This document shows, piece after piece, positions 1 through 64,000 of a stretch of 64,000 nt of DNA. Location of the stretch: assembly GCA_000004985.1 (NCBI GenBank), contig GG738904.1, one strand, 5' to 3'. A model generated the notes under the pieces. That model was not told the DNA's origin. It saw only the letters and a list, made by a program, of their open reading frames with translations, and made no database searches. Position 1 is the stretch's first letter, and the number at the start of each line of letters is the position of its first letter. The DNA comes from Naegleria gruberi. Its lineage: Eukaryota. The translations under genes were made by a program, and so were the position numbers.

Positions 1-7
1 TGCCACA

Positions 8-448
8 ATGAGAACTTATTTCAAAGCTCACTTGAGTAACATGTACAGTTTGGAATTGGTTTTATTCCTCGAACAGGTGAATATTTACAAATTCCTTGTC
101 AAGTCATTGAAATCTCAATCAACTTGTCAAAATTTACTTTCGTCTGAAGAGCAAATTCTTCAGGACATTAGTTTGCCAGCATCTGAAATGGTAACAACTA
201 TCCCAGAGTATGAAACTAAAGCTAGATATATTGTGGAAACATTTTTGAATGATGAAGCCATGTTTCACATTAACACGAGTCGAAAGTTGACAGATAGAAT
301 GAAAACCCTAATTGAAGAGAAGGGTTTTATTGAGGAATTATTTGATGAGATTGAAATGGATGTGAAAACTTCCATGTTAGTTTATTTATTTGCATCGTTT
401 AGACAAACTACATTGTTTACTGAAATGATGCAACGATTTAAAAAGTAA
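8..448 (+). CDS. hypothetical protein, probably a 5'-partial C-terminal fragment
   Basis: 146-aa ORF at the window edge. The frame is open back to nt 2, so the gene likely starts upstream of the window. No recognisable domain. Confidence 0.3.
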   Translation: MRTYFKAHLSNMYSLELVLFLEQVNIYKFLVKSLKSQSTCQNLLSSEEQILQDISLPASEMVTTIPEYETKARYIVETFLNDEAMFHINTSRKLTDRMKTLIEEKGFIEELFDEIEMDVKTSMLVYLFASFRQTTLFTEMMQRFKK

Positions 449-768
449 AAAACTGAATAGTTTTCTACGACTATTTAATATTATTCAATGTATGAGCAAC
501 CAAAGGATGATTTTATCTGTTGAAATATAGGAAACTAATTATTTGTGACCGAAACTTTGTAATTTGAAATATGAGTCGAAAAGTTAATTTGTAAATTGAA
601 TCAAATTTTGACAAAGTGAATCAGTGAAGGTTTCATTAGGGGAAATCAGATTTCCATCCAAATTTGGAACCTTACATCTAACTTTTTGAGTTTGTTCCAA
701 ATGAAAAACTATTCGAAATGGTTTAAATTAGCACCATGGTGGTTGAACTATGCTATCCAACAAAAAAA

Positions 769-1740
769 ATGAAAACAAATCTAATCTTTTCAATTGCAAT
801 TCTACTCTTACTCGCAATCCTCTCAGTTCAAGCAACTGACAGCTATCAAACTAAACCTCCAGTTGTCGTAGTTGACAAGTATCACAAGCCAAAGCATTGT
901 AAGAGAAAATGCTTAAAGCACAAGTGGATTAAGAAGTGTTTGAAACACAAACTCGTCGGTCAAAAGAAGGTCTGTGATCAATATGCCATTGTCGGTGCTG
1001 GCAAATGTCTCAAACATAAGAAATATTCCAAATGTGACAAGTACAGTAAGGCAACAAAGAAGTGTGTCTTGCATGCATACAAGACTGTTGGATGCGCCAA
1101 GAAGAAGTATTGGAAAGTTTGCGATTCTTATGGAACTAAGAAGATTTGCATCAAGAAGGGTTTCAAGAAGTTCTGTGCCAAGTACAAGATTATCAACAAG
1201 TGCGTCAAGAAGGGATATAAGAAGGTCTGTAAGAAATTCAAGAAGGTTCCAATCAAGAAGTGTGAAAAGAAGAAGGTCTGCGACAAATACACTGTTGATT
1301 CTTACAATAAGAAGGTCGCCAAATGTAGATATGTTAAAAAGTGCAAGATTGTTTCATGGGCAAAGAAATGCGCCAAGTATAAGAAGGTTAAATATTGTAA
1401 GGAGAGAAAATCAGTTAAGAAGTGTTGTCTCATTAAGAAGAAATTCTTCTGTGCCAAGCATAAGACCATCAAATTCTGTAAGCACAAGAAGACTATTTCC
1501 AAATGTGTCAAATATCAAAAGAAGAAGTATTGTGCCAAGACAATTATTATTCCACCAAGATGTATCAAGAAGAAGTATTATAAGAAGTGTTTGAAACGTT
1601 CAAAGGGTAAGAAGATTTGTAAGAAATTCAAATTTGTTGGTGGAAAGAAGAAGTGTTGCAAGTCAATCAAGAAGAAGATTTGTATCAAGAGAAAGACATG
1701 TAAGAAGTCATCAAAACCAATCGTTACACCATCCTTGTAA
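769..1740 (+). CDS. secreted lysine/cysteine-rich repeat protein
   Basis: ATG at 769 gives MKTNLIFSIAILLLLAILSVQA, a clear signal peptide. The mature part is roughly 30% Lys with about 40 Cys spaced every 7-12 residues in reiterated K-x-C and KKC units. The AAG codon dominates. The 736 ATG adds only 11 residues before the signal peptide. Confidence 0.6.
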   Translation: MKTNLIFSIAILLLLAILSVQATDSYQTKPPVVVVDKYHKPKHCKRKCLKHKWIKKCLKHKLVGQKKVCDQYAIVGAGKCLKHKKYSKCDKYSKATKKCVLHAYKTVGCAKKKYWKVCDSYGTKKICIKKGFKKFCAKYKIINKCVKKGYKKVCKKFKKVPIKKCEKKKVCDKYTVDSYNKKVAKCRYVKKCKIVSWAKKCAKYKKVKYCKERKSVKKCCLIKKKFFCAKHKTIKFCKHKKTISKCVKYQKKKYCAKTIIIPPRCIKKKYYKKCLKRSKGKKICKKFKFVGGKKKCCKSIKKKICIKRKTCKKSSKPIVTPSL

Positions 1741-1804
1741 ATTAATAGCATTTACTGAAGAATAAACTAAAATTCTGGTTCTTAATCAAATATAAAAATT
1801 AATT

Positions 1805-1877
1805 CGCCCACCGTGGGGGTCGAACCCACGACCACAAGGTTAAGAGCCTTGCGCTCTACCGACTGAGCTAGACGGGC
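1805..1877 (-). tRNA. tRNA-Lys (anticodon CTT)
   Basis: Reverse complement is GCCCGTCTAGCTCAGTCGGTAGAGCGCAAGGCTCTTAACCTTGTGGTCGTGGGTTCGACCCCCACGGTGGGCG. It has a full cloverleaf with a 7-bp acceptor, D arm, anticodon loop CTCTTAA and T loop TTCGACC. It is nearly identical to metazoan tRNA-Lys-CTT. Confidence 0.85.
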
Positions 1878-2316
1878 TACATGTTCATGATAAACGTATA
1901 CTATTGATAGTCTTTACCTTTCTCAAATGATTTTAATAGTTAATTGACAGTCATTTCCATAAACCAAACTGGTTCTTGAACTGCCCTCATCACATGCACA
2001 ATAATATTCCTCACAATATGATATAATTATTGGACTATCAGAATGTGAAACAACGTTTCCCAAAACAATTGAATGGCAGGAACCTCCAAATCAGTCAATA
2101 TTTCATAAAACATGCCATCCTTTACAATCAGCATTAAATTCCTCATCTCTCCAACAATTTCTTCATAAAATCTTCTCAAATAAACAGAAGTAGCATTTTT
2201 GCGATATTCTGAGAAGAAGGGAAATATAAAATCGAGAATGTTTAATAAATCATCATGGCGATGAACATTTTTTATATAAAAATTTTAAAAAGACTTTTTG
2301 AAATTGATTTGAATAA

Positions 2317-4629
2317 TTAATTATCATCAGTCATTGTATCAAAGTAATCTAAACTCTCTGCATTGTAATAAACATCCTCAATAATTTCAACAACTTGTGG
2401 AGAATAGTCGAGAGTGAGAGCAGCTTCCTTAATAAGTGGAATGTGTTCCTTATTTTCTTCTTTGAGTAATTCATTTCTAATCATTAAATAGTAGCATCGG
2501 AATACTGGATTAAGTAATTTAAAGCAATCTTCTACTAAGGATCCTTCATAGTGATCTGCTAAAGCGGCACACGAAATGACAATTCTGTCATTGTCTGAAT
2601 TTTGAAGGAGAGTCGAATCTGTGCACTTTTCAATCACATCCTTGTTCAGCACATCCACACCCGAGTAGAATTTGTTGGCCAATTTCAATCTAGGAATCAA
2701 GTAATGAAGTGGAGAAGCCAAATGATACACTACTTGTCCGCTATCTTGCATAAAGAGGAATCCACTATATTCCTTAGGATTGAGCTTGAGAGATTCTTCA
2801 ATCATGGCCTGTTTCCACTTCTTGAGAGAAAAACCATCCTGAACATAACTGGTCAATTCCTTCTCTTCTTGAATAATGTTTGGTTTATCTAAAAATCTAA
2901 AAATTGATTCATCAGCTCCATATTGTCCAATCATTGTCAGCTGCTCACCATTCCAAATAAACATTATAGTCGATTTCTTATTAAGCTCATCCAAGGAAAG
3001 ATTTTGTTGCTTCCAAACTCTCCAAAAATCTTCTCTCCAGTTTGCTCCCTTTTTTTTAAGGAGTGGCCAATCAATCCAGTCTTGATTATCCAATTCAGGA
3101 CAGCTCACTTTCCATTCATTATTGTAGTGGAAGAGACTCACTCTCTTTCCGCATGGAACCTTGAAGCAATAGAGGTAGTCATCAAATCTTGGGAGTATTG
3201 ATGAATCTCTCAGATCAACAGTTCTACCACAAGTTTGTGAAACTATTGAGTAGCACTTGTCAAATTTAATGATACAACCATCAAGAGCCATTAAGTGTGG
3301 ATGAAGGTTGTCAACATTTGGAGGGATGGAGCATTGGAACAGGGTGGCATTTTCGATCTCTGAATTGTTACTAGCTTCAAATGGCACTACTCTAATTCCA
3401 AATAAGTGTTTTAAAACGTAAATTCCATTCATGAAGAGATTGGCAACATAGGATTCAATTGAGCTGATTTTGTTTTTCTTGATATGTTTAGATTCATTCC
3501 TGAATGATGCTCTCAATTTAGAAAGATTATCTGTAATGCAAAACTTGTTCAAGAAATTAATGACATCCTTTTGTTTTTCCAAAAGTTTCTTACCAAACGC
3601 AATAACTTCATCACAATCATCAGTGAATTCAACTTTTAACTGATCATACTCAGGCAAAAAATTCTGCTCATATACATCCCAATTATGATTCGGGAAACTC
3701 AAGACATGATCTTGAAAATCGTTCATCTCTTGGTAGTCTGTAATTTCATTATTTTCCATCAATTGTCTGGAAAATAAGAGTTTTCTCTTGCCATGAACAA
3801 TATTCTTTTTAGAGGTTTTTAGTAATGCTTGGGTAGGTCTTCTCGATAAGTAACCAGTGTAAACGTCTTGATAGTTTTCTCTTTCATCAGAATATGAACC
3901 ATTTTGTGCAAGTTCGAAAAATCTCTTTGCTTTTTGGAAACAATAATCCAATTCTTCTGCATTTGCACTGATTAATCTAGGAATATTTAAATGATGAATA
4001 GCCCAATTCTTTCTGAAATAGCTCATCTTTTCATCTTCATAAATGACATAAACCTGATCAATCAAATGACTTGTCACTGCTTGGTTATATACAGGTTGAT
4101 GATAATGCATGTATGAAATGAAATAACTAGTGTTATACACTGAAACATCCAATTTAAACTCAATGTCTTCTCCCAAGCAGGTCTTGATCGAAATTTGAGT
4201 CTCCCACTTGCTTTGCATATCACTTGCCAAAGCTCCCAATAATTCATCTGTAGATTTATATTCATCCACAACCAAAATTATATCAAAATCAGATTCTGCC
4301 AAATATTGAATCACCTCCTTCTTTTCATCATTCCTCCAACAAACACCAATCAATTCATTCCCATGCGAATCAGTCACTCCATATGGCTCGATCGATCCAG
4401 CATCTCTCACCTGTGAATAATAGGCCTGTGATCCGAAAATATACATTCCTCTCACCTGATCATCACCAAACTTTTCAATTCCCATCTCCCGAACAATTTG
4501 CAAGATCGGATCCTTAAAATCTGATAATTTTTGTATGGAATAAATTTTCTCCCCCTCCCCTGAAGCTGAAGAAATCATAGGATCATGATCAACAGCATCA
4601 TCAGACATTGTAATATTGTTGCTATTCAT
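2317..4629 (-). CDS. hypothetical protein (770 aa), no recognisable domain
   Basis: Long uninterrupted ORF. The ATG at 4629 has an A-rich upstream context (aaaaacaaATG). Coding-like composition. Confidence 0.55.
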   Translation of the reverse strand: MNSNNITMSDDAVDHDPMISSASGEGEKIYSIQKLSDFKDPILQIVREMGIEKFGDDQVRGMYIFGSQAYYSQVRDAGSIEPYGVTDSHGNELIGVCWRNDEKKEVIQYLAESDFDIILVVDEYKSTDELLGALASDMQSKWETQISIKTCLGEDIEFKLDVSVYNTSYFISYMHYHQPVYNQAVTSHLIDQVYVIYEDEKMSYFRKNWAIHHLNIPRLISANAEELDYCFQKAKRFFELAQNGSYSDERENYQDVYTGYLSRRPTQALLKTSKKNIVHGKRKLLFSRQLMENNEITDYQEMNDFQDHVLSFPNHNWDVYEQNFLPEYDQLKVEFTDDCDEVIAFGKKLLEKQKDVINFLNKFCITDNLSKLRASFRNESKHIKKNKISSIESYVANLFMNGIYVLKHLFGIRVVPFEASNNSEIENATLFQCSIPPNVDNLHPHLMALDGCIIKFDKCYSIVSQTCGRTVDLRDSSILPRFDDYLYCFKVPCGKRVSLFHYNNEWKVSCPELDNQDWIDWPLLKKKGANWREDFWRVWKQQNLSLDELNKKSTIMFIWNGEQLTMIGQYGADESIFRFLDKPNIIQEEKELTSYVQDGFSLKKWKQAMIEESLKLNPKEYSGFLFMQDSGQVVYHLASPLHYLIPRLKLANKFYSGVDVLNKDVIEKCTDSTLLQNSDNDRIVISCAALADHYEGSLVEDCFKLLNPVFRCYYLMIRNELLKEENKEHIPLIKEAALTLDYSPQVVEIIEDVYYNAESLDYFDTMTDDN

Positions 4630-4840
4630 TTGTTTTTAATATTTTGAATTTTTTTTTGAATTTATTTTTTGTTGAGTTTTTGAAAGTTCCAATTTGAATT
4701 TGATTAAATTTTTGGATGTGAGTGCGAACTTGTATTACAACAAATTGTAAAACACGTTGTTTCTTGAAGAATTCAAATCGTAAATGATTAATAGTTAGTC
4801 AATGGATGGACCTGGGTGACACATTGAAATTCTTCAGGTC

Positions 4841-7118
4841 TTAGTCAACATCTTCCATGTAATGTCCATCATGATTAATAAATTTCCAATTTTCTAGCAA
4901 TTTATCAATTGACATTCTTTTTGAGGGATCTTTGTGCAATAGCCCACAGAGAGTTTCCTGTAACATTGTTGTTTGTCTATCACTTAGCTCAGGATATTTG
5001 TGAACGAGTTCATCAATAACTTCATTAATAAATGAGTGAATCGCTTCATGTGAATCATGAGCAGCAACCCATTCACCAAATCCAATTAGTTTTTCATATT
5101 CTTGATTGGTGTTTTCATGAAAACATTTCATCCTTTTCATAACAAGCTCTTCAGATCCATTGTAATTAAGCAGGAATTTTAGAATTAATAGAAGAATATT
5201 AATTCCAACACTCCAAGAATCCATTCTAAACATAAAATTTGTGTGGATGATTCTATTTCCAAAATTATATTTGCAGTAATAAGATTCTGGTGAATTTACA
5301 AAGTCTGTTCCAGTTGTGGGAAGAGAAATAATAACTTTGTCATTGAAAATCTCCATGTCTGAAACATCAATTGATTCCTCAAAATCACAGAATAATAATG
5401 TAAATATCTCATTAACGAATTTAGATAATAAATTATCTGATTTGGTATCCATGTGAACTATATTAAGAGAATGCAAATCCTTAACACAGAGACATATTAA
5501 TTCAACCTTGTTAAGGAAATCGGTAATGTTAGATATTTTGTTTTTTTCTAAATATTTAGAAAAATCAGCTTCACATCTCTCCATTAAAACAAATTTCATT
5601 TCTGAACCGTCGTCGCTGAACGCATGACCAGCCCTCAAGACTTTCACTAAATATTGTTTCTTATGTGTTAATAATTTCTTATATATTTCTTCGAAATTAT
5701 ATGAGTGATCCATTGGAATTGTTTTCAAATATTCACTTTCACTATTTACACATTCTTTAAGCTCTCTTAGTGATATTATGTCTAATTGCTTTTCTTTGTT
5801 TTCTTCCATCTTTTTGAGAACAGTATAATGACTCAAATGTTGTAATTGATCAATAGATTCAATACGAGATCCAAGAGGTTCAATTAAATATTCCAAAGAC
5901 TGGTCATTAAATATTTCTTTACATTTTTCTATTAGTTTTTCCAAATCCACACCATTGAGCATTACAACATGTTGTACTTCATTGAGGTAATGTACAAAAA
6001 TGTATCGAATAGTTGAAAATTCATCCCACATGGGAGCCACAATTATTGTTTCCTTCTTGATAAGTTTCTTCCAAACTATTGGATCACACTCAAGTTCTCC
6101 AAAATATGGATCCGTTAATGATGGAAAGGAATTCATTTCTTGATAGATTTGTCTTGCTTTTCCTCCTTCACCTATCGACAGGTTTCTTATAATTTTATAT
6201 ACAAATCCTGCCTTACATTTAGGGTCAATACACAAAATGTTTTCAATGCATTGAATTGCATCATTAAATTCTCCTAAATTTAAATGGCAATTTGCCAATA
6301 GTAACCGAATACCAGTTAAAAAATTCAAATCTTTCAAAATTTTGTAAAAGTAGGTTTTTGCACTTTCAAAATTTCCAATTTTGTAATAATCTAAAGCAAT
6401 TTGAAAAATGCTCTCTATATAGTTTGCAGTTATTATCGTACAGTCTGAAAATTCAGTTGTGTTCTTCTTAATAAATTTCTTTGAATCAATAATTGATTCT
6501 ATAATTTTCAGACATTGCATTCTTGTTAGTTCGCGACCTTTAATTTTCATTATTAAATCAATCAGTTCAAAATCAATTCCTCTTTTCTCCAATTCATGCT
6601 CTATATTATCTGAATCTATTTCCTCTCCAAAAACAAAATTATTTTCTAATTTCTTAATTCCTCCAATCTCTTCAAAACTTGATACTTCAAAATCTGTTAA
6701 TCTGATTATTGGAAATTCTATTGGATTAATATTCAATACTATAAAATTATTTACGCTAATATCGTAATGTATAACTTTATGCCACGGCCTTGTTTGTGTT
6801 AAATAATTTTTCAAGAATTTTAGTAATTCATCTTGACCAAAATTCGAAACTGAAACTAATCTTGGGATCAAGTGCTCGATCTCCTCGTTATCAAATTCGA
6901 AAACATAATCCAATGTATTATTCAAAATGATTACTATTTCCGTGTGGCCCAAGTTATTCGCAAGATCTATCAATGCTTCAATTTCATGATTAGCAAGTTC
7001 CGATCGAGCTAAGAACCTCTTTCAATTTTTCTGGATTGTTTTCGTTCACACAATCAATACAATTTTGAAAGACTGAAGAATGGATATTCTCCAAGTTTGA
7101 CAACTGTTTTTCTGTCAT
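4841..7118 (-). CDS. ankyrin/TPR plus degenerate protein-kinase-like (pseudokinase) protein; 5' end unresolved
   Basis: The main ORF is 4841..6973. Its N-terminal region is ankyrin-like (LIDLANNLGHTEIVIIL). The middle is TPR-like (IALDYYKIGNFESAKTYFYKIL..LGEFNDAIQCIENIL). The C-terminal is a kinase fold with altered motifs: HMDTKSDNLL in place of HRD, CDFEES in place of DFG, then SWSVG and HKDPSKR. The ORF opens at a TTG with no ATG for about 130 codons. The upstream ORF 6990..7280 (ATG at 7118) lies in another frame, so there is either a 1-nt frameshift or an unresolved intron between about 6975 and 7020. Confidence 0.5.
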
Positions 7119-7176
7119 CACAATATTACATTCAATATTTTTTTTAATTATTTTAAATAATTTTATTCGAAAGATC

Positions 7177-9357
7177 TTATTGTTTATCATTTTTATGACC
7201 ACCAGTGTACATTCCCACAACATTTGAATTACTTCCATTATTAAACTCTGATTCACTTGAATATTGTAATTGACAATCATCTTCTGGTAAAAATTTCAAA
7301 ATAAATTCACCAATCGATGGTGGAACCAAAACTTGAGCTGGATTGGTGCTCTTCTTATCACTTCCTCTAATCATGGAAGACCACGAGCTCAATAAACCAC
7401 CTCCACTACTACTACTACTGCCACCACTCATCGATGAATTCTGATGTGATGAGGTAATGCTTAATGATGGTTGAGTTGAATTCAAAATTTGAGTAATTGA
7501 ATTGTTCAATGAATTTTCATCCAATACGCTCTTCTTGATCTTGAAATTCATTTGAACATCCTTAATGTTGGTAATGTGATTTTGGAGAGCTGCTTGAATG
7601 TGACTGGTCAAGTATGAAGTCATGCAGTGAATTCTCTCAGTAGATTGAGAAGCCAACCAGATACGAATCAAAGCATAGGTCAATTGATTGTACTTTTGTC
7701 CAACTTCAGAGTCCTTCTTTGCCAAAAAGACATGATTAATAACTCGATTTCCACTTCCAGAAGTAAAGAATGGAGCAAATCCAACTGTAATGTTCTGACC
7801 ATTCGAAGAGGATCCATTCACAATATTCACCTCCTTACTTCTCAATTCTCCAGGGAAGGCATCGACAACATATCTCTGAACCATCTTGTTGAAATCTTCC
7901 AAAGTTTCACACTCTTTAAAATTGTGAACGACTACTACGGTAATCTTTCTTGGTTTTCCAGTGGTTGGATTAATACCAGTATCTCTCCTATTCAATAAAT
8001 CGTACAATTTCTCATGTTCTTCCCATGTCATTTCATTTACAACGTAGAGAATAAAGTGAGACATGTTCAACAGAACTTCCTCAATGGTATCTTCGAGCAT
8101 TCTCTTCTCACGAACGTTTCTCTTAATGGCCTCATTCCATTGTTGCTGTTGAATAATTTCTGGATCGATCCACATTTGTTGTTGAGTGCTTGTGGATGAG
8201 AGTGGAGTAGTTGGCATCTTTTTTGAAGCTGTCAATTGTTGATTTTCATGAACGATAATCTCATCAGAGGTAGGAACCATTCCTTCCTTTTGAATTTCTC
8301 TCAATTGTCTCTTGACATCTGCCACTCTGACAGCTCCTCTCAATCCCATTGTATCAACAAGTAACCAATCTCTTCCTTGATTATTCTTTGGAACTTTGAA
8401 ACAAAGAGCTGGAGTACTCTGAGTCAATCCAACTCTCAAATCAGATCCACTCAACTCATTCAACAAGTGAGTTTTTCCACTATTCTTAAATCCCAAAACA
8501 CTGACAACACAACTTGGTTGTTGTGTGAATTTGTGTTCAATTTCAGCAAAGTAATTGATATAGTGATGATCACGACGATTACGATGCTTCTTTCTAGAAG
8601 AATTTGATGGATTGGCAGTTGAACTGAATGGATCATCAACATTTGAATCACGTGGAGTCAATTCACCATCTGAAGCACTCGACAAATCTGAATGATCAGT
8701 TGCTGTATTATTACTTGGCAATCCTCCACATGCAAAACTAGGAGATGGAGGTCTAGAAGGTGCATTTTGAATGGCACTTGCAGTTGGCAACACTCCAGGA
8801 ATAATTGCCTGAGTATTAATATAGGAATGATTCGAATTTTGTGTCATTTGATTTTGAATACTATGATAAATATGTTCATTCTGTTCTTGATGAGCTAGAG
8901 CAGCTGCTTGATTCATAGATTCTCTTATTCTATCCAAAATTCTCAATTCCAATTCAGTTGACAATTTAATTGACCATCCCTTATGTGTCAAATGATGAGG
9001 AGAAGGATCATCCATGTCAACAATCAAATCATAATCTTCATGATCATCTGTAAATAAATTTCCACCATTCCATTGATATTGATTGTAATATTCCATCATT
9101 GAAGGTGATAATTGATGAAGAAATTGAGACGAAACTTCTAAATGTCCGCTTCCCAAATTGCCGTTATTATTCGAAACAAAATTATTTTGAAAATGATATT
9201 GATCAGATGAAGACATGGAACTTCTGTTGGAGGAATTAGGAGAGCTGTGATGATAGAAAGCGTGATTACTTGCCACTAATCCTGAAGAATTAATTTTGGA
9301 CAGGTCAGTTATGGCATGTGAAGGACTACCAGTTTGTGAATTGATGGTATTTCCCAT
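7177..9357 (-). CDS. P-loop GTPase-like protein with N-myristoylation-type N-terminus and Q/N/S-rich low-complexity regions
   Basis: ATG at 9357 gives MGNTINS, which matches the PROSITE-style N-myristoylation pattern. Walker A motif VLGFKNSGKTHLLNELSG and a DxxG-like LLVDTMGL. The flanks are long and rich in S, N and Q. Confidence 0.55.
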   Translation of the reverse strand: MGNTINSQTGSPSHAITDLSKINSSGLVASNHAFYHHSSPNSSNRSSMSSSDQYHFQNNFVSNNNGNLGSGHLEVSSQFLHQLSPSMMEYYNQYQWNGGNLFTDDHEDYDLIVDMDDPSPHHLTHKGWSIKLSTELELRILDRIRESMNQAAALAHQEQNEHIYHSIQNQMTQNSNHSYINTQAIIPGVLPTASAIQNAPSRPPSPSFACGGLPSNNTATDHSDLSSASDGELTPRDSNVDDPFSSTANPSNSSRKKHRNRRDHHYINYFAEIEHKFTQQPSCVVSVLGFKNSGKTHLLNELSGSDLRVGLTQSTPALCFKVPKNNQGRDWLLVDTMGLRGAVRVADVKRQLREIQKEGMVPTSDEIIVHENQQLTASKKMPTTPLSSTSTQQQMWIDPEIIQQQQWNEAIKRNVREKRMLEDTIEEVLLNMSHFILYVVNEMTWEEHEKLYDLLNRRDTGINPTTGKPRKITVVVVHNFKECETLEDFNKMVQRYVVDAFPGELRSKEVNIVNGSSSNGQNITVGFAPFFTSGSGNRVINHVFLAKKDSEVGQKYNQLTYALIRIWLASQSTERIHCMTSYLTSHIQAALQNHITNIKDVQMNFKIKKSVLDENSLNNSITQILNSTQPSLSITSSHQNSSMSGGSSSSSGGGLLSSWSSMIRGSDKKSTNPAQVLVPPSIGEFILKFLPEDDCQLQYSSESEFNNGSNSNVVGMYTGGHKNDKQ

Positions 9358-9631
9358 TTTTCTATTAACAGTCGGTTAGTTTGGTGGTTAGTGGAAGGAA
9401 AAACTGCTTCCCAGTGTTGAAATTTTTTTTAAATTTATTTTTAATTTTTTAATTAATTGATGACGTTTGACTTGCAAGCAATTTCCATATGTGTGAATTG
9501 GGAAACCTTATCATTTGAAAATTATTGAAATATTCTTAAATTCTTTCAATAATAATTAGCAGTACATTAAAGAGATTGATTCTACTATTTTTCCTTCACA
9601 AATCACTTTCTAATTTTGCTCTTTCGAATAA

Positions 9632-10691
9632 CTAGCAAAAAGTTTCTTCAAATGGCTGGCAATTTCCCTTTCCCAAAATTGCAAAATAAACATTATCAAA
9701 CCTATTCTTGAAAGCTGGTTCGTTCAATACTTGTTCGAAACATGACGAAACTGTCTTGGTATCATTCAAGTAAGCTCCACATCCAAATGCTCCCAACACC
9801 AAATCTCTTTCCTCCATCTTTAATGCACAATAGAGCACCATCCTAATCTTTAGTTTCGTATGTTTGATGAATAGTTCCTCATTTAACACTCCGTGCTTAT
9901 CATAATATTTTGAATGATCTGTCTTTCTGAAATATTTGATTCTCAAATCAATGGCACCAGCAGCAGCCACATTAATGAATATACAGGGATCCACAAGTGA
10001 ATAATCGCCAGTTTCTTTAAAGTTTCTAATAATTGGCAATTGAGGAGTATAGGTTACTCCAAATTCCAAAATATGATGAGGATCTTCATCTGTATTCAAT
10101 GCTCGCTTTTCAAGTTCCTTTCCAACAATTTCATTCAAATCAGGATCAATACTATATCTGTAAATTACTGATTTTCTCTCAATGAATTCTTCCTGAGTTC
10201 CTAAATAAGGAACCCAATACTTTCCACAAATTGTTCTTCTCGATGCTTTCAACATTTCCAATTTTAACCATTCAACAATATTTGATGAACCTACCCAAAT
10301 TCAAAACCATTGGCGTTCTTCCAGTTTTTTCAAACAATTCAAAAGCAACTTGCAAACAATCAGCATCCAAAACTTTAAAACAAGTTTTCTTTTCTTCATC
10401 ACTTGGTAATGATGACGATTGTAATTCTATAAATTGTGCAACTTCTTCCTCAGCTTTGTGTTCATCATCATGTCCAAGCAGCACAGTTCCTTCCTTGATT
10501 GTTCGGATGTGGTCCGATAAATTAATTTCCTTCTTTTTCAAATAGTAAGTCTGCTCTGCGAATATTTCCTTATTTTCAGCAAGGACAGAACCAGGCAATC
10601 TGGTGAATGGCAAGAGATTGATGAGGGAGAATGAACAATCGTTGGTTCCTTCTATATTGAGTGTAGGCATTTTTTTATTGTAAAACCCCAT
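9632..10691 (-). CDS. microbial-type poly(ADP-ribose) glycohydrolase-like macro-domain protein (DUF2263-like), two exons
   Basis: Exon 1 is 10691..10292 and exon 2 is 10242..9632. The intron is 10243..10291 (49 nt, GTAGGT...AAAG) in phase 1. Splicing joins ...TPMVLNL to ASRRTICGKYWVPYLGTQEEF, recreating the PARG macro motif VLNLAS followed by QEE. The C-terminal LVLGAFGCGAYLND matches the diphosphate-binding loop of bacterial-type PARG. Confidence 0.5.
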
Positions 10692-10772
10692 TTCATTCTC
10701 AAATGTTCATTGTTCTGTATTGATGGTTAGTTTCTTATGAAGAAGAAATAATATAAGTAAGATTTTGATTTC

Positions 10773-12263
10773 CTAAAGTTTTAACGAAGTCATGGATGAT
10801 AAACTGATCATTGGAGATCTTGGTGATAGCCTCTTTTGCTTTGCATTCCAATCATTTGAAACTTTCTGAATGGTCTTGTTAGAGAATTTGAGTCTTGAAT
10901 AGGAATCTACCAAGTTGCTCAGCACGTGAAGTTGAATATCGGCAAATAAATCATCTGTTAATGCATTTTGATTATCTGCAAAACTAATATTGTCCATAAT
11001 TACGGTCTTTACAGAATAGAGATCAGAGGGCAAATTCAATTGGAAAGGTGAATCTTCGTACAAGTATTTCTTTACCATTCGGTGTGCAATTTTCTTTCTT
11101 TGCCTTAATGCTGTTTCACGTTTATATTTCTCAATATCAGCATAGCACAGCAAATTTTCAGGGCAAAACGACTTTCTCAAATAATCCAAGAATATTTGAA
11201 ATGTTTCCTTATTGGAAATTATCATTTCAATTTCTGAATCACATTCTCTTTTTTCTTTTGAATCTGCATGGATGGCTCTAATTATAGGAATTAAAATTGT
11301 GAGAACCAACTCGAATGTACTGTAAGCTGCAACTACAAATCCAGAAGGAACGAAATAGTCCACAATCTCTACCACTGAAGCAACACTTAAAAATGTAAAG
11401 ATTACTGCAGTCAAGATTTGAGTGGCAACCAAAAGGAAAACTTCCCTCTTAATATGCCAAGTATCATTGTCAACAGTAAAGCAAAGTCCAATAGCAATAA
11501 ATTCCACAATAAAATAGCAAATACTAATTCCCACAACAAATAGAGTTGAGGGAAACCCTAACCCACATCCTTTTCCAAGTGAAATCAAGAGTGCTCCATC
11601 CATAAAGTAATGTTCATTTTGGAAAAAGCTATCCTCTACTACCATAAGCACAAACCACAGAAAGAGTTGGACTCCAATGGAAAGCCAAAATACTATGAGA
11701 GATGCTGTATTGTTGGTGAGAATGGAGTGTGCCTTGATGATGAATTTCTCTCTTGTCGTATTCTCTTCACGAGCTATAACTTGATTATTTTCAAAAGTTT
11801 CCACAACAGATGTCATGACTGATGAATTGACATTCCTATTACTAGTTGATATACTGTTGTTATTACTATTGTTGGAATTTTGTTTGGCTTGAATAAACAA
11901 GCTCTCTGTGTTCTGTTGTTCTTGTTGCATGCAATAGGAGCTTGATAAAGTGTTTGTCTTTATCAAATTGAATCTGTGCTGAAATACTAATCGCAAACAC
12001 CTCAATATTGAAGGCATTGCAAAACAAGGAGGAATTGAATAGCTAACAATACTAAATATCATACAGGGAAATCTAGATCTACCAACCGTAAAACGGAGAA
12101 GAGTAACAGATACATAGATAAAACTCCCTGTTAGTGTAACTACAATACCACTGATGGTACGTGATTGAAGATGTCCACTTTTCCTCTTCTTTATCACTCC
12201 TATGGCACAAATAACAACAAGAATGATGTACAAAACCAAACATGTTGCTGATAATATTGGCAT
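10773..12263 (-). CDS. 7TM receptor-RGS fusion protein
   Basis: Seven hydrophobic helices at the N-terminus. The C-terminal RGS domain reads ETFQIFLDYLRKSFCPENLLCYADIEKYKR...HRMVKKYLYEDSPFQLNLPSDLY...SYSRLKFS. ATG at 12263. Confidence 0.7.
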   Translation of the reverse strand: MPILSATCLVLYIILVVICAIGVIKKRKSGHLQSRTISGIVVTLTGSFIYVSVTLLRFTVGRSRFPCMIFSIVSYSIPPCFAMPSILRCLRLVFQHRFNLIKTNTLSSSYCMQQEQQNTESLFIQAKQNSNNSNNNSISTSNRNVNSSVMTSVVETFENNQVIAREENTTREKFIIKAHSILTNNTASLIVFWLSIGVQLFLWFVLMVVEDSFFQNEHYFMDGALLISLGKGCGLGFPSTLFVVGISICYFIVEFIAIGLCFTVDNDTWHIKREVFLLVATQILTAVIFTFLSVASVVEIVDYFVPSGFVVAAYSTFELVLTILIPIIRAIHADSKEKRECDSEIEMIISNKETFQIFLDYLRKSFCPENLLCYADIEKYKRETALRQRKKIAHRMVKKYLYEDSPFQLNLPSDLYSVKTVIMDNISFADNQNALTDDLFADIQLHVLSNLVDSYSRLKFSNKTIQKVSNDWNAKQKRLSPRSPMISLSSMTSLKL

Positions 12264-13455
12264 GATGATGGTATCATTACAATTGGCCCATTCATTCTTT
12301 TGAAAGGAAGGTATGGAGGAAATAAATTCGGGACACGTTGAATTACTACTATTAGTATTGTTGTTGTTGATATATTAAAATTATTATTGTTGGTAGAATT
12401 TTGTTGTAATTTAAAATTAATGAGTAACATCCTAATTGTAATGAACAGGCTTAAATTATTATTACTATTATTACTATTATTCTTGTTGATGTTTTACTGA
12501 CTTGTTTGCAAAGTCTCTTTTTTATAATATAGGAAAAATTCAAGCAAATGTTATCATACATCATGGCAACTAATCAGGAGTATCTCCAAACATCATTCAG
12601 AGATGGTACATCATCCCACATTATACCCATAATGATGAAAAGTATTAATATAACAGTTTTTTTCTCATCACCAATTTAATTACATATTTTTTGAAAAAAT
12701 TATTTTTTAAAATATTATCATAATACCTTGCTTCACCAATAATTACTTATGATAAGGAGAAGACTTGATTTCAATATCAAATAAGGCTTCAAAACGCTTA
12801 TTGAATTTACGTGAACAGTTGGTGGAAACCGTTGGTGGACCCAACACATTACGCGCGCAAAATTATTTTCCCTTCACTTCATCATCAACTACAGCGGTAT
12901 TCTATTTAATTCACCACCGAAACAAGCCAACAAACAAATTTCCAATATCAACTATTGAGCAAGTTTACAAAATTTTAATACAATCCCCAATTGTATAATT
13001 CTATATTCTCCAAGACATCAACATTTCCAATACCTTTCAGTCAAATTCTCAGCGATTTCATTCAAGTTATGTGCTTTTTTGGTGACCTTCTCCGCCCTCA
13101 TCAATCCTTAAAAAAGAAAAAAAATTTAAAACACACGCACCATTTTCCACAACAACAACAAAAACTGCACACAACAACAGAGAGCTACAAGAATAATAAT
13201 AATATTAAGAATAGCGACAGGACAATATAAAATTCATATACAAAAAAATGGTCCAAACCTTTGAGAATAATCAACTTGATGATGATGATGAATTAATGAT
13301 CACGATGAAGAATACTTCATCTGCATCGGTATCGAGTAGTGTTGATGCTACTGCTGTTGTGGCCGAATCCGAGAGTAATTTAATGGCAGCAACAAATTCA
13401 TTATCTACAACCGAAAACAGTAAAATAATTCGATGATCATCATGGCAAGAAACAG

Positions 13456-14334
13456 TTGCTGTTACCATCGACATCTACCACATCTACAATACGAGAATAT
13501 TCGCCAATTCATCATGAGCATGCCATGTCCATTGTTAATCAATTGGTCAGAGAAGGAAAGGTTGCAAGTTTTAGTGCATCATCTGTGAAAGATGTCAGTG
13601 ATCATCATTTGGCAGTTAAGTCTCTTGCACAATTATTAACAGAAGAAGAAGAACAACATGATGCAATGAATCAGCCACTTTCACCCAATTTCTTACTCGT
13701 TATCGTATTCAAGACAGTTCGTTTATTGGATTTACTTCACAAACATCACCTCGTGTACAGAAACTTGACATTGGAAAACATTCTAATTGAAAAGTTGCAA
13801 GATGGCAACTTGAATGTCCATTTAAATAATCTCGACAAGTCAATTGAACTCTTAATTGACCAACAAGTCAATTTAACATCCACAATTTCATTCCAAGGTG
13901 ATGAACATGCAGTTAGTTACAATGCTCCACTCCATCAATATTTTGACTTTAACAGAAATGCACAAATTACTCATGGCTATGAACCTCCAGAAATAATCCA
14001 CTCAACAACTTGCGAAAAACCTTTCATTTGCTTGAAAAGTGAAATTTGGAGTTTGGCCATTTGTATCCTACGAGTTCTTTTTAGAAAATCAATAATTATT
14101 CATCCAGAGAATTATGTTGAACAATTGGATGAACTGTTTGGTAGGGAGGTTGATGAAGATTTGGTGGCTACTCAGGACGAAAGTAAGACAATCATGACAT
14201 GTCTTAAGGAAATGACTAGAAATATGTTGTGTCCGAATGTATACGAAAGGTGGAGTTGTGCTGATGTTATTGAGTACATTTGTCTTGCTTCCACTTTTTT
14301 GAAAAGTATTACTCAAGAGTTTTTGAATCAATAA
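13456..14334 (+). CDS. protein-kinase-like pseudokinase (catalytic motifs degenerate); start uncertain
   Basis: Kinase-fold remnants: HLVYRNLTLENILI where HRDLKPENILI is expected (catalytic Asp replaced by Asn), PPEII where APE is expected, and SEIWSLAICIL. The ORF opens at a TTG. The upstream ORF 13248..13436 (ATG, S-rich) is in another frame, so a frameshift or a start at an internal Met is possible. Confidence 0.45.
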   Translation: MLLPSTSTTSTIREYSPIHHEHAMSIVNQLVREGKVASFSASSVKDVSDHHLAVKSLAQLLTEEEEQHDAMNQPLSPNFLLVIVFKTVRLLDLLHKHHLVYRNLTLENILIEKLQDGNLNVHLNNLDKSIELLIDQQVNLTSTISFQGDEHAVSYNAPLHQYFDFNRNAQITHGYEPPEIIHSTTCEKPFICLKSEIWSLAICILRVLFRKSIIIHPENYVEQLDELFGREVDEDLVATQDESKTIMTCLKEMTRNMLCPNVYERWSCADVIEYICLASTFLKSITQEFLNQ

Positions 14335-14492
14335 GTTTCTAATAAAATGTAAATGTTTGGGGTTTAAACATTTTGAGGAGTTTAGAGATATGGAAAATGA
14401 AAAATCTTAATCAACAACTGTTGATGGTTGTCTACTTGTAGATTTTCAGTAAGCAACAGAAAGAAACGAAACTGTAGACGAAACTGAAAAAA

Positions 14493-17056
14493 ATGGAACA
14501 AGACTTTGAATACAATAGCTCATCAGAGGCGATTAGCATTTTGAATGAAGATGATCAAGAGGGAGAATGTTCTCCACTCACGGATCATATTACAGAACAC
14601 TTGTTGGCTCTTTCGTCTGCGGATATAAGTGATGATGAAGAACATGAGGAAGAAATGAGCCGAAACATGGACGAAAGTTGTTATTCATTGTATTCCAATT
14701 CACCAAACAAGAGAATTGAAGACATTTTGAATACAGGAATTAAATCTCCATACAACAATCGACCAAGAAGTGAATTTTCATCAGAAAATATATCAGAATA
14801 CAATGATGATGAATTGGACGAAACTATGCTCACGCCACAAGTCAGAAGAAGTCAACCTCCTCAACCGATTAGTTATGAAGCTGATGATACTTCATCAATT
14901 GAATCATTGAGTAGTTTGAGTAGTTATAATAGCGAAGATTATTCATGTAGTAGAAGTAAGTTTCACTTTCTTTCGTATAGTTTTCAAATATTTTAATAGT
15001 GCTGAATAATCCAATTCTTAATCACCCTTATCATTCTCAATATCCTCAAGTGAGTGCTCCTTCCCTTTCCCTTCAATTAGGAATCAATCAATTTGTCACT
15101 AATCAATTACAAAAGAAAAACATAGTTCAATATCTTCAAGATTCAGAACAAGAAAAGGAAACAATCAAATCCAATGTTGAAAATCTCAAGAAGGAGTTGG
15201 AAAGAAAGGATGCAGATGTCAAGGGAGCAAGAGGAGAAAACGATCACCTCAAAAAGGAAATTCAAAAATTAAATGACAAGATTAAACATTTGACAGAAGA
15301 GCTCACAAACGAAAAGAAAAATGTACTGGAGAATAAGAATAGCTTTTCAATCGATTTGGAAAAGAAGGAATCTGAAATTGAATTCCTCAATTCAAATGTT
15401 GAAAAATTAAGAATTGAAAATGAAAAATTAAATCAAGAACAAGGAATTGAAAAGATGAAACATGATGAAGAATTGTCAAAGATGGAATTCATGTTGGCTG
15501 AATTGAAATCTGAATTGGTTGGTTTGAAGGAGTATTGTTTGGAGACTCAAGCTCAGCTGACTGATGAATTGAAGAGAGTTGTTGAATATAGTAATGATCT
15601 TTCGAATAATATCAAGATTCAGAAGGAAGAATTGGTTGTAATGAAGAGTATTAATAGTGAAATTATAGAAAATTTAAAGGAGAAAAATGATTGCTTGAAA
15701 ACTTATGGAGAATTGGTCAATTCAAAGACTCAATCGCTTGATTTGAGAGAATCGTATATCGAGGAAGAAAGGCAACGACACAGAGAAGAACTGACAATCC
15801 TTATGGAAAGATCACGAGCTATTGAGCAAAACAATGAAGCACTCAAAGAGTTGAATCAAAAATTGGCCATTCAAATCAAATCTCAAGACGGTGCCATGAA
15901 AAATTTGCTGTCACTAATCAAGAAACTTGAAACTGAAAGCGAAGATTTAAAGCAAACTCACAAACAGAACATTAAGGAATTGACTGATTCGTTCAAACTC
16001 ATGTTAAAAGAATCAGTTCTGAAAATGTCATCTGAAAACAATTCATCTCCAGAATTGGCAAAATCAGAACAAGTGAATTTCGAATTGAAACTTGTCATTA
16101 AGAAACAAGAGGAAGAATTAGCCAAAACGAGAAAATTACTCCAACTCTCCAAGAAGGAAATCGAAGATCAACATCACAGATTCGAGCTCTATAAATTCGA
16201 ATTGGACGAATCTTCCAAAAAGAGAGCATCAGAATTGAATCAATTAAGATCTTCAAATTCTCAATTATTGGAAAATTATTTAGATACTGAACGAGAAAGA
16301 AGTGTCATTCAAATTGAATTCAATGAATTGAAATTGGAAAATTCGAGAAAGGATCATTTAATCAAACATTTGGAACAATCTCTATCCGAAACGAAAGCTG
16401 GAATGGAATCAATATTTAAGGAGAATAATTCATTGAAAAATCAAGTTGCCTCCATTAAGCAACAATATGCAGAGGATCATTTTGTTGTGCCGCCAATTAC
16501 TCCAAGAACTCCTATTCGAAAGGAATCGAATACCACTCCAACTAAATCTCGAGTTATTACACCAGCCCAGACATCTGTCAAACGTCCTACCAGTGCTTCC
16601 AAGTCAACCAATTCGTATAACAATTACAACTCAACCTTAGTCAATACTCAAACTAATTCATCCTATAGTTCACAACATCAAAGTTTGAGAAATTCTGGCA
16701 GTTTCGGCTCAGCTGTCATTAAACCAATTTCTCCAAAACACATGACGAATCATTCAGCTTCGAATACAAGAATGAAAGATTATCCAGTAGACGAAACTGA
16801 GATTACAGTCACTACCATCATTCCAAAGAATTCACAATCGTCAACTCGTCCAGGAAGTGCTGGAAGATCAGGTATTCCAACAATGATTTCGTCTTCCAAT
16901 CAGAAACGACCTCCTTCTCGACCAAACAATTCGAATAATTCTAATAGAAAGTCAACTCCAACAAGTACAAGAACTCAACTTTCGTCTACGATTGGATCGA
17001 CTAGACCACAAACAGTTTTGAAGAATTTGACACCTGCCAGAGGACTTTTTATGTAA
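14493..17056 (+). CDS. coiled-coil protein with acidic N-terminus and S/T/N-rich C-terminal tail; two exons
   Basis: Exon 1 is 14493..14955. The intron is 14956..14999 (44 nt, GTAAGT...AATAG) in phase 1. Exon 2 is 15000..17056. The splice makes an ATG codon across the junction and continues LNNPILNHP.... There is a long heptad-rich region (KKELERKDADVKGARGENDHLKKEIQKLNDKIKHLTEELTNEKK...). Confidence 0.6.
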
Positions 17057-17199
17057 ATAAATTTTTTCACAATAGTTTACAATAGTTTAATTTATTGGAA
17101 ATCAATCAATAAATAGAAATCCAAAAAAGTAGGAAAATTGTAACCAAGAAAACTGTTCTGCACATCACTGTCAGCAATCAAAAAAAAATATATTTCCAA

Positions 17200-18513
17200 A
17201 TGATTCATCACGATATTATTTCCGTGATTGCCAGCTTTCTACCACTTCAACAAATGATGAAATTAGAAAGAGTTTGCAAGGAGTGGAAACTAGGTCTCTA
17301 TCTTCATTGCTCCTCTGTGAAATCTTTCCAATTGACCAAACATTTACTCTATTTAATACAAGTACCTATTCCGAGACCTCTCATTTCGGATAAACAGGCA
17401 AGGAATGCACTTCGAGAATATTGTTATTCGAATGAAAAGACATTGTTTAATAATCAAGCATTTATTGCACCGAAAGATCAGAATCATCGGTTGACTATTC
17501 GAAAGATGGTTTCCAAGTGGTTTGGTGAGATGTTCGTGCATGTAGAGAAATTGCACTTTTCTGATGTTAGATTTTCAGGAGATTTGGTTGATGATTTCTT
17601 TTCAAGTCGAGTGTTTTGTGAAAAAATTAGACAATTGACATTTGTTGGATGTCACTTGATGAAATCATGTGCCAAAGAGTTTACAAACAAGATGAAGAAT
17701 GTGGAATGTATTATTTATTATAAGAATAAGTTGGAGGATGTGGATTTGAAGCATTTGACAGAATTTGTGAAAAGTTCTTCATTGAAATATTTGTATTATC
17801 CACAAGCTGATTTGGTCAACTTGTCTAAATTGACAGAGAAGGATAAACTCTCACCATTTTATTATGAATTGGATGATGAGTTCAAAGGAGAGGATGGAGA
17901 GGATGCCAAACATCAGGTTACCATTTTCGATATTGAAAAAACCAAACAATTTCACAAAACAAAAGGAAATTTTCATGAAACTTTGAAAATGTTTGGAATT
18001 ATTTCAAATGAATTTGAAGAATTTTATTACAAAACTTTGGAATTACCTGCCAATGAATGTATTTCACAATTTAATAGATTAATTGACAATGGAATGCACT
18101 TTTTTGATGTTAATTTTAAAAACGACTTTGTGATGGAATTGTTTTATAATCATTGGAGGCACTTTAATGTCATTGATTTTTTCCAAAATTATTTCAATCT
18201 CAAGCGGCACAAGACAGAAGTGTTACAGAAATTGTTAGCAAACTCAAAGTCAACTGAAGAACAATTTGAGATTGTTCAACAATTTTGGCCTCGATGCTCA
18301 ACCACCATAGAAAAGATTTCCCTATTGCAAATCTCCAGGATGAACAACGTGTTGGAACAATTAATTGAGGAGAAAATTGTAGAAATTGATTGGAAGGAAT
18401 TTGAAAATGAAATTGATTTCTGTGGTGTGTTGAAAATTGTTAAACAATGTTTAAGGAAGCGAAAGACAATGGAAAACAAGCTTTCCCCAGCCAATAAGAA
18501 AGCCAAACAGTAA
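17200..18513 (+). CDS. F-box domain protein
   Basis: The N-terminal DIISVIASFLPLQQMMKLERVCKEWK fits the F-box consensus (LP...L..VCK.W). ATG at 17200. 437 aa. Confidence 0.55.
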   Translation: MIHHDIISVIASFLPLQQMMKLERVCKEWKLGLYLHCSSVKSFQLTKHLLYLIQVPIPRPLISDKQARNALREYCYSNEKTLFNNQAFIAPKDQNHRLTIRKMVSKWFGEMFVHVEKLHFSDVRFSGDLVDDFFSSRVFCEKIRQLTFVGCHLMKSCAKEFTNKMKNVECIIYYKNKLEDVDLKHLTEFVKSSSLKYLYYPQADLVNLSKLTEKDKLSPFYYELDDEFKGEDGEDAKHQVTIFDIEKTKQFHKTKGNFHETLKMFGIISNEFEEFYYKTLELPANECISQFNRLIDNGMHFFDVNFKNDFVMELFYNHWRHFNVIDFFQNYFNLKRHKTEVLQKLLANSKSTEEQFEIVQQFWPRCSTTIEKISLLQISRMNNVLEQLIEEKIVEIDWKEFENEIDFCGVLKIVKQCLRKRKTMENKLSPANKKAKQ

Positions 18514-18584
18514 ACAAATAAATTTCGAAAGTCCATCTAAGGCATTATTATTAAGCCAGTGATTAATATGGGTAATTTGTGTAA

Positions 18585-18656
18585 GGGACCATGGTCTAGT
18601 GGTATGATTCTCGCTTTGGGTGCGAGAGGCCGTGGGTTCGATTCCCACTGGTCCCC
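18585..18656 (+). tRNA. tRNA-Pro (anticodon TGG)
   Basis: GGGACCATGGTCTAGTGGTATGATTCTCGCTTTGGGTGCGAGAGGCCGTGGGTTCGATTCCCACTGGTCCCC. Cloverleaf with anticodon loop TTTGGGT. Close to eukaryotic tRNA-Pro. Confidence 0.85.
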
Positions 18657-18734
18657 TTTCCTTTTACTCCCTTCATATTTTACAATAAGGCAGTTTATTT
18701 TACATGCTTTTATTGTTAGATTAACAGGTTTTGA

Positions 18735-20153
18735 TTACACTTCAAATGTTGAATAATTTAAACAAGCATCCAATATAAATTCCTTATCCAATAAAAAGTG
18801 GTCCCTTATGTATAATAGGCATGTATAATTGTTTTGTATACATTCCCTGACAAAAGATCGATTCAAATCCATTGAATTTCCAACTCTTAATAAAACCATT
18901 GCGTCCTTCTTAATTGCCTCCAACATGAGTTCTCTATCCTTATAAATTTCAGGATAATTAATATTGGATGGGACGAATCCAAGTCGAATAGCTTCCTTAG
19001 CATCGTTTTTATCCTTCGATAACGACAATTTATCATTCCAATATTGTAACATATTTCTTTCAATAGACCATTCCTCCTCAGTGGATTGATCATCAACTTG
19101 AGATTGGAATTCATCCTGAAGCCTCTTAGAGGCATGGACGATAGCATGTCTATTCTTTGAAATTGCCAATTGTACTATTTCTGTATCATCTCTAAATCTA
19201 TCTGCATATCTCAGAGATAGAGGGTTCTTTCCAATAGCTTCTTCCACTATTTCTTTATCATATTTCAATGGTTCTTCAACATATCTCAATAAATCTCCAT
19301 CCTTCCTTAAAGCACACAAAACAATTTCTCTATCGTATCCTCTAATCATCTTACTAGCAAACCGAAACTCTGCCGAATTCTTCTTAACACTCTCCAATAC
19401 TATTGTTCTATTTTTACGAATTGAAATATCCACATACTCCAAAATCACTGGCTTTCTACTCCTCTCAATATACTTTATCACAAACTCTTCACTTCTTAAA
19501 AACTTGAAAAGTCCATCCAATTTCAATGGTTTTCTTAACATGGCTACCATTGCCATTTCTTCATCAATGATTAGCTCATTTGCAAATTCAATTGCATACT
19601 CATTCCTATACACAGCTTTCATCATGAATTGTTTGTTCCCTAATAGTGATTTATCAGTATAATTGAGAATATACTTGTTCTTCTCAACCAAGTTCAATAA
19701 AACATCTTCATACAAGCTAAACTCAGGCCAAGTTGTGAAAATGTGTTCAGTAACTCCCCGAGAAGGTTGGTTTTTGGAATTTCTCAAAACAGCCAATATT
19801 ATTTCAACCTCAGCTTTCAAATGTTCTCCTATAAACCAATAGGCATCTGCATGACTTTTGACAGCAATCAAAGCAAGTTCTCTATCATTCTGAATATCAT
19901 CCCTCAAATGTTCCATAAATAATCCACAATATTCCAACAATATCTTTATAAACTCTCTCTTTTCCATTAATTGATTCGGTATTTCAATCGTTGTTGAACG
20001 TCTATATTTTCTACAATAAATATACGAAACAATTTTGAAATATTTCAATTCTCGCTGAATGAAAAAGTAATTTCGGAATAAATTTTTCAACCATTCACTC
20101 TTAAAATTGACATCAAGAATAATAGAAACTCTATCACCAGCACGATCACACAT
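18735..20153 (-). CDS. DUF4116-repeat protein
   Basis: At least five tandem repeats of about 36 aa of the D(R/K)E(L/I)xLxA(V/I)..n..a(l)xya. type, for example DRELALIAVKSHADAYWFIGEHLKAEVEIILAVL, DREIVLCALRKDGDLLRYVEEPLKYDKEIVEEAI and DRELMLEAIKKDAMVLLRV. ATG at 20153. Confidence 0.6.
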   Translation of the reverse strand: MCDRAGDRVSIILDVNFKSEWLKNLFRNYFFIQRELKYFKIVSYIYCRKYRRSTTIEIPNQLMEKREFIKILLEYCGLFMEHLRDDIQNDRELALIAVKSHADAYWFIGEHLKAEVEIILAVLRNSKNQPSRGVTEHIFTTWPEFSLYEDVLLNLVEKNKYILNYTDKSLLGNKQFMMKAVYRNEYAIEFANELIIDEEMAMVAMLRKPLKLDGLFKFLRSEEFVIKYIERSRKPVILEYVDISIRKNRTIVLESVKKNSAEFRFASKMIRGYDREIVLCALRKDGDLLRYVEEPLKYDKEIVEEAIGKNPLSLRYADRFRDDTEIVQLAISKNRHAIVHASKRLQDEFQSQVDDQSTEEEWSIERNMLQYWNDKLSLSKDKNDAKEAIRLGFVPSNINYPEIYKDRELMLEAIKKDAMVLLRVGNSMDLNRSFVRECIQNNYTCLLYIRDHFLLDKEFILDACLNYSTFEV

Positions 20154-20436
20154 TTTTTCATCAATTAATTTTTTAATTAATCACCTCGTTGTGGTTAGAA
20201 AATATGATCTTGATGATTTTAAGGCTGCAATGTTTTTTTTGGATCCGAGTTCAACACACAGCCAATAATTGAAATAAATTGTAAATTCCGATACTCTATA
20301 TTCTTATTGACCAATAAATATAAACATGTTCGATATTGTTCGGTGCTCGATTCGTCCTTCCTCCCTCAACAGAAGCAAAACCTCCTTATTCATTTTTATT
20401 ACATTCAATTGCTACATTGTTTTTGTTTATATGAAA

Positions 20437-21660
20437 TTATTTCTTCTTCTTGGCAAAGAAGTTACCAGAAGAAACCTTCTTTTCATCCACTGAAGTCAAA
20501 TTAGAAAGCTTATCCGAAACTTGGCATGAAGCAATTCCTTCGTCATAGAGTGAAAACCATGGATAATTATTCTCCTTATATGTTTTCTTAGAGATTGGAG
20601 TAGGTGGACACTCCTCTCCAGTAATTTTCTTCCACATTTCACTATTCACAATGTGGACGAAACATTTGCCAGCTGCAGTCAAATCCCAGAACGATAATCC
20701 AAAAGGATCCTTATAAATCTTTTGCTCAATTCTTCCACCAACACCCAATCCCATCTCCATTCCATCACTTTCGTCTTCGGTTACAGGTCCTCCTCCTCTC
20801 AATCTCAATACCAAATGAAGTACACCTCCATTTGTAATGTTGTAATCTTTCAATGTTCTTCCATCTTCCAATTGTTTACCAGCGAAAATCAATCGTTGTT
20901 GATCTGGAGGAGTTCCATCTGCCATCTGAACTGCATACTTGACATCTTCAATTTGATCATTTGAATCTGTATAAACAACAATAGTTTTACCTGTTAAGGT
21001 TTTGACCAAAACTTTCATGGATCCACCACCAACAGTTCTAACTTGTCTTTCAAGTGGTAAATGTGAAAGTGCATCTTTTCTTGCTTGATAAATCCTAAAT
21101 TGAATTCCACCATAATCAGCATTTCCAGTCAACTGTTCCTCAACTGTTTTTCCACTTCCAAGTGGCATGGCAACAAATTGCTTGACAGTTGTTTCATCAC
21201 AAGCAATTCCATCAATCCATAATTGATTAGGGAGAACCATATAGTTTTGTTTCTTATTCTTTCCAAAATCTGATTCATCCCATTCATCTCCAGTGAGTGC
21301 ATTGATCATTCCAACTCCCATTTGAACAGCAAGTGGGAAATCATTGTTGGTTACATCTGATTGACAGAATGGCATGTTGTGGAAACTATTCGAATAGGAA
21401 AATTGAATCCACATGGCTTCACTCTGATATAATGGAATGAATACTCCACCATGTTCTAACCAATGGGCAGGAACTGTTTTTGAATAATCTTCTACTCTCT
21501 TTATTGGAAATCTACCTAAAGAGCATGGAAGAGGATAAGTTTTTCCATCATTGGGAATTCTCAAGGTTCTATGGAAGGAAATTTCTAACGAAGAATCAAA
21601 TAGACGGAGAGAATGTTCTTCATTGACAGTTATTGGAATGTTATGTTCTTGTACGAGCAT
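20437..21660 (-). CDS. protein with an internal ubiquitin domain
   Basis: Residues around 225-300 read [77 protein letters not shown]. That is a canonical ubiquitin fold with the diglycine tail, embedded between roughly 220-aa N-terminal and 105-aa C-terminal regions with no recognisable family. ATG at 21660 in an A-rich context. Confidence 0.6.
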
Positions 21661-21745
21661 TTTTTTTGTTTACAAAATCACAAAACTCAAAGTTAACCCT
21701 TTAGTATTATGAAAATGAAAAATTGGCAAGGGTTCCCCCTGTTTT

Positions 21746-21767
21746 CTAGTCGCTTGTTTGCGACTAG
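21746..21767. promoter_or_regulatory. perfect 8-bp inverted repeat / hairpin in a divergent promoter region
   Basis: CTAGTCGC-ttgttt-GCGACTAG. It is GC-rich relative to its surroundings. It lies between the divergently transcribed genes at 20437..21660 (-) and 22167..23294 (+). Confidence 0.3.
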
Positions 21768-22166
21768 CTAGGACTAATAAAAGTTTATTTTTACGACGAT
21801 TATTGCAGGGCGATAGGTTTTTGGTTGGTGGATAGTGGCAAAAATTGTTTGAACCAAAAAAAGGATTGATTTGTTGTAAATGTACAACAAATCGAAAATA
21901 AAAAGATATATTTCATTCGCCCAATACTGTACTAATTCTCTCCTCTTGAATAGTACCAAAAGGGTACTAATCTTCCACCCAGAGTATTCTTTCGATTACC
22001 CATCAATAGTGGTGAGGCCAAGATTCAATACTTAATTGAGTGAAATAGTAACATGTTCATTGTAAATTTTACGACTGTAGCAATGTTCATTGTAAATTCC
22101 TAAAATTCTATTTTTAATCTTTAAAAAAAATTCTAGAAAAGACGTTTCTGCACCAAATCAACCAAA

Positions 22167-23294
22167 ATGTTCGCAACTCATAACCACAACAATAATCAAT
22201 TCGTGCGTACTTCTCAGTATGAAGAAGAGGAAAATAACGATGTAGATTATCAAGGAGTTACCCATGTGCGTAGAATGATACCCATCATATTCAACAATCA
22301 AGAAGTTGGATATGAAGCCTTCGTATCAGAGGCAGGTGCTTCTTTCGATCAAGGAAATTCTTCTTCCTCATCAGCCACTACACCGTTCGCCTATGATGAT
22401 GAATATGATGATATCTCTCCAGAAGAGCAACAAAGGTGTCCAACCATGCTCATATACTTGAAGGGTTCTAATGGTGTCAAACGTAAAATTCTACAGGATA
22501 TTACTTGGGAATTATATCATTTTGATGGACTCATGATGCGTATCGGAAAACTCTTCCCACAAGAAGAACAAGTGAAAATTTCATGTGTAATTGGTAAATC
22601 ACGAAAAGTTGCCATTCAAAACGACGATGATTGGCAGCATGCTCTCCAACAATTGCTTTTAAATGATGAAACTATGATCAAGATATTCATCAAGAGTCAA
22701 AATCAACACCAACAGTCAAAAAAGAAGAATAAGAATCTCCTTCAAAAGATTGTTGACAAACAAGAAAAACAACAAGCAAGGAAACACTTTAAACAAGACG
22801 CTCTCATTGATACTTCTTCCATCAGGAATGTTTACATTGATGCTGGTAGTATTCTTCTCCACGTCCGTGATTTGAAGAGTCTTGCTTTTAACAGTGACAA
22901 GGATATTGCAGAGAAGACACTCCTCCGACTTGCAAAATCTCTCCATCAAACCGAATCATTCAACCACGTACACGTTTTCTTCAACTCCACCATGAATGTC
23001 CAACCAGAAGAGAATGAAGCAGGTACATTTGTTGTATCTATTGCTGAACCATTCTCCACTTCTGGTGACTTGATGAAGGAATTTTTAAACAGACAGATTA
23101 TAGCTGGCGCTTTGGAATCTTGTCTGGTTGTTTCTTGCGACCGTGTATTGTTAAAGGATTTGAATGATTATGGTGATGTGAAGGTTTGCAATGCTCGTTC
23201 TTGGTTTCGAATTTGTCAACATTCTGATGAGTTGATGATGACTAATAATCATAACAATTCCAAGGATTGGTTGAGAAATATATTAGTGAAATAG
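22167..23294 (+). CDS. hypothetical protein with a possible PB1/ubiquitin-like fold region
   Basis: 375-aa ORF with ATG at 22167. The segment MLIYLKGSNGVKRKILQDITWELYHFDGLMMRIGKLF...ISCVIGKSRKVAIQNDDDWQHAL resembles a PB1-type beta-grasp. The assignment is weak. Confidence 0.45.
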   Translation: MFATHNHNNNQFVRTSQYEEEENNDVDYQGVTHVRRMIPIIFNNQEVGYEAFVSEAGASFDQGNSSSSSATTPFAYDDEYDDISPEEQQRCPTMLIYLKGSNGVKRKILQDITWELYHFDGLMMRIGKLFPQEEQVKISCVIGKSRKVAIQNDDDWQHALQQLLLNDETMIKIFIKSQNQHQQSKKKNKNLLQKIVDKQEKQQARKHFKQDALIDTSSIRNVYIDAGSILLHVRDLKSLAFNSDKDIAEKTLLRLAKSLHQTESFNHVHVFFNSTMNVQPEENEAGTFVVSIAEPFSTSGDLMKEFLNRQIIAGALESCLVVSCDRVLLKDLNDYGDVKVCNARSWFRICQHSDELMMTNNHNNSKDWLRNILVK

Positions 23295-25625
23295 TTACTA
23301 GCCAATAATACCATTATTATCTCTACATTGTAAATATCCACCACTTCCAAATAAAACAAGTTTTCACATATCTCACACAATTTTAATTTACTAGAGCATC
23401 TCTACTAAACTTCATACTCAACCGAGAACTGTGAACATGAAGATAAGAAGATGAACTGCAACTTTTGTATGTCAAGACTGACACTAAAATATGTTCCATA
23501 TTTGTATGTCCACAACAATAACCAACCTGGATTTTGGAATGGTTAATATGGGCATAAAACGTGGATGCAAGAGATTCCACTCAATGTGTCTCAATTCTTC
23601 TCTTTCTGTCCAATCTTTCTATTTATTGAAACTTGTCATCACTTTCAGATTGGAGAATCATGCATTAACTGATCACTTGAATATACTACTTTTGAAATTA
23701 AAGAGAGAGGCAACTACAGCTCCGTTCCAATTCATTTTTCTTGGAGTTCAACTACAGTTTTTCAACAAACTGCTTGACCGTTTACAATCATTTACAAAAT
23801 ATTAATTATGAAAGTTGTTGGCAATTTACAGTTCAGAACAACTTCACCTCTCAAACCCTTAACTGCCAAACATCATTCAAACCTTAGATCATTTACAATT
23901 CGGTCATGGACTCTTTTGGCTAATTATCTATTATCTCCAAACTATGAAACCTATCCTCAACCATGCCTTACACTAATCACCAACTTTCGTTCCTACAAAA
24001 TTGACTAAGGTTGAGTGACTTGTTGATGGAAATCTCCCGCCAAATAAATTAAAAACTCAGAGACGTTACGTTTGAAAATTTTAAAAAAAAAGGCTAGAAA
24101 TCTTCCCTGCTGGTTTGATAAGAAGCCTCAAATGAAGAAGCCTTTTCATCATCAGAGTAATAATTTAATTTATAGTATGATAGTAGTATTTATTCCTAAT
24201 AGTAGTAATCAATGAAATGATCATTCTACTGTGATGCGATCAATATTCAATATATTATTAATATAATTCAAATAATTATTTAAATAAGCCTAAAGTGAAA
24301 AAAGCATCATGAATCATCAAAAACTGTAGATCATCATATGATCAATTACAATTTATCGTAAACAGAACTGATGGCCAACAATTTATTCAAAATGGCAGAA
24401 TTATCAGCATGAATCATTAATTATTCAAATTAATATTATTTTCGATCAATTTACTTTTTCTGATATCATGTTTCTTTTCATACTGTGCTTGCTGATTATT
24501 AAACCATAACAACAATTAACATACCAGAGGAGAACAATTCCCCCTCAATACCGCAATGACAATAGTACAAATTAATTCAACACAATACTGTTAATGGTAG
24601 AAAATTATACACTGTGGCCACACACGAACATAACCAGAATTGTACCTCTATTAATTATACTATCTAGTAATTATTGAACATATTATAATACTTAATGGTA
24701 TTTAACTGGGACAATAGCAATGAAATTCGAATATTTTCAAAATGTTTCATTTATTGAGACCTTTTATTGGTGATATGAATGTTGTGAATTTATTTTACAC
24801 CAGATTAGTTTTGAAAAACCTGAAAAGATGTTCATAGCACCTTATTTTATTTATGCACCAAAATTTCCATGTTTGTATTTTTGATCAATTACGTCTACAC
24901 CACATTTAAATACCGGAAATAACCATTTTAAAAAATTGTCATCTTTCCAGTCGTATTTGCATCCTTATGATGATGTTTCAACATGCAATCTTAGAGAGAT
25001 AATCATCTCTGTTCGTATTACTTCATTACTTCTGATATCATGTCATAATGATTGTATTTTTAAGTTATAGAGATACACTTCACTATTGTTACAATAGTGG
25101 AATTGAGGCGGGAATGACAGTTGGCAGTTAGTTAGTTGGCATTCAATATCTTTTATCTTGTACAACCAACTCAACGTTTGTTTCACAACAAATCATAGAA
25201 TATTCACTTTCAATGGCATTACCATTTTTCAAACTCAAATCTCCTATCATTAATAACTTCAAAACACCTCAACTATACCATACAACAAAACTTGGAGGAA
25301 TAGAATAAGATAATTACAGTGAAAATTCTTGTATTTGCTCTCAAATTACCCGATATAGAATTCTATTTACTCAGTTCGATTATAGAGTCCGTATCTTGTA
25401 CTATAAGAGAGATAATTTAGATTGGTTTAAAACATTTATGGCGTGAAGTTTGTACAATTCGATAATTCCAATAGATTCAACTTAAATTCATGGACCAACA
25501 ACAAATTGGTGGAGCAAAATGAATTTGGATTGGACGTCTGATGCCTCCCAAAAGTATAAATTCAAGCCAAACAGCAACATATTCCACCCAAAAACAAATC
25601 AAAAAAAAAACAACACACAAGTGAA

Positions 25626-26183
25626 ATGAACACTACTGCATCAAATAACTCTGCTCCAGTTTTTGGCAAGACCTCAACAACTAATAATCAATTACTTGAT
25701 ATTGATAATTTTTCCTTTACTGACATAATGTCTGCTGCTAGTCAATTTACTGATAACGCTTTTACTTTCTCTGAATCATCAACATATACTGTTGCTTGTT
25801 CAACTCCAAAGAAGAGAAAGATGAGTGCTAGATATGAAGACGAAATGGTCAATCAAGATGGTGATAACGAAGAACAACAATTAACTGTAACAACATCTTG
25901 TAAGAAAGTCAAAATGGAAACCTATACTGCTGCTACTTCTCCAACAAAGAAAAAGTTGCCAATCTTTAAACTCTCTGAAAATAAGACAAAAGATGCCAAT
26001 GTTGATCCAATGAACGCTGACTGTTCATCAATGAGTGCCTTGAAGGGAAATATGTTAGATTGCTTTAATTCAATTAATAGTATTGCTAGTGAATTGAATG
26101 ATGACTTTTTCAAATCATCAGTTTCTTCCTTTACTTCAGCTGATTTACAAGATTGTCTCAGTCTCTTGAATCAAAACTTTTAA
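25626..26183 (+). CDS. small S/T-rich protein with KKRK motif (paralog 1)
   Basis: 185-aa ORF standing alone in a gene-poor region. It shares TFSESSTYTVACSTPKKRKMSARYEDE and a C-terminal DCFN motif with the ORF at 29695..30093. Confidence 0.35.
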   Translation: MNTTASNNSAPVFGKTSTTNNQLLDIDNFSFTDIMSAASQFTDNAFTFSESSTYTVACSTPKKRKMSARYEDEMVNQDGDNEEQQLTVTTSCKKVKMETYTAATSPTKKKLPIFKLSENKTKDANVDPMNADCSSMSALKGNMLDCFNSINSIASELNDDFFKSSVSSFTSADLQDCLSLLNQNF

Positions 26184-29100
26184 TTCTCTCAACAATCAAA
26201 ACTTTTAATTCTCCTAACTGTACAGATTTAACTTGTAAATTAACTGTAATCTAACTCCCTCTAAGGTTGAATCAACTCTCATGGCTCAACAACTCTAAGA
26301 AATACTTTATGTATTCTAATAAATCAGAAAATCTTTGAAAAAACTTGAATTGTTTATTCTCTCCAATATTTAGTGAGATTTCTCTTCTCTGTAATGTATT
26401 CGAATCAAATGATGAATGCCCAAAGATTTGATCGTTTGTATTGTCGTCATCTTTACGAGAGGTATCACCATCACTGCTGAGAGCAACATCTACTTTAAGA
26501 TAGTTTACAAACCAAACTTGGCGCCAAAATTACAAAAATCTCTCGAGTCATCATTGTAATGGAATCCAAACTTGATGAAATCATAGACTATTATATTAAT
26601 TGATCAACCAGTAAGCAATACCAAATGCTGCTTTACAATTTCCTTTCAAATATTAACTTGCAAACAACATGAAAATCATCGGCGGTACTTAGTTGATTGC
26701 TGACATTAACTTCACTAACAATAAAGTTCAACAAATGCCTCATAACAAGTAGGAAATCACTCAAAGTAAGTGAACGGTTTTTTGTCATTGTACATTACTC
26801 ATAATGAAGTTCTTGATTCAAGTCCCATATTTTGGCAGGTATAGTGCTAAAGCGTAAGTAAAACTGTCAGATTTCATATTAAATTTGATAAAACATTAGT
26901 AAGATGTATAGCGTGTTCCAAAGAGAAGAGATTCTCTGTTCTTAAGTTCTTGTTGTTGATTATTATTGAAATTACCAACTTTAAAGTTTCCTAAAATGGT
27001 TAATTTGTGAACAAAATTAAAGGTATGTGAATAGATGATTCTTTACTGTAGATTGTTTTCATTTGTGGATGATTCTTACTGTAGATGACAATTTAGTTTG
27101 GAGTTTAGTTTCGTTTGTTGATTCGCTCCAATATTTGAGGCTAATGTCGTCATTGTCACCGCTTAATTATTGAAGATTGACATCATTTTAAATCATGGAA
27201 TTATTCCTCAGCTATTAATTATTCTTTAATCTGCTTGTTGCTCAATAAAAAAACCTGTCGATTAAGAACAAGTTTCGAATATCAGATTGAGTTGCTCATT
27301 TGGAGTTTGAACATGATAAATTAAATCAAACAATTGGAAAACTTGCAATTCTGTAAGATGACAAGCTGTAGACGATTATTGTATGAATGTATAATAATTA
27401 GTTTGTAAAATCTATTCGAATGTATATTCATCTTCAGAGGAAGCACTAACACATGGCAATTAACTTTTCTTTTTGGCTAATCCGAGCGTTTCGAATAAGT
27501 GGAATATTGATCACAAAGTAGTAAATTTTCAACTATTTGTGAAATGATTCTCATTCGTGGGATGAGCGACATGTCGTTGATCAAAATTATCAGAAACTGG
27601 ACTAAACACGATGTTGTTGATAATTCTCATCCGAAATAAATGAGAGAATATATTGTAATTCAATGAAATGGTCAATCAGATTCTTATTTTCACTTGAATA
27701 ACCGTAGATGTTACTGTAGTTTCGTTTCGAATGTAAACTAATCTGCAAGTGAAGCCCAATATTCAGATTCTCTTCAGTATCATATCACAATTCAGCCAGA
27801 TACTGATCCTCATCATCCATTTACCATAATTCCAATAGATGTCAAACTGTAGTGACCTTTCTTACAAAGAGTGGACGAAAGCTTTAGTATTTGATATTCA
27901 AGATGATAAATCATGCAACTCAATAAGCAGTAGTTTCTGCAATTGACTGGAGAATATTCATTAGATACTTTAATTTGCAAGCGTTCCAAATTCTGCAATC
28001 ATATCATAAATCTTCAAAAATATCTGAAACTGAACTAAAGTGGATCAAGGAAATCAAAAAAACATGATTCGTTAGATTTTTCAGTGAATATACAGTGTGA
28101 TTGTAAAACTGAGGAATACATTAGAATTGTTCTACATGCATAAAAATTGTAAATTTACTGTAGTTCGAAAGTGAACTAATGTGAAACGATTCTTCAGATC
28201 AATAAAAGGATAATATCACCCATGAGCAGATAGCTATCTCTCTTCCATCTATTTCACATGTTCAACGATTAAAATTCACTTCAAACTCTTTTTCACATGG
28301 TTTGTAAACTTTCGAATAAGTTTTTATACAATAAATCGACAACTTTCAAAGAATCTTCAAAACTTACTATTCTTGTTGAGCTGTCATCAATGAAAATAGT
28401 TATACGCCAAACATTGATAATTAGAAAGTTACCATCTTTTGCAGAGGATGAAGTTCCCTGTCAAATAATTGGCAAGTCACCTGCCAGTAAATAAAACTCT
28501 AATTTAAAGTGTAAAATTTACTTGTTTTTCAATTATGTTTCAACTCTGTCGATATTTAAACATTGTATCAGTTTCGGATTATACTTTCGAATAGCTGTTC
28601 TCAGGCTGTCATTCGAATAGGATTAATTTTCTTGATTTGGTAGTCCTATATCCGTATCAAAGATTCTTGTAGCCAATAATTTATGTTGTAAGTTGGAATC
28701 TTGATTAATTACCATTCTATATTTTCGCTATTCGAATTATGTTTCGTATACGAATTATTGGACTTGTGAAATTAAAGATATATTCAAATGTTGCTCCTGC
28801 TCTATTGTTATCCAGTTGTGGTTGATCATGTTTCCTAACATGTTCCTCAACTCGTCATCTCACCTATTATCCATTCTTGGAATTTCAAAAACCTCAATTA
28901 TTCGAAACTCATTGTAATCGAATGCAAATTAATAAAAGAAGAACTGCATTTCATCATTGATATCAATTCCATTCTTTTTGAAATTCACTGTAGATTAATC
29001 TCTATTCGAAACTACAGTTAGTGAACTAGTGTGTGAGTGGGGAGAAATCAATAAGAACGCAACAGATACGAAACTTGAAGGAACTATCCAAACACAATCA

Positions 29101-29694
29101 CTTTCAATCAACGGTGAAAAGTAACTAATTAGAAATTCGTAAATACGAAATAAAACTAATGTCTCTGTCACTTGTTATTTTATTTCTAACGTATTTTGAA
29201 TTGACAGATAGCTAGCCGGCATTGTGCAAAATCCATTCATTCATGAAAATAATCATTTATTTAGCTCTGTAATCATTTAACAGCTTTTTCAATAAATTGA
29301 TAAAACATTTGGCAGTTGACAGCTCTTTTAAACAGCCAACCTCAAATTTTTGACTTATCTATCACGAATAAACTTGATTTCATCTTGAAAATACTCGAAT
29401 TATTTTCTTTGACTTGTTTTATACTGAAATAAACCATAAATACAGAAATTTTGAATCTCCCAGAATTGATTCTATTATTTCTAAAACGGAATCTAATTAC
29501 ACTTTGAGTGATTATCATCTTCATACAGCTGAAAACTTTTTCATGGTCCACAGAATTAACATTTTCAATCCTTCTTCCTTTTTCTGTCATTGACAAGTGA
29601 CAAGATCATGGACAGTATAAATATCAACGAATTTTGTGCATCAAATGATTCAACAACACAAACAAAAAAAAACAACAAGAACAACAAAGCAAAA

Positions 29695-30093
29695 ATGAGC
29701 TCAACTGCTATCCAAACTCCAACTTTCTCCATGACAATGATCTATGACGTTGCTGCTTCAAATGATAAGAAGAGAAAAACTTCTCCAGTCAGCGAAGAAG
29801 AACATCAAATTGCCAACTGTCAACCAAGAAAATCAATCAAAGCTTCATCATCAACATCTCCTTCAAGAAAGAACAAAACAATTCCTAGAGTTGAAAGTCC
29901 AAAACAACAACCTGCTCTCCGTACTAGTGGTTGTACTTTGAATGCTGTCAATAATCAAGAATTATTGACATCTGTCTACTCAATTGAACAAAATATCAAA
30001 GATTGTTTGAATGAATTGAAGGGAATGGAAGAATTTGGTTTCTCTTCTGAATTGAGCATGGAATTTGAACAAGCTTTCTCCATGTTACATTAA
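29695..30093 (+). CDS. small S/T-rich protein with KKRK motif (paralog 2)
   Basis: The internal ATG at 29695 (aaaaATGagc) aligns with paralog 1: PTFSMTMIYDVAASNDKKRKTSPVSEEE ... DCLNELKG. The longer ORF from 29590 is also possible. Confidence 0.35.
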   Translation: MSSTAIQTPTFSMTMIYDVAASNDKKRKTSPVSEEEHQIANCQPRKSIKASSSTSPSRKNKTIPRVESPKQQPALRTSGCTLNAVNNQELLTSVYSIEQNIKDCLNELKGMEEFGFSSELSMEFEQAFSMLH

Positions 30094-31264
30094 GTCAACT
30101 GTCAATTTGACATCTAGGAATTTTGAATCGATAATTGTGATTCAAAATTTGTAAATTTATTCGAATGTAAAATAAGAACAACAACAACAACTCTAGGCAA
30201 ACATCGTACTCACACAAGTAGTACCAAGCGAGAAGAAACATACACTTCCTTCTCAATATTCCAATTTTGTAAAATTTTTGATCATTATAAATTATTATTT
30301 CTTTAAAAGTTTATTCAATTTCTTAAAAAGTGTTCGAAATAAAGTTTCTAAAAGTATTCGAATCAAAACTAAATATTAAGTGAACATTCATCCGCAACAA
30401 ATAGGATCAGCATTTAATTCTCCAAATAAGGGTGTAATGAAATTCAGTGATCACAAACAAGGTGATGAAAATGATAAATATTGTTAATAGCAATTTTCCA
30501 CTAATTTCAAGGCATACAATTGACAATAAAGGAGTGATTTCGCCTGCAACAGATGGATTTGGTTGTGTGACGGTTCATTGCGTGAGGAGTGTTTGCTAAT
30601 ACAATTGATTTTACAATTTCGAATGGAAGAGTGGATGATAGGGACTTGAAGTTTGTAGTGGATCCTTAATACAACACGAATTGAAAAGCATCATGTACAG
30701 AGCTACCTTTTGGTTGTAATTCACGTGTTGGTTTTCCAGAGTTTCGTCTCCTCCAATGGCACAAGTGCTTCATTCTCTAACAGTTCTGAAAGTCTTGCCA
30801 TGATACGAACGTACTTTCACTATTTCTGATAACATGATATTCTCCAATATATTTGAATCTTAACTACGATAGTTAGGGAAATAAATAATTTACAAATCAT
30901 TTTGGTGGAAAAGAGCTTTTTAATTATCTCAGTAATATCATTACCTGTCCACCCATATGAGTTGTCAACAAGTTTCAGAAACTTAACCTCATCACTGGTC
31001 ATGTAGAGCATATTCTTCTCTGAATTCATAAAATTGACAATATTATTAAATGTTATTGTAAACATAAACAATGGAACACAAATGAAGAAAGTAATCTCTT
31101 CCTTTGTTTCATTGTTTTTATATTTTATAATAATATTAGTAACCTTGTTACTTTGTTACTTGCTTAATTAAGATACCGCTCGTTCAAAATCAGTGCCATT
31201 TACATAAATGAGTTGCGACCTAGATGCTCAAATACGAAACATCAAAAAAAATTAAACAACTATA

Positions 31265-32276
31265 ATGCATTCCTCCTCTTTGAAGAGATTACCTTCACAG
31301 CAACTTGTGTTGATGTTTGGCATGTTTGCAGTGATGGCTCACTTAGTATTTGGTCAAAACATATTCACCCAAAACTTTAAACAGGCCATCAATGCTGCAA
31401 CCAATGAGTACAGTCATTCTCAGGAATGGAATTCTTACAAGGCAAGTCTTGGTTACACCTTTCCTGTTCCTACTTGTACCACAAGTGCTAATGACGCTGT
31501 TTATCCACAAGTATTCAATTGGACATTGAATGAGCTAGTTCTTTGCTATGAAATGGAAGCAGAAGATCCATGGCCAATGATGCATGAAAAGGCAGGGACA
31601 ATTACTTGTCAAGGCATTGAAAAATCATTACAATATCTTCAATTTGACAGCTAATTTCTTAATTCTCAATACCTCACAATCAGGATATTTCCCAACATTG
31701 AAAAATGCTGTTCAGAGTTCAATCTGTCATGTTGCTATTGCGTCCACAAACTATGAAGAAAGTAGAGCTAGTGAAGTTGACTTCCAATGTAAGTATTATT
31801 AAGAGATATAGTTCTCTAACACATGTGTAGGTCCATATGGAACAAGTTATACAGGAATATTGAGATCAGAACGTGATAATAACACCATACTAACCACACC
31901 TTCCGATCTTAACAAGGAAGGAATAATTGTTGCAGCTCCTTATTTGACAACTTCCTATGAGTATGCAAAATCCAATTTTCCAAAAGCAACCATCCTATCA
32001 AACTTTGGCTATAAAACTGCCTATAAAATGGTTTTTACTAAGGAGGTCCATGCTGTGGTTGGTGATTACATTGAAATGAGTGAATGGTTGGAAGCAAATA
32101 AGGGAAATTGCTCTCGTTGTTATATGAAAATTACAGATTCTTCTCAGAATTTCGGATCTTTCACAGCCAAATTTTCGGTATCATCAGCGAGAAGTAGCCT
32201 TCTGTATGGAGAGCCAATTATTGTTCTTCTTGATGATGATTATTGGTTTAATGGCAATCTATTAGAATTCTTATAA
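31265..32276 (+). CDS. secreted protein, possibly a type-3 solute-binding-protein-like (periplasmic binding protein) fold; three exons
   Basis: The signal peptide is MHSSSLKRLPSQQLVLMFGMFAVMAHLVFG. The exons are 31265..31607, 31651..31788 and 31831..32276. The introns are 31608..31650 (43 nt, weak GTCAAG donor, phase 1) and 31789..31830 (42 nt, GTAAGT...GTAG, phase 1). They join three ORFs that lie in different frames. The C-terminal GIIVAAPYLTTSYEYAKSNFPKATILSNFGYKTAYKMVFTKEVHAVVGDYIEMSEWLEANKGN resembles SBP_bac_3 lobe 2, so the fold call is tentative. Confidence 0.4.
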
Positions 32277-32644
32277 AAAAGGCTCCACAAGGTTGAAACC
32301 TTGTTGATCAAACAATTTATATTACTATTATTTTATTACTATTCATTGTTGTTGTTAATTCTCTTGGTGATTAAGCCATCACGAATTGATGATATTTTTT
32401 TTATTTAAATTTTAAATTCAAAAAATTGGCGCCAAGTTTCATCAACGGTTTTAACAACATATTATTTTATGTGAAGGAAATGTCGTGATGATGGATTTTA
32501 TTGTGTAGTATTTGATGTTAATAAGCAATTCCGAGAGTCGGATGAATTTATAATACCTTACCGATTTTTTAAATAATTATTACAATTTATTAATTATTAA
32601 TTGCTTTTCCAAGAATTATTATTTACAAATCATTATTATATACA

Positions 32645-34396
32645 TTATTTGGTCGGAATTTTAAGTGAATCCAGATTCAAATCACTTCTCAAATTCTTCA
32701 CCTTATTACTCTCAAACTTGACCTTATTCTTCTTAACATGTTGCTTTTGAGTTTGTTTCTGAAATTCCACAGTTTGCTTGAATCGATGATGAGTATCCAA
32801 CATCAAGACACATATTTCACTTTCCACATTATCAAACAGAGTATCAGTCAAATGTTCATTCTCACCACTTGCAAAGTAATCCAATTGTTCCTTAACTCTA
32901 TCTGCAGCACTCTTATTAATATTCACTGATTTGTCTCCATTGATATCGAGGAAATCAGTGTAAATTTCAAAGGCAATTTCGTACTTTTTCTTTTCAATTT
33001 CATGGAGATCCTTCTCAGTGTAGCCCTTCTTCTTCTTCTTTTTGTGTTGATGGTCCAAGTTGGAGGAGTTGGCAGTTGCAGAGCTACCTGAATCGGAGAG
33101 AGAATCAGAATGAGAATTTGGACTCATGTCATCATAGAGGAATACTTGAATTTCAAAGGACTTTTCACACAGGATTTTGTAATCTGTAATTTTGTCCAAT
33201 AGTAAGTAATTATCCAAACTCAATTCTTGTTTACAATGGTCCCTGAATAGCTTTCTCAATTTGTTATCCCTCATAGTATCCATCAAGAGGAAGGCGTTGG
33301 CTGCCTTGAGCTTTTTCGTATTACTTGCATCCTTTCGAATAGAGACAATGATTGAGGCAATCACTGATGGCAACACAATGCAAATGGAAACACACACCAC
33401 AATGAGTGAAATTGTAGTGATGGTTACATTAACGCTTCGAGAACTATCTTCCAATTCATTCAGATAGTCAACTGTTGGCTGGAATTCTTCACTGTATCCT
33501 GCAATGTCATATTTGTAAGCGTCAGATTCTAATAACGTCATGGCATATGAATAGTTTCCAATATTTGCCAATTCTAACATTTGAGTTTCAAGAGCAATGG
33601 CCTTGGAAGTTCTCAAATCAGCAACTGAAACATTATGAGTATAGGTATATCGCAAATTAGTTGGCAAATAGGCCAACATTTTCGTAATTTCAGTATTGAA
33701 CTTGGTCTTACTCGTTTCGTATTTTGCAGTATAATTGGCTGTCAGTTGCAAATTGTTATTGGTATAGACAGATGATCTGCAAGCTGCCACCATTCTTTCT
33801 CTATACAATGTAATGTTCAAATCCATACTACCAATTGCTGTTTGTAATTCCGAGTTGACCACATAGTAAGCCACAATCAGGATAAGAAGAGCCATAAAGG
33901 CAAGGAAATTTACAATAAGGGAACTCAAATTCAAAAATTTGACAGGAGTCAATTCAATCGTGGAACCGAAACAAGTTCTAATTTTGAGCATGGTTGTGGA
34001 GGAATGACTTTTAGTGGTAGTCTTTGAACCAATACCAGAGGCAGATCTAGGTTGTTTCTTCTCACCATTATATGGATTACCAGTTGCCACATCATGTTCC
34101 TCAGCAAAATTGGCATTTCTATTCGATTTGTCCATCAGAGCCATCGATCTCATCTCAATGGACACAGAACTGGACTGATGCAAATGATTATTATCATGAG
34201 ATTGCAAAGAACTCGTCGAAGTATTCAAATCAGTTGGCAAATGATGAGAACCATTGGCATAAAGTGAATAATCACAATTATTTGGATCAATTTTGTGAAG
34301 TTCTTCAATGACATTTTGGATGGTTGACTTTTCATGGAGTGAATTCGAAGGAGTGGAAAGAGAAGGATGTTCTGTGATATTCTCTTGTTGCTGCAT
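32645..34396 (-). CDS. two-TM sensor-type RGS-domain protein
   Basis: The first ATG is at 34396 (MQQQENITEHP...). TM1 is LIVNFLAFMALLILIVAYYVV, followed by an extracytoplasmic domain of about 190 aa, then TM2 ISLIVVCVSICIVLPSVIASIIV. The C-terminal RGS domain reads LRKLFRDHCKQELSLDNYLLLDKITDYK...EIAFEIYTDFLDINGDKSVNINKSAADRVKEQL...ICVLMLDTHHRFKQT and carries a low-complexity insert. Confidence 0.6.
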   Translation of the reverse strand: MQQQENITEHPSLSTPSNSLHEKSTIQNVIEELHKIDPNNCDYSLYANGSHHLPTDLNTSTSSLQSHDNNHLHQSSSVSIEMRSMALMDKSNRNANFAEEHDVATGNPYNGEKKQPRSASGIGSKTTTKSHSSTTMLKIRTCFGSTIELTPVKFLNLSSLIVNFLAFMALLILIVAYYVVNSELQTAIGSMDLNITLYRERMVAACRSSVYTNNNLQLTANYTAKYETSKTKFNTEITKMLAYLPTNLRYTYTHNVSVADLRTSKAIALETQMLELANIGNYSYAMTLLESDAYKYDIAGYSEEFQPTVDYLNELEDSSRSVNVTITTISLIVVCVSICIVLPSVIASIIVSIRKDASNTKKLKAANAFLLMDTMRDNKLRKLFRDHCKQELSLDNYLLLDKITDYKILCEKSFEIQVFLYDDMSPNSHSDSLSDSGSSATANSSNLDHQHKKKKKKGYTEKDLHEIEKKKYEIAFEIYTDFLDINGDKSVNINKSAADRVKEQLDYFASGENEHLTDTLFDNVESEICVLMLDTHHRFKQTVEFQKQTQKQHVKKNKVKFESNKVKNLRSDLNLDSLKIPTK

Positions 34397-35352
34397 TTTG
34401 GGAGGTGATTGAGTTGGATTGTTTTTTTGAGTTTGGATATTCAATAGTATGGAGGGTTATTAATATCACAATAGTTTTGAATAGCTTGTGTGTGATAAGA
34501 AGATGAAGATTAAATGTGCGCGCTGTTGGGTTAATGTAATAGAGCATGTAAGAGATTGAGAAAAGGAGTCCTTCATCTTATTTACAATTAGTTTCGTACT
34601 TCTAACAACTCCATTGGAAACTGGTTGGAAAATTCCCAAATTCAAACATTCAAGCATTGCAGCTTTGTTAAATATCAAACATAAAAGTCATTTGTAAAGT
34701 ACGTCCACTCTTTCGCGCACTAAATTTTTGACTCATGTGAAAAATCGATGGTCAATTGTTACGTTCTTGCATGAAGCGGTATTTTAAAATTAAGATCCTC
34801 ATGTGGTAAAGTAAATGAGAATTTGTTGATTTGGAGACATTTTAGGAAGATGACAGTTCTCCCATAACGAAGAAGCGTACTGATTGAAATTGTTCTTTGG
34901 TTTCGAATAATGTTAATATTACTGTAGTTTAATGTTAGAACTGTAGTTTCTGTTCACTGTGAAATATTTCCGCCACCAACACTTACTGCAACAAAATTAC
35001 GTAGAAATCACACTCGGGATGAAAAGAGATTAATCTCCACTGGTATTTTAAAGTAATATTTAATTATTCGAATGGTTTCTTATTCTATAACTAAGGTCAA
35101 ATTACTTGCCGATTTTAGAACGTCGACATTCGGCGAAAGAGAGATTGAGCCGAATAACAAAACTTTCCATAAATTTTCACTGCATGACCAATTTATTTGA
35201 TATTGGAAACTGATATTGACGCAGACGAAACAATTCTTCACTCGCATTACATTGTTTTGTGTGGATATACTTGTCTAATTTTCTTCTCTGGATGTAATTT
35301 TCATCTACAGTGAACCCAGTCGAAACTGTAGATTGATGGTTTGTTGATTCGT

Positions 35353-35721
35353 CTAGTTTCGAATCAATTGTTGGAAAGGACTCTTATCAGTGTTTTCTTT
35401 CATGGTTGACCTAGGTGATGATGAGAATTTGTATCGTCTAATTGGTTGTTGTTGGGCTGGAGGAGACGAATCATTTTGTGGAAATTGGACGAAACTTGCT
35501 TTGGCAGGAAAGGGATTTTGAATTGGTTGGAGAAAAACCTTGCTAGGCGACGGTGGCAAAAGATGTTTTGGAGAGGGAGATTGAGTTTCGAATAGTTTCT
35601 TGGGAGGTAATTGAAACGAAACTCTTGAAATTGAATTCACCCCAGTAGATTCTTCTTGATCGTTATTCATAATTTCAGGAATCTCTACCAGAGACTCATA
35701 ATACGATGCAGCAGAACCCAT
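35353..35721 (-). CDS. small proline-rich protein with N-myristoylation-type start (MGSAASY)
   Basis: 122-aa ORF. M-G-x-x-x-S N-terminus. P/S/Q-rich. No domain. Confidence 0.25.
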   Translation of the reverse strand: MGSAASYYESLVEIPEIMNNDQEESTGVNSISRVSFQLPPKKLFETQSPSPKHLLPPSPSKVFLQPIQNPFPAKASFVQFPQNDSSPPAQQQPIRRYKFSSSPRSTMKENTDKSPFQQLIRN

Positions 35722-36153
35722 TCTTAATATTCGAAACTAATCTATATTTAGTTGACTTCAGTTTGGTGTGGACTCGCAAACACCTCAATTCTTGTCGTTT
35801 TATTTTTTTTTGATTTGTGGTTTAACAGCAAAACTTTAAATTCCAATTAAGGCTATTTTGAATATGTTCACTTTTGGCGGGAGATGTGAATCCAAGCTTA
35901 ACATATCTTATTAAAATAACAACTCTGGATAGAGATGATGGTGAGAGATAACTTTGGTTTATATGAAATATTATTCCCACTCAACAATATTATTCCCCAT
36001 TGGATTTATTAAAGTTTTGTAAATCGAAACTTCTTATTAAGAAAAATTGAAATGTTAACATGATTAAAAAATTTCAATTTTAGAATGAAATTCAATCTCT
36101 CTCGTATCCATGAAAAATTCAACAATTTCGAAAAGATTGAGCGAATCGTTTTA

Positions 36154-37476
36154 TTACATGAAATTCGAATACCTTTCAAATTCCCAATCAGTCACACAAT
36201 GATGCACATATTTATCCCATTCTGCTCTCTTAGCCATCTTGAACATGTTGAAATTATGCTCCAGGAAAACTTCCTTCATGAGTGGATCCTTTTCAAATTC
36301 CTTAATGGCTTCCAATAAATTTTCAGGTAATAGTTCGAGACCTTCCTTCTTCAATTCCTCATCCGAATAGTCAAAGACATTGTCTGTTCTGGCAGGTGGT
36401 GCTTCCAATTGATCTTCCATGCCTTGAACACCAGCAGCAATTAAGACACTAAATAAAAGATAGGGATTGGAGAGGAGATCTGGTGAACGAATCTCAACTG
36501 CAGCATCATTGGCACTGGTAAAGAGTGGAACTCTCAATAGGGCAGTTCTATTCTTGTATCCCCAACAGGCAATGGTTGGAGCTTCAAATCCATTCACCAA
36601 TCTCTTATAGGAATTGATGGTTGGATTGGCAATGGCTGTAATTCCCTTCACATGTTTCAAAATGCCGGCAACGTAGGATTTTCCTTGAGCTCCCAATTCA
36701 TCTTGAGCTCCTTCAAAGTTACCAAAGGCGTTGATTTCCTTTCCAGTTTCGTCTTGCTTGAACATTCTCATGTGAATATGTTGTCCACTTCCAGCTTGAT
36801 CTCTGAATGGTTTTGGCATGAAATTAATTTCCAATCCATGTCTGTCAGCAATCACATGAGACAATGACTTGAACATGACCAAATTATCAGCTTGTTTCAA
36901 CAAATCAACATGATTCATTTCAATTTCGTATTGACCTATTCCACATTCGTGATGCAAAACTTGAACTGGAATATTCAATCGTCTACATTCCAAAGAAAGG
37001 TCCATAATGAAAGCTTGTCCCTTAGCAAATGGATACATGGTTGAATATTTACATTGATCGAGTGGTTTTCTAGTTTCCTTATCTAACAAGTAGAATTCAG
37101 GTTCAATCTTGAATGTCATTCTTCTATTCTTTGCTGTCAAATACTTTTCAACAGTTCTTTCCAAGATATATCTACAATCAGAATCAAAATGAGCTCCAGA
37201 ATCTTTACCAACAACGTGGCACAAGACAACAATTCTTCTCATTGGCTTTTTTAACATTGGACAATTGACAGATTCAGGATTTGGATTGGAAATCATTGAA
37301 ATTGGAGGTAATTCAAAGATTGCTTTTGGATCTGGTCTCAAACGAAGATCACTCTGATTAACCAATGCAAATCCAACTGAAGATCCATCAATGGAAGCTC
37401 CTTTCTTCATGCAATCATCTTGTAATAATTCTTCAATGGTGATTGGTGGTGGATTTGAGAGAGTTGGAGTGGTCAT
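36154..37476 (-). CDS. glutamine synthetase, GSI (prokaryote-type) family
   Basis: 440 aa. The catalytic-domain signature is HMRMFK...NPTINSYKRLVNGFEAPTIACWGYKNRTALLRVP. The N-terminal beta-grasp region is present. ATG at 37476. Confidence 0.8.
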   Translation of the reverse strand: MTTPTLSNPPPITIEELLQDDCMKKGASIDGSSVGFALVNQSDLRLRPDPKAIFELPPISMISNPNPESVNCPMLKKPMRRIVVLCHVVGKDSGAHFDSDCRYILERTVEKYLTAKNRRMTFKIEPEFYLLDKETRKPLDQCKYSTMYPFAKGQAFIMDLSLECRRLNIPVQVLHHECGIGQYEIEMNHVDLLKQADNLVMFKSLSHVIADRHGLEINFMPKPFRDQAGSGQHIHMRMFKQDETGKEINAFGNFEGAQDELGAQGKSYVAGILKHVKGITAIANPTINSYKRLVNGFEAPTIACWGYKNRTALLRVPLFTSANDAAVEIRSPDLLSNPYLLFSVLIAAGVQGMEDQLEAPPARTDNVFDYSDEELKKEGLELLPENLLEAIKEFEKDPLMKEVFLEHNFNMFKMAKRAEWDKYVHHCVTDWEFERYSNFM

Positions 37477-38121
37477 ACAGTGTAATTTACCATGATTATC
37501 GACGAAACTGATGTCAATTCATTGGAAAATTGATTCAATTTCATTAAAACAACGTCATTAAAGATACCGATTGTAAAGCATTGAATTCAAGTGAAGGTGT
37601 GAAGGACTCTTACGCATTTTCGATAAAGTAAATTGGTTCGTTAGGGAGGTAGGTGGAGGCCATTTCGTTGATTTTTTTCTATTTGAAAATGTAAAAATTT
37701 TCATTAATTACTACTATTTATGGATCCCAAATTGAGAATTTCCTATTTTGTCTCTGACAATGACGGAACCATTTCTGGTATTGTAACTGCAGAGATGATA
37801 ATTGATTGTTTCTTTGCAAATAAATAAATTGAATGTTGCAATACATAAAAAATATAATTGGTAAAAATAATATTGAAAATAATATTAAATTATTTAATTT
37901 TGCGATTGTTTACTTTTTTGGCATATTGAAAAATATTATATTCAGGAGAAATTACAAAATTGAAAGTGCAAAATATCATTCTCATAATCTCAAGTTATGA
38001 AATTATCAAATTAATTAAATGACTTCATCTGAGCAATTTCACGTGTTTGGTAATTATCCAAAAATGGAAAGATAATAAATTTGAACGAAAGGAGAGGAAA
38101 ATTGATAGCAAGAAGAAAAAA

Positions 38122-38670
38122 ATGAATAGTCTGCTATCAAAGTCTTTCAAATTGATGCAAAGATGTTCTTCCAAACAACAAGTGCGGAGATTATTTTCAA
38201 TGTCACTTGTCCACAGAAATGACACACCAGTAATTATTGAAGATGAAGAAAAATCATATGCATTACCAGTCATGTTTCGAAACGTTCTTGAGGATGACAT
38301 TTCAAAATCTTCTAATCAATCTGTGGATATGAATTTAACTAACGAAATTATGGATCACAATTTCACAATGTTTGATATGATTGGCGACAAGGAATTACTA
38401 TGCAAACAAGCAATTGTTTGGTTGAATTTCCACTCTGATAAGACAGTTAAGGATTTGGAAGTATATTTAAGGGATTGTCTCAAATTAAACCATTGTAAAC
38501 TTAAATTTGATGCAAAATCTAAAAAATTAACAATTTCAGAAAAGGAAGGAAATTCATCAAAATCAATCTTTTTCAAGGATACTACAATTGAATCATCCCA
38601 TGAAAAGATGGATGGCATGAGTGTTCTTTCAAGGTGTAAAGCATATCCAATGTTCTCATTCATGGATTGA
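38122..38670 (+). CDS. hypothetical protein
   Basis: ORF 38047..38670. The first ATG is at 38122 in an aaaaaaaATG context. No domain recognised. Confidence 0.35.
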   Translation: MNSLLSKSFKLMQRCSSKQQVRRLFSMSLVHRNDTPVIIEDEEKSYALPVMFRNVLEDDISKSSNQSVDMNLTNEIMDHNFTMFDMIGDKELLCKQAIVWLNFHSDKTVKDLEVYLRDCLKLNHCKLKFDAKSKKLTISEKEGNSSKSIFFKDTTIESSHEKMDGMSVLSRCKAYPMFSFMD

Positions 38671-39214
38671 GAATTTCAATTTTCCTAACATTCCTGTAAA
38701 TAAACTTTGTAATCATATTCGACATCAATCTAGCTTTAAAAATTAATTCTATTTAATTTCAATTTTGTTTTTTGTCGTCCTGGGTGGGTATCTATCAGAT
38801 CATCCCTCATCAATACCATCTCCAATTATGAATCAATCACAAGTTTTTACTAATATTGTCGTGAGTAATCTAACACATCTTTTGTACTATCGAACGATCT
38901 TTGCATTCGGGTGTAATAAATTAAAATTCTTCATCGTGTTGTCTTTTTTATGAATTTGATGCGGGTTTAAAATCCAAAGCCATCATCATTTTGTTAATTA
39001 TTAATTTTTTTTAAAATTAAAATTAAAAAAACAAGAATGTTCTCTTCATATTCTTAACAACCATAGTCGGAGGCCATTATTAATTTCTCATAATTGATAT
39101 TAGAGCATTATCATCATCAATTTAACTAGCCATATTGTTTCAGTATTATTTGTAATTTTTGGCAATAATTTAATGTATTAGTGCCCATACATCATCCATA
39201 AATTACAAATGATT

Positions 39215-40210
39215 GTTTTCGGAATGTACAAAGAAAAACCGGATTAAACCTTAGATTGACTAGTTTGAGTATAGGTAGTAGTATTAGTATTAGTTGTTGT
39301 TGTGTCTTGTTCGGATTGATTTCTATTGAAAAAATCAAAGGAAGGATGATATAAACACATGACCAAAATTGAAAATATTAAAATTCCCAAACAATTCAAA
39401 AAATCATAAAACAATGATGAATAATTCCAGACAAAACTAACAGCACCCAATCCAACTGCAATAATTTGAAAAAATGTTGAAAATATCAAAACTGAAAGCA
39501 AAATGATAATTTTCAAAATGGGTTGTTTCCATGAATAGGATTGAGATTGATCTTTGAATTGTTTTCTTGTCTTGTTGAGGAGTATAATCACTCTTGAAAA
39601 CACAATCTATTCATTATTTCAAAATAATTTTAGTTTTCATAATTTGCATTTAGAATTATGAGAATGTTAAATGAAAACTTACTGAAATTGCAATTGTTTG
39701 AACAATTAATTGAATTGCAAAGAATGCGAAACAAGCAATCACGAATATGAACAATATATCATCAGCATATGGTATCCCAACAGTTTCTGTTGTCAATGTA
39801 CTATTCCTGTTTATCATAACATCTTGATAGAGTTGATCTGTTTCATTCACATTATTCACTTTCAAATAATTGTGAAATCGTTCAACAATGGAAATATTAC
39901 AAAAAGTATAAGCAGTTCTTGCACACAATGCCAATGTTTGAACAATCAACAATGTATTCACGAGAATGAGAACAATTCTCTGAGCCTTCCTCAATGTCTT
40001 CCAAGTTTGATTCCTCACAATGAAAATAATCATGACAAGAATGAGTGAAATGAACAACAAGATGAAGAGAAAGGAAATCGATTGATCTATAGCACTCAAC
40101 AGAGTATCATCAAAATCATCAATAGTAAACACTGGAGAGGAGACATTGTTGGTAGAAGATGACGTTTCGTTTACCTGGTAGTTTACTAGAAGAGCTAGTT
40201 CGGCAAGTTT
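39215..40210. repeat. inverted segmental duplication, arm A
   Basis: High nucleotide identity to 44125..45350 in the opposite orientation. Homology ends about 30 nt past the stop codon on one side and near the start of the coding region on the other. Confidence 0.7.
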
Positions 40211-40225
40211 TCCAACAGAATGCAT
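39244..40225 (-). CDS. multi-pass membrane protein, duplicate copy A (5 predicted TM); two exons
   Basis: Exon 1 is 40225..39683 (ATG MHSVGKL). The intron is 39607..39682 (76 nt, GTAAGT...AATAG, phase 0). Exon 2 is 39606..39244. It is near-identical to the copy at 44110..45334, except for an in-frame deletion of about 243 nt that removes two TM helices. Confidence 0.5.
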
Positions 40226-40956
40226 CTTTGTTTGTTTTTTTCTTTTGTGATTAGTGAAGTATGACAACGTTACAGGAATGAAAACGAATAACAATTTGAG
40301 AGATATGGATTACTAATTGGAAGAATAGTTGCAACTAACAAATATAGAAAATATTTCCTTGAAATATTTGCAAACCCCGAAGCACTCCAGAAATATTCAC
40401 AAATTCAAAAGTTAATTGTTTCTTTCAATCGATAATTATGAAGTTGCAGGTAGAAACAAGCTCTCTGCAACTGGTACTTTTCGGCAAGGAGTTATCTCGA
40501 AAAAAATGGAAGAAACCACCAGTTAAATAGTTCAATAAGGATGTACCAGAGAAGTAAGATTCAGTGATGCAATTCTATGACTACTACACTATCTAGATTT
40601 TCCCAAAAAACAATGTCTGCAAATGAGCCTGCTAGAGTTGACAGACTAGAAATATTTGCTGTAAACTCATCGAATCTTCAGTTTGAAAACATAGAGAGGG
40701 TAAACAAGCTAATTATTACAAAAAGAAATCTCAAAACTTCTATTTTCCAATTATTTACTCATTTCCTTTTGGTAAAGGATATTTGGCAATGGATTATGAA
40801 AATAATCTTGATAATTTAGTTTCATTCTTTCCATTTATGGATCAAGTTCGAAGGTTTCGTATGTCCAACCTGTTGGACTTTAGCAATGAGAAATAGAGCG
40901 CCAACGTATTGTGTTCAACACAGAGATACCACAGAACTTGGATTTATTCAAAAAAA

Positions 40957-43475
40957 ATGCAAAGACTAAACTTTATTAGAATCCTTTGCTGCTACTTGCT
41001 TACAACAATAATCTTCATGTCAACATGTGTTGTTGAATGTAGAAACATGCATGTCATTGACAAACAAAGTCAATTGCGAGATATATCACAACCTTTCACT
41101 GTGGTTTCTATTCGAAAGTATTACACAAGTTTCGTCAATCATTTGGCACCAATTATGACCTCTGGAGTGGAATTTCTTTCAGATAGTCGACCTCTCCAAG
41201 AATATTTCAATGTTTACTGCGTTTATACTTCAGTTTTCAGCAGTGGAAATTTGGCGCCAAATGACAATTCCATATTAAGTAATCTCAACTCTTCTATTTG
41301 TTCAAGTATAAATCATTTAGACGATTCCAACATGCCAATCGATGCTGCCCATAACAGTTATCTTGTTCTGAACCAAGAACCTTCCATCATCTTCTCCCCA
41401 AATAGTTTACTTCCACTTTGGTCAATTATCTTGAAAAATGCAATGGTTGACCAGACGATGAGGTATAAAGTTTGGAATTATTCGATTTCTGAAACGTTTA
41501 CAATGTATGCACTGTATGATAAAGCAACAAGTATGGAATATGTGTTGGATAGCGATCTAGTTTCGAATAGGGAAGGAATTGTAAAAGAATTGGAAGAGGA
41601 AATATGGAACGATTGTAAATTATTCGAAAGAGTGTACGAAATTCAAATGAGAGAAGGTTTAGGATTGGGATTTTCGTCAATCTCCATTTCTGAAAATAGG
41701 ATTTGCAATGAAACATTACAAAATTCAACATTTATGGAAGAATATCATCAAGCAATTTTGAGAATTGATTTATACTTGAATTTAATGTTGAATTATTCGA
41801 ATCTTGTGAATACTACTGGAAGTTTAACTCAAATGCTTCCAAGTTCCACTTTCTATTTTATGGATAATCTTATTGCTACCTTTAATCCAACCTTTCTAGT
41901 GGAAGCTATTCGAAATGTTTTACAAAATGGAGGATTTAACACATATTTGTCCTATTCGAAACCTTCCTCGAACTATGATATGGAATACTTCTCCATGCTT
42001 CAAAAATCAGATCTGAAACCAGTTTCTCAACTCATGATTCATCCAAATTGTTTCTGCTATTACAACTTGTATGCCTCTCAATATTATTTCAGAGATTCTT
42101 ACCTTCTCAAACTAATCTTCAATGATATAATCTATTTTGGAATATTTTTTATTGGAGTTTTCATCTTCCTCTTTAATTGTGTGAGTTACTGCTTGGATTG
42201 TAAACTTTTTGTAAAGAAGAGAATTCTCCTTCCCTTATTAGGACCTCCAACGTTGATTGTAATCTCAGCATGTTACACTGTATTTTTGAGATCGAAATTT
42301 TCAGTGGCCACTTATTGGATTCTTGTGATTATTGCTGTTTTTCCTGCTCCAATTCTAATTGGTACTTATTTAGTTTCCTTATTTAGATTTTCCTATTGAA
42401 AAATATGGATTTGTGGCAGAAAAAGATTTTCAAATCACCCAAAATTCAGAAACACTTGGCTTCCACATGTACTTCAATGGTATTTTCCATAATTACAACC
42501 TTAATTGTCCTTGTCATTTGTTTGGCACCGATTGTCACTACTTCTGTGGCTATTTTGTTTAGTTCCGCAAATATTCCACAAGAATTGTTTATTCTATTGA
42601 TGGGATTTGAAGTTCTCTTCATGCTATTGTTTGCATTGATATTTTTCATAGTTGACTTGATCAATACTGGAGCTGCAATGATTAAGAGGAAAGGTTTAGG
42701 ATATTATTTCTTCTATGATGATCCTTTCTATTACAGAATTGACTTGTTTATCATGATCTTAATGATGGGATCTGTCATTCCAATCATTGTTGGTTCAGTT
42801 GAGGATGGAACTCCCTATTTCATTGTTCGAAAGGTCTTTACAGTAGTTTTCTTTGTCATGTTCTATGCAATCATTGGTGGAACTGTGACAATTGCTCACT
42901 GGATCAACAAGTTCAGAAGACTGAAATCCAAATACAGAAATGCACAAGTTACCACATTGGAATCATTCTTGGAAGATCAGCAATTTAGAGAAATGTTTCG
43001 AACCTATTCCAAAAATGAATTTTCATTGGAAAATATTATCATGTATGAAGAATTGGAAAAGCTAAAAAAGAACAATAAGGTAACCCCTCAGGAATTGAAA
43101 TCTCTTCAAGAGAAATTCCTCCTTTCATCCTCTGTTCATGAAGTTAATTATCCATCGGCAGTTAAGAAGAACTTTCAAGAATTATTGGATTCGTATAAGG
43201 ATGAGGACGTTTCTTCCAATGACAGTGATTCAACCACACAAACAAAATCATCCAATTCCCTTAAACAATCAACAGGACTTCCAAAGAAGGGAACTGTTAT
43301 GTTGGAAAAGATGTTAGAATTGGTCATGCCAGAATTATTGAAAAACATGTTTGACACATTTTCTCGCTTAAAGACAACACCTGAATTTGGGCATTGGTTT
43401 GAGATGAAGCAAATACAGACAACAGAATTGGGAGAGGAACAACACCAAGAACAACCAAAAGATGAGAAAGTTTAA
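40957..43475 (+). CDS. large-ectodomain 7TM receptor-RGS fusion protein (apparent frameshift at about 42390-42400)
   Basis: ATG at 40957 gives the signal peptide MQRLNFIRILCCYLLTTIIFMSTCVVEC. The ectodomain is about 390 aa. There are 3 TM helices at the end of ORF 40909..42399 and 4 TM helices at the start of ORF 42396..43475, which makes 7TM. The C-terminal RGS domain reads LESFLEDQQFREMFRTYSKNEFSLENIIMYEELEKLKK...NYPSAVKKNFQELL. The two ORFs overlap by only 4 nt next to an AAAAA run. No intron of plausible size fits, so this is a 1-nt indel, either an assembly error or a pseudogene. Confidence 0.5.
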
Positions 43476-43699
43476 AAACAGCTTAATCCAATAAAAATAA
43501 CATCTCAAAGTATGGGCAGAAATCCTGTATTGTTGGATTTGTTCTCTATTCCAAGTCTACCTTGAATTTTAACCTTTTTCCTTCCTGAATGATGGATTGT
43601 TCACCAAAATGTCTTAAAATTGAACCATATTCAATTCATCACACTCAATATTTCGAGGTAAACACGTTAATGAGGAAATAAGATTCAAACTATTGTGCT

Positions 43700-43770
43700 C
43701 GTCTCGTGGTGTAATGGTAGCATAGTGGACTTTGAATCCATTGACGGAGGTTCGATTCCTCCCGAGACGG
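43700..43770 (+). tRNA. tRNA-Gln (anticodon TTG)
   Basis: CGTCTCGTGGTGTAATGGTAGCATAGTGGACTTTGAATCCATTGACGGAGGTTCGATTCCTCCCGAGACGG. The acceptor CGTCTCG/CGAGACG pairs perfectly. The anticodon loop is CTTTGAA. It matches eukaryotic tRNA-Gln-TTG. Confidence 0.85.
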
Positions 43771-44109
43771 TAAACGTGGCGAGCGTAAAAAATTTTGGTT
43801 TTTACAATGTGTAATAGCTCCAGATAAATTAAACAATAACACCAACCAGCTGACGCAGATTAATAACGCATATGGAAAGAGAATAAACCATTGGTTGGCT
43901 ATTATTGTAATGTTTGTTGTTCGGTTCAATGGTTATCTTCTGGAAACCAGTTCCATATTTGGCAAGTTGCAATATTCACACTTATCGAAAAAGTATGAAT
44001 ATCTCTAAAAAAACAGCCGGCTAGCAGCCTTGCAAGGTCATCTAATTGGTTTCCTTTCATTCCAACATTATCACAACAAAAACAAATAACACTGCATTCG
44101 TTAGAAACA

Positions 44110-45334
44110 GTGAAGAAACTTGCCCACCTTTCAAATTTCAAAACTTTTACTGCCACTACTGACGACTCTTCAAATAACAATGTCTCCTCTCCAGTGTTTA
44201 CTATTGATGATTTTGATGATACTCTGTTGAGTGCCATAGATCAGTCGATTTCCTTTCTCTTCATCTTGTTGTTCATTTCACTCATTCTTGTCATGATTAT
44301 TTTCATTGTGAGGAATCAAACTTGGAAGACACTGAGGAAGGCTCAAAGAATTGTTCTCATTCTCGTGAATACATTGTTGATTGTTCAAACATTGGCATTG
44401 TGTGCAAGAACTGCTTATACTTTTTGTAATATTTCCATTGTTGAACGATTTCACAATTATTTGAAAGTGAATAATGTGAATGAAACAGATCAACTCTATC
44501 AAGATGTTATGATCAATAGGAATAGTACATTGACAACAGAAACTGTTGGGATACCATATGCTGATTTAGTGGGAATGTTTTTCTCGAATGGAATTGAAAC
44601 CTTTTTAATACTGTTAGCTCTCTTGGTGATTAATGAAATTGTGCACTACATTTCTCATCTATTCTTCAATCTGATCAAATATTCACAAGGAATATTGAAA
44701 TCAAAGAGAACCAAAATTATCAGAAAGATATTCGATATTTCCTTTTTCATTAGTTCTGGAGTTTTCTTTGTCTTGCTTATTGCAATTTTAGTAATGCTCA
44801 TAATAGTCAAACTGAAAGTAATTGAAGATATATTGTTCATATTCGTGATTGCTTGTTTCGCATTCTTTGCAATTCAATTAATTGTTCAAACAATTGCAAT
44901 TTCAGTAAGTTTTCATTTAACATTCTCATAATTCTAAATGCTAATACTCATTACTCATTTTGAAATTCAAATAGATTGTATTTTCAAGAGTGATTATACT
45001 CCTCAACAAGACAAGAAAACAATTCAAAGATCAATCTCAATCCTATTCATGGAAACAACCCATTCTGAAAATTATCATTTTGCTTTCAGTTTTGATATTT
45101 TCAACATTTTTTCAAATTATTGCAGTTGGATTGGGTGCTGTTAGTTTTGTTTGGAATTATTCATCATTATTTTATGATTTTTTGAATTGTTTGGGAATTT
45201 TAATATTTTCAATTTTGGTCATGTGTTTATATCATCCTTCCTTTGATTTTTTCAATAGAAATCAATCCGAACAAGACACAACAAATACTAATACCGATAC
45301 TAACAATACTCAAACTAGTCAATCTAAGGTTTAA
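44110..45334 (+). CDS. multi-pass membrane protein, duplicate copy B (7 predicted TM); two exons, start codon unresolved
   Basis: Exon 1 runs to 44904. The intron is 44905..44974 (70 nt, GTAAGT...AAATAG, phase 0). Exon 2 is 44975..45334. The reading frame stays open upstream to 43999 without any ATG, and the position homologous to copy A's ATG is CTG. So the start has either been lost or lies in an unseen upstream exon. Confidence 0.45.
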
Positions 45335-45350
45335 TCCGGTTTTTCTTTGT
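44125..45350. repeat. inverted segmental duplication, arm B
   Basis: Partner of 39215..40210. It carries an extra 243-nt coding segment that arm A lacks. Confidence 0.7.
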
Positions 45351-45577
45351 ACAATCTTCCTTATGGTAGAATATGTTCCAAAAATTACTATTAATACTAT
45401 TATTTAAATCATGATGAGATGATGTGGTGAAATTCTTGGAGTTAACAGATGTGAAACTACTCCAACAATCAACAGGGTCGGGTTGCCAATATTTTGGTGT
45501 AATTTTTTCATATGAACAATCCAAAATAGGAATTTATTATTATTTAAAATAATTTAAAAATTGCAATTTAAAAAAAA

Positions 45578-47614
45578 ATGCAACTAGAACTAACAGAAGA
45601 AGTTCGGACGCTCATTTCTGAAATCTTGGAAGATGCTTATTTGGAAGGTGATACATACCAATTGATTGGAGAAATCTATGAAACCTATTTACAATTTAGT
45701 GAAGAGATGAATAATAATGAAACGGAAACACTGGACAGATTTATAACCACAGAAAAAGGAACGGATGATCTGACCAGTTTATTCAAATTACTTTATACAT
45801 ATGATTCGGAATTGGATGAATCGTTCGGATTTCAACATGGTGAAATTCCTCTCATGTTGATGAAACCCTTCATGATGATGGAAAATACTTCTCCGAATAA
45901 TTGTAATTTAATATTTCGGCCATTCCCTAAATTTAAAAAAGAAATTCCATCATGGATATTTAAATATTCCTTTTATACATTTGAAACGGTGGAGGAATTA
46001 CCTTTGAATGATTTTCTGGAAACTTTCTTTGTGTTTTTAAGTCATTTTGAAAGACGATTTTGGGGAGATGAAACTTTGTGTCCTAAATGGGGAGAAGCTG
46101 AACAAATCCTGTTCGATAAATGCATGACTATCTTTGGTAGAATTCAATTGAACACTCGTCCAAAAAAGCATGTAGAGAAATTTGAATTGCTCAAATTAAT
46201 CTTTGAACACCTTGAAAATACAGAAACTCAAAAGAGTCATGTCATTACGTATTTTAGTGATTCTTTAACCAAGCTTTTTGCATTGGAATTTGAAAAATTA
46301 AAGTACATGGAAAGAAATGAAGAAAGAGCCAAAAGACTTGAGAAAACATTGAGTCTAATGGAGGGATTGAATTCAAGAGAGAGAACATTTCTTGGAGAAT
46401 TATTTAGTATCGTTGGAGATTCATTGGAAGATTTGGAAATTAGACATTCTGCTTTACGCTTAACTCAAAATTGTAGTTTTAGTGTTGATTTTCTGTCTAT
46501 GTGTGCCAAGTGTTGCGATTCTAAATTTCCAAAATCAATTATCCAAACAGCATTTCAAATATGTGTAATAATGAAGGGCTTCATTGACCCTGATAGAATG
46601 AGCATGCAAGATAGCAACGAGTTGAGTCGCTTATTGGTAAATGCTGCTATTAATTTTAATGTGGAAAATGTTGCAAACGCCCTCACTCTTTTTACCTTCA
46701 TTATATTACGTCAAGATTTTCTTTTTCCACAGGGTGAGGATGAATTAGTACACATAATTTATTTACTTAGAGCAGGTAAATACATTTCTGAAATTAGAAA
46801 TCCTCAATTTGGCTGTTTGGCTCATGTTATACGATTCATTTATAGTAACTGTACTAGTGGGACTATTTCTATAGTTTTACCCAGATATTTTGAAGAAATC
46901 AAGAAAAACACTAATGCACCAACAGCTGATTTAGTAGAACAATTAGCTGAAGCATACCTAACAATGAAAAAATTAATAAGCCTACCATTATGTAGCCCTA
47001 AGAACAGAGAAACTTTGAACACTCTTTCTAATGATATTATTTTGTACGTTTATGAGTATTTCAAAAATAGACCATATGTTTCTGACAATTTGACGCGAGT
47101 AATTATTTCAAACAGATTGTATCATGATCTTCCAAAACTAGAATCTTCCAAATCAAATCTGGAAGTTTTGTTTACAGCATGTGCAAATCCTACATCCTTT
47201 AGGTATTTGGATTTTATGAATTTATTAGCCGAAATGTTGATAGTTGGACTGCCAGTGCTTGTGGACCAATTAAAAAGACCAACAACAGTTATTTTGAGCG
47301 ATCCCGAATTTAGTTTGATTCAAGTTGGTCTCGTCAATCTTGTTGCTAGAGAATTTGCTCATACTTTATTCTACCGACACGTGGAACAATACGGCAGCGA
47401 TATTGAATTTTCTAATGACACATTATGTGGAGAGTACTCTCACGATCTAGCTCTATATGGATTTTTATTGTTTATGGATGATTTATTGGAAAAGGGGTGT
47501 AGTGTAATAACTCTTGTTACTATAGATATTGATGAAAATCTAAAATATAATTCCTTAATTAATTCAATTTACAAACGAGTCCTCCACAAGATTAGTGCCC
47601 ATAAATTGGGTTAG
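45578..47614 (+). CDS. hypothetical protein (678 aa)
   Basis: Long ORF with ATG at 45578 in an aaaaaaaaATG context. No recognisable domain. Confidence 0.55.
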   Translation: MQLELTEEVRTLISEILEDAYLEGDTYQLIGEIYETYLQFSEEMNNNETETLDRFITTEKGTDDLTSLFKLLYTYDSELDESFGFQHGEIPLMLMKPFMMMENTSPNNCNLIFRPFPKFKKEIPSWIFKYSFYTFETVEELPLNDFLETFFVFLSHFERRFWGDETLCPKWGEAEQILFDKCMTIFGRIQLNTRPKKHVEKFELLKLIFEHLENTETQKSHVITYFSDSLTKLFALEFEKLKYMERNEERAKRLEKTLSLMEGLNSRERTFLGELFSIVGDSLEDLEIRHSALRLTQNCSFSVDFLSMCAKCCDSKFPKSIIQTAFQICVIMKGFIDPDRMSMQDSNELSRLLVNAAINFNVENVANALTLFTFIILRQDFLFPQGEDELVHIIYLLRAGKYISEIRNPQFGCLAHVIRFIYSNCTSGTISIVLPRYFEEIKKNTNAPTADLVEQLAEAYLTMKKLISLPLCSPKNRETLNTLSNDIILYVYEYFKNRPYVSDNLTRVIISNRLYHDLPKLESSKSNLEVLFTACANPTSFRYLDFMNLLAEMLIVGLPVLVDQLKRPTTVILSDPEFSLIQVGLVNLVAREFAHTLFYRHVEQYGSDIEFSNDTLCGEYSHDLALYGFLLFMDDLLEKGCSVITLVTIDIDENLKYNSLINSIYKRVLHKISAHKLG

Positions 47615-47694
47615 ATATTTTGATAAACGTACTTTACAAATAATAATAACAAAGTATTGCAAAGTAATTGCTCCAAGTTCAACATTTTATTGAA

Positions 47695-48055
47695 TTAAAA
47701 ATTATAGATTGGCTTAAGCTTGAAAGGCTTTTTGACAGCTGGAGCAGAACCAACACTCTTGGTGGAAACAGTGCTCTTCTTGACAACAACTGGAGCCTTC
47801 TTTGGCTTACCGGCTTTCTTTGGCTTAACAGTCTTGGTAGTCTTGGTTGGTTTGGTAGTTCTAACAGCTTTAGTGGAAGCTCTTCTAGCAACTGGAGCCT
47901 TTCTAAGGTTCTTCTTAGCAGCCTGAATATTATTAAGGATTAATAGATTATTAATAAGCATATTTAAAATTGAAAATACTCACAGCAGCCATACCGAAAG
48001 TGGCAAAGCACAAGACAGCGATCAAGAGACAGGCAATGATAATCTTTGCGTTCAT
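47695..48055 (-). CDS. small secreted lysine-rich protein (KPKK repeats); two exons
   Basis: Exon 1 is 48055..47984 and encodes MNAKIIIACLLIAVLCFATFGMAA, a signal peptide of exactly 24 codons. The intron is 47923..47983 (61 nt, GTGAGT...TTCAG, phase 0). Exon 2 is 47922..47695 and encodes AKKNLRKAPVARRASTKAVRTTKPTKTTKTVKPKKAGKPKKAPVVVKK...KPIYNF. Confidence 0.5.
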
Positions 48056-49011
48056 TTTGTTTTGTTTTTTTTGTGAATAATGTTTTCAAAGAGATGGAGA
48101 GGATGCTCTGTATTTATACAGCTTATCTAAGTCGAAGAATATCACCCACTGAATCTTCAATTGATGGTGTAAACATGCCTTACTGCTTTCAATTACGCGC
48201 ATAGTTCATGATGATTGGATGGTGAAACTGTGATCACAGCAGTAAAAAGATGTTACGATCAATGGATGAACTTGTTATCCCTCTCCCTCAATATTCCAAT
48301 CAGTAATTCCACGCAGCAAAGGAGAGATATCGACCCCATAGTCACACTGTAATAGCTCCGATTATCAAGGAATTAGAAACATTTCGGGTTTTTTGTGTGG
48401 GGAATAAACGGGAGTGCCCAAATCAACAAAATGTATAGAAAGTTCTTCTTGTGTGTCCCTTTCTCTTATTGAACGGGATGAGCTTCATATTTTATAAGTA
48501 GTAAGGAGCCTTGAAACTCTAATGATTTTGAAGTTATTTAATTCTTACTTTGGTGGAAGATTATGAAATGGCTTGATACTGCATCTAATGGGATTAGATG
48601 AGGTAGAGAATAATATTTGTACTTTGAATTGTTGATCATTGAATTCGGCTGATCATACAATGGCTTTCTTTCTGCTATTGATAGAAGCTATGGTGTATGT
48701 TCCACTCCAGATTGGAGCTTTCCTTCGTTCTTATTGCTGGCTTTGAGTAAAACTCTAAAAAGTAGAACTAATTTCACAACTTGGACCCTTCTTGATTTTC
48801 CCGTAATCAAAAGACGATTTTCTCACGTTTTGAACAAGTCGTCATTGGAAATGGATTTGAATTAAGATACAATATGAAAACATTTTGTGCTTGAAAAGAA
48901 ACAAGACTAAAATGATACTAGTATAAATATGTTGATCTTCCTTTTTCATAAAAATTCCAAAATCAAGAAGTAATCTTACTAAAAACTTTGCATAAAATTA
49001 AACATAAAAAA

Positions 49012-49632
49012 ATGGGTTTCGAATTTAGAAGATTTAAACAAATCAATGCTCAAGAATATCAACTTGCAGTTTCCGAAAACAAAGATCAAATGGAGACAAA
49101 GGATGATAGTTATTTCATCATTGTGGATAAAGAAGGAAAGATTGTTATTCCAGACACCATTGGAATCAAATTGGCAGACATGACAGATTTGGAAATTAAG
49201 GTTCAAAAAAAAAAGAAAGCAGGCATTGAAAAGTGGAAGAAAATTCATATTGCAGAAAAAGTCGATGCTTCAGATCAGGAAAGTTTATTGAAAACCATTG
49301 AGAATCAATTGAAAATCAATGATATATTAGATATTTCGTTAAGTTCAGACACTCATAAAGCAATTATTGCTCTCACTCATAAAATTAGGAAACAGACACA
49401 ACTACAAGCTCAAAAGTATGAACTTGGTTTCTTTTCATTGAAATTTGAGAATATGAATGAAGCTTATTATAAAACTGTCAATATTGAAGGAGAAAAAGAG
49501 ATTGACAACATTGATAAGCAACTTATTGAAAAGGATCTACCACTCTCATCTCAGGATATTCAGGTGTTAACATGTGGCTATCCAGAATTGCTTACAAAGA
49601 AGTATTTAGAAATGGCACAACAATCTAAATAG
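49012..49632 (+). CDS. hypothetical protein
   Basis: ORF 48988..49632. The first ATG is at 49012 (aaaaaaATGggt). Charged and K-rich. No domain. Confidence 0.4.
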   Translation: MGFEFRRFKQINAQEYQLAVSENKDQMETKDDSYFIIVDKEGKIVIPDTIGIKLADMTDLEIKVQKKKKAGIEKWKKIHIAEKVDASDQESLLKTIENQLKINDILDISLSSDTHKAIIALTHKIRKQTQLQAQKYELGFFSLKFENMNEAYYKTVNIEGEKEIDNIDKQLIEKDLPLSSQDIQVLTCGYPELLTKKYLEMAQQSK

Positions 49633-50057
49633 AAATAAAATAGTTTTTCATTGCTCCCAACCCAAGGGAATGCACTCTGAAAATCTCTGCAATTGTAAAG
49701 TTTACCCTCTAAATTTGATCATTCAACCATAATCAAGTCATTATGACTAGATTAACGAATTGAAGTTCGCAGTCAGGTATATTGAATATTAAATCACCTT
49801 CTGTCCGATTTGTTGAATCATTTTCCAACCAGAACCCTAAATTATTCATATCCTCTTCCTGTAATTGAATATAAAACTTTGCATTCGTTCCAAAAATTTG
49901 AAGATTGTGTGAGGACCTAATTTTGAATATTTGCTTATTGTTCTCCTTGCACTGTTCCAATGTAAAGGTAATGTCCTGATCGTTAAAATTGAGCTCCTTC
50001 TTATTTTTTTCTTCTGAAAGAGTGGTATGAAGAATTCTATTACCTTTCCAAAAAAGA

Positions 50058-51755
50058 TTAATAAATAAATGTTAATATAAACTTACTAAAAACGGTTGAG
50101 TTTGGAAACTTTTTAAATTTTTTGATAAATGCCTTCAAAATCTTTTGCTTTGCAAGTGAAGTAATTTCGGATTGGTTCAATAACAATTCAAGGCTATTCT
50201 CTGAAAGATCAGTAATTGTGAGCGATGGCCCCACAGCAAAACAACTTGCAATAGCAATGTGAATCTGTTCAATACGGTCTAATTTGAAAAGAATGCAGAA
50301 TCTCAATAAAATTGATGCTTCTTTCACAATTTTTAAAATGCATTCGTCATCACCTAAATATCGTGCCAGTTCAATTAATTTAAATTTCATATCAAAATCC
50401 GTTATTGATACCGTATCGCTTGTTAGATAATTTACATAGGTGTCAAACACTTGAATGTGATTTGTTGGTTCTTGAAAAATATCATTTTCAATAGGTCTCA
50501 AATCAAGAATAATTTGATTTTCATCTTTTTCATTGAAATCCTTCCAATTTGAGCTCAACATGGTTGATAAATATTTTGATTTTTTCAAATACATTTTTGA
50601 AAGTCTAAAATCTCGTTCTTCAAATCTAATAATCACTAGTTCCATATCATTTTCATCTATAATTTGTAAATCCTCATTGTGTAAATCCTCAATTACAAAC
50701 TGATCATTAGGATTTTCAATAAATTTAAAATTATTAGTATTCACACTCTTTAAACGCCAGAATAGTGCCTTTTTCAGATCTTTTTCAACTCCATATCCGT
50801 TAGAATATGCATTTGCAACATTATTTTGAGATTGTTTTACATCCTTTTCAGCACCTTTCATGTACCACTCGAAAGCCTTTTCTAAATTTTTCTCAACTCC
50901 CCTTCCATTACGATATAAAAAGCCAATATTAGTATATGAATCTGTATTGCCATTTTCAGAAGCTGTTAGATACCATGTCATAGCTTTTGCATAATCTTTC
51001 TCAATTCCTTCTCCATTCTCGTAGGACCATCCAACATTGAATTGTGCATCTGCATGACCATTTTTGGCAGCTCTCAAATACCATTCTACTGCTTTGGATA
51101 GATCTTTTTCTACTCCTTCTGCATAATCATACGCACATGCAACATTGAATTGTGCTTTTGCATAACCATTTTTAGCGGATTTCAAATACCACTCAAATGA
51201 TTTAGGTTTATCTTGTTCAACTCCAACTCCCTTATCGTATGATGCTCCAATGTTGAACTGTGCAATTTCATTACCATTTTCTGCAGCTTTTAAATACCAT
51301 TCCATGGATTTCGAAAGATCCTTAGCAACCCCTTCACCTGAACGATAGAGAACTCCAATATTATTTTGTGATTTTGCAAGATTCCTATCGGCAGCTTTCA
51401 GATACCATTCCATTGCTTTCTTATAATCTTGTTCTACTCCTAAACCATGATGATAGAAATAACCAACTTTATGTATTGATTCTAAACATCCTTGCTCTGC
51501 ACCTTTAGAAAACCATTCAAAGGCCTTCTCACTATCTTTTTCAACTCCACTTCCATCCATATATTTGCACCCTAGAGTGTAATACGATTCGGTGCTTTGA
51601 TTTACGGCTTGTTTTTTACTACTTGGTTCGTTTTTAATAATTTGTTGTTGCGGATCATTACTTTCCGAAGATGAAGGAGTGTCTGTGTTATTAATAATCA
51701 TTTGATCATTCTCATTAATTTCATCATGTTCTGGTGCCTCTCTACATCTTTTCAT
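50058..51755 (-). CDS. Sel1-repeat protein with C-terminal BTB/POZ-like domain
   Basis: About eight Sel1 repeats of the form G.GVEQDY.KAMEWYLKAA..G...AQ.N.G. The C-terminal region DFRLSKMYLKKSKYLSTMLSSNWKDF...VFDTYVNYLTSDTVSITDFDMKFKLIELARYLGDDEC is BTB-like. The true ATG is at 51755 (MKRCREAPEHDE) after an A-rich leader. Confidence 0.65.
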   Translation of the reverse strand: MKRCREAPEHDEINENDQMIINNTDTPSSSESNDPQQQIIKNEPSSKKQAVNQSTESYYTLGCKYMDGSGVEKDSEKAFEWFSKGAEQGCLESIHKVGYFYHHGLGVEQDYKKAMEWYLKAADRNLAKSQNNIGVLYRSGEGVAKDLSKSMEWYLKAAENGNEIAQFNIGASYDKGVGVEQDKPKSFEWYLKSAKNGYAKAQFNVACAYDYAEGVEKDLSKAVEWYLRAAKNGHADAQFNVGWSYENGEGIEKDYAKAMTWYLTASENGNTDSYTNIGFLYRNGRGVEKNLEKAFEWYMKGAEKDVKQSQNNVANAYSNGYGVEKDLKKALFWRLKSVNTNNFKFIENPNDQFVIEDLHNEDLQIIDENDMELVIIRFEERDFRLSKMYLKKSKYLSTMLSSNWKDFNEKDENQIILDLRPIENDIFQEPTNHIQVFDTYVNYLTSDTVSITDFDMKFKLIELARYLGDDECILKIVKEASILLRFCILFKLDRIEQIHIAIASCFAVGPSLTITDLSENSLELLLNQSEITSLAKQKILKAFIKKFKKFPNSTVFSKFILTFIY

Positions 51756-52159
51756 TTTTTTTTGTTTTTTTTGTTTTTTCAAAACTTTACAATGAGTTCA
51801 GAGTTAGCATGTTGTAGAATTCACTTCGTTTTATTGTCAATATTTTGTTTATCAAATTGGGAACAACGAAAGGTTTTGAAAGTTACACAATTAATGTAGA
51901 ATAATCGAAATTGTGAATATAGAAGTTTCCATATTTTTCATTTTACCAAGTGAGTGTTGCATCTTATTGGGACTCATATTTGTCATGATTTATCCACACC
52001 ACGACCATGAGCTTAAATTTTCAATGTTTATGTAAAGTTTCAAATCGATTTTATCTGAAAGTCAATATAACACTATATTGATGACTAATAGTGTCTATTA
52101 CTGCCTTTTGATAGATTATTATCTATAAGTACATTTTGTGATACGCATATTAATGTGTA

Positions 52160-52232
52160 GGGGTCTTGGCGCAGTCGGTAGCGCGTAGGTCTCATAATCC
52201 TAAGGTCGTGAGTTCGATCCTCACAGACCCCA
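52160..52232 (+). tRNA. tRNA-Met (elongator, anticodon CAT)
   Basis: GGGGTCTTGGCGCAGTCGGTAGCGCGTAGGTCTCATAATCCTAAGGTCGTGAGTTCGATCCTCACAGACCCCA. The anticodon loop is CTCATAA. It matches eukaryotic elongator tRNA-Met, including the T-T mismatch at 31-39. It is not the initiator type. Confidence 0.85.
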
Positions 52233-52454
52233 ACTTTTTGTTGCTAAAACTTGATGGTGAAAGTCTCAGCTATTTTGGAAGGGATATTTTTATTAAACAT
52301 TTTTAAAATTAAATTAATTAAAAATTACGACATGCTAATCCCAACTCGACAGTCCCATGCCATCTTCTCTTCTCAGTACCAATTAAACTATTAATAATAC
52401 ATTACTAGATTATAAAAATATTATCATCAACACCTTATAACATTTCCTTTTACA

Positions 52455-53675
52455 ATGATCACCTTGTATTTAGATGCGGACTTTCAATCATCAAGTCTAA
52501 AGAGCAAACTTTCTCTCCAATACACTGGTAACAACAAGAAACAATTATTAGGACCAGTCAAGAGCGAAATTCATAAATCTGCCACCAGAGGAAAGATGAT
52601 AACAACATCATCAACACCCTATTTTGCTTTTTCTAATCACTTCCATTCTCCGTATGATATTGTCATTGCTCCAAGGTTGAATTGTATAGTTGTCTCTGAT
52701 TTTGGCAATGAACGTCTCATGTTCTTCTACTTGATGTCCAAGAATTATAGAAAAAGTGTTCCCGTTGCTTTTATGCCAACTGGTTTGTGTGTGGAGGAGA
52801 GAGGCTGTACATCATCTCGTTTATGGAATGTCTCTTCAACAACAACAACAAATACTAGTACTAGCCCTAGAGCTCTAGATAGTAATGATGAGCAATCATC
52901 CGATGATGATGATGATGATGATAATGAATTTAATGATGAAGAAAAGAACAGAGAGGATGCTCTTATATTGGCTGGAGGATATTGTCACTTGATGAAGGTG
53001 AATTTAAAGGTATTGTGGAAGACCAATAATATCAAGTTGGGAGCTCTTGATAGGGATTATACGTGGTGTGTAGGAATTTTGGATGAAAGTGGGAGGACAG
53101 AATTTAAGGAACCATCATCAATTTCCATTTCGTTCGGAAAGACATTTAGGGATAATGTGGTGTTTGTGGCTGATAATTACAATCATGCTATCAAGATTGT
53201 TTCAACTGTGGATGGAAGTATCTTACAATCAATTACTCGATATGTGAGTTATTCATTGGGTAAAGAAATTCATGTGAAGAATCCGAACATTGTCAATGTG
53301 GAATGTTTCACAAAGTTTGGAGAGGTAATTATAGCAAGTCCAGACAAGAATAACATTCATATTATTAGAGAAATTAGTCCAAATGAATGGATTCTTGTCA
53401 AGGAGATTGGAAATAATTCACTCTATTCCCCTTTTGGAATTTGTATAGATCAAGTTAGTCCCTTCAATTACAAATTGATCGTTTCAGATTCATATCATTC
53501 ATCTCTGAAAATACTAGATCGATTTACTGGTCAGGAAGAACAAACATTTGGCAGTAAGGGAAAATCTCTTGGTCAATTCCATCACCCATACGGATTGTGC
53601 TATAATAGAAGACAACAGGAAATATTACTCGTTGATAGAAATAATTCTCGTATTCAGGTTATCAATTATTCTTAA
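52455..53675 (+). CDS. NHL-repeat beta-propeller protein with acidic insert
   Basis: NHL-type repeats: FHSPYDIVIAPRLNCIVVSDFGNERLMFF, YSPFGICIDQVSPFNYKLIVSDSYHSSLKILD and HPYGLCYNRRQQEILLVDRNNSRIQVI. There is a poly-Asp insert. ATG at 52455. Confidence 0.6.
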   Translation: MITLYLDADFQSSSLKSKLSLQYTGNNKKQLLGPVKSEIHKSATRGKMITTSSTPYFAFSNHFHSPYDIVIAPRLNCIVVSDFGNERLMFFYLMSKNYRKSVPVAFMPTGLCVEERGCTSSRLWNVSSTTTTNTSTSPRALDSNDEQSSDDDDDDDNEFNDEEKNREDALILAGGYCHLMKVNLKVLWKTNNIKLGALDRDYTWCVGILDESGRTEFKEPSSISISFGKTFRDNVVFVADNYNHAIKIVSTVDGSILQSITRYVSYSLGKEIHVKNPNIVNVECFTKFGEVIIASPDKNNIHIIREISPNEWILVKEIGNNSLYSPFGICIDQVSPFNYKLIVSDSYHSSLKILDRFTGQEEQTFGSKGKSLGQFHHPYGLCYNRRQQEILLVDRNNSRIQVINYS

Positions 53676-53801
53676 TATCAAATGTATTGGTTCCCTTATT
53701 ACCCTGTTAAAAAAGCAAAAACAATCAAGCAATTAATGGAAAGCAAACTTTTAAGAAGAAAAAAATTTCCAACAAAAACGTGAAATTCCAACAATAAAAA
53801 A

Positions 53802-56480
53802 ATGGCACCAAACAAAAACAGCAGCAACAATACACAAAATTCGAAGGCTTGGCATTCGGTGAGGAGAGCCTCCCAATCAACACAACAACCCAGTTTAGCC
53901 ATAGAGGATAGTGTGGATTTGGGAGCAGTTTGCGAAACTCCAGTTACAGCCAAAACACCCATTCGGGAAGCTTTCGAAAATATTGGAAATTATAGTAAAT
54001 CATCAACATCACAAAAGAAGGCTTCTTCATCGTCATCACAGAATGCTCGGAAGCAACAACAAGAAGAGGAATCACGAAAAGATGACGGTGATGGAGAGAT
54101 GGAATTTAATTTCTCTGATTTGGAAGAGGATGAAGATAAATCAGAGAAGAAACAAGAAGAACAATTCGAACGATCGCCAGTGTTCTACTCATCGGAGAGT
54201 GATGCACCTCCAACAAAAAACACCAAATCAAAGAAAACCTATCAACCAACACAGGAGCAAGCATCTGAAAAGGAAGAAGATGAAGAAAAACAAGCAAAAC
54301 AATCATCTAAATCAATAGTCAGTGGTAGTAGTAAACAACGTGCTTCTGACTATTCTCAATATTTCACACCAGATGAGGATGAAAATGAAAAGGAAAAGGA
54401 AGGCTATTCTTTGAGGAAAACTCCAACAAGAGTCTATCAGGAAAAGAAGAAGAGGAAAAAGATGATAAAAAAGAAGGAAATTTTGATCAGTTCCGATGAA
54501 GAGGAAGATGGTCAAACTTTGAGGAATGATAAAATGTATGATAGTGACGAGATACCTGATGAAGATATTGAAGCAATGGAAGAACAAGAAAGAGCTAGGA
54601 AGAGGAAACAACCACAAACTGAGGAAGAAAGAAGAGAACGAGAAAAACAAGAGGAGGAGAGAAAGAAGGCCGAACTGAAATTGAGGAAAAAGAAATTGAC
54701 AGAACTTTCAAATTCAATGAGAAAGAAAAATCAACACAAATCCATTTATATTGAGGAGGAGGATGAGATTTCAAAGGATTTATTTTCGAGTGGAAAGAGA
54801 AAGTCAACATTTGATGATGATGAGCTATTCTCTCAGCCATCATCTAAGGAAGAAAAAGAAGTCTTCTCCTCTCCAAAGAAGAGACTAAAGAAGAAGTCTG
54901 GTAGTCCAGTCGGTTCAACAATCACATTCGACAAGGAGGATAGTGATGATGCCAATAGTGAAGAGTTGGAAAATTTAGCAAAGGAAATTAGAGAAAATAA
55001 TCTACTTTTGTCTGCTAAAAAGAAGAAGAAACCACTCAGTCTAAAAACTCAAAAAAGAAAGTCACACAGTAGCTCAGAAGAGGAAGCTCCACGAAGAAAA
55101 TCAACAAGTACTAGAAAAGGTAGAGATCAAGACAGTGAAGATGAAGATGATGGTATGGTTACCATGAGTCAATTTATTGTAAGTGATGAGGAAGAGGATG
55201 AAGCACCTGAATACAACGTCTATAGAATGGTCGACATGATGGAAAATGATATGGATTCACAAGAGTTCCACTCCATTCTCACAAGTAATACCAGACTCTC
55301 CTCAGATTTCAAATCTTCCTTTGCAATCTATATTCATTTTATCACTTCACACTTGCTGGATGAGGATTTTATTCAATCTCTCAAATTTAAAGATAGAACT
55401 CACTTTGCTAATGCCTCAAAAATGGTGGAAGGTAAATTGGAAACGGTCAAGGACAGCTTAATTTATAGCTCAGCTTGGAAATCGAGACACAAGAACCTTC
55501 TCCAATTCTATCCAATCATTAAGGCTAGAGAAATTTCTCTCAAGGATACTGAAATTGACAATAGCGACAAGTGTTGTCAAGCTTGTGGCAGAAAGAACCA
55601 TCAAGCTGAATATACACTCATATTCAAACCACCAAGAGCTACCACTAAATATGAATTTTCATCCGGAGCTCACATCAACTGGATAGATTCACCAGAGGAA
55701 GATTCGGAGGAGGATAATGATTTTATTCAACTCTCACAAAGAAGAGCAGTAACAGGTAAAAAATGTAAATATACTAAGGAGAAGTCATTCGTTGGATCGA
55801 CCTGTTACAAACGATCCTTATTGTACCATAGTTTCCAACATTACAAATTCCATTTAATTCAACATATTATCAACAAGATTGACAAGATTGCCACCAATTT
55901 TGAAGGAGAAGAAGAAATTACAAGCGACTATATTTTGGACAAGATTGTTTCTAAAAAGAGTTGGATTGAATCACTCTACAAAAAGTATCTCAAATTAATT
56001 GAGGAAGCAGAGGCTAGTTATACCAAATCGAAGGATGCTGGAGTTATTGATGTGGTTGATGAATTATTCGATGTCTATGATTCAGAGGAGGAAGTAATCA
56101 ATTCAGATCCAGAAGAAAAGGACAATGACTTTATTGTTACCAACACACGTGGAGGACTTCGATTGAAACGAACCAAACCAAAATCAGATGATGAGCAAGA
56201 TCAAGACGATGCTGAGCTCATTGACACCACAGAAGAACAAATACCTCCTCAAAAGGAAAAGCCAAAACAACCAAGAGAATTGAAATTATCATTTGCAGTT
56301 TCTCCCATTCCTGTTGAAGACGATGAAGAAGATAAAGAGCTTGACTTTTTGGATAAGGAAGAAGACATTCCAAAACCGCTCTCACCAAAAGAAAATTCAA
56401 AAAAGACGGAAGAGAAAATCCCAGATTTGAGTGGATATCTTGACTCGTCAGATGACGACATTCTCAATTATAATTTTTAA
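53802..56480 (+). CDS. highly charged (E/K/S/D-rich) protein with Cys-containing C-terminal domain
   Basis: 892 aa with ATG at 53802. The N-terminal 450 aa are low-complexity, acidic and basic. The C-terminal folded region contains CCQACGRKNH and FQHYKFHLIQH. No confident family assignment. Confidence 0.55.
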   Translation: MAPNKNSSNNTQNSKAWHSVRRASQSTQQPSLAIEDSVDLGAVCETPVTAKTPIREAFENIGNYSKSSTSQKKASSSSSQNARKQQQEEESRKDDGDGEMEFNFSDLEEDEDKSEKKQEEQFERSPVFYSSESDAPPTKNTKSKKTYQPTQEQASEKEEDEEKQAKQSSKSIVSGSSKQRASDYSQYFTPDEDENEKEKEGYSLRKTPTRVYQEKKKRKKMIKKKEILISSDEEEDGQTLRNDKMYDSDEIPDEDIEAMEEQERARKRKQPQTEEERREREKQEEERKKAELKLRKKKLTELSNSMRKKNQHKSIYIEEEDEISKDLFSSGKRKSTFDDDELFSQPSSKEEKEVFSSPKKRLKKKSGSPVGSTITFDKEDSDDANSEELENLAKEIRENNLLLSAKKKKKPLSLKTQKRKSHSSSEEEAPRRKSTSTRKGRDQDSEDEDDGMVTMSQFIVSDEEEDEAPEYNVYRMVDMMENDMDSQEFHSILTSNTRLSSDFKSSFAIYIHFITSHLLDEDFIQSLKFKDRTHFANASKMVEGKLETVKDSLIYSSAWKSRHKNLLQFYPIIKAREISLKDTEIDNSDKCCQACGRKNHQAEYTLIFKPPRATTKYEFSSGAHINWIDSPEEDSEEDNDFIQLSQRRAVTGKKCKYTKEKSFVGSTCYKRSLLYHSFQHYKFHLIQHIINKIDKIATNFEGEEEITSDYILDKIVSKKSWIESLYKKYLKLIEEAEASYTKSKDAGVIDVVDELFDVYDSEEEVINSDPEEKDNDFIVTNTRGGLRLKRTKPKSDDEQDQDDAELIDTTEEQIPPQKEKPKQPRELKLSFAVSPIPVEDDEEDKELDFLDKEEDIPKPLSPKENSKKTEEKIPDLSGYLDSSDDDILNYNF

Positions 56481-56530
56481 AAATACAATTTAATATTAAC
56501 ATGTTTACAATGTATTGATTTGATCATCTC

Positions 56531-57298
56531 TTAATCCTTCTTCACACCAGGACTAATCCATTGCAAAACACTTGGTTGATTGTAAACCCACTTTCTGAAA
56601 TCTTCTTTTGAAATCTTTCCCTTATGTTCTCCTTCAGAATCCCTCTCAGCTTGTTCAAAACATTTATCCACAATTGAATCAATTTCACTTTGTTCAATGA
56701 CTTTGTGTGATGTAGTTTCGTATTCTGGCAAATTTAAACTCTTTCTCACATCCGATAAGAGAGCAAGACTCTTATTGAAAAGACATGATAAAAGATGAGA
56801 CATTTCATGTCTTTCAATAAATCCATTTCCATCTTCATCATAAACAGAAAAGATGACTATTTCCAATATATTATTTCTAATAACATTTCTGTGTGAAACT
56901 TACAATTAAGAATATTTTGAAAATAATTCTGCCAATTCTAACTTTCCGACTATTTCGAATAAATTAACAAGACGAAACTAAGTTTCCACTTACAATGTGT
57001 CTTATCTTGAAGTTCTACGATGGATTTTTCAACATTTCCTCGTTCCTTCTTTTCCAACAACATTCTAGGACTAATTTTGATGGCTGCCAAACGATCAATC
57101 ACATCAAGAGAATCGTATCTTTTAATTTGCAATCGATTAGCACTATTCGAAATTAGACGAAACCATAAAATTAATAAAATTAACATACAGTGACTTGTTG
57201 ACGGCTTTCAAAGGTGTTTTATGAAGAGTTTGCACTGGCTCTTCGTCATCTCCTGTTGTTTCAATTACTGGATTAGCTTCAATATCTTTCAATGACAT
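56531..57298 (-). CDS. EF-hand calcium-binding protein; three exons
   Basis: Exon 1 is 57298..57189 (MSLKDIEANPVIETTGDDEEPVQTLHKTPLKAVNKS). Intron 1 is 57143..57188 (46 nt, GTATGT...ATAG). Exon 2 is 57142..56994. Intron 2 is 56857..56993 (137 nt, GTAAGT...ATAG). Exon 3 is 56856..56531 and carries the canonical EF loop DEDGNGFIERHE. All splice phases are consistent. Confidence 0.55.
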
Positions 57299-57592
57299 TT
57301 TTTTAAAGGTTGGACCTTGATTAATGACAGGTAAAAAATATTGAATTTCACATCAAATCTTTGACATTTTAAAAAGGAAGCTTTTCATCAAGTATGATCC
57401 TCAAAAAACCCTTCATATTAATACACCATTAACATTGTAAACTATTTAACTCTTTACAAAATTAAATATCAATATAATAACTATACACTTTACAATATTA
57501 AATACTTTGCAATGCAAATCCCATTCTGCACTCATTCCTGCATTTTCTTGAACGTGAACTTTGAAATTGCACTTTTGAAACTTTAAAAAAAA

Positions 57593-59159
57593 ATGCTCGA
57601 AAATCAAAACCCACACGAAAATACAAATAATAATTCATCATCTACATTAAAGATGATAGGATCAGGATCAGTTCAATCAATTGAGAAGAGTGTATTCATT
57701 GATATGGATACATTGTGTTATCCAAAATTGCAACACCTCTCACAAGTGGAGGAAAATATCAAGGGAGGATTATTCTATTGAAGATGGTAAGGAACAGCCA
57801 TTTGTCTTGTTGGAAAAATTGGATGGAAGTCTCTGTTCACCAATTATTGAGAGAGTTGTTTCAGAAAGTGATGCTTCTAGTTTGAATAGCTCATTGAAAA
57901 AGAATAATTTTGCTTCAGTTTCTGCAGAGAAAATTGAAAAGAGAGCATATGATACTTTCAGATTGAGAATGAGAACTAAATTGTCGCATACCAATGCTAT
58001 TGTAATGGGTATGGAAGAGTTGATTTATGATTTGGGAGACGAAGGAACAAGGAGAAATGCCAAAGGAGAGGATATCAAGTTAATATTGAATGATCATTTG
58101 AAGAATGTTCCAACTTTCGAATACAAGACAAGTGAAATGACAAAAGAAGAGGAGGAATATTTGGTTTTCAAAATTGATGAACAAGCTTTGGAAATTGATG
58201 CCAATTTCACTCAACTCTCTGAAAAAGTGCAAAACTTTATCAGATTTTGCATTCATTGGATAAATAAGGGTTTCACACCACTCTTTGAATTCTTCAGTAA
58301 GGAACACAAGATTGTCATTGATTATGGAGACAAACCATTCCTATCATTGTTGGCTCTTAGACATACAGTGGATGGTTACTTCCTCCCATATTCACAAGTC
58401 AAGAAGAGTGCTCAACAATATGGCATTGACTGTGTCAAGGAATGCTCAAATGAACAAGTCATAGAAGCAGCCAAGACAGGAGATATGGATGAAATTTTGA
58501 AAGCCATTCGAAATGAAAGAGGCGTCGAAGGATATGTCCTTGTGTTAAATAATGGTTGGATGTTCAAAGTCAAATCCATGTGGTACAATAACATTCACAA
58601 AACCAATGGATTTATCAGTAAGGGAGAATTGAAAGAATCTAGAATATGGCAATATTGTTTCGATTCAAAAATTGATGATGTTATAGGATTTGTTAGAAGA
58701 GACGAGGATAGAATTCGTCTACAAGAATTCAATGACACTGTCATCAATGCTCTGAATAATTATGTCTCAAAAGTTCAACAATTCAAAGAGATAATTCAAC
58801 TTGAATTACAGAAAGAATTCCCAAATACACCAATCGAAGAAATTCCAATGAAAGATTACTCAAGAGTTGCCAAACAAGTAATTAAGGATGAACCAAATTA
58901 TGTTTTCACAGCACTCGTTGTAAATAAGAAGGATCAAACCAGTTTATCATCACTCATTAAGGAATATTGTAGTAGAAATGTTGTCAATCAATTGGGATCT
59001 ATCAAAAACATGCTAGGTTGTCAAGACATTGAATTTATTTCCAGAAGTGAAATTAATAGAAGAGCAAAATTGCAGAGACAGAAAGAAGGAGCTACACAAG
59101 AAGAAGAAGTCAACCAAGAAGAGGACGAAGATTCTGAAGATGCTGCTGAAGATTTATAA
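57593..59159 (+). CDS. ATP-dependent RNA ligase-like (Rnl family) nucleotidyltransferase with apparent 1-nt frameshift
   Basis: Motif I is EKLDGSL (KxDG). Motif IV-like is EGYVLVL and motif V is WMFKVKS, at canonical spacing. The N-terminal 60 aa (ATG at 57593) are in a different frame from the main ORF 57681..59159. The frames can be joined by removing one G from the GGG run at about 57766-57768. No intron fits. Confidence 0.55.
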
Positions 59160-59610
59160 ATCTTAAGATATTCAGAGAGATAATAAGAGACCTAATGCCT
59201 TTCAATACCAATTTTTCTCTAACTCAAAACCAATAATCTAGATCACCATTCTTGGTTTCCCGCCGATTTCTTTCATTTAAAAAATAAAAAAATTCACCAA
59301 TAATTGCTAATTGAGATGAGGATTGATGGTTGTTGATAACTTCAAGTATCAATCTCGGAATAGTCGAATACTATGGCAATAATGAATCTCTCCATCTCTA
59401 AACATTATAATTACATGAACAAATTAAAAGTTTAACGACATCAAGGGAAACAATATTGCCAAATACACAGAGATGATGTTCTGTGATTTGTTGTTTCCAG
59501 AAAATTGTTTAATTGGGAATTAATTTCTATACTGACTAGTGTTGATGATTATTACAGTTTATTGTTCTTCGATACTTTACATCAATCGGAGATTAATTAA
59601 TAGAAAAAAG

Positions 59611-62600
59611 ATGCAAGATAGTTTCGCCTCTTTTAAACACCAATCAGGCCAAAACATGATGAACAGTAGTACAATGGATAGTCAATCTATTGTTGGTCAA
59701 TCCACTCAATTCTCTTTCGAATTGGAATCAGGAACAGACCAACAACCTGATTTGATATCTTCCTTCAATGAAAAGATAACTGGACATCTTACAGACCTTC
59801 AATCAAATTCGAGTTATAATGGTTGGAAATCTATGATATTGTATGGAGCCATCAATTTATATTATTGGTACCTGTTGATAGTGTTACCTTTGGTTCCAAC
59901 ATTTTCTCAGGAAATTTTGAATCCGAATACAACAACCTCTCCATTTGGATATTATGGATCTTGGATATTTAGAGGTATGGCCTTCCCTCTGACTTTGGGA
60001 TTAGACTTACTACCATACGATGGATTTGTGGGTGTTGGAATAGTTGTGCTTTTGGTTACCTTTTTCCTCACATGTTTACATTTACAAAATCTTACACCTA
60101 AACGAAATGCTAAACTTCAAGAGATACTATCAAAGATATTGGGAATTGCTACACACACCTTCCTGTTTATTGGCCCAGCCATGATGTATGCTCTGACAAA
60201 CTTTACCGATTGTCGATCCACAACTGAGGATGGAGTTTTGTCTTTCATGTTGAGTAGAGATAGTTCAGCTGAATGTGTGGCTGGTACAAATATCATCTTT
60301 ATGGTCTTGGCATGTATTGCTCTAATATTTCTAGAGATGGTTATGTTTTTCTCTGGTTTCGTATATCCAATCTTTTCGAGCACTGGTACTATTGCCTTCC
60401 TTCCACAAGATAACACTCCTGTAGCTTTGGTGTTTGCCTCTGTGGGACTAAGAATAATGACTTCTTTCTCAATTCCATCCAATTATTTGTATGGTAGAGC
60501 TGTCTGTCATATTGTCATTGGTATTATTCCTTTAATTGTTATGTTTTATCAAGTTCCTTTTGTACGAATGATTGAGAATGCAATTTATACGGGAATTTTA
60601 GGTGCCTCTATTGGATCTGCTGTAGGAGTATTGGTTAGCACGTTTGTGAGCTCGGGAACTGATATTGGCATGTCTTTGGGTATGCTAGGTATGACAGTTG
60701 GTTGTTCTCTCCTTTTTGGATTGCTTTGCTCTTTAATCATGTTCTTTTACTTGGTTGTGACTGTCAAGAGAGTGAGAAATTTCCTTAAATCCATTGATGA
60801 AGATATTCAAATTATCACTCCTCTCATTGAGAACACTCTAGGGTTAAGAAATATGGAAATATTCTTCAGATTATCCCTCAGAAAACGATTTAGTCCTGAT
60901 TTTAATGAAGATGATGAGAACCTGGAAGATTTTCCTCGCTGCCTTATCTACGCAAAGAGAGAAGCAATGAATAAGAGCTTTATAAATACAGGAATGCTAT
61001 TTCTCTGCGCGACTGCAATCAGCAAGGTGAGGGACATTCAATCTCTTTCTCTCACACTCTTCAAAAAGGCATTGAAATCTTCAAAGAATCCTTTCACGAA
61101 CTACTTAATTACCACTCACATGAAAATTATAGAATTAGGTGTCACTGATGCTATTTCCCTCAAATCATCTCTTTCAGTCTTGGAGAAAAAGAGAGTCGAG
61201 CTCAAGGCCATTCACAAAATGTTTTTCAAAGAATTTACTAATGAAATACCAAACAAGGACAAGATTGAAAACTTTGTAACAATGGCCAATGATATTGTCC
61301 AATATTGTGATCAAACCTTTTCTGTTTTACTTTCAAGAGGTAGGGATAAAACAATACTCAGATATTATGCCAACTATATTGAAACTGTCAAGATGGATAA
61401 AGATGCTGCCTCTGCTCTTATTGACGAAGCTAATTTATTGGAAGAAGAAGATGTAAGAGGAGTTATAAGAAAGGGAAGACACAAGACGAATAGAGTTCTT
61501 CCTACCGATAAAAAAATGACTTTTATTGAGGAAATGTCCCAAACCGGAGAAGAAGATTTTCTTGGACTTGATACTAGACAAGCAACAGAAAAAAAGCAGG
61601 CCATTTATAGAAATGCTCTTGCTGTACCATACAAATCTAATTGGAGATACTTAATGTTGGTTATATTGTCTGTATTGGCTGTGGGTACGCTTTCGGCAAC
61701 TTTAGGATTGGGTCTGTTCAATAGTATTAGAGCAACAGAGACAAATCTAGTTATTCAAAGTTGTTTGCCAATGCTTGTGCCTGAGGGATTATTGAGATAT
61801 GTCAGAATGAGACAAATCATGCTCGAACTATTTACAAATCAAAGAATTTCATTACCAGCTGTTGGCAGTGTTAATAGAGCCAATGTTGACAACTATCTTT
61901 CCTATTTTGAAAATAAGATTGCCACAAAGAGAGATAACCTTTTATCATTGGCTGAAAACTCTAGGTCTCACAGGTTCACAGATAGCATGTACAAGGATTA
62001 TACACAAAGAAAGGAAGTTTATATTCCTGTTCCTTCTAAAAACGGATCTCTAACCTACTTGGAAAACTATATGAAAAATGTGTCAATGAGTGAAATTACG
62101 CTCGAGTTTGCAAAGCATGCCAATTATTTTAGTGAATTTTCGGTTGAAGCTTTCAATACCACAAGTTCTAGCTTTACTTTTATGTTTGTCTTCTTTAACA
62201 GAGTTCAAGCAGCACAAGGTTTCAGATCATTTTGTCAATCATTCCAACAAAGTGAAACAACTTACATTGATGAGAATGATAAGGCCTTATGGACCTACAT
62301 TCTAGTTTCAGGTTCTATTTCTTGTATTTATATTTTATTGTATAGCATTATATCAAGATTGGAAATGGAAAGATTGTCAAGAATCATTAAGCTATATAAG
62401 AAGATTCCAAAAGATACAATTGGTGTAATCTATCACAATTTAGATAAGACCTGTCCAGATCATAACTCTAAATCTGGCAGAACCTTCTTGTCTAAACCAA
62501 AGAATTTAGCAATCATGTTACCAGTAGTTTTGTTGATTTTATATAGTGCTACTGCAGCTCTAATTTACTTTGAAAGTTCAATGAATATTGCAAATTCAAA

Positions 62601-64000
62601 AGATGCCATTACCTCTGTTGATAACTTGGCTGTACTTACAAGATTTACAGTCAAGTTGAGCACTAAGTTGGGAGAAATGTTTGCTTTCTTTAGTGTACCT
62701 CATGGAAGACCTGTTAACGCTGCTGTTACTTTTGATCAGGTTGAGCTGTACAGAAATGAAGTTAGAGATTTTGCCACCATTGTTCAAGATTCATACGATT
62801 CATTCATTGAAACCTATACTAGAGGCAGTAGTGGTGGAGTGGTTGGTAAATATCCAGCTATTGATGAACTAGTTGGTGGACCTGCAAATTGTACTGGTGA
62901 TAGAAACTGTTCATTACAAGCAATGTTATCGAGCTACGTCTCACAAGTTACTACCATGGCTGAGGAATATTTCAATCCACTCTTTTCTGCCCAAGTAGAA
63001 CCAACATTTTACAAATATTTGTCACTCTATAATATGAATGAGGAAATTTATGATAGAGTAATGAAGATTCTAGATTTACTCGAAAAGCACACCTCAGAGT
63101 CCTCTAAAGTTATCTCAATTGTAACATTTGCTGTATTTTTCCTCTTTCTATTTTTGGTTTCCTTCTTGCTGTACAGATCTGCTCAAGTGTACGATGATGA
63201 AATTACCACAATTCGTTCCCTGTTGAGCTACTTACCACTTGATTATTTGGAATCTAATGAACAAATTAAGAATTTTATATTCTTCAATGGTTTCAAATCA
63301 GAAAAGGTTGCTAAAAAAGAAGAAGATGAAAATTCAATGAACAACTTACTTGATTCTATGGTAGATGGTGCATTCTTATCCAATGAGAGAGGTGAAGTTG
63401 TGCTTTTCAATAAGGCTGCTCAAAAGGTATGTCAAATATTTTNNNNNNNNNNNNNNNNNNNNNNNNNNNNNNNNNNNNNNNNNNNNNNNNNNATTACCAG
63501 ATACAAGGGTGCAAAGTACATGGTCTGTTTCATTAAAGATATCACTCCTGAAAAGAAACAAAAAGCTCTATTAGCAGAAGAAAAGAAGAACTCTGAAGCA
63601 TTATTGAGAAATATTCTACCTGAGGCAGTTGCCAGTAAATTGAAATCAGGAGATACCTTCATTGCTGAAAGATTTACTGATGTGACTTGTTTCTTCTCTG
63701 ATATGTAAGTAGTTTCATAGTATTTCCATTTTTACTAAGCAATTAAAATAGGGTCGGATTTACAAGTTTATCTTCCAATATGAATCCTTCTGATTTAGTG
63801 TTAATGTTGAATGAAATTGTAAATGGTTTTGATGACTTGACTGACAAGTACACTTTAGAAAAGATTAAAACTATTGGAGATGCTTATTTCTGTGTGGGTG
63901 GACTGTAAGTATTTAACTGTAAATGATAACCATCTAACTATTTCAATAACCAGTCATAACAACTCTCAATCAGATCACCCTGAACGTGTTCTCAGATTTT
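59611..64000 (+). CDS. multi-pass membrane PAS-domain class III nucleotidyl (adenylyl/guanylyl) cyclase, 3'-partial
   Basis: There is an N-terminal cluster of about 10 TM helices, then a large middle region, then further TM helices, then a PAS-like segment (MVDGAFLSNERGEVVLFNKAAQKVCQIF...ITRYKGAKYMVCFIKDIT). The cyclase domain is split by short introns: 63705..63751 (47 nt, GTAAGT) and 63905..63953 (49 nt, GTAAGT). Splicing gives FFSDMVGFTSLSSNMNPSDLVLMLNEIVNGFDDLTDKYTLEKIKTIGDAYFCVGGL. The probable ATG is at 59611 (aaaaaagATG), with an alternative at 59545. A 50-nt N gap lies in the coding region. Confidence 0.7.
63443..63492. other. assembly gap (50 N)
   Basis: Run of N characters inside the PAS-coding part of the cyclase gene. 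The flanking reading frame is preserved. Confidence 0.95.

What the first reader, a model, noticed from the sequence alone, without database searches (positions are those of the whole stretch)
25626..30093. Two paralogous small S/T-rich KKRK proteins are the only ORFs in an 8-kb gene-poor stretch
The ORFs at 25626-26183 and 29695-30093 are on the same strand, 3.5 kb apart. They share a conserved core (TFSxxxxYxVAxSxxKKRKxSxxxE[ED]E) and a C-terminal DC[FL]N motif, yet are otherwise diverged. The KKRK looks like a nuclear localisation signal. The region around them (23.3-31.2 kb) is unusually empty for this compact genome.
Basis: seen in the sequence. Interest (0 to 1): 0.5.

Follow-up and report, generated by a model that had tools for sequence, protein, structure and literature searches.

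The report
Conserved Naegleria tandem pair of nuclear proteins
The two small ORFs are real, anciently duplicated genes found only in the amoeba Naegleria and close relatives; they encode mostly disordered, probably nuclear proteins, and part of the empty DNA around them is conserved regulatory sequence, but their function is still unknown.

Summary
The window is Naegleria gruberi. The ORFs at 25626-26183 (p1, 185 aa, NAEGRDRAFT_81467) and 29695-30093 (p2, 132 aa, NAEGRDRAFT_59401) are annotated 'predicted proteins' with consecutive accessions, so nothing is annotated between them.

- **Paralogy is real.** BLASTP E 2e-6; Smith-Waterman 91 against 35±6 in shuffles; profile-profile E 4.6e-7.
- **Both have orthologues.** They occur in N. 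fowleri, N. lovaniensis and three environmental contigs. The p1→p2 same-strand tandem is seen in five genomes. dN/dS is 0.20 (p1) and 0.35 (p2).
- **No known family matches.** Pfam, PDB sequences and Foldseek give nothing, and 1.84 billion representative proteins yield only Naegleria-type relatives.
- **Protein anatomy.** AlphaFold2 predicts disorder plus a C-terminal two-helix domain. The KKRK/KRK patch and a CDK-consensus SPTKK / [ST]P[KS]R site are conserved.
- **The stretch is gene-poor.** ORF coverage is 17% against a median of 68%.
- **It contains conserved cis-elements.** These are TATAAAT boxes, a shared A8-10CAACA leader, elements at fixed distances out to -1.3 kb of p1, and a cluster of the over-represented 9-mer ACTGTAGWT.

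Best reading: two co-regulated, phosphorylation-controlled nuclear regulators with extended promoters. The biological role is inferred, not shown. Interest is modest.

The parts
23295..31264 (.). Gene-poor stretch holding only p1 and p2
   Evidence: ORF coverage is 17% against a window median of 68%. Accessions of the flanking and internal genes are consecutive. There are no Rfam matches above gathering score, no conserved coding segments by tblastx and no third family copy by six-frame HMM search.
25626..26183 (+). p1 coding sequence, 185 aa (NAEGRDRAFT_81467, XP_002671555)
   Evidence: Identity. Orthologues are 43-48% identical in N. fowleri, N. lovaniensis and L004-L006. dN/dS between N. 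fowleri and N. lovaniensis is 0.20. A ~99%-identical strain shows one synonymous change in the CDS against about 14 substitutions in 1.36 kb upstream.
29695..30093 (+). p2 coding sequence, 132 aa (NAEGRDRAFT_59401, XP_002671556)
   Evidence: Identity. Orthologues are 34-40% identical. dN/dS between N. fowleri and N. lovaniensis is 0.35. The upstream in-frame ATG at 29608 lies just upstream of the TATA-like box, so the annotated start is preferred.
25809..25820 (+). p1 KKRK (aa 62-65), putative monopartite NLS, preceded by TP
   Evidence: Invariant in all six p1 orthologues.
29767..29778 (+). p2 KKRK (aa 25-28), putative NLS, followed by TSPVSEEE (an SP site plus an acidic CK2-like site)
   Evidence: KRK, SP, S and EE are invariant in the p2 orthologues.
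25938..25949 (+). p1 SPTK (aa 105-108), full CDK consensus [ST]Px[KR]
   Evidence: SPTKK is invariant in the six p1 orthologues. The Pro is invariant across the whole family.
29857..29868 (+). p2 SPSR (aa 55-58), full CDK consensus
   Evidence: [ST]P[KS]R is conserved in the p2 orthologues.
26028..26174 (+). p1 C-terminal two-helix domain (aa 135-183), the only confidently folded part
   Evidence: AlphaFold2 predicts helices 135-164 and 171-183, with 10-residue block mean pLDDT between 60 and 95 across aa 131-185 (peak 95); elsewhere most residues are below 50. It holds the family-invariant N142, C146 and L181.
29953..30087 (+). p2 C-terminal two-helix domain (aa 87-131)
   Evidence: AlphaFold2 predicts helices 87-109 and 119-131, with 10-residue block mean pLDDT between 67 and 86 across aa 91-130.
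25555..25561 (+). TATAAAT box, 71 nt upstream of the p1 ATG
   Evidence: The AAAAGTAT(A/T)AA context is shared with N. fowleri and N. lovaniensis p1.
29616..29622 (+). TATAAAT box, 79 nt upstream of the p2 ATG
   Evidence: L005 and L006 p2 have TATAAAT at -72.
25589..25615 (+). p1 A/C-rich leader containing A10CAACA
   Evidence: Direct repeat D6 with the p2 leader, 81% identical over 27 nt. The exact 12-mer AAAAAAAACAAC occurs only here and in the p2 leader in the 64 kb. It occurs once in each of L001, L002, L003, L005 and L006, always in a p1 or p2 leader. The length of the A-run differs between two N. gruberi strains.
29651..29677 (+). p2 A/C-rich leader containing A9CAACA
24323..24332 (+). 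Distal conserved element ACTGTAGATC, 1,303 nt upstream of the p1 ATG
   Evidence: The same motif, in the same orientation, lies at -1286 (N. fowleri), -1248 (N. lovaniensis) and -1288 (L004). N. gruberi and N. fowleri also share ATGAATCA just upstream of it.
24995..25006 (+). Conserved 12-mer AGAGATAATCAT (GATA-like core), 631 nt upstream of the p1 ATG
   Evidence: It lies at -640 in N. fowleri and -639 in N. lovaniensis. Five of the seven GAGATAAT copies in the window lie in the gene-poor stretch.
29515..29546 (+). Conserved p2 promoter block TCATCTTCATaCAGctgAAAACTTTTTCAtGG (-180 to -149)
   Evidence: This is the only non-coding blastn match shared with both N. fowleri (84% over 32 nt) and N. 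lovaniensis. It is unique in the window, with 0 expected.
27045..29018 (.). Motif cluster in the p1-p2 spacer: six ACTGTAGWT copies and eleven TTCGAA copies
   Evidence: ACTGTAGWT occurs 12 times in the window against 0.87 expected (0 of 100 shuffles reach 12). Eight copies are in the gene-poor stretch and all are intergenic. The cluster is not a repeat array.

Best explanation
p1 and p2 are a Naegleria-lineage-restricted pair of genes that duplicated long ago and remain in tandem.

**Protein architecture (the same in both).**
- A disordered, S/T-rich N-terminal and middle part with a short F/S-rich acidic motif.
- A conserved basic KKRK patch, read as a nuclear localisation signal, flanked by proline-directed (S/T-P) sites and, in p2, by acidic CK2-type sites.
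- A conserved full CDK-consensus site (SPTKK or [ST]P[KS]R).
- A roughly 45-50-residue C-terminal two-helix domain, the only part predicted to fold.

**Most likely mode of action (inferred).** They are small nuclear regulators or adaptors. Phosphorylation controls their import or activity. They dock onto a partner, or onto each other, through the C-terminal helical hairpin.

**Promoters and flanks.** Each gene has a TATA-type promoter with a shared A-run/CAACA leader, which suggests co-regulation. The gene-poor flanks are, at least in part, extended cis-regulatory DNA. For p1, elements are held at fixed distances out to -1.3 kb in four species. The p1-p2 spacer carries a dense cluster of the same 9-mer, ACTGTAGWT.

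**What is shown.**
- The genes are real and under purifying selection.
- The paralogy and the conserved tandem arrangement.
- The predicted disorder-plus-hairpin architecture.
- The conserved motifs and the conserved cis-elements.

**What is inferred.** Nuclear location, phospho-regulation, partner binding, and any role in the cell cycle or in amoeba-flagellate/cyst differentiation.
For: **Identity and annotation:**

**Paralogy:**

**Family membership.** An exhaustive HMMER search of 1.84 billion representative proteins found only p1-type relatives (P0006, P0008, P0009) and p2-type relatives (P0010, P0012), plus two repeat-protein artefacts. The named members are N. fowleri FDP41_009121 and N. 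lovaniensis C9374_003498.

**Tandem arrangement.** The p1→p2 tandem is present in N. gruberi, N. fowleri, N. lovaniensis, L005 and L006. Each locus has exactly two copies.

**Purifying selection.**
- dN/dS is 0.20 and 0.35, similar to the neighbouring genes at 0.14-0.22.
- Between two N. gruberi strains the CDS has one synonymous change, against about 1% divergence in the flanks.

**Architecture:** AlphaFold2.

**Conserved KKRK, SPTKK and C-terminal columns:**

**Promoter features:**

**Positionally conserved upstream elements.**
- p1: 24 position-conserved 8-mers against 1.33 in shuffles (maximum 8).
- p2: 14 against 0.57 in shuffles (maximum 9).

**ACTGTAGWT.**
- Window: 12 copies against 0.87 expected.
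- N. fowleri: 2 against 0.16 expected. N. lovaniensis: 2 against 0.30 expected. All four copies lie in p1/p2 flanks.

**N. fowleri versus N. lovaniensis.** The proximal 1.2 kb upstream of p1 is 100% alignable at 68% identity, although dS is about 0.7.
Against: - No expression, localisation or interaction data could be reached. No gene identifier appears in 8 million papers, and the two supplement searches gave nothing: none are held as text for one paper, and the identifiers are absent from the other's files.
- KKRK is not rare in this proteome: it occurs in 4 of 34 ORFs of the window.
- L005 and L006 p2 have only NKRK.
- Most of the 3.5-kb p1-p2 spacer shows no conservation between N. gruberi and the other species.
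- Only 29% of that spacer aligns between N. fowleri and N. lovaniensis.
- The spacer is only about 1.2 kb in L005 and L006, so much of its length may be dispensable.
- The six-copy ACTGTAGWT cluster in the spacer is specific to N. gruberi.
- The structural models rest on 7-8 sequences, with mean pLDDT 57-59.
Confidence: 0.5

Rival explanations
1. The emptiness is neutral. The genes are real, but the long flanks are mostly non-functional filler, such as decayed insertions or remnants of lost genes. Only ordinary proximal promoters are under constraint, so the 8-kb gap carries no special regulatory meaning.
For: - Apart from short elements, there is no N. gruberi versus N. fowleri/N. lovaniensis conservation in the spacers.
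- The p1-p2 spacer length varies: 3.5, 2.6, 2.2 and 1.2 kb.
- Only 29% of the spacer, and 12% of the distal half of the p1 upstream region, aligns between N. fowleri and N. lovaniensis.
Against: - A motif is kept at -1.25 to -1.30 kb of p1 in four species, although synonymous sites are saturated.
- The 9-mer is strongly clustered: 8 of its 12 window copies lie here.
- Large flanks are retained in three sequenced Naegleria genomes, even though the upstream neighbour has been inverted.
- No repeat, transposon or pseudogene signal was found.
Confidence: 0.3
2. The spacers hold unannotated transcribed features, such as long or small non-coding RNAs or an intron-rich gene missed by ORF scanning. 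The region would then not be empty at all.
For: - ORF scanning cannot see short exons or RNA genes.
- There is a weak C/D-box snoRNA-like match (snoR160, 26.7 bits against a gathering score of 42, E 0.96) at 26917-27000.
- The motif pairs could belong to promoters of unannotated transcripts.
Against: - No Rfam match reaches a gathering score.
- tblastx finds no conserved coding segment against the two other Naegleria genomes.
- Three independent annotations (N. gruberi, N. fowleri, N. lovaniensis) call nothing there.
- The longest spacer ORFs are 58-65 aa.
Confidence: 0.12
3. p1 and p2 are lineage-specific cyclin-dependent-kinase inhibitors or substrates, functional analogues of Sic1, Cip/Kip/KRP or SIAMESE. 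On this reading they dock on cyclin-CDK through the conserved SPTKK-x-[LV]P[IL][FI] stretch and the C-terminal helices.
For: - The class resemblance is from general knowledge: small, disordered, fast-evolving, nuclear, several S/T-P sites, conservation limited to motifs, and a short C-terminal module.
- N. gruberi p1 has KKLPIF, which fits an RxL-type pattern [RK]xLxΦ.
Against: - No member matches the Pfam CDI domain or any other family, even at E up to 10.
- The RxL-like pattern is not kept in N. fowleri or N. lovaniensis p1 (KQVPLI), nor in p2 orthologues.
- There are no PDB sequence or fold matches.
Confidence: 0.07
4. The ORFs are chance open frames in non-coding DNA, and the similarity comes only from composition.
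For: The proteins are short, low-complexity and S/T-rich, with no database family.
Against: - Orthologues exist in at least five other genomes or contigs, with conserved frame, length and motifs.
- dN/dS is 0.20-0.35.
- The shuffle z-score is about 9.
Confidence: 0.01

Closest known systems
Phospho-regulated NLS modules ('CcN'-type: CK2 site + CDK site + NLS, as in SV40 T antigen or yeast Swi5; from general knowledge)
   Same: A short basic K-K/R-x-K/R patch sits directly next to S/T-P and S-x-x-E/D sites. In p2 this is KKRK-TSPVSEEE and in p1 it is S-TP-KKRK. These columns are conserved among orthologues.
   Different: There is no homology. The resemblance is a motif arrangement only. Neither import nor phosphorylation has been demonstrated.
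Small intrinsically disordered CDK inhibitors (Sic1/Rum1, Cip/Kip/KRP with Pfam CDI PF02234, plant SIAMESE/SMR)
   Same: Size (130-210 aa), predicted disorder, a nuclear signal, several proline-directed sites, rapid sequence evolution with conservation restricted to motifs, and a short C-terminal module.
   Different: No CDI or other Pfam match at E up to 10. No conserved RxL motif across the family. No structural or PDB match.
Taxonomically restricted ('orphan') gene families of protists
   Same: Detectable only in Naegleria-type genomes among 1.84 billion representative proteins. Annotated as hypothetical or predicted proteins.
   Different: Unlike young orphans, this family predates the N. 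gruberi / N. fowleri split. It was already duplicated by then, is under purifying selection and sits in a conserved micro-syntenic block.
Developmental or regulatory genes with extended upstream regions in compact eukaryotic genomes (for example the long upstream regions of yeast and Candida master regulators; from general knowledge)
   Same: Unusually long non-coding flanks in a compact genome, with positionally conserved distal elements and clustered short motifs.
   Different: Nothing is known about Naegleria cis-regulation. No evidence shows that p1 or p2 are regulators. Most of the spacer is not conserved.

Membership tests
p1/p2 family (defined here) | Significant sequence similarity between the two window ORFs and between their orthologue profiles | tested here: met
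   E 2e-6; 0 of 2000 shuffles reach the observed score; hhalign E 4.6e-7.
p1/p2 family (defined here) | Shared architecture: F-S motif, K(K/R)RK patch, [ST]Px[KR] site, and a C-terminal N-x3-C helix followed by a second helix ending in ΦxΦL | tested here: met
   Alignments. AlphaFold2 helices.
Classical monopartite NLS | K-K/R-x-K/R consensus in an exposed or disordered region | tested here: met
   KKRK at p1 aa 62-65 and p2 aa 25-28, both in regions with pLDDT below 50. It is invariant in p1 orthologues. L005 and L006 p2 have only NKRK.
Classical monopartite NLS | Importin-dependent nuclear accumulation | not testable with these tools
   Needs localisation of tagged protein or a heterologous import assay.
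CDK substrates | Full consensus [ST]-P-x-[KR] | tested here: met
   p1 has TPKK (aa 60) and SPTK (aa 105). p2 has SPSR (aa 55) and three further minimal SP/TP sites. SPTKK is invariant in p1 orthologues.
CDK substrates | Phosphorylation by a cyclin-CDK | not testable with these tools
   Needs a phosphoproteome or a kinase assay.
Cip/Kip/KRP CDK inhibitors (Pfam CDI, PF02234) | Match to the CDI domain profile | tested here: not met
   None of the nine family members matches PF02234 at E up to 10. Searches also gave nothing.
Cip/Kip/KRP CDK inhibitors (Pfam CDI, PF02234) | Conserved cyclin-docking RxL motif | tested here: not met
   A KxLxΦ pattern is present only in N. gruberi p1 and L004-L006 p1. 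It is absent from N. fowleri and N. lovaniensis p1 and from all p2 sequences.
Any Pfam, PDB or known fold family | Profile, sequence or structural match | tested here: not met
   Pfam. PDB sequence profile: best E 0.56. Foldseek against PDB: 0 matches. The model confidence is low, so the fold search is weak evidence.
Known RNA families (Rfam 15) in the spacers | Match at or above the family gathering score | tested here: not met
   Only two sub-threshold matches were found in 22.5-32.5 kb.

The most novel reading that the evidence does not exclude
p1 and p2 are a genus-specific pair of co-regulated master regulators. For example, they could be a heterodimerising nuclear switch, or lineage-specific CDK inhibitors, controlling the Naegleria cell cycle or the amoeba-to-flagellate or cyst transition. 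Their unusually long flanks would then be true enhancer-like control regions built from arrays of a previously undescribed Naegleria cis-element, ACTGTAGWT. That would give the first defined distal regulatory element and regulator pair in Heterolobosea.
Probability: 0.12. Interest if true: 0.55.

Novelty: new variant of a known kind. Interest (0 to 1): 0.3.

Why it matters
**If the reading holds, it gives two things.**
- A small, conserved, Naegleria-restricted protein family, also present in the pathogen N. fowleri as FDP41_009121 and its downstream neighbour. Its clear motif architecture can be tested as a phospho-regulated nuclear regulator.
- A set of concrete candidate cis-regulatory elements in an organism where I found no literature on transcriptional control. 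These are the ACTGTAGWT 9-mer, the -0.63 kb GATA-like block, the p2 -180 block and the A-run/CAACA leader.

**The limits are real.** The genes are already annotated as hypothetical proteins. No function is demonstrated. Lineage-specific disordered nuclear proteins with long promoters are not surprising in themselves.

Tried and rejected
1. **Segmental DNA duplication of the two loci.** Self-blastn of 23.0-31.5 kb found nothing, so the paralogy is visible only at protein level, plus the short leader.
2. **A third copy or pseudogene in the spacer.** Weak tblastn hits at 27.2-27.6 kb (E 0.12-1.4) were not supported by the six-frame HMM search.
3. **Longer ORF models.**
   - The 213-aa ENA model of p1 depends on an A9/A10 run-length difference and starts upstream of the TATA box.
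   - The 161- and 167-aa extensions of p2 start just upstream of its TATA box and add no similarity to p1.
   - Both were rejected in favour of the annotated ATGs.
4. **Known families.** Pfam, PDB sequences and Foldseek against PDB gave nothing.
5. **Word-indexed protein searches.** These found only Naegleria proteins. P0007 and P0011 from the exhaustive search are repeat proteins that match one helix segment repeatedly, so they were discarded as artefacts.
6. **Rfam on 22.5-32.5 kb.** Nothing reached threshold.
7. **Tandem or dispersed repeat structure of the spacer.** None was found.
8. **Metagenome scans for more loci.** The family alignment was too divergent to search with, and the p1-group scan returned no relatives.
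9. **Transcript or expression evidence.**
   - No exact-product contigs exist for p1, p2 or the 375-aa neighbour.
   - No paper mentions the identifiers.
   - For the two Naegleria papers checked, no supplements are held as text for one, and the other's files lack the identifiers.
   - Literature on Naegleria cis-elements or CDK inhibitors gave nothing usable.
10. **ACTGTAG as a cluster conserved in other species.** The dense spacer cluster is specific to N. gruberi. Only the -1.3 kb copy and a few others are shared.

Full report
**What the window is.**
- A protein search with the first ORF returns a single 100% match, a 'predicted protein' of Naegleria gruberi on a 297-kb scaffold.
- Exact look-ups identify p1 (25626-26183) as EFC38811/XP_002671555 (NAEGRDRAFT_81467).
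- They identify p2 (29695-30093) as EFC38812/XP_002671556 (NAEGRDRAFT_59401).
- The 375-aa ORF upstream (22167-23294) is EFC38810.
- These accessions are consecutive, so the reference annotation places nothing between them.
- Composition is about 33% G+C, with dense ORFs elsewhere and four tRNA genes.

**Checking the observation.**
- The ORFs, their strand, their spacing (3,511 nt) and the quoted motifs are as described.
- The similarity is statistically sound:
  - BLASTP gives E 2e-6 over 128 columns.
  - Each protein finds only the other when searched against the six frames of the window.
  - The local alignment score is 91, against 34-35 ± 6.2 and a maximum of 72 in 2 x 2000 shuffles.
  - With orthologues added, hhalign of the two groups gives 92.6% probability and E 4.6e-7.
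- The region is the emptiest part of the window. ORFs cover 17% of 23295-31264, against a median of 68% for 8-kb windows, and the two largest ORF-free gaps flank p1.

**Are these real genes?**
- An exhaustive HMMER search with a profile of the two proteins, against 1.84 billion representative proteins, found five further small proteins. Two hits were repeat-protein artefacts.
- The real hits fall into a p1 type and a p2 type:
  - The p1 type is P0006 (N. fowleri FDP41_009121 cluster), P0008 and P0009.
  - The p2 type is P0010 and P0012 (N. lovaniensis C9374_003498).
- Fetching the contigs shows p1 followed by p2 on the same strand:
  - In N. fowleri they are at L002 10001-10630 and 13266-13760.
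  - In N. lovaniensis they are at L003 7165-7788 and 10001-10480.
  - The same tandem is present in two environmental contigs, L005 and L006.
- L004 carries p1 and ends before a p2 could appear.
- A six-frame HMM search finds exactly two copies per locus and no pseudogene in any spacer.
- Between N. fowleri and N. lovaniensis, dN/dS is 0.20 for p1 and 0.35 for p2. The neighbouring genes give 0.14-0.22.
- A ~99%-identical N. gruberi strain (L001) has one synonymous change in the 558-nt CDS, against about 14 substitutions and 4 indels in 1.36 kb upstream.
- The ORFs are therefore genuine, selected genes, and the duplication predates the split of N. gruberi from N. fowleri and N. lovaniensis.

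**What the proteins look like.**
- There is no Pfam family for either protein, nor for any of nine members even at E up to 10.
- There is no PDB sequence match (best E 0.56).
- AlphaFold2 with the small family alignment predicts disorder, apart from a C-terminal helical hairpin:
  - In p1, helices 135-164 and 171-183, with 10-residue block means between 60 and 95 across aa 131-185, plus a weak helix at 31-40.
  - In p2, helices 87-109 and 119-131.
- Foldseek against the PDB found nothing, as expected for such a model.
- Alignments show that conservation is concentrated in a few places:
  - An F-S-rich motif ([ST]F[ST][FLM]). In p1 it is preceded by MSFEDMMSAAS-type sequence.
  - The basic patch: KKRK is invariant in p1, and p2 has KKRK, RKRK or NKRK.
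  - In p2, an invariant SP..S.EE directly after the patch.
  - A full CDK-consensus site: SPTKK is invariant in p1, and p2 has [ST]P[KS]R.
  - In p1, the stretch [LV][PS][IL][FI]xL[SG][ED][KN]KT[QK][DE].
  - The C-terminal helices, which hold the family-invariant Asn, Cys and Leu.
- p1 is acidic (pI 4.7) and p2 is near neutral (pI 6.7).
- From established knowledge of K-K/R-x-K/R signals and [ST]Px[KR] sites, this is the anatomy of a small nuclear protein regulated by proline-directed kinases, which acts by binding something through a short folded module. That reading is inference; no experiment is available.

**The promoters.**
- Both annotated ATGs are preceded by a similar A/C-rich leader, 81% identical over 27 nt. 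Each also has a TATAAAT box, at -71 for p1 (25555) and -79 for p2 (29616).
- The exact 12-mer AAAAAAAACAAC occurs only twice in the 64 kb, in these two leaders.
- In the other loci that have it (L001, L002, L003, L005, L006), it occurs exactly once, always in a p1 or p2 leader.
- The alternative upstream ATGs lie just upstream of the TATA boxes (25541 for p1, 29608 for p2). For p1, the alternative ATG is in frame only in the strain with one fewer A. The annotated starts therefore stand.

**The 'empty' DNA.**
- It contains no Rfam family at threshold, no tandem or dispersed repeat family and no conserved coding segment.
- It does contain conserved short elements:
  - Upstream of p2, a 32-nt block at 29515-29546 is shared with N. 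fowleri (84%) and N. lovaniensis, and is unique in the window.
  - Upstream of p1, ACTGTAGAT(C) lies at -1303 in N. gruberi, -1286 in N. fowleri, -1248 in N. lovaniensis and -1288 in L004, in the same orientation.
  - AGAGATAATCAT lies at -631, -640 and -639.
  - Further 8-mers lie at about -445 and -381.
- Position-conserved 8-mers number 24 for p1, against 1.33 in shuffles (maximum 8). For p2 they number 14, against 0.57 (maximum 9).
- Between N. fowleri and N. lovaniensis, the proximal 1.2 kb upstream of p1 aligns completely at 68% identity, although dS is about 0.7. Only 29% of the p1-p2 spacer aligns.
- The 9-mer ACTGTAGWT is strongly over-represented in the window: 12 copies against 0.87 expected, with no shuffle reaching 12.
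- All its copies are intergenic. Eight lie in the gene-poor stretch, six of them between 27045 and 29018, and the other four lie in the intergenic region at 34.9-35.3 kb.
- Its flanks are not conserved, so it is a short element and not a repeat family.
- N. fowleri and N. lovaniensis have two copies each (expected 0.16 and 0.30), all in p1/p2 flanks.
- TTCGAA is also dense in 27.3-29.0 kb, but it is over-represented window-wide at 68 copies against 22.5 expected.

**Interpretation.**
- The descriptive conclusion is secure: a conserved, anciently duplicated, Naegleria-restricted tandem pair encoding disordered proteins with a C-terminal helical hairpin.
- The long upstream region of p1 is, at least out to -1.3 kb, conserved cis-regulatory DNA.
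- The p1-p2 spacer is less clear:
  - Its length varies from 1.2 to 3.5 kb among species.
  - Its motif cluster is specific to N. gruberi.
  - It may therefore mix regulatory sites with dispensable sequence.
- The functional conclusion is the best-supported mechanism but rests on motif logic only. It holds that these are co-regulated nuclear regulators, controlled by phosphorylation, that bind a partner.
- A CDK-inhibitor-like role is attractive by analogy. It fails the testable family criteria: there is no CDI domain and no conserved RxL motif.

**Comparison with known things and novelty.**
- The genes are already in GenBank as hypothetical proteins.
- I found no paper naming them and no family record.
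- The new points are the family definition, the tandem conservation and the cis-elements.
- The kind of object is familiar: a lineage-specific disordered nuclear protein pair with extended promoters.
- I rate it a new variant of a known kind, with modest interest (0.3).

Noticed in passing
window 34921-35333 (copies at 34921, 34940, 35303(-), 35325): Four more copies of the over-represented 9-mer ACTGTAGWT lie in two close pairs. They are in the intergenic region between the RGS-domain gene (32645-34444, -) and the ORF at 35353-35721 (-). This is the only other place in the 64 kb that has the motif.
   Followed up: partly
whole window: The palindrome TTCGAA occurs 68 times against 22.5 ± 5 expected from dinucleotide-preserving shuffles (maximum 34), in coding and non-coding DNA alike. 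It is locally densest at 27.27-29.01 kb, with 11 copies. The cause is unknown.
   Followed up: partly
window 25589-25613 vs L001 1411-1436: The A-run in the p1 leader is A10 in the window and A9 in a ~99%-identical N. gruberi strain from an ENA metagenome. The one-base difference puts an upstream ATG (25541) in frame and produced a 213-aa ORF call (P0002) that is probably an artefact.
   Followed up: yes
window 22167-23294 (+); L002 6405-7580 (-); L003 3984-5135 (-): The 375-aa upstream neighbour has no Pfam or PDB match. It is conserved next to p1 in N. fowleri and N. lovaniensis (29-33% identity) but in the opposite orientation. A local inversion therefore occurred, while the p1 upstream elements kept their distance to p1.
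   Followed up: partly
window 18735-20153 (-): A 472-aa protein made of seven DUF4116 repeats (Pfam E 8e-62).
   Followed up: no
window 26917-27000 (+): A sub-threshold C/D-box snoRNA-like match (snoR160, 26.7 bits against a gathering score of 42, E 0.96) in the p1-p2 spacer. It is probably chance, and it is not conserved in the other species.
   Followed up: partly
window 31265-31654 and 31860-32276 (+): Two same-strand ORFs (129 and 138 aa), 205 nt apart, bound the gene-poor stretch downstream and may be exons of one gene. They have no similarity to the genes downstream of p2 in N. fowleri or N. lovaniensis, so synteny ends here.
   Followed up: no
window 23316, 23930, 24996, 25409, 30923: Five of the seven GAGATAAT (GATA-like) copies in the window lie in the gene-poor stretch. 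One of them is the positionally conserved -631 element of p1.
   Followed up: partly
window 1805-1877, 18585-18656, 43699-43771, 52160-52232: Four dispersed tRNA genes (Lys-CTT, Pro-TGG, Gln-TTG, Met-CAT).
   Followed up: no

What the first reader, a model, noticed from the sequence alone, without database searches (positions are those of the whole stretch)
39215..45350. Inverted duplication of a 7TM-like membrane-protein gene flanks a receptor-RGS gene and tRNA-Gln
Two arms of about 1.0 and 1.2 kb (39215-40210 on the minus strand, 44125-45350 on the plus strand) are near-identical across both exons and share the same intron position. The intron sequences have diverged (76 nt against 70 nt, unrelated after the first roughly 35 nt), whereas the exons are almost identical. 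That pattern suggests purifying selection or gene conversion limited to the exons. Copy A has a clean in-frame 243-nt deletion that removes two TM helices, leaving 5TM against 7TM. Copy B has lost the ATG (CTG at the homologous position). The arms sit 5'-ends-inward around a 3.9-kb core that carries the ectodomain-7TM-RGS gene and tRNA-Gln. That geometry could support recombination-mediated inversion of the core, or it may mark a recent duplication breakpoint.
Basis: seen in the sequence. Interest (0 to 1): 0.7.

Follow-up and report, generated by a model that had tools for sequence, protein, structure and literature searches.

The report
Inverted receptor-like gene pair, gene-converted
Two head-to-head copies of an unannotated, Naegleria-only receptor-like membrane-protein gene flank a 7TM-RGS gene and a tRNA-Gln gene in Naegleria gruberi, and they look like an old duplicate pair kept about 98% identical by gene conversion, which is real but a fairly ordinary kind of genome evolution.

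Summary
The window is part of the Naegleria gruberi NEG-M reference scaffold. Copy A (minus strand, 40225-39244) and copy B (plus strand, 44092-45334) form the only long repeat in the 64 kb.

- **Identity tract:** they are about 98% identical from about codon 27 to about 20 nt past the stop codon.
- **Shared intron:** the intron position is shared, and it is ancestral for the family.
- **Copy A lesion:** A lacks 261 nt (87 codons, covering TM3 and TM4), not 243 nt.
- **Copy B lesion:** B has CTG where A has ATG.

Outside the tract (the first 20-30 codons, the promoter and a patch of the intron) the copies are homologous but heavily diverged. A third copy on another scaffold is mosaic relative to A and B. 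This fits an old inverted duplication homogenised by ectopic gene conversion, rather than a fresh duplication or selection acting only on exons.

All 10 coding differences within the tract are synonymous.

The 7TM-RGS gene between the copies carries a 1-nt frameshift in this assembly. Inversion of the core is geometrically possible but could not be tested here. Interest is modest.

The parts
39244..40225 (-). Copy A of the Naegleria-specific GPCR-like 7TM gene. Exon 1 is 40225-39683, the intron is 39682-39607 (76 nt, GTAAGT..TAG, phase 0) and exon 2 is 39606-39244. It encodes 301 aa with 5 TM helices and has an ATG start. It lacks TM3 and TM4; the deletion junction lies between 39761 and 39760.
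   Evidence: not present in the protein database as an annotated gene
44092..45334 (+). Copy B. Exon 1 is 44092-44904, the intron is 44905-44974 (70 nt) and exon 2 is 44975-45334. It encodes 390 aa with 7 TM helices. CTG sits at the position homologous to A's ATG. The frame is open from 43999, with no in-frame ATG before TM1.
39222..40160 (-). High-identity (gene-converted) tract, arm A. It is about 98% identical to arm B and is interrupted by a diverged intron patch of about 20 nt (about 39616-39641).
44166..45356 (+). High-identity tract, arm B. It includes the B-only 261-nt segment.
44566..44826 (+). A 261-nt (87-codon) segment encoding TM3, the intracellular loop and TM4. It is present in B, in the third copy and in all family relatives, and absent from A.
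40161..40225 (-). Unconverted, diverged 5' coding part of copy A (first 21-22 codons). It matches the 74-nt counterpart in B at only 44 positions.
44092..44165 (+). Unconverted, diverged 5' coding part of copy B (first about 25 codons, beginning with CTG).
40957..43475 (+). Core gene with signal peptide, ectodomain, seven hydrophobic segments and an RGS domain (839 aa after repair). It has a 1-nt frameshift: TATTG where TAT TTG is expected, at 42394-42398. It is annotated as NAEGRDRAFT_52786 (EFC38815.1), with a model that splices out TM1-5.
43699..43771 (+). tRNA-Gln (anticodon UUG), about 320 nt upstream of copy B's CTG.
38812..38895 (-). Stop-riddled remnant of a protein-kinase gene downstream of copy A. 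It is homologous to the kinase fused into the gene model of the third copy.
43929..43992 (+). Speculative alternative first exon for copy B. An ATG at 43929 is followed by 21 codons, and a 112-nt intron (43993-44104, GTATGA..TTAG) would join in frame. There is no supporting evidence beyond frame compatibility.

Best explanation
Copies A and B are an old head-to-head pair of paralogues of a Naegleria-restricted gene family that encodes GPCR-like 7TM proteins. Repeated ectopic (interlocus) gene conversion between the inverted copies, and probably with a third copy (NAEGRDRAFT_76620, on another scaffold), has overwritten most of the gene body. That is why the body, from about codon 27 to about 20 nt past the stop codon, is about 98% identical, including synonymous sites and part of the intron. 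The promoter, the first 20-30 codons, a patch of the intron, the low-complexity C-tail and the TM3-TM4 segment keep their older divergence.

In this haplotype or assembly each copy has one recent lesion. A has an in-frame 261-nt deletion that removes the conserved TM3-TM4 hairpin. B has ATG changed to CTG. Both are therefore most likely young pseudogenes or hypomorphs, and the complete ATG-plus-7TM version survives as the third copy.

The gene between them is a member of the known Naegleria 7TM-RGS family. I see no evidence that its position next to tRNA-Gln, inside the repeat, is anything more than a by-product of the duplication geometry.

**Shown:**
- the repeat, its boundaries and the two lesions;
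- the mosaic pattern among the three copies;
- the family distribution and the predicted fold.

**Inferred:**
- conversion as the mechanism;
- a receptor function;
- the pseudogene status of A and B.
For: - **Tract against flanks.** The tract is sharply bounded at 97.5-99% identity. The adjacent 5' coding sequence matches at only 44 positions between its 65-nt (A) and 74-nt (B) versions, yet is still homologous ('AAAAACAAA.AA...TGCATTC', 'AAACTTGCC'; z 6.3). The upstream flank has z 6.0, with 0 of 500 shuffles reaching the observed score.
- **Noncoding and synonymous identity.** The identity extends to the first 37 nt of the intron and to synonymous sites: dS is 0.06 within the tract, against flanks that can barely be aligned.
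- **Mosaic three-copy pattern.** Copy C (P0001) has an N-terminus and a tail like A. It is 129/130 and 128/129 identical to B in the two flanking blocks but only 68/87 identical in TM3-TM4.
- **Selection filter.** 10 synonymous and 0 non-synonymous differences in 258 codons (P about 2e-7 under neutrality).
- **Family.** There are 15 relatives, and every one that carries a source name is a Naegleria protein (N. gruberi or N. lovaniensis); the rest are unnamed metagenome or Logan ORFs. None has a Pfam domain, and all 13 aligned relatives keep TM3-TM4. The intron position is conserved in an N. lovaniensis paralogue at 31% identity.
- **Assembly quality.** The only run of N is at 63.4 kb, and 10 of 10 intronless ORFs match the reference proteins exactly.
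Against: - No DNA of the third copy could be obtained, so segment-by-segment phylogeny rests on protein comparison only.
- Some of the diverged patches (the intron centre and the T/N-rich tail) are low-complexity sequence and could have diverged quickly by slippage without any conversion history.
- With 10:0 synonymous differences, A and B could still be functional: a 5TM variant, CUG initiation, or the candidate upstream exon found. That would contradict the pseudogene part of the explanation.
- Three lesions in three adjacent genes (the 261-nt deletion, CTG, and the frameshift) could reflect local assembly or sequence error rather than biology.
Confidence: 0.7

Rival explanations
1. A young partial duplication. 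About 1.2 kb of gene body was copied once, recently and in inverted orientation, onto a site 4 kb away. The ends differ only because the copy was partial, and no recurrent conversion is involved.
For: - Within-tract divergence is low and fairly even: 1.3% in coding sequence, dS 0.06, which is only about twice the between-strain dS of the neighbouring GS gene (0.033).
- The 3' outer flanks show no significant similarity (z 2.3).
Against: - The reading frame continues, homologous but diverged, upstream of the tract in both copies, down to the ATG/CTG and the A-rich leader. The promoter flanks also retain similarity.
- A copy pasted onto a pre-existing paralogue is, by definition, a conversion event.
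- B's TM3-TM4 segment is 22% diverged in protein from copy C's, while the adjoining blocks are 99% or more identical.
Confidence: 0.14
2. Assembly artefact. Divergent haplotypes or a paralogue from elsewhere in the heterozygous NEG-M genome were mis-joined, creating a false inverted second arm, or false lesions.
For: - The reference is a draft whose third, near-identical copy sits on an orphan 8.9-kb scaffold.
- Three adjacent genes each carry a lesion.
- An independent metagenome assembly containing N. gruberi-like DNA yielded the GS contig but no contig with this gene.
Against: - There are no gaps or N runs between 36 and 63 kb.
- Each arm runs seamlessly into unique sequence on both sides and has its own diverged 5' end, intron patch, tail and 261-nt indel.
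- The surrounding ORFs are exact matches to the reference proteins.
Confidence: 0.07
3. A recombinational inversion switch. Crossing-over within the 400-nt block between the start codons and the 261-nt indel would invert the 3.9-kb core. It would join A's promoter and ATG to B's complete 7TM body, giving one intact gene and one doubly defective gene. The two complementary lesions would then represent an OFF state that can flip to ON.
For: - The geometry is exactly right. The repeats are inverted, their 5' ends face inward, and 388 nt of about 98.5% identity lie between the start-codon lesion and the indel.
- Gene conversion, which is the non-crossover outcome of the same recombination, evidently occurs here.
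Against: - There is no evidence for the other orientation.
- No recombinase gene or specific site was found in the core.
- The only intact copy known (P0001) is not the predicted inversion product. Its TM3-TM4 differs from B's, and its tail and downstream GS context are like A's.
- Complementary lesions in two decaying paralogues are not improbable by chance.
Confidence: 0.04
4. Both copies are fully functional and kept alike by purifying selection alone, with A as a 5TM isoform and B using a non-AUG or upstream-exon start. No conversion is involved.
For: - 10 synonymous and 0 non-synonymous differences.
- Both frames are intact to the same stop codon.
- A frame-compatible upstream exon exists for B.
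Against: - Purifying selection cannot hold synonymous sites and 37 nt of intron at 98-100% while the adjacent coding sequence and promoter diverge until they can barely be aligned.
- A lacks helices that contain family-invariant residues.
Confidence: 0.05

Closest known systems
Ectopic gene conversion between inverted paralogues or palindrome arms, for example the arm-to-arm conversion in human Y-chromosome palindromes
   Same: The copies are inverted and a few kb apart. Identity of about 98% or more extends to non-coding and synonymous sites and is sharply bounded. Older divergence is retained outside the tract.
   Different: The arms are only about 1 kb long. The tract starts and ends inside or just past a single gene. 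The copies carry different structural lesions. No population or pedigree data exist here to show conversion directly.
Naegleria 7TM-RGS proteins (28 in N. fowleri; Bosch et al. 2022, PMC9283941) and plant AtRGS1
   Same: The core gene has an N-terminal ectodomain, seven hydrophobic segments and a C-terminal RGS domain (Pfam PF00615). This is the architecture described for the family.
   Different: The reading frame is broken by a 1-nt deletion in this assembly, and the annotated model omits five TM segments. The ectodomain has no recognisable domain: no EGF, lectin or GPS match was found. GAP activity was not tested.
G-protein-coupled receptors, with the best structural matches in the class C TM domains GPR156 and GABA-B (also the V2 receptor and Ste2)
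   Different: Sequence identity is 4-13%. There is no Pfam or PDB sequence match. Foldseek E-values are only 0.03 or weaker. The family has its own motifs (MKRNQ after TM1, xAGI before TM3, LYHPxF after TM7, a C-terminal -x-V) in place of DRY- or NPxxY-type motifs. Coupling to G proteins is unknown.
Inverted-repeat-mediated inversions by homologous recombination, for example the int22h inversions of the human F8 gene or flip-flop of the 2-micron plasmid and chloroplast inverted repeats (my own knowledge)
   Same: Inverted repeats of about 1 kb at about 98% identity flank a unique core, which is a substrate that could invert.
   Different: No second orientation has been observed and there is no dedicated recombinase. 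Nothing shows that an inversion would be regulated or selected.

Membership tests
Interlocus (ectopic) gene conversion between paralogues | A sharply bounded tract of very high identity, flanked by sequence that is homologous but much more diverged. | tested here: met
   The tract is 97.5-99% identical. The 5' coding sequence matches at 44 positions between its 65-nt and 74-nt versions, and the promoter flank has z 6.0.
Interlocus (ectopic) gene conversion between paralogues | Identity includes neutral sites (synonymous and intronic), so selection alone cannot explain it. | tested here: met
   The first 37 nt of the intron are identical, and dS is 0.06 within the tract.
Interlocus (ectopic) gene conversion between paralogues | Different segments of the gene give incongruent relationships among three or more copies. 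| tested here: inconclusive
   At protein level the pattern is mosaic: C resembles A at the N-terminus and tail, C, A and B are alike in the tract, and C differs from B in TM3-TM4 (68/87 identical). DNA of copy C was not obtainable, so no formal test such as GENECONV could be run.
GPCR superfamily (7TM receptors) | Seven transmembrane helices, with the N-terminus outside and the C-terminus inside. | tested here: met
   There are 7 hydropathy peaks in B and 7 long helices in the AlphaFold model. The topology is inferred from the positive-inside rule and from N-glycosylation sequons, and is not a tool result.
GPCR superfamily (7TM receptors) | Fold similarity to solved GPCR structures. | tested here: met
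GPCR superfamily (7TM receptors) | Sequence membership in a described GPCR family. | tested here: not met
   No Pfam match for B or for 10 relatives. No hit of the family profile to any PDB sequence at E of 10 or better.
GPCR superfamily (7TM receptors) | Ligand-dependent coupling to heterotrimeric G proteins. | not testable with these tools
   This needs experiments.
7TM-RGS proteins (AtRGS1-like; the Naegleria 7TM RGS family) | An RGS domain C-terminal to the membrane domain. | tested here: met
   PF00615, 29-30 bits against a cutoff of 23.9, at residues 668-746 of the repaired protein.
7TM-RGS proteins (AtRGS1-like; the Naegleria 7TM RGS family) | Seven TM segments preceding the RGS domain. 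| tested here: met
   Seven hydropathy peaks lie between residues 391 and 640, plus a signal peptide.
7TM-RGS proteins (AtRGS1-like; the Naegleria 7TM RGS family) | An uninterrupted reading frame. | tested here: not met
   The window has TATTG at 42394-42398, where the homologue L002 has TATTTG. The two ORFs overlap in different frames.
Invertible DNA switch | Inverted repeats flanking the invertible segment. | tested here: met
Invertible DNA switch | Both orientations present in the cell population. | not testable with these tools
   No reads or alternative assembly of this locus could be reached.
Invertible DNA switch | A dedicated recombinase encoded in or beside the element. | tested here: not met
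   The core holds only the RGS gene and the tRNA. Pfam scans of the neighbouring ORFs found GS, RGS and Sel1 domains.
tRNA-Gln | A cloverleaf with a UUG anticodon that matches the tRNA covariance model. | tested here: met
   ARAGORN and Rfam RF00005 at 68.8 bits.

The most novel reading that the evidence does not exclude
The two copies are complementary half-defective cassettes: A has a start codon but no TM3-TM4, and B has a full body but no start codon. Homologous crossing-over in the 388-nt identical block between the two lesions would invert the core carrying the 7TM-RGS gene and tRNA-Gln. That would reconstitute one intact receptor gene under A's promoter. This would be a eukaryotic, recombination-based ON/OFF (or allele-shuffling) switch for a lineage-specific GPCR-like receptor sitting next to a G-protein regulator.
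Probability: 0.04. Interest if true: 0.75.

Novelty: new member of a known kind. Interest (0 to 1): 0.3.

Why it matters
- **Annotation gaps.** It documents two unannotated genes, one mis-modelled gene (NAEGRDRAFT_52786) and one fused gene model (NAEGRDRAFT_76620) in the N. gruberi reference.
- **A candidate receptor family.** It defines a Naegleria-restricted family with a GPCR-like predicted fold. Receptors upstream of the large G-alpha and 7TM-RGS repertoire in this lineage are essentially unknown: PMC9283941 reports only one weak cAR-like candidate in N. fowleri, plus unnamed 7TM proteins.
- **Evidence of ectopic recombination.** It gives a clean small example of ectopic gene conversion in a heterolobosean. 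That bears indirectly on whether homologous recombination between dispersed repeats is active in Naegleria.
- **Limits.** None of this changes current concepts. It would become interesting only if the core proved to invert, or if the family proved to be real G-protein-coupled receptors.

Tried and rejected
- **Looking up the spliced proteins.** I worked around this with B's exon 1, with P0001, and with a substring of P0001 in an alignment.
- **Independent contigs.** Searches for contigs carrying A's or B's exon-1 ORFs, or P0001 itself, found nothing on record. A scan of JGI metagenomes with six peptide patterns gave 389 pattern matches but no confirmed relative. The assembly therefore has no independent check.
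- **Single-sequence AlphaFold of P0001.** The model was unusable (pLDDT 42). The afdb50 fold library was unavailable.
- **Mobile-element hypothesis** (inverted terminal repeats plus a tRNA target). Rejected: the 'repeats' are the bodies of an ordinary two-exon cellular gene with paralogues elsewhere, and no transposase, integrase or reverse transcriptase is present in the core.
- **The 261-nt segment as an intron or alternative exon.** Rejected: it has no GT-AG boundaries, it encodes conserved TM3-TM4, and it is present in all aligned relatives.
- **The 7TM gene as a truncated paralogue of the neighbouring 7TM-RGS gene.** Rejected: no similarity was found by tblastn within the window.
- **Conserved linkage of this family with RGS genes.** Not seen at two N. 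lovaniensis paralogue loci.
- **P0001 as a simple allele of copy A.** Doubtful: its kinase portion has only a stop-riddled remnant, 46% identical over 28 aa, in the window.
- **An upstream exon to rescue copy B.** One frame-compatible candidate was found among 85 combinatorial possibilities. It is not evidence.
Full report
**Source of the window.** Ten of ten long intronless ORFs in the window are exact matches to Naegleria gruberi proteins (EFC388xx, D2VWxx) on a 297,120-bp scaffold. The window is therefore part of the N. gruberi NEG-M reference assembly. It is about 33% G+C and has a single run of N at 63443-63492.

**The observation.** The inverted repeat is real. Four co-linear arm pairs (399, 123, 333 and 79 nt at 98, 98, 98 and 87%) link 39222-40160 on the minus strand to 44166-45356 on the plus strand. 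It is the only repeat of 60 nt or more in the 64 kb.

The gene models read directly from the sequence are as follows.
- Copy A: ATG at 40225, exon 1 to 39683, a 76-nt GTAAGT..TAG phase-0 intron, exon 2 to the TAA at 39244, 301 aa.
- Copy B: exon 1 44092-44904, a 70-nt intron, exon 2 44975-45334, 390 aa.

At the position of A's ATG, B has CTG. B's frame is open from 43999 but has no in-frame ATG before the middle of TM1.

A lacks 261 nt (87 codons, B 44566-44826) with a blunt junction. Hydropathy gives 7 peaks in B and 5 in A, and the deleted segment corresponds to helices 3 and 4 of the structural model.

The 5' ends face inward around a 3.87-kb core. The core holds an RGS-domain gene and tRNA-Gln(UUG) at 43699-43771.

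**Pattern of identity.** The high-identity tract does not coincide with the exons.
- It begins about 65-75 nt downstream of the start codons, at about 40148-40160 / 44166-44178.
- It runs through exon 1, the first 37 nt of the intron, the last part of the intron and all of exon 2.
- It ends about 20 nt beyond the stop codon.

Upstream of it, the first 21-25 codons match at only 44 positions between the 65-nt (A) and 74-nt (B) versions, with three indels. They are still recognisably homologous, including the A-rich leader and 'TGCATTC' (z 6.3). The promoter-side flanks retain faint similarity (z 6.0, 0 of 500 shuffles). The 3' outer flanks do not (z 2.3).

Inside the tract there are 10 coding differences in 258 shared codons, and all are synonymous. 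That gives dS 0.06 and dN 0, with P about 2e-7 if mutations were unfiltered. For scale, the neighbouring glutamine synthetase gene differs from an environmental N. gruberi-like contig (L001, 98.7% identical overall) by 9 synonymous and 0 non-synonymous changes, dS 0.033.

**A third copy.** The only close relative among 5.8 billion proteins is P0001, which is EFC35723.1 / NAEGRDRAFT_76620. It is a 622-aa gene model on an 8,912-bp N. gruberi scaffold.

Its first about 386 residues are a complete version of this protein. It has an N-terminus like A's (MHSVGKIAELALLVNYQVNETSS...), the TM3-TM4 segment, and a tail like A's. The model is then fused to a kinase fragment and to the last 65 residues of glutamine synthetase.

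Compared with B, the blocks flanking TM3-TM4 are 129/130 and 128/129 identical, but TM3-TM4 itself is only 68/87 identical.

The window keeps just a stop-riddled remnant of the kinase at 38812-38895 on the minus strand ('KTCD*FIIGDGI' against 'KTCDLFMIGDGI'). The other scaffold is therefore syntenic (7TM, kinase, GS) but is not a simple allele.

Neither A nor B appears in the protein database, so both are unannotated.

**What the gene is.** A full HMMER scan of 1.84 billion representatives with B's exon 1 found 15 relatives at 22-35% identity. Every one that carries a source name is a Naegleria protein: N. gruberi D2VIT1, D2VMX4, D2V500 and D2UZ73, and N. lovaniensis A0AA88KT16 and A0AA88GE85. 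The others are unnamed metagenome or Logan ORFs. None has a Pfam domain.

The alignment shows family motifs (MKRNQ after TM1, xAGI before TM3, LYHPxF after TM7, a C-terminal -x-V). TM3-TM4 is present in every aligned relative, and nearly invariant residues lie inside the segment that A has lost.

The intron sits at the identical alignment position and phase in an N. lovaniensis paralogue that is 31% identical. Several metagenome ORFs end in '..NVS', the read-through of GTAAGT. The shared intron position in A and B is therefore simply ancestral.

I therefore call it a lineage-specific protein with a GPCR-like fold. I do not call it a member of any described GPCR family.

**The core gene.** The two ORFs 40909-42399 and 42396-43475 overlap in different frames. 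A homologue from another metagenome (P0039 on locus L002, 57% identical) reads straight through, as ...FRFTYLKNMEFF..., with TATTTG where the window has TATTG.

Adding one T gives an 839-aa protein with a signal peptide, an ectodomain of about 360 aa with no recognisable domain, seven hydrophobic segments (residues 391-640) and an RGS domain (residues 668-746). This is the 7TM-RGS architecture known from plants and described as a 28-member family in N. fowleri (PMC9283941; see also PMC3971589).

The official model (EFC38815.1, NAEGRDRAFT_52786, 586 aa) avoids the frameshift by splicing out TM1-5. Whether the missing T is a sequencing error or a real mutation cannot be decided here.

**Mechanism.** The most economical reading is an old head-to-head duplication. 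The promoter, the 5' coding sequence and TM3-TM4 retain the old divergence. The gene bodies have been overwritten by ectopic gene conversion between the inverted copies, and probably with the third copy.

Selection alone cannot explain the pattern. Identity includes intronic and synonymous sites, while adjacent coding sequence has diverged until it can barely be aligned. A single young partial duplication is formally the same thing as one conversion event onto a pre-existing paralogue.

The 10:0 synonymous pattern shows that the variants now distinguishing A and B passed through a functional gene. Because conversion can import such variants from an intact donor, it does not prove that A and B are functional now.

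A has lost a conserved helix pair and B has lost its start codon. I therefore consider both to be recent pseudogenes or hypomorphs in this haplotype, with moderate confidence. B could be rescued by CUG initiation, or by a frame-compatible upstream exon (ATG at 43929, a 112-nt intron at 43993-44104). That exon is one of 85 combinatorial candidates and has no support.

**Inversion.** The geometry would allow homologous crossing-over to invert the core. A crossover in the 388-nt block between the two lesions would create one intact gene, made of A's promoter and ATG plus B's body. This is an attractive idea, but nothing supports it.
- No second orientation could be examined.
- There is no recombinase gene in the core.
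- The only intact copy (P0001) is not the predicted recombinant.

I give it about 4%.

**Artefact.** A mis-assembly is unlikely, at about 7%. Each arm has private sequence features and continuous unique flanks, and there are no gaps. It cannot be excluded without reads. Three adjacent lesions and an orphan scaffold holding a third copy justify checking.

**Verdict.** The finding is a new example of a known phenomenon. As by-products it yields an unannotated Naegleria-specific GPCR-like family and several annotation errors. Interest is modest, at 0.3.

Noticed in passing
window 42394-42398 (within gene 40957-43475, +): There is a 1-nt frameshift (TATTG instead of TAT TTG) between TM3 and TM4 of the 7TM-RGS gene. 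The reference annotation NAEGRDRAFT_52786 hides it with an artificial intron that removes TM1-5. It could be a sequencing error or a real pseudogenising mutation.
   Followed up: partly
window 32645-34444 (-): A second RGS-domain gene (599-aa ORF, PF00615 E 3.6e-7) lies about 6 kb from the pair. It resembles the core gene only weakly, and only around the RGS domain (29% over 62 aa). This exact ORF is not in the protein collection.
   Followed up: partly
window 38812-38895 (-): A protein-kinase pseudogene remnant with in-frame stops lies between copy A and the glutamine synthetase gene. Its intact-looking counterpart is fused into gene model NAEGRDRAFT_76620 on another scaffold.
   Followed up: partly
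window 39244-39252 and 45326-45334; 43467-43475: Both 7TM copies end in ...SQSKV*, the neighbouring 7TM-RGS protein ends in ...DEKV*, and most full-length family relatives end in -x-V or -x-I. This may be a shared C-terminal sorting signal (ER export or PDZ-type).
   Followed up: no
window 44377-44408 vs 44878-44909 (and 39918-39949 vs 39678-39709): A 32-nt internal direct repeat (75% identical) encodes 'LLIVQTLALCA' in TM2 and 'QLIVQTIAIS' in TM5. This could be a trace of internal duplication, or convergence of TM sequence.
   Followed up: no
L001 (ENA ERZ929261, contig k127_55239) = window 36123-38694: A metagenome assembly contains N. gruberi-like DNA that is 98.7% identical to the window, with an identical GS protein (9 synonymous differences). 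It is an independent strain or haplotype that could be mined for this locus. The contig stops about 530 nt short of arm A.
   Followed up: partly
L004 8924-10429 and L005 5309-6814 (N. lovaniensis PYSW02000016.1 end and PYSW02000085.1): The closest N. lovaniensis family member (P0025) is present in two identical copies with identical downstream neighbours. One is at the end of a 689-kb contig and one is on a 22.7-kb contig. This is probably a haplotig or a terminal duplication. A gene with a weak phage-integrase hit lies upstream in L004.
   Followed up: no
window 38047-38670 (+): A 207-aa ORF with no Pfam match lies between the kinase remnant and GS. A 182-aa gene was called at L001 26-574, which maps inside this ORF by coordinates. 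It is not in the protein collection as an exact sequence.
   Followed up: no
window 50058-51782 (-): An ORF encoding eight Sel1 repeats (PF08238, E 1.3e-73). It is unrelated to the finding.
   Followed up: no
window 63443-63492: The only assembly gap in the window, a run of 50 N.
   Followed up: no

What the first reader, a model, noticed from the sequence alone, without database searches (positions are those of the whole stretch)
57593..59159. Rnl-type ATP-dependent RNA ligase gene interrupted by a single-base frameshift
The KxDG (EKLDGSL), EGYVLV and FKVKS motifs at canonical spacing identify a covalent nucleotidyltransferase ligase of the T4 Rnl-like class. This is not the Trl1 type expected for fungal tRNA splicing. 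The first 60 codons are out of frame with the rest. One extra G in the GGG run at about 57766-57768 would explain this. The 170-aa C-terminal extension has no obvious family.
Basis: partly seen in the sequence, partly recalled or inferred. Interest (0 to 1): 0.55.

Follow-up and report, generated by a model that had tools for sequence, protein, structure and literature searches.

The report
Broken Naegleria RNA ligase gene copy
This is a known T4-Rnl1-type RNA ligase gene of the amoeba Naegleria gruberi; it is broken by the loss of about 300 bases that encode part of its ATP-binding site, not by one extra base, so it is most likely a young pseudogene or a sequence defect and of little wider interest.

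Summary
The window is Naegleria gruberi, not a fungus. The gene is EFC38820.1, one of seven Rnl1-family ligases already listed for this species (PMC4408790). The ligase motifs and the frame break are real: ORF-A 57593-57781, ORF-B 57681-59159, GGG run at 57763-57765. The break is not a single-base slip. All nine homologs (N. fowleri, N. lovaniensis, Willaertia, environmental) have 107-114 residues between 'EENI' and 'PFVLLEKLDG'; the window has 12. About 290-300 nt are missing and lie nowhere else in the window. [quoted passage not shown] Removing one G gives an open frame but not a working ligase. The database model bridges the break with a 67-nt 'intron' that deletes conserved coding sequence. 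The rest of the gene is undecayed (71 of 74 invariant residues kept, no rate acceleration, 492 open codons). So the loss is very recent, confined to one allele, or a sequencing artefact. The adjacent EF-hand gene has a similar frame-breaking loss of about 315 nt, 860 nt away. The C-terminal part is the Rnl1-type helical domain, not a family-less extension. Interest is low.

The parts
57593..57766 (+). 5' remnant of the ligase coding sequence (frame 2). A variable N-terminus is followed by the conserved first helix, DMDTLCYPKLQHLSQVEENIKG.
   Evidence: tblastn with N. fowleri P0002 residues 12-35 hits 57695-57766 at 79% identity, E=1.3e-6. The segment aligns with all homologs.
57760..57767 (+). 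Deletion junction and frame break (TCAAGGGA, containing the GGG run 57763-57765). The left flank reads in frame 2 and the right flank in frame 0. The exact breakpoint is ambiguous by a few bases.
   Evidence: P0002 residues 36-141 have no counterpart; the two tblastn segments are separated by only 19 nt (57767-57785) against 318 nt in N. fowleri L001 6106-6423. Homologs have 107-114 residues here and the window has 12. The frame arithmetic requires a loss of 3n+2 nt.
57767..57781 (+). Out-of-frame tail of ORF-A (GLFY, then TGA at 57779-57781). It has no coding meaning.
   Evidence: Translation.
57717..57783 (+). The 67-nt 'intron' (GTTATC...TTGAAG) used by the database model EFC38820.1 to bridge the frames. 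Most likely a modelling patch and not a real intron.
   Evidence: Splicing 57593-57716 to 57784-59159 reproduces P0001 exactly. The interval encodes CYPKLQHLSQVEENIKG in frame with exon 1, 14 of 17 identical to N. fowleri. Three real introns next door are 44-47 nt, GTAWGT...AATAG. No homolog has an intron here.
57765..59159 (+). 3' remnant of the ligase coding sequence (frame 0): variable linker, nucleotidyltransferase core, C-terminal helical domain, acidic tail, and stop TAA at 59157-59159.
   Evidence: PF09511 64.6 bits for this part alone. 59% identity to N. fowleri over residues 142-575. Model pLDDT 79.9, best PDB fold matches T4 Rnl1 at E=1.7e-8.
57813..57833 (+). Motif I, EKLDGSL. The Lys codon 57816-57818 is the counterpart of the T4 Rnl1 Lys99 adenylylation site.
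   Evidence: hhalign of the family against T4 Rnl1: LLEKLDGSL aligns to ILTKEDGSL. Invariant in all homologs. Coordinates.
57834..57959 (+). Family-specific insertion 1 between motif I and the RLRMRTKLS strand. Low-confidence, probably disordered.
   Evidence: Gap against T4 Rnl1 in hhalign. pLDDT below 50 for model residues 35-59.
58026..58238 (+). Family-specific insertion 2 (about 70 residues, partly helical), upstream of motif III.
   Evidence: Gap against T4 Rnl1 in hhalign. Present in both paralog clades with variable length.
58278..58298 (+). Motif III, PLFEFFS (counterpart of T4 Rnl1 Glu159).
58527..58577 (+). Motifs IV (EGYVLV, 58527-58544) and V (FKVKS, 58563-58577), the counterparts of T4 Rnl1 Glu227/Gly228 and Lys240/Lys242.
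58581..59030 (+). C-terminal all-helical domain. Its first ~60 residues are homologous to the T4 Rnl1 C-terminal domain; the rest is conserved only within Heterolobosea.
   Evidence: hhalign extends to T4 residue 300. TIGR02308 alignment reaches profile position 323 of 373. Helices H272-H441 at pLDDT 82-96. Conserved in the alignment.
57969..57971 (+). First true ATG in the ORF-B frame (codon 97). It lies 51 codons downstream of the motif I lysine, so ORF-B translated on its own cannot include the active-site Lys.

Best explanation
The locus is the positional ortholog in N. gruberi NEG-M of a heterolobosean T4-Rnl1-family ATP-dependent RNA ligase (N. fowleri FDP41_001479). In this sequence the gene has lost about 290-300 nt (3n+2) between 'EENIKG' and the linker before motif I. 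That removes almost the whole Rnl1-type N-terminal subdomain, including the counterparts of T4 Rnl1 Arg54 and Lys75 (ATP gamma-phosphate contacts, essential for activity) and Phe76/77 (adenine contact), and it shifts the frame. As it stands the gene cannot make an active ligase. Translation from the ATG at 57593 stops after 62 codons. The long downstream frame has no AUG before the catalytic lysine. Any bridged product (one-base repair, or the 67-nt 'intron' of model EFC38820.1) lacks the ATP-binding elements needed for lysine adenylylation.

Both flanks are still conserved and undecayed, so the loss is very recent. I take it to be a real genomic deletion in the sequenced strain, either a young pseudogene or a null allele of a heterozygous diploid kept clonally in the laboratory. 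It may have arisen together with the similar loss in the adjacent EF-hand gene.

Shown: family assignment, absence of the segment, which residues are lost, and the intact state of the remainder. Inferred: loss of activity, recency, and a genomic as opposed to an artefactual origin.
For: Identity and family: P0001 = EFC38820.1, N. gruberi; PF09511, TIGR02308 and PDB T4 Rnl1 matches; hhalign of the family against T4 Rnl1 gives 99.5% probability, E=1.5e-22; fold matches.

Orthology: the DUF4211 and EF-hand genes flank the ligase in both species.

Missing block: alignment of nine homologs from two paralog clades. tblastn places P0002 12-35 and 142-575 only 19 nt apart, and the 109-residue segment is not found elsewhere in the window (best E=0.64). 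The spacer is 107-114 residues in homologs and 12 here.

Content of the lost block: 27 invariant residues; R94=R54, K112=K75, F113/114=F76/77. Arg54 and Lys75 contact the ATP gamma-phosphate and are essential in vitro (PMC6379707). In the N. fowleri model, residues 36-141 are folded at pLDDT 78-91, and the intact ortholog fits T4 Rnl1 better than the remnant does (TMt 0.51 vs 0.36).

No usable start: the first ATG of ORF-B is codon 97 and KLDG is at codon 46.

Recency: 71 of 74 retained invariant positions are identical. The relative-rate test against N. fowleri with Willaertia as outgroup gives 47 vs 38 unique changes, chi-square 0.95. There are 492 open codons. A simple neutral-decay simulation keeps the frame open with P>0.05 only up to about 0.013 substitutions per site.

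Against an assembly collapse: no repeats at the junction, no N-run nearer than 63443, and a Sanger assembly (PMC9928731).

Allele scenario: Naegleria is described as a mainly mitotic heterozygous diploid (PMC9928731).
Against: No reads and no second assembly of N. gruberi could be examined, so a cloning or assembly artefact is not excluded. Two frame-breaking losses of about 300 nt only 860 nt apart in adjacent genes would be an odd coincidence for independent natural events. They could instead point to a local defect in the sequence, for example a consensus built from one rearranged clone in a low-coverage, AT-rich stretch.

The absence of decay is equally compatible with the remnant still being under selection. 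Loss of activity is inferred from T4 Rnl1 and Trl1 mutational data and was not measured for this family.
Confidence: 0.6

Rival explanations
1. Sequence artefact. The real NEG-M genome has an intact gene of about 600 codons, and the ~300-nt gap, together with the ~315-nt gap in the neighbouring EF-hand gene, arose during cloning in E. coli or assembly of the Sanger shotgun data. An example would be a consensus resting on a rearranged clone in a thinly covered AT-rich stretch.
For: Both flanks of both gaps are perfectly preserved coding sequence. Two similar-sized gaps lie 860 nt apart in adjacent genes. The record is a draft scaffold with N-gaps. It is the only N. gruberi assembly available, so nothing independent confirms it (PMC9928731; look-ups found no second source).
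Against: There are no repeats at the junction that could collapse an assembly. Missing sequence in such assemblies is normally shown as Ns, as at 63443-63492. An average Sanger coverage of about 8x (my recollection of the genome paper, not checked here) would require several independent clones with the same deletion.
Confidence: 0.25
2. Functional shortened variant. The mRNA is really spliced at 57717-57783, as in model EFC38820.1, or the ribosome shifts +1 near AAGGGAGG. The result is a protein of about 500-520 residues without the N-terminal subdomain, which has a non-canonical role such as RNA binding, regulation, or sealing of pre-adenylylated ends only.
For: The remnant keeps all core motifs and 71 of 74 invariant residues, and evolves at the same rate as its N. 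fowleri ortholog. GT...AG boundaries exist that restore the frame.
Against: The putative intron contains 17 codons conserved in frame with exon 1 (14 of 17 identical to N. fowleri), which would not survive in an old intron. Its boundaries (GTTATC...GAAG, 67 nt) differ from three genuine neighbouring introns (GTAWGT...AATAG, 44-47 nt). No homolog has an intron there. None of the nine homologs lacks the subdomain. The lost residues are essential in T4 Rnl1 (PMC6379707). No frameshift signal is evident.
Confidence: 0.08
3. One reading: an otherwise intact ligase gene interrupted only by a one-base insertion in a G run, either a sequencing error or a simple frameshift mutation.
For: Deleting one base at 57763-57766 yields a continuous 521-codon ORF.
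Against: The repaired ORF still lacks 95-102 residues that all nine homologs and T4 Rnl1 have, including 27 invariant positions and the Arg54, Lys75 and Phe76/77 counterparts. Sanger data are not prone to homopolymer errors in a 3-base run. The frame change is fully explained by a loss of 3n+2 nt.
Confidence: 0.04

Closest known systems
Bacteriophage T4 RNA ligase 1 (RnlA, gp63; PDB 2C5U, 5TT6, 9DO4), the Rnl1 family prototype
   Same: Same nucleotidyltransferase core with motifs I, III, IV and V at equivalent positions (K99, E159, E227/G228, K240/K242). Same start of the helical C-terminal domain. It is the best sequence and fold match in the PDB. The intact orthologs also share the N-terminal subdomain with R54, K75 and F76/77.
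   Different: The window's copy lacks the N-terminal subdomain and is out of frame. The heterolobosean family has two insertions (about 40 and 70 residues) between motifs I and III, and a C-terminal domain about 70 residues longer with an acidic tail. Identity is only about 26%. It falls far below the TIGR02308 equivalog cut-off (76.7 vs 242 bits). It is eukaryotic and nuclear, and the N. fowleri gene has a spliceosomal intron.
N. fowleri FDP41_001479 / FDP41_009109 (P0002, P0012) and Willaertia magna ABK040_009640 (P0003), uncharacterised 'T4 RNA ligase 1-like' proteins
   Same: Orthologs at 59% and 49% identity over the retained part, with the same insertions and C-terminal domain. The N. 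fowleri gene is in conserved microsynteny.
   Different: They are intact at 591-602 residues and contain the ~100-residue block that is missing here. N. fowleri has one 51-nt intron at ISK|GELKE that is absent in N. gruberi.
Fungal and plant tRNA ligase Trl1/Rlg1, ligase domain (PDB 6N0T, 6N0V, 8RBJ, 9QW7)
   Same: Also Rnl1-clade adenylyltransferases with the same N-terminal subdomain contacts (CthTrl1 Arg99, Lys120, Phe121; PMC6379707). They are the second-best fold matches for the intact ortholog (E=2e-6 to 7e-5).
   Different: No fused polynucleotide kinase or cyclic phosphodiesterase domains (only PF09511 and PF09414 were found). No sequence-level PDB hit to Trl1. The family is closer to T4 Rnl1.
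NgrRnl (Rnl5 family), the characterised N. gruberi RNA ligase (PDB 5COT and others)
   Same: Same organism and same superfamily of lysine-adenylylating ligases.
   Different: A different family. NgrRnl has an N-terminal appendage and no C-terminal domain (PMC4408790). It gives only weak fold similarity (E=0.03 or worse).

Membership tests
Rnl1 family (T4 RnlA-type RNA ligase; Pfam PF09511) | Significant match to the family profile above the curated threshold | tested here: met
   PF09511 scores 66.6 bits for the repaired ORF and 64.6 bits for the remnant alone, against a cut-off of 28.3. hhalign of the family against T4 Rnl1: 99.5% probability, E=1.5e-22.
Rnl1 family (T4 RnlA-type RNA ligase; Pfam PF09511) | Nucleotidyltransferase motifs I (KxDG, with the nucleophilic Lys), III, IV and V | tested here: met
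   EKLDGSL, PLFEFFS, EGYVLV and FKVKS align to T4 K99, E159, E227/G228 and K240/K242. All are invariant in the family.
Rnl1 family (T4 RnlA-type RNA ligase; Pfam PF09511) | Rnl1-type N-terminal subdomain supplying the Arg54 and Lys75 (ATP gamma-phosphate) and Phe76/77 (adenine) contacts | tested here: not met
   Absent from the window: 12 residues where homologs have 107-114, and not encoded elsewhere in the 64 kb. Present in all nine homologs as RREIRGL and MPKFFN. The role of these residues is taken from PMC6379707.
Rnl1 family (T4 RnlA-type RNA ligase; Pfam PF09511) | Rnl1-type all-helical C-terminal domain | tested here: inconclusive
   The first ~60 residues align to the T4 Rnl1 C-domain (to T4 residue 300; TIGR02308 to position 323 of 373). 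The model is all-helical. The remainder has no detectable match outside Heterolobosea, and the global TM-score to T4 Rnl1 is low (0.30-0.36).
Rnl1 family (T4 RnlA-type RNA ligase; Pfam PF09511) | An uninterrupted coding sequence able to produce the enzyme | tested here: not met
   The frame breaks at 57760-57767. ORF-A stops at 57781. There is no AUG in ORF-B upstream of the motif I lysine.
Rnl1 family (T4 RnlA-type RNA ligase; Pfam PF09511) | ATP-dependent lysine adenylylation and sealing of 3'-OH/5'-PO4 RNA ends | not testable with these tools
   This is a biochemical property. No member of the heterolobosean subfamily has been assayed, as far as the papers searched show.
T4 RnlA equivalog (NCBIfam TIGR02308) | Score above the equivalog cut-off | tested here: not met
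   76.7 bits against a cut-off of 242.25. It is a distant subfamily, not an equivalog of the phage enzyme.
Trl1-type tRNA ligase (fungi, plants, kinetoplastids) | Ligase domain fused to polynucleotide kinase and cyclic phosphodiesterase domains | tested here: not met
   No kinase or CPD family was detected. The only hits are PF09511 and a weak PF09414. The protein ends after the helical domain. No healing-enzyme gene lies among the neighbours.
Rnl5 family (NgrRnl, DraRnl) | N-terminal appendage plus nucleotidyltransferase domain with no C-terminal domain | tested here: not met
   A C-terminal helical domain of about 190 residues is present. Fold similarity to NgrRnl is weak (E=0.03 or worse). 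The family definition is taken from PMC4408790.

The most novel reading that the evidence does not exclude
The shortened gene is not dead. N. gruberi expresses, through the unusual 67-nt intron or a +1 shift, an Rnl1-like protein that has naturally lost its ATP-gamma-phosphate-binding subdomain and has been re-purposed, for example as an RNA-binding or regulatory partner of the six other Rnl1 paralogs, or as an enzyme that can only seal pre-adenylylated ends. Alternatively, the paired ~300-nt losses in two divergently transcribed neighbours record one complex rearrangement event of a kind not yet described in Naegleria.
Probability: 0.06. Interest if true: 0.45.

Novelty: already known. Interest (0 to 1): 0.17.

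Why it matters
It matters mainly for annotation. EFC38820.1 / XP_002671564.1 (NAEGRDRAFT_81474) is counted in the literature among seven N. gruberi Rnl1-family ligases. As deposited, though, it is a patched model of a gene that lacks an essential part of the active site. Anyone planning to express or compare the Naegleria RNA-repair enzymes should use the intact N. fowleri or Willaertia orthologs, and should count six candidate Rnl1 enzymes in NEG-M, not seven, until the locus is resequenced.

It also shows that repairing a frameshift by one base can hide a much larger lesion. The intact heterolobosean subfamily (two insertions in the nucleotidyltransferase domain, a long C-terminal helical domain, two paralog clades) is uncharacterised and of moderate interest to RNA-repair specialists, but it is not a new kind of enzyme.

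Tried and rejected
(1) Missing block elsewhere in the window: tblastn with the 109-residue N. fowleri segment gave only chance-level hits (best E=0.64).

(2) Orphan fragment carrying the block in the N. gruberi proteome: the search with the segment alone failed for technical reasons (3 candidates, and the source protein itself was not recovered). A profile of the N-terminal regions returned only short metagenomic fragments at 42% identity or less, with no N. gruberi entry and again none of the query proteins, so it is inconclusive.

(3) A closer relative or an independent assembly:
- The metagenome scan with ORF-B found no relatives.
- An exact 25-mer from the left flank found nothing.
- Exact look-ups of P0001, the neighbouring DUF4211 ORF and ORF-B found nothing on record.
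- Four ATG-start variants of ORF-B, and ORF-A, are not in the protein collection.

(4) A repeat-mediated assembly collapse: there are no direct or inverted repeats at the junction, only repeats in the upstream intergenic region.

(5) A real intron at the break: rejected because the interval is conserved coding sequence and its boundaries differ from genuine neighbouring introns. That comparison rests on only three introns.

(6) An RNA-repair gene cluster: the neighbours are Sel1, NHL, DUF4211, EF-hand and a large membrane protein, with no kinase, phosphatase or CPD partner.

(7) An outgroup for the EF-hand loss: the Willaertia locus is not syntenic.

(8) dN/dS was not attempted. The nearest relative is only 59% identical in protein, so synonymous sites are saturated. 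A relative-rate test and a count of invariant sites were used instead.
Full report
**1. What is in the sequence**

The stretch 57593-59159 holds two overlapping open frames on the + strand. ORF-A runs from ATG 57593 to TGA 57779-57781 (62 codons, frame 2). ORF-B is open from 57681 to TAA 59157-59159 (492 codons, frame 0). ORF-B is not a chance frame. At 34% G+C the expected stop frequency is 0.083 per codon, so P(open) is about 3e-19, and the other five frames of the same stretch carry 18-49 stops.

- EKLDGSL at 57813-57833
- PLFEFFS at 58278-58298
- EGYVLV at 58527-58544
- FKVKS at 58563-58577

Removing one base there does fuse the frames into 521 codons.

**2. Organism and identity**

The repaired protein finds a 96%-identical 499-residue 'predicted protein [Naegleria gruberi]' (P0001). 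This is EFC38820.1 / XP_002671564.1 / NAEGRDRAFT_81474 on a 297-kb scaffold. Other ORFs of the window are exact matches to neighbouring N. gruberi proteins EFC38809-38819. The window is therefore the N. gruberi NEG-M reference, not a fungus.

EFC38820.1 is one of the seven 'Rnl1 family members' that Unciuleac and Shuman listed for this organism (PMC4408790). The family assignment is therefore already published.

**3. Family**

- Pfam PF09511 RNA_lig_T4_1: E=3.7e-18, 66.6 bits against a cut-off of 28.3.
- NCBIfam TIGR02308 'T4 RnlA family RNA ligase': E=1.8e-21, but 76.7 bits against an equivalog cut-off of 242.
- The only significant PDB sequence matches are T4 Rnl1 entries 2C5U, 5TT6 and 9DO4 (E about 3e-9).
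- A profile of the heterolobosean homologs aligns to T4 Rnl1 with 99.5% probability, E=1.5e-22, over T4 residues 52-300. My copy of the T4 sequence was first checked as identical to 2C5U.
- An AlphaFold model of the window's remnant (pLDDT 79.9) has T4 Rnl1 as its three best PDB fold matches (E=1.7e-8 to 1.7e-7).
- The model of the intact N. fowleri ortholog (pLDDT 80.6) matches T4 Rnl1 at E=3.8e-12, TMt 0.51. Fungal Trl1 ligase domains come next (E=2e-6 and weaker), and Rnl2, Rnl3 and Rnl5 enzymes follow.

No kinase or phosphodiesterase domain is present. It is thus a stand-alone Rnl1-type enzyme, closer to the phage prototype than to Trl1.

**4. The frame break is a deletion junction**

The orthologs in N. 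fowleri (P0002 and P0012, 602 residues), Willaertia magna (P0003, 591 residues) and an environmental Naegleria (P0004), and five members of a second paralog clade (P0005-P0009, including N. lovaniensis and Willaertia), all carry 107-114 residues between the conserved 'EENI' and 'PF(V/I)LLEKLDG'. The window has 12.

tblastn with the N. fowleri protein places residues 12-35 at 57695-57766 (frame 2, 79% identity) and residues 142-575 at 57786-59078 (frame 0, 61% identity). Residues 36-141 are unmatched. The two matches are 19 nt apart here and 318 nt apart in N. fowleri, a difference of 299 nt. The missing segment is not encoded anywhere else in the 64 kb (best E=0.64).

A loss of 3n+2 nt explains the frame change, so no extra base needs to be invoked. 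The junction lies within TCAAGGGA (57760-57767). Because 'ATCAAGGG' reads as conserved left-flank codons in frame 2, and 'AGGGAGGATTAT' reads plausibly as right-flank codons (R-E-D-Y against K-R-V-E-Y in relatives) in frame 0, a few bases of microhomology at the breakpoint are possible. This last point is inference only.

**5. What was lost**

The block contains 27 positions that are invariant in the eight intact heterolobosean homologs. Among them are RRE(I/V)RGL and MPKFFN. In the profile alignment these are T4 Rnl1 E52-C-R54-G55 and M73-E-K75-F76-F77-N78.

According to Banerjee et al. (PMC6379707), Arg54 and Lys75 of T4 Rnl1 contact the ATP gamma-phosphate and are essential for ligase activity in vitro. 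Phe76 contacts the adenine. [quoted passage not shown]

In the N. fowleri model, residues 36-141 form four strands and three helices at pLDDT 78-91. The one-base 'repair' therefore yields an ORF without the elements needed for step 1, lysine adenylylation. In addition, the first true ATG of ORF-B is codon 97, downstream of the motif I lysine at codon 46. ORF-B on its own cannot give a ligase either.

**6. The database model**

Splicing 57593-57716 to 57784-59159 reproduces P0001 exactly. The model therefore removes a 67-nt 'intron' (57717-57783, GTTATC...TTGAAG). This interval encodes CYPKLQHLSQVEENIKG in frame with exon 1, 14 of 17 identical to N. fowleri HYPKLTHLSQIEENIKG.

Three genuine introns in the adjacent EF-hand gene are 44-47 nt and read GTAWGT...AATAG. 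The single intron of the N. fowleri ligase is elsewhere (51 nt, GTAAGT...AAG, at ISK|GELKE), and the Willaertia gene is intronless. I conclude that the 'intron' is a gene-modelling patch. The sample of real introns is small, so this is likely and not proven.

**7. State of the remainder**

Outside the lost block the gene shows no decay. 71 of 74 invariant positions are identical, and the three exceptions are conservative changes in the C-terminal region. In a relative-rate test with Willaertia as outgroup, N. gruberi has 47 unique changes against 38 for N. fowleri (chi-square 0.95). Four other comparisons are also non-significant.

In a simple simulation (composition-matched substitutions, indels at one tenth of their rate and always disabling), ORF-B stays open with P>0.05 only up to about 0.013 substitutions per site. 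The 5' remnant, now in another frame, is also still conserved. The loss of the block is therefore very recent, affects one allele only, or is not real.

**8. Real or artefact?**

I could not reach reads or a second assembly. Searches for a closer relative or another source of this locus all came back empty or inconclusive.

Points for a real deletion:
- No repeat at the junction that could collapse an assembly.
- Gaps in this scaffold are marked by Ns (63443-63492).
- Sanger data (PMC9928731).
- A mainly mitotic heterozygous diploid life style, in which null alleles can persist (same paper).
- Functional redundancy, with six other Rnl1 genes (PMC4408790).

One point pulls the other way. The divergently transcribed EF-hand gene next door (ATG 57298, minus strand) also lacks a block that N. 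fowleri has. L001 916-1235 (the rest of exon 3, an intron and exon 4; 320 nt, including an EF-hand loop DSDKSETIDFREF) is replaced by 5 nt at 56904-56908. This leaves a conserved exon remnant, F-GKLELAELFSKYS, that runs into an in-frame TAA and the wrong splice phase. No gene model is annotated between EFC38819.1 and EFC38820.1.

Two frame-breaking losses of about 300 nt, 860 nt apart, both flanked by undecayed coding sequence, suggest a single cause. That could be one complex mutational event or a degenerate haplotype, or a local defect of the sequence. I rate a real deletion at about 0.6 and an artefact at about 0.25.

**9. How the intact enzyme most likely works (inference from the family)**

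It would be an ATP-dependent RNA ligase that forms a lysyl-AMP intermediate on the motif I lysine, transfers AMP to a 5'-phosphate RNA end, and seals it to a 3'-OH. Like T4 Rnl1 it probably acts on breaks in RNA stem-loops such as tRNA anticodon loops, and the helical C-terminal domain would contribute substrate choice. The general properties of Rnl1 enzymes are as summarised in PMC4408790.

Two insertions between motifs I and III, and a C-terminal domain about 70 residues longer than in T4 Rnl1, are specific to the heterolobosean subfamily. No end-healing partner gene is nearby. None of this has been tested for any member.

**10. Verdict**

The item is an already catalogued Rnl1-family gene whose N. 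gruberi reference copy is defective. The defect is the loss of about 300 nt that removes an essential subdomain, not a one-base frameshift. Novelty: already known. The new information is at the level of annotation. Interest is low (0.17).

Noticed in passing
window 56531-57298 (minus strand); junction at 56904-56908: The EF-hand gene transcribed divergently from the ligase also lacks a block present in N. fowleri. L001 916-1235 (the rest of exon 3, an intron and exon 4; 320 nt) is replaced by 5 nt. This leaves the conserved exon remnant F-GKLELAELFSKYS followed by an in-frame TAA and the wrong splice phase. Skipping that exon would give an in-frame 196-residue product with only two EF-hands. 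No gene model is annotated here (EFC38819 and EFC38820 are the flanking genes). It lies only 860 nt from the ligase junction.
   Followed up: partly
window 53802-57298 vs L001 296-5809: Microsynteny with N. fowleri is conserved (DUF4211 gene, EF-hand gene, ligase), but the two-gene DUF4211 + EF-hand block is inverted relative to the ligase. One inversion breakpoint lies in the 295-nt intergenic region just upstream of the ligase start. Beyond these three genes synteny is lost.
   Followed up: partly
window 39222-40159 and 44167-45356: Inverted duplication of about 1 kb (pieces of 399, 333 and 123 nt at 98% complementarity, plus 79 nt at 87%). It encloses about 4 kb with two ORFs, one of them an RGS-domain protein (42396-43475). 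No transposase or other Pfam family was found in the arms, so it looks like a local inverted segmental duplication and not a mobile element.
   Followed up: partly
window 63443-63492: A 50-N assembly gap lies inside the large downstream ORF 59539-63708. That ORF encodes a protein rich in transmembrane segments, with a TmcB-type TPR match and a C-terminal end that looks cyclase-like by eye (ILPEAVASKLKSG...FFSDM). The gap shows that the record is a draft scaffold.
   Followed up: no
L002 4227-9803 (N. fowleri VFQX01000066.1) vs L001: The N. fowleri assembly holds two copies of the ligase locus, clustered at 90% identity or more (FDP41_001479 and FDP41_009109), probably haplotigs. One of them has a retroelement (RVT_1 and RNase_H ORFs plus a 480-residue ORF) inserted between the DUF4211 gene and the ligase.
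   Followed up: no
L001 7270-7320: The N. fowleri ligase gene has one 51-nt intron (GTAAGT...CTAAG) that is in frame and free of stops. A Logan-derived protein of 619 residues (P0014) reads straight through it. The intron is absent from the N. gruberi and Willaertia genes.
   Followed up: yes
window 45578-47611 and 22167-23291: ENA metagenome assemblies contain proteins in the same 90%-identity clusters as two N. gruberi proteins of this window (P0045, 679 aa, on a 2.8-kb contig; P0048, 381 aa, on a 4.7-kb contig). Close relatives of N. gruberi therefore exist in public metagenomes and could give an independent look at the ligase locus if deeper data exist.
   Followed up: no
window 57428-57519: The AT-rich intergenic region shared by the ligase and the EF-hand gene contains a 20-nt direct repeat (ACWCTTTACAAWATTAAATA, two copies 36 nt apart) and overlapping imperfect inverted repeats. 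These may be promoter elements of the divergent gene pair.
   Followed up: no
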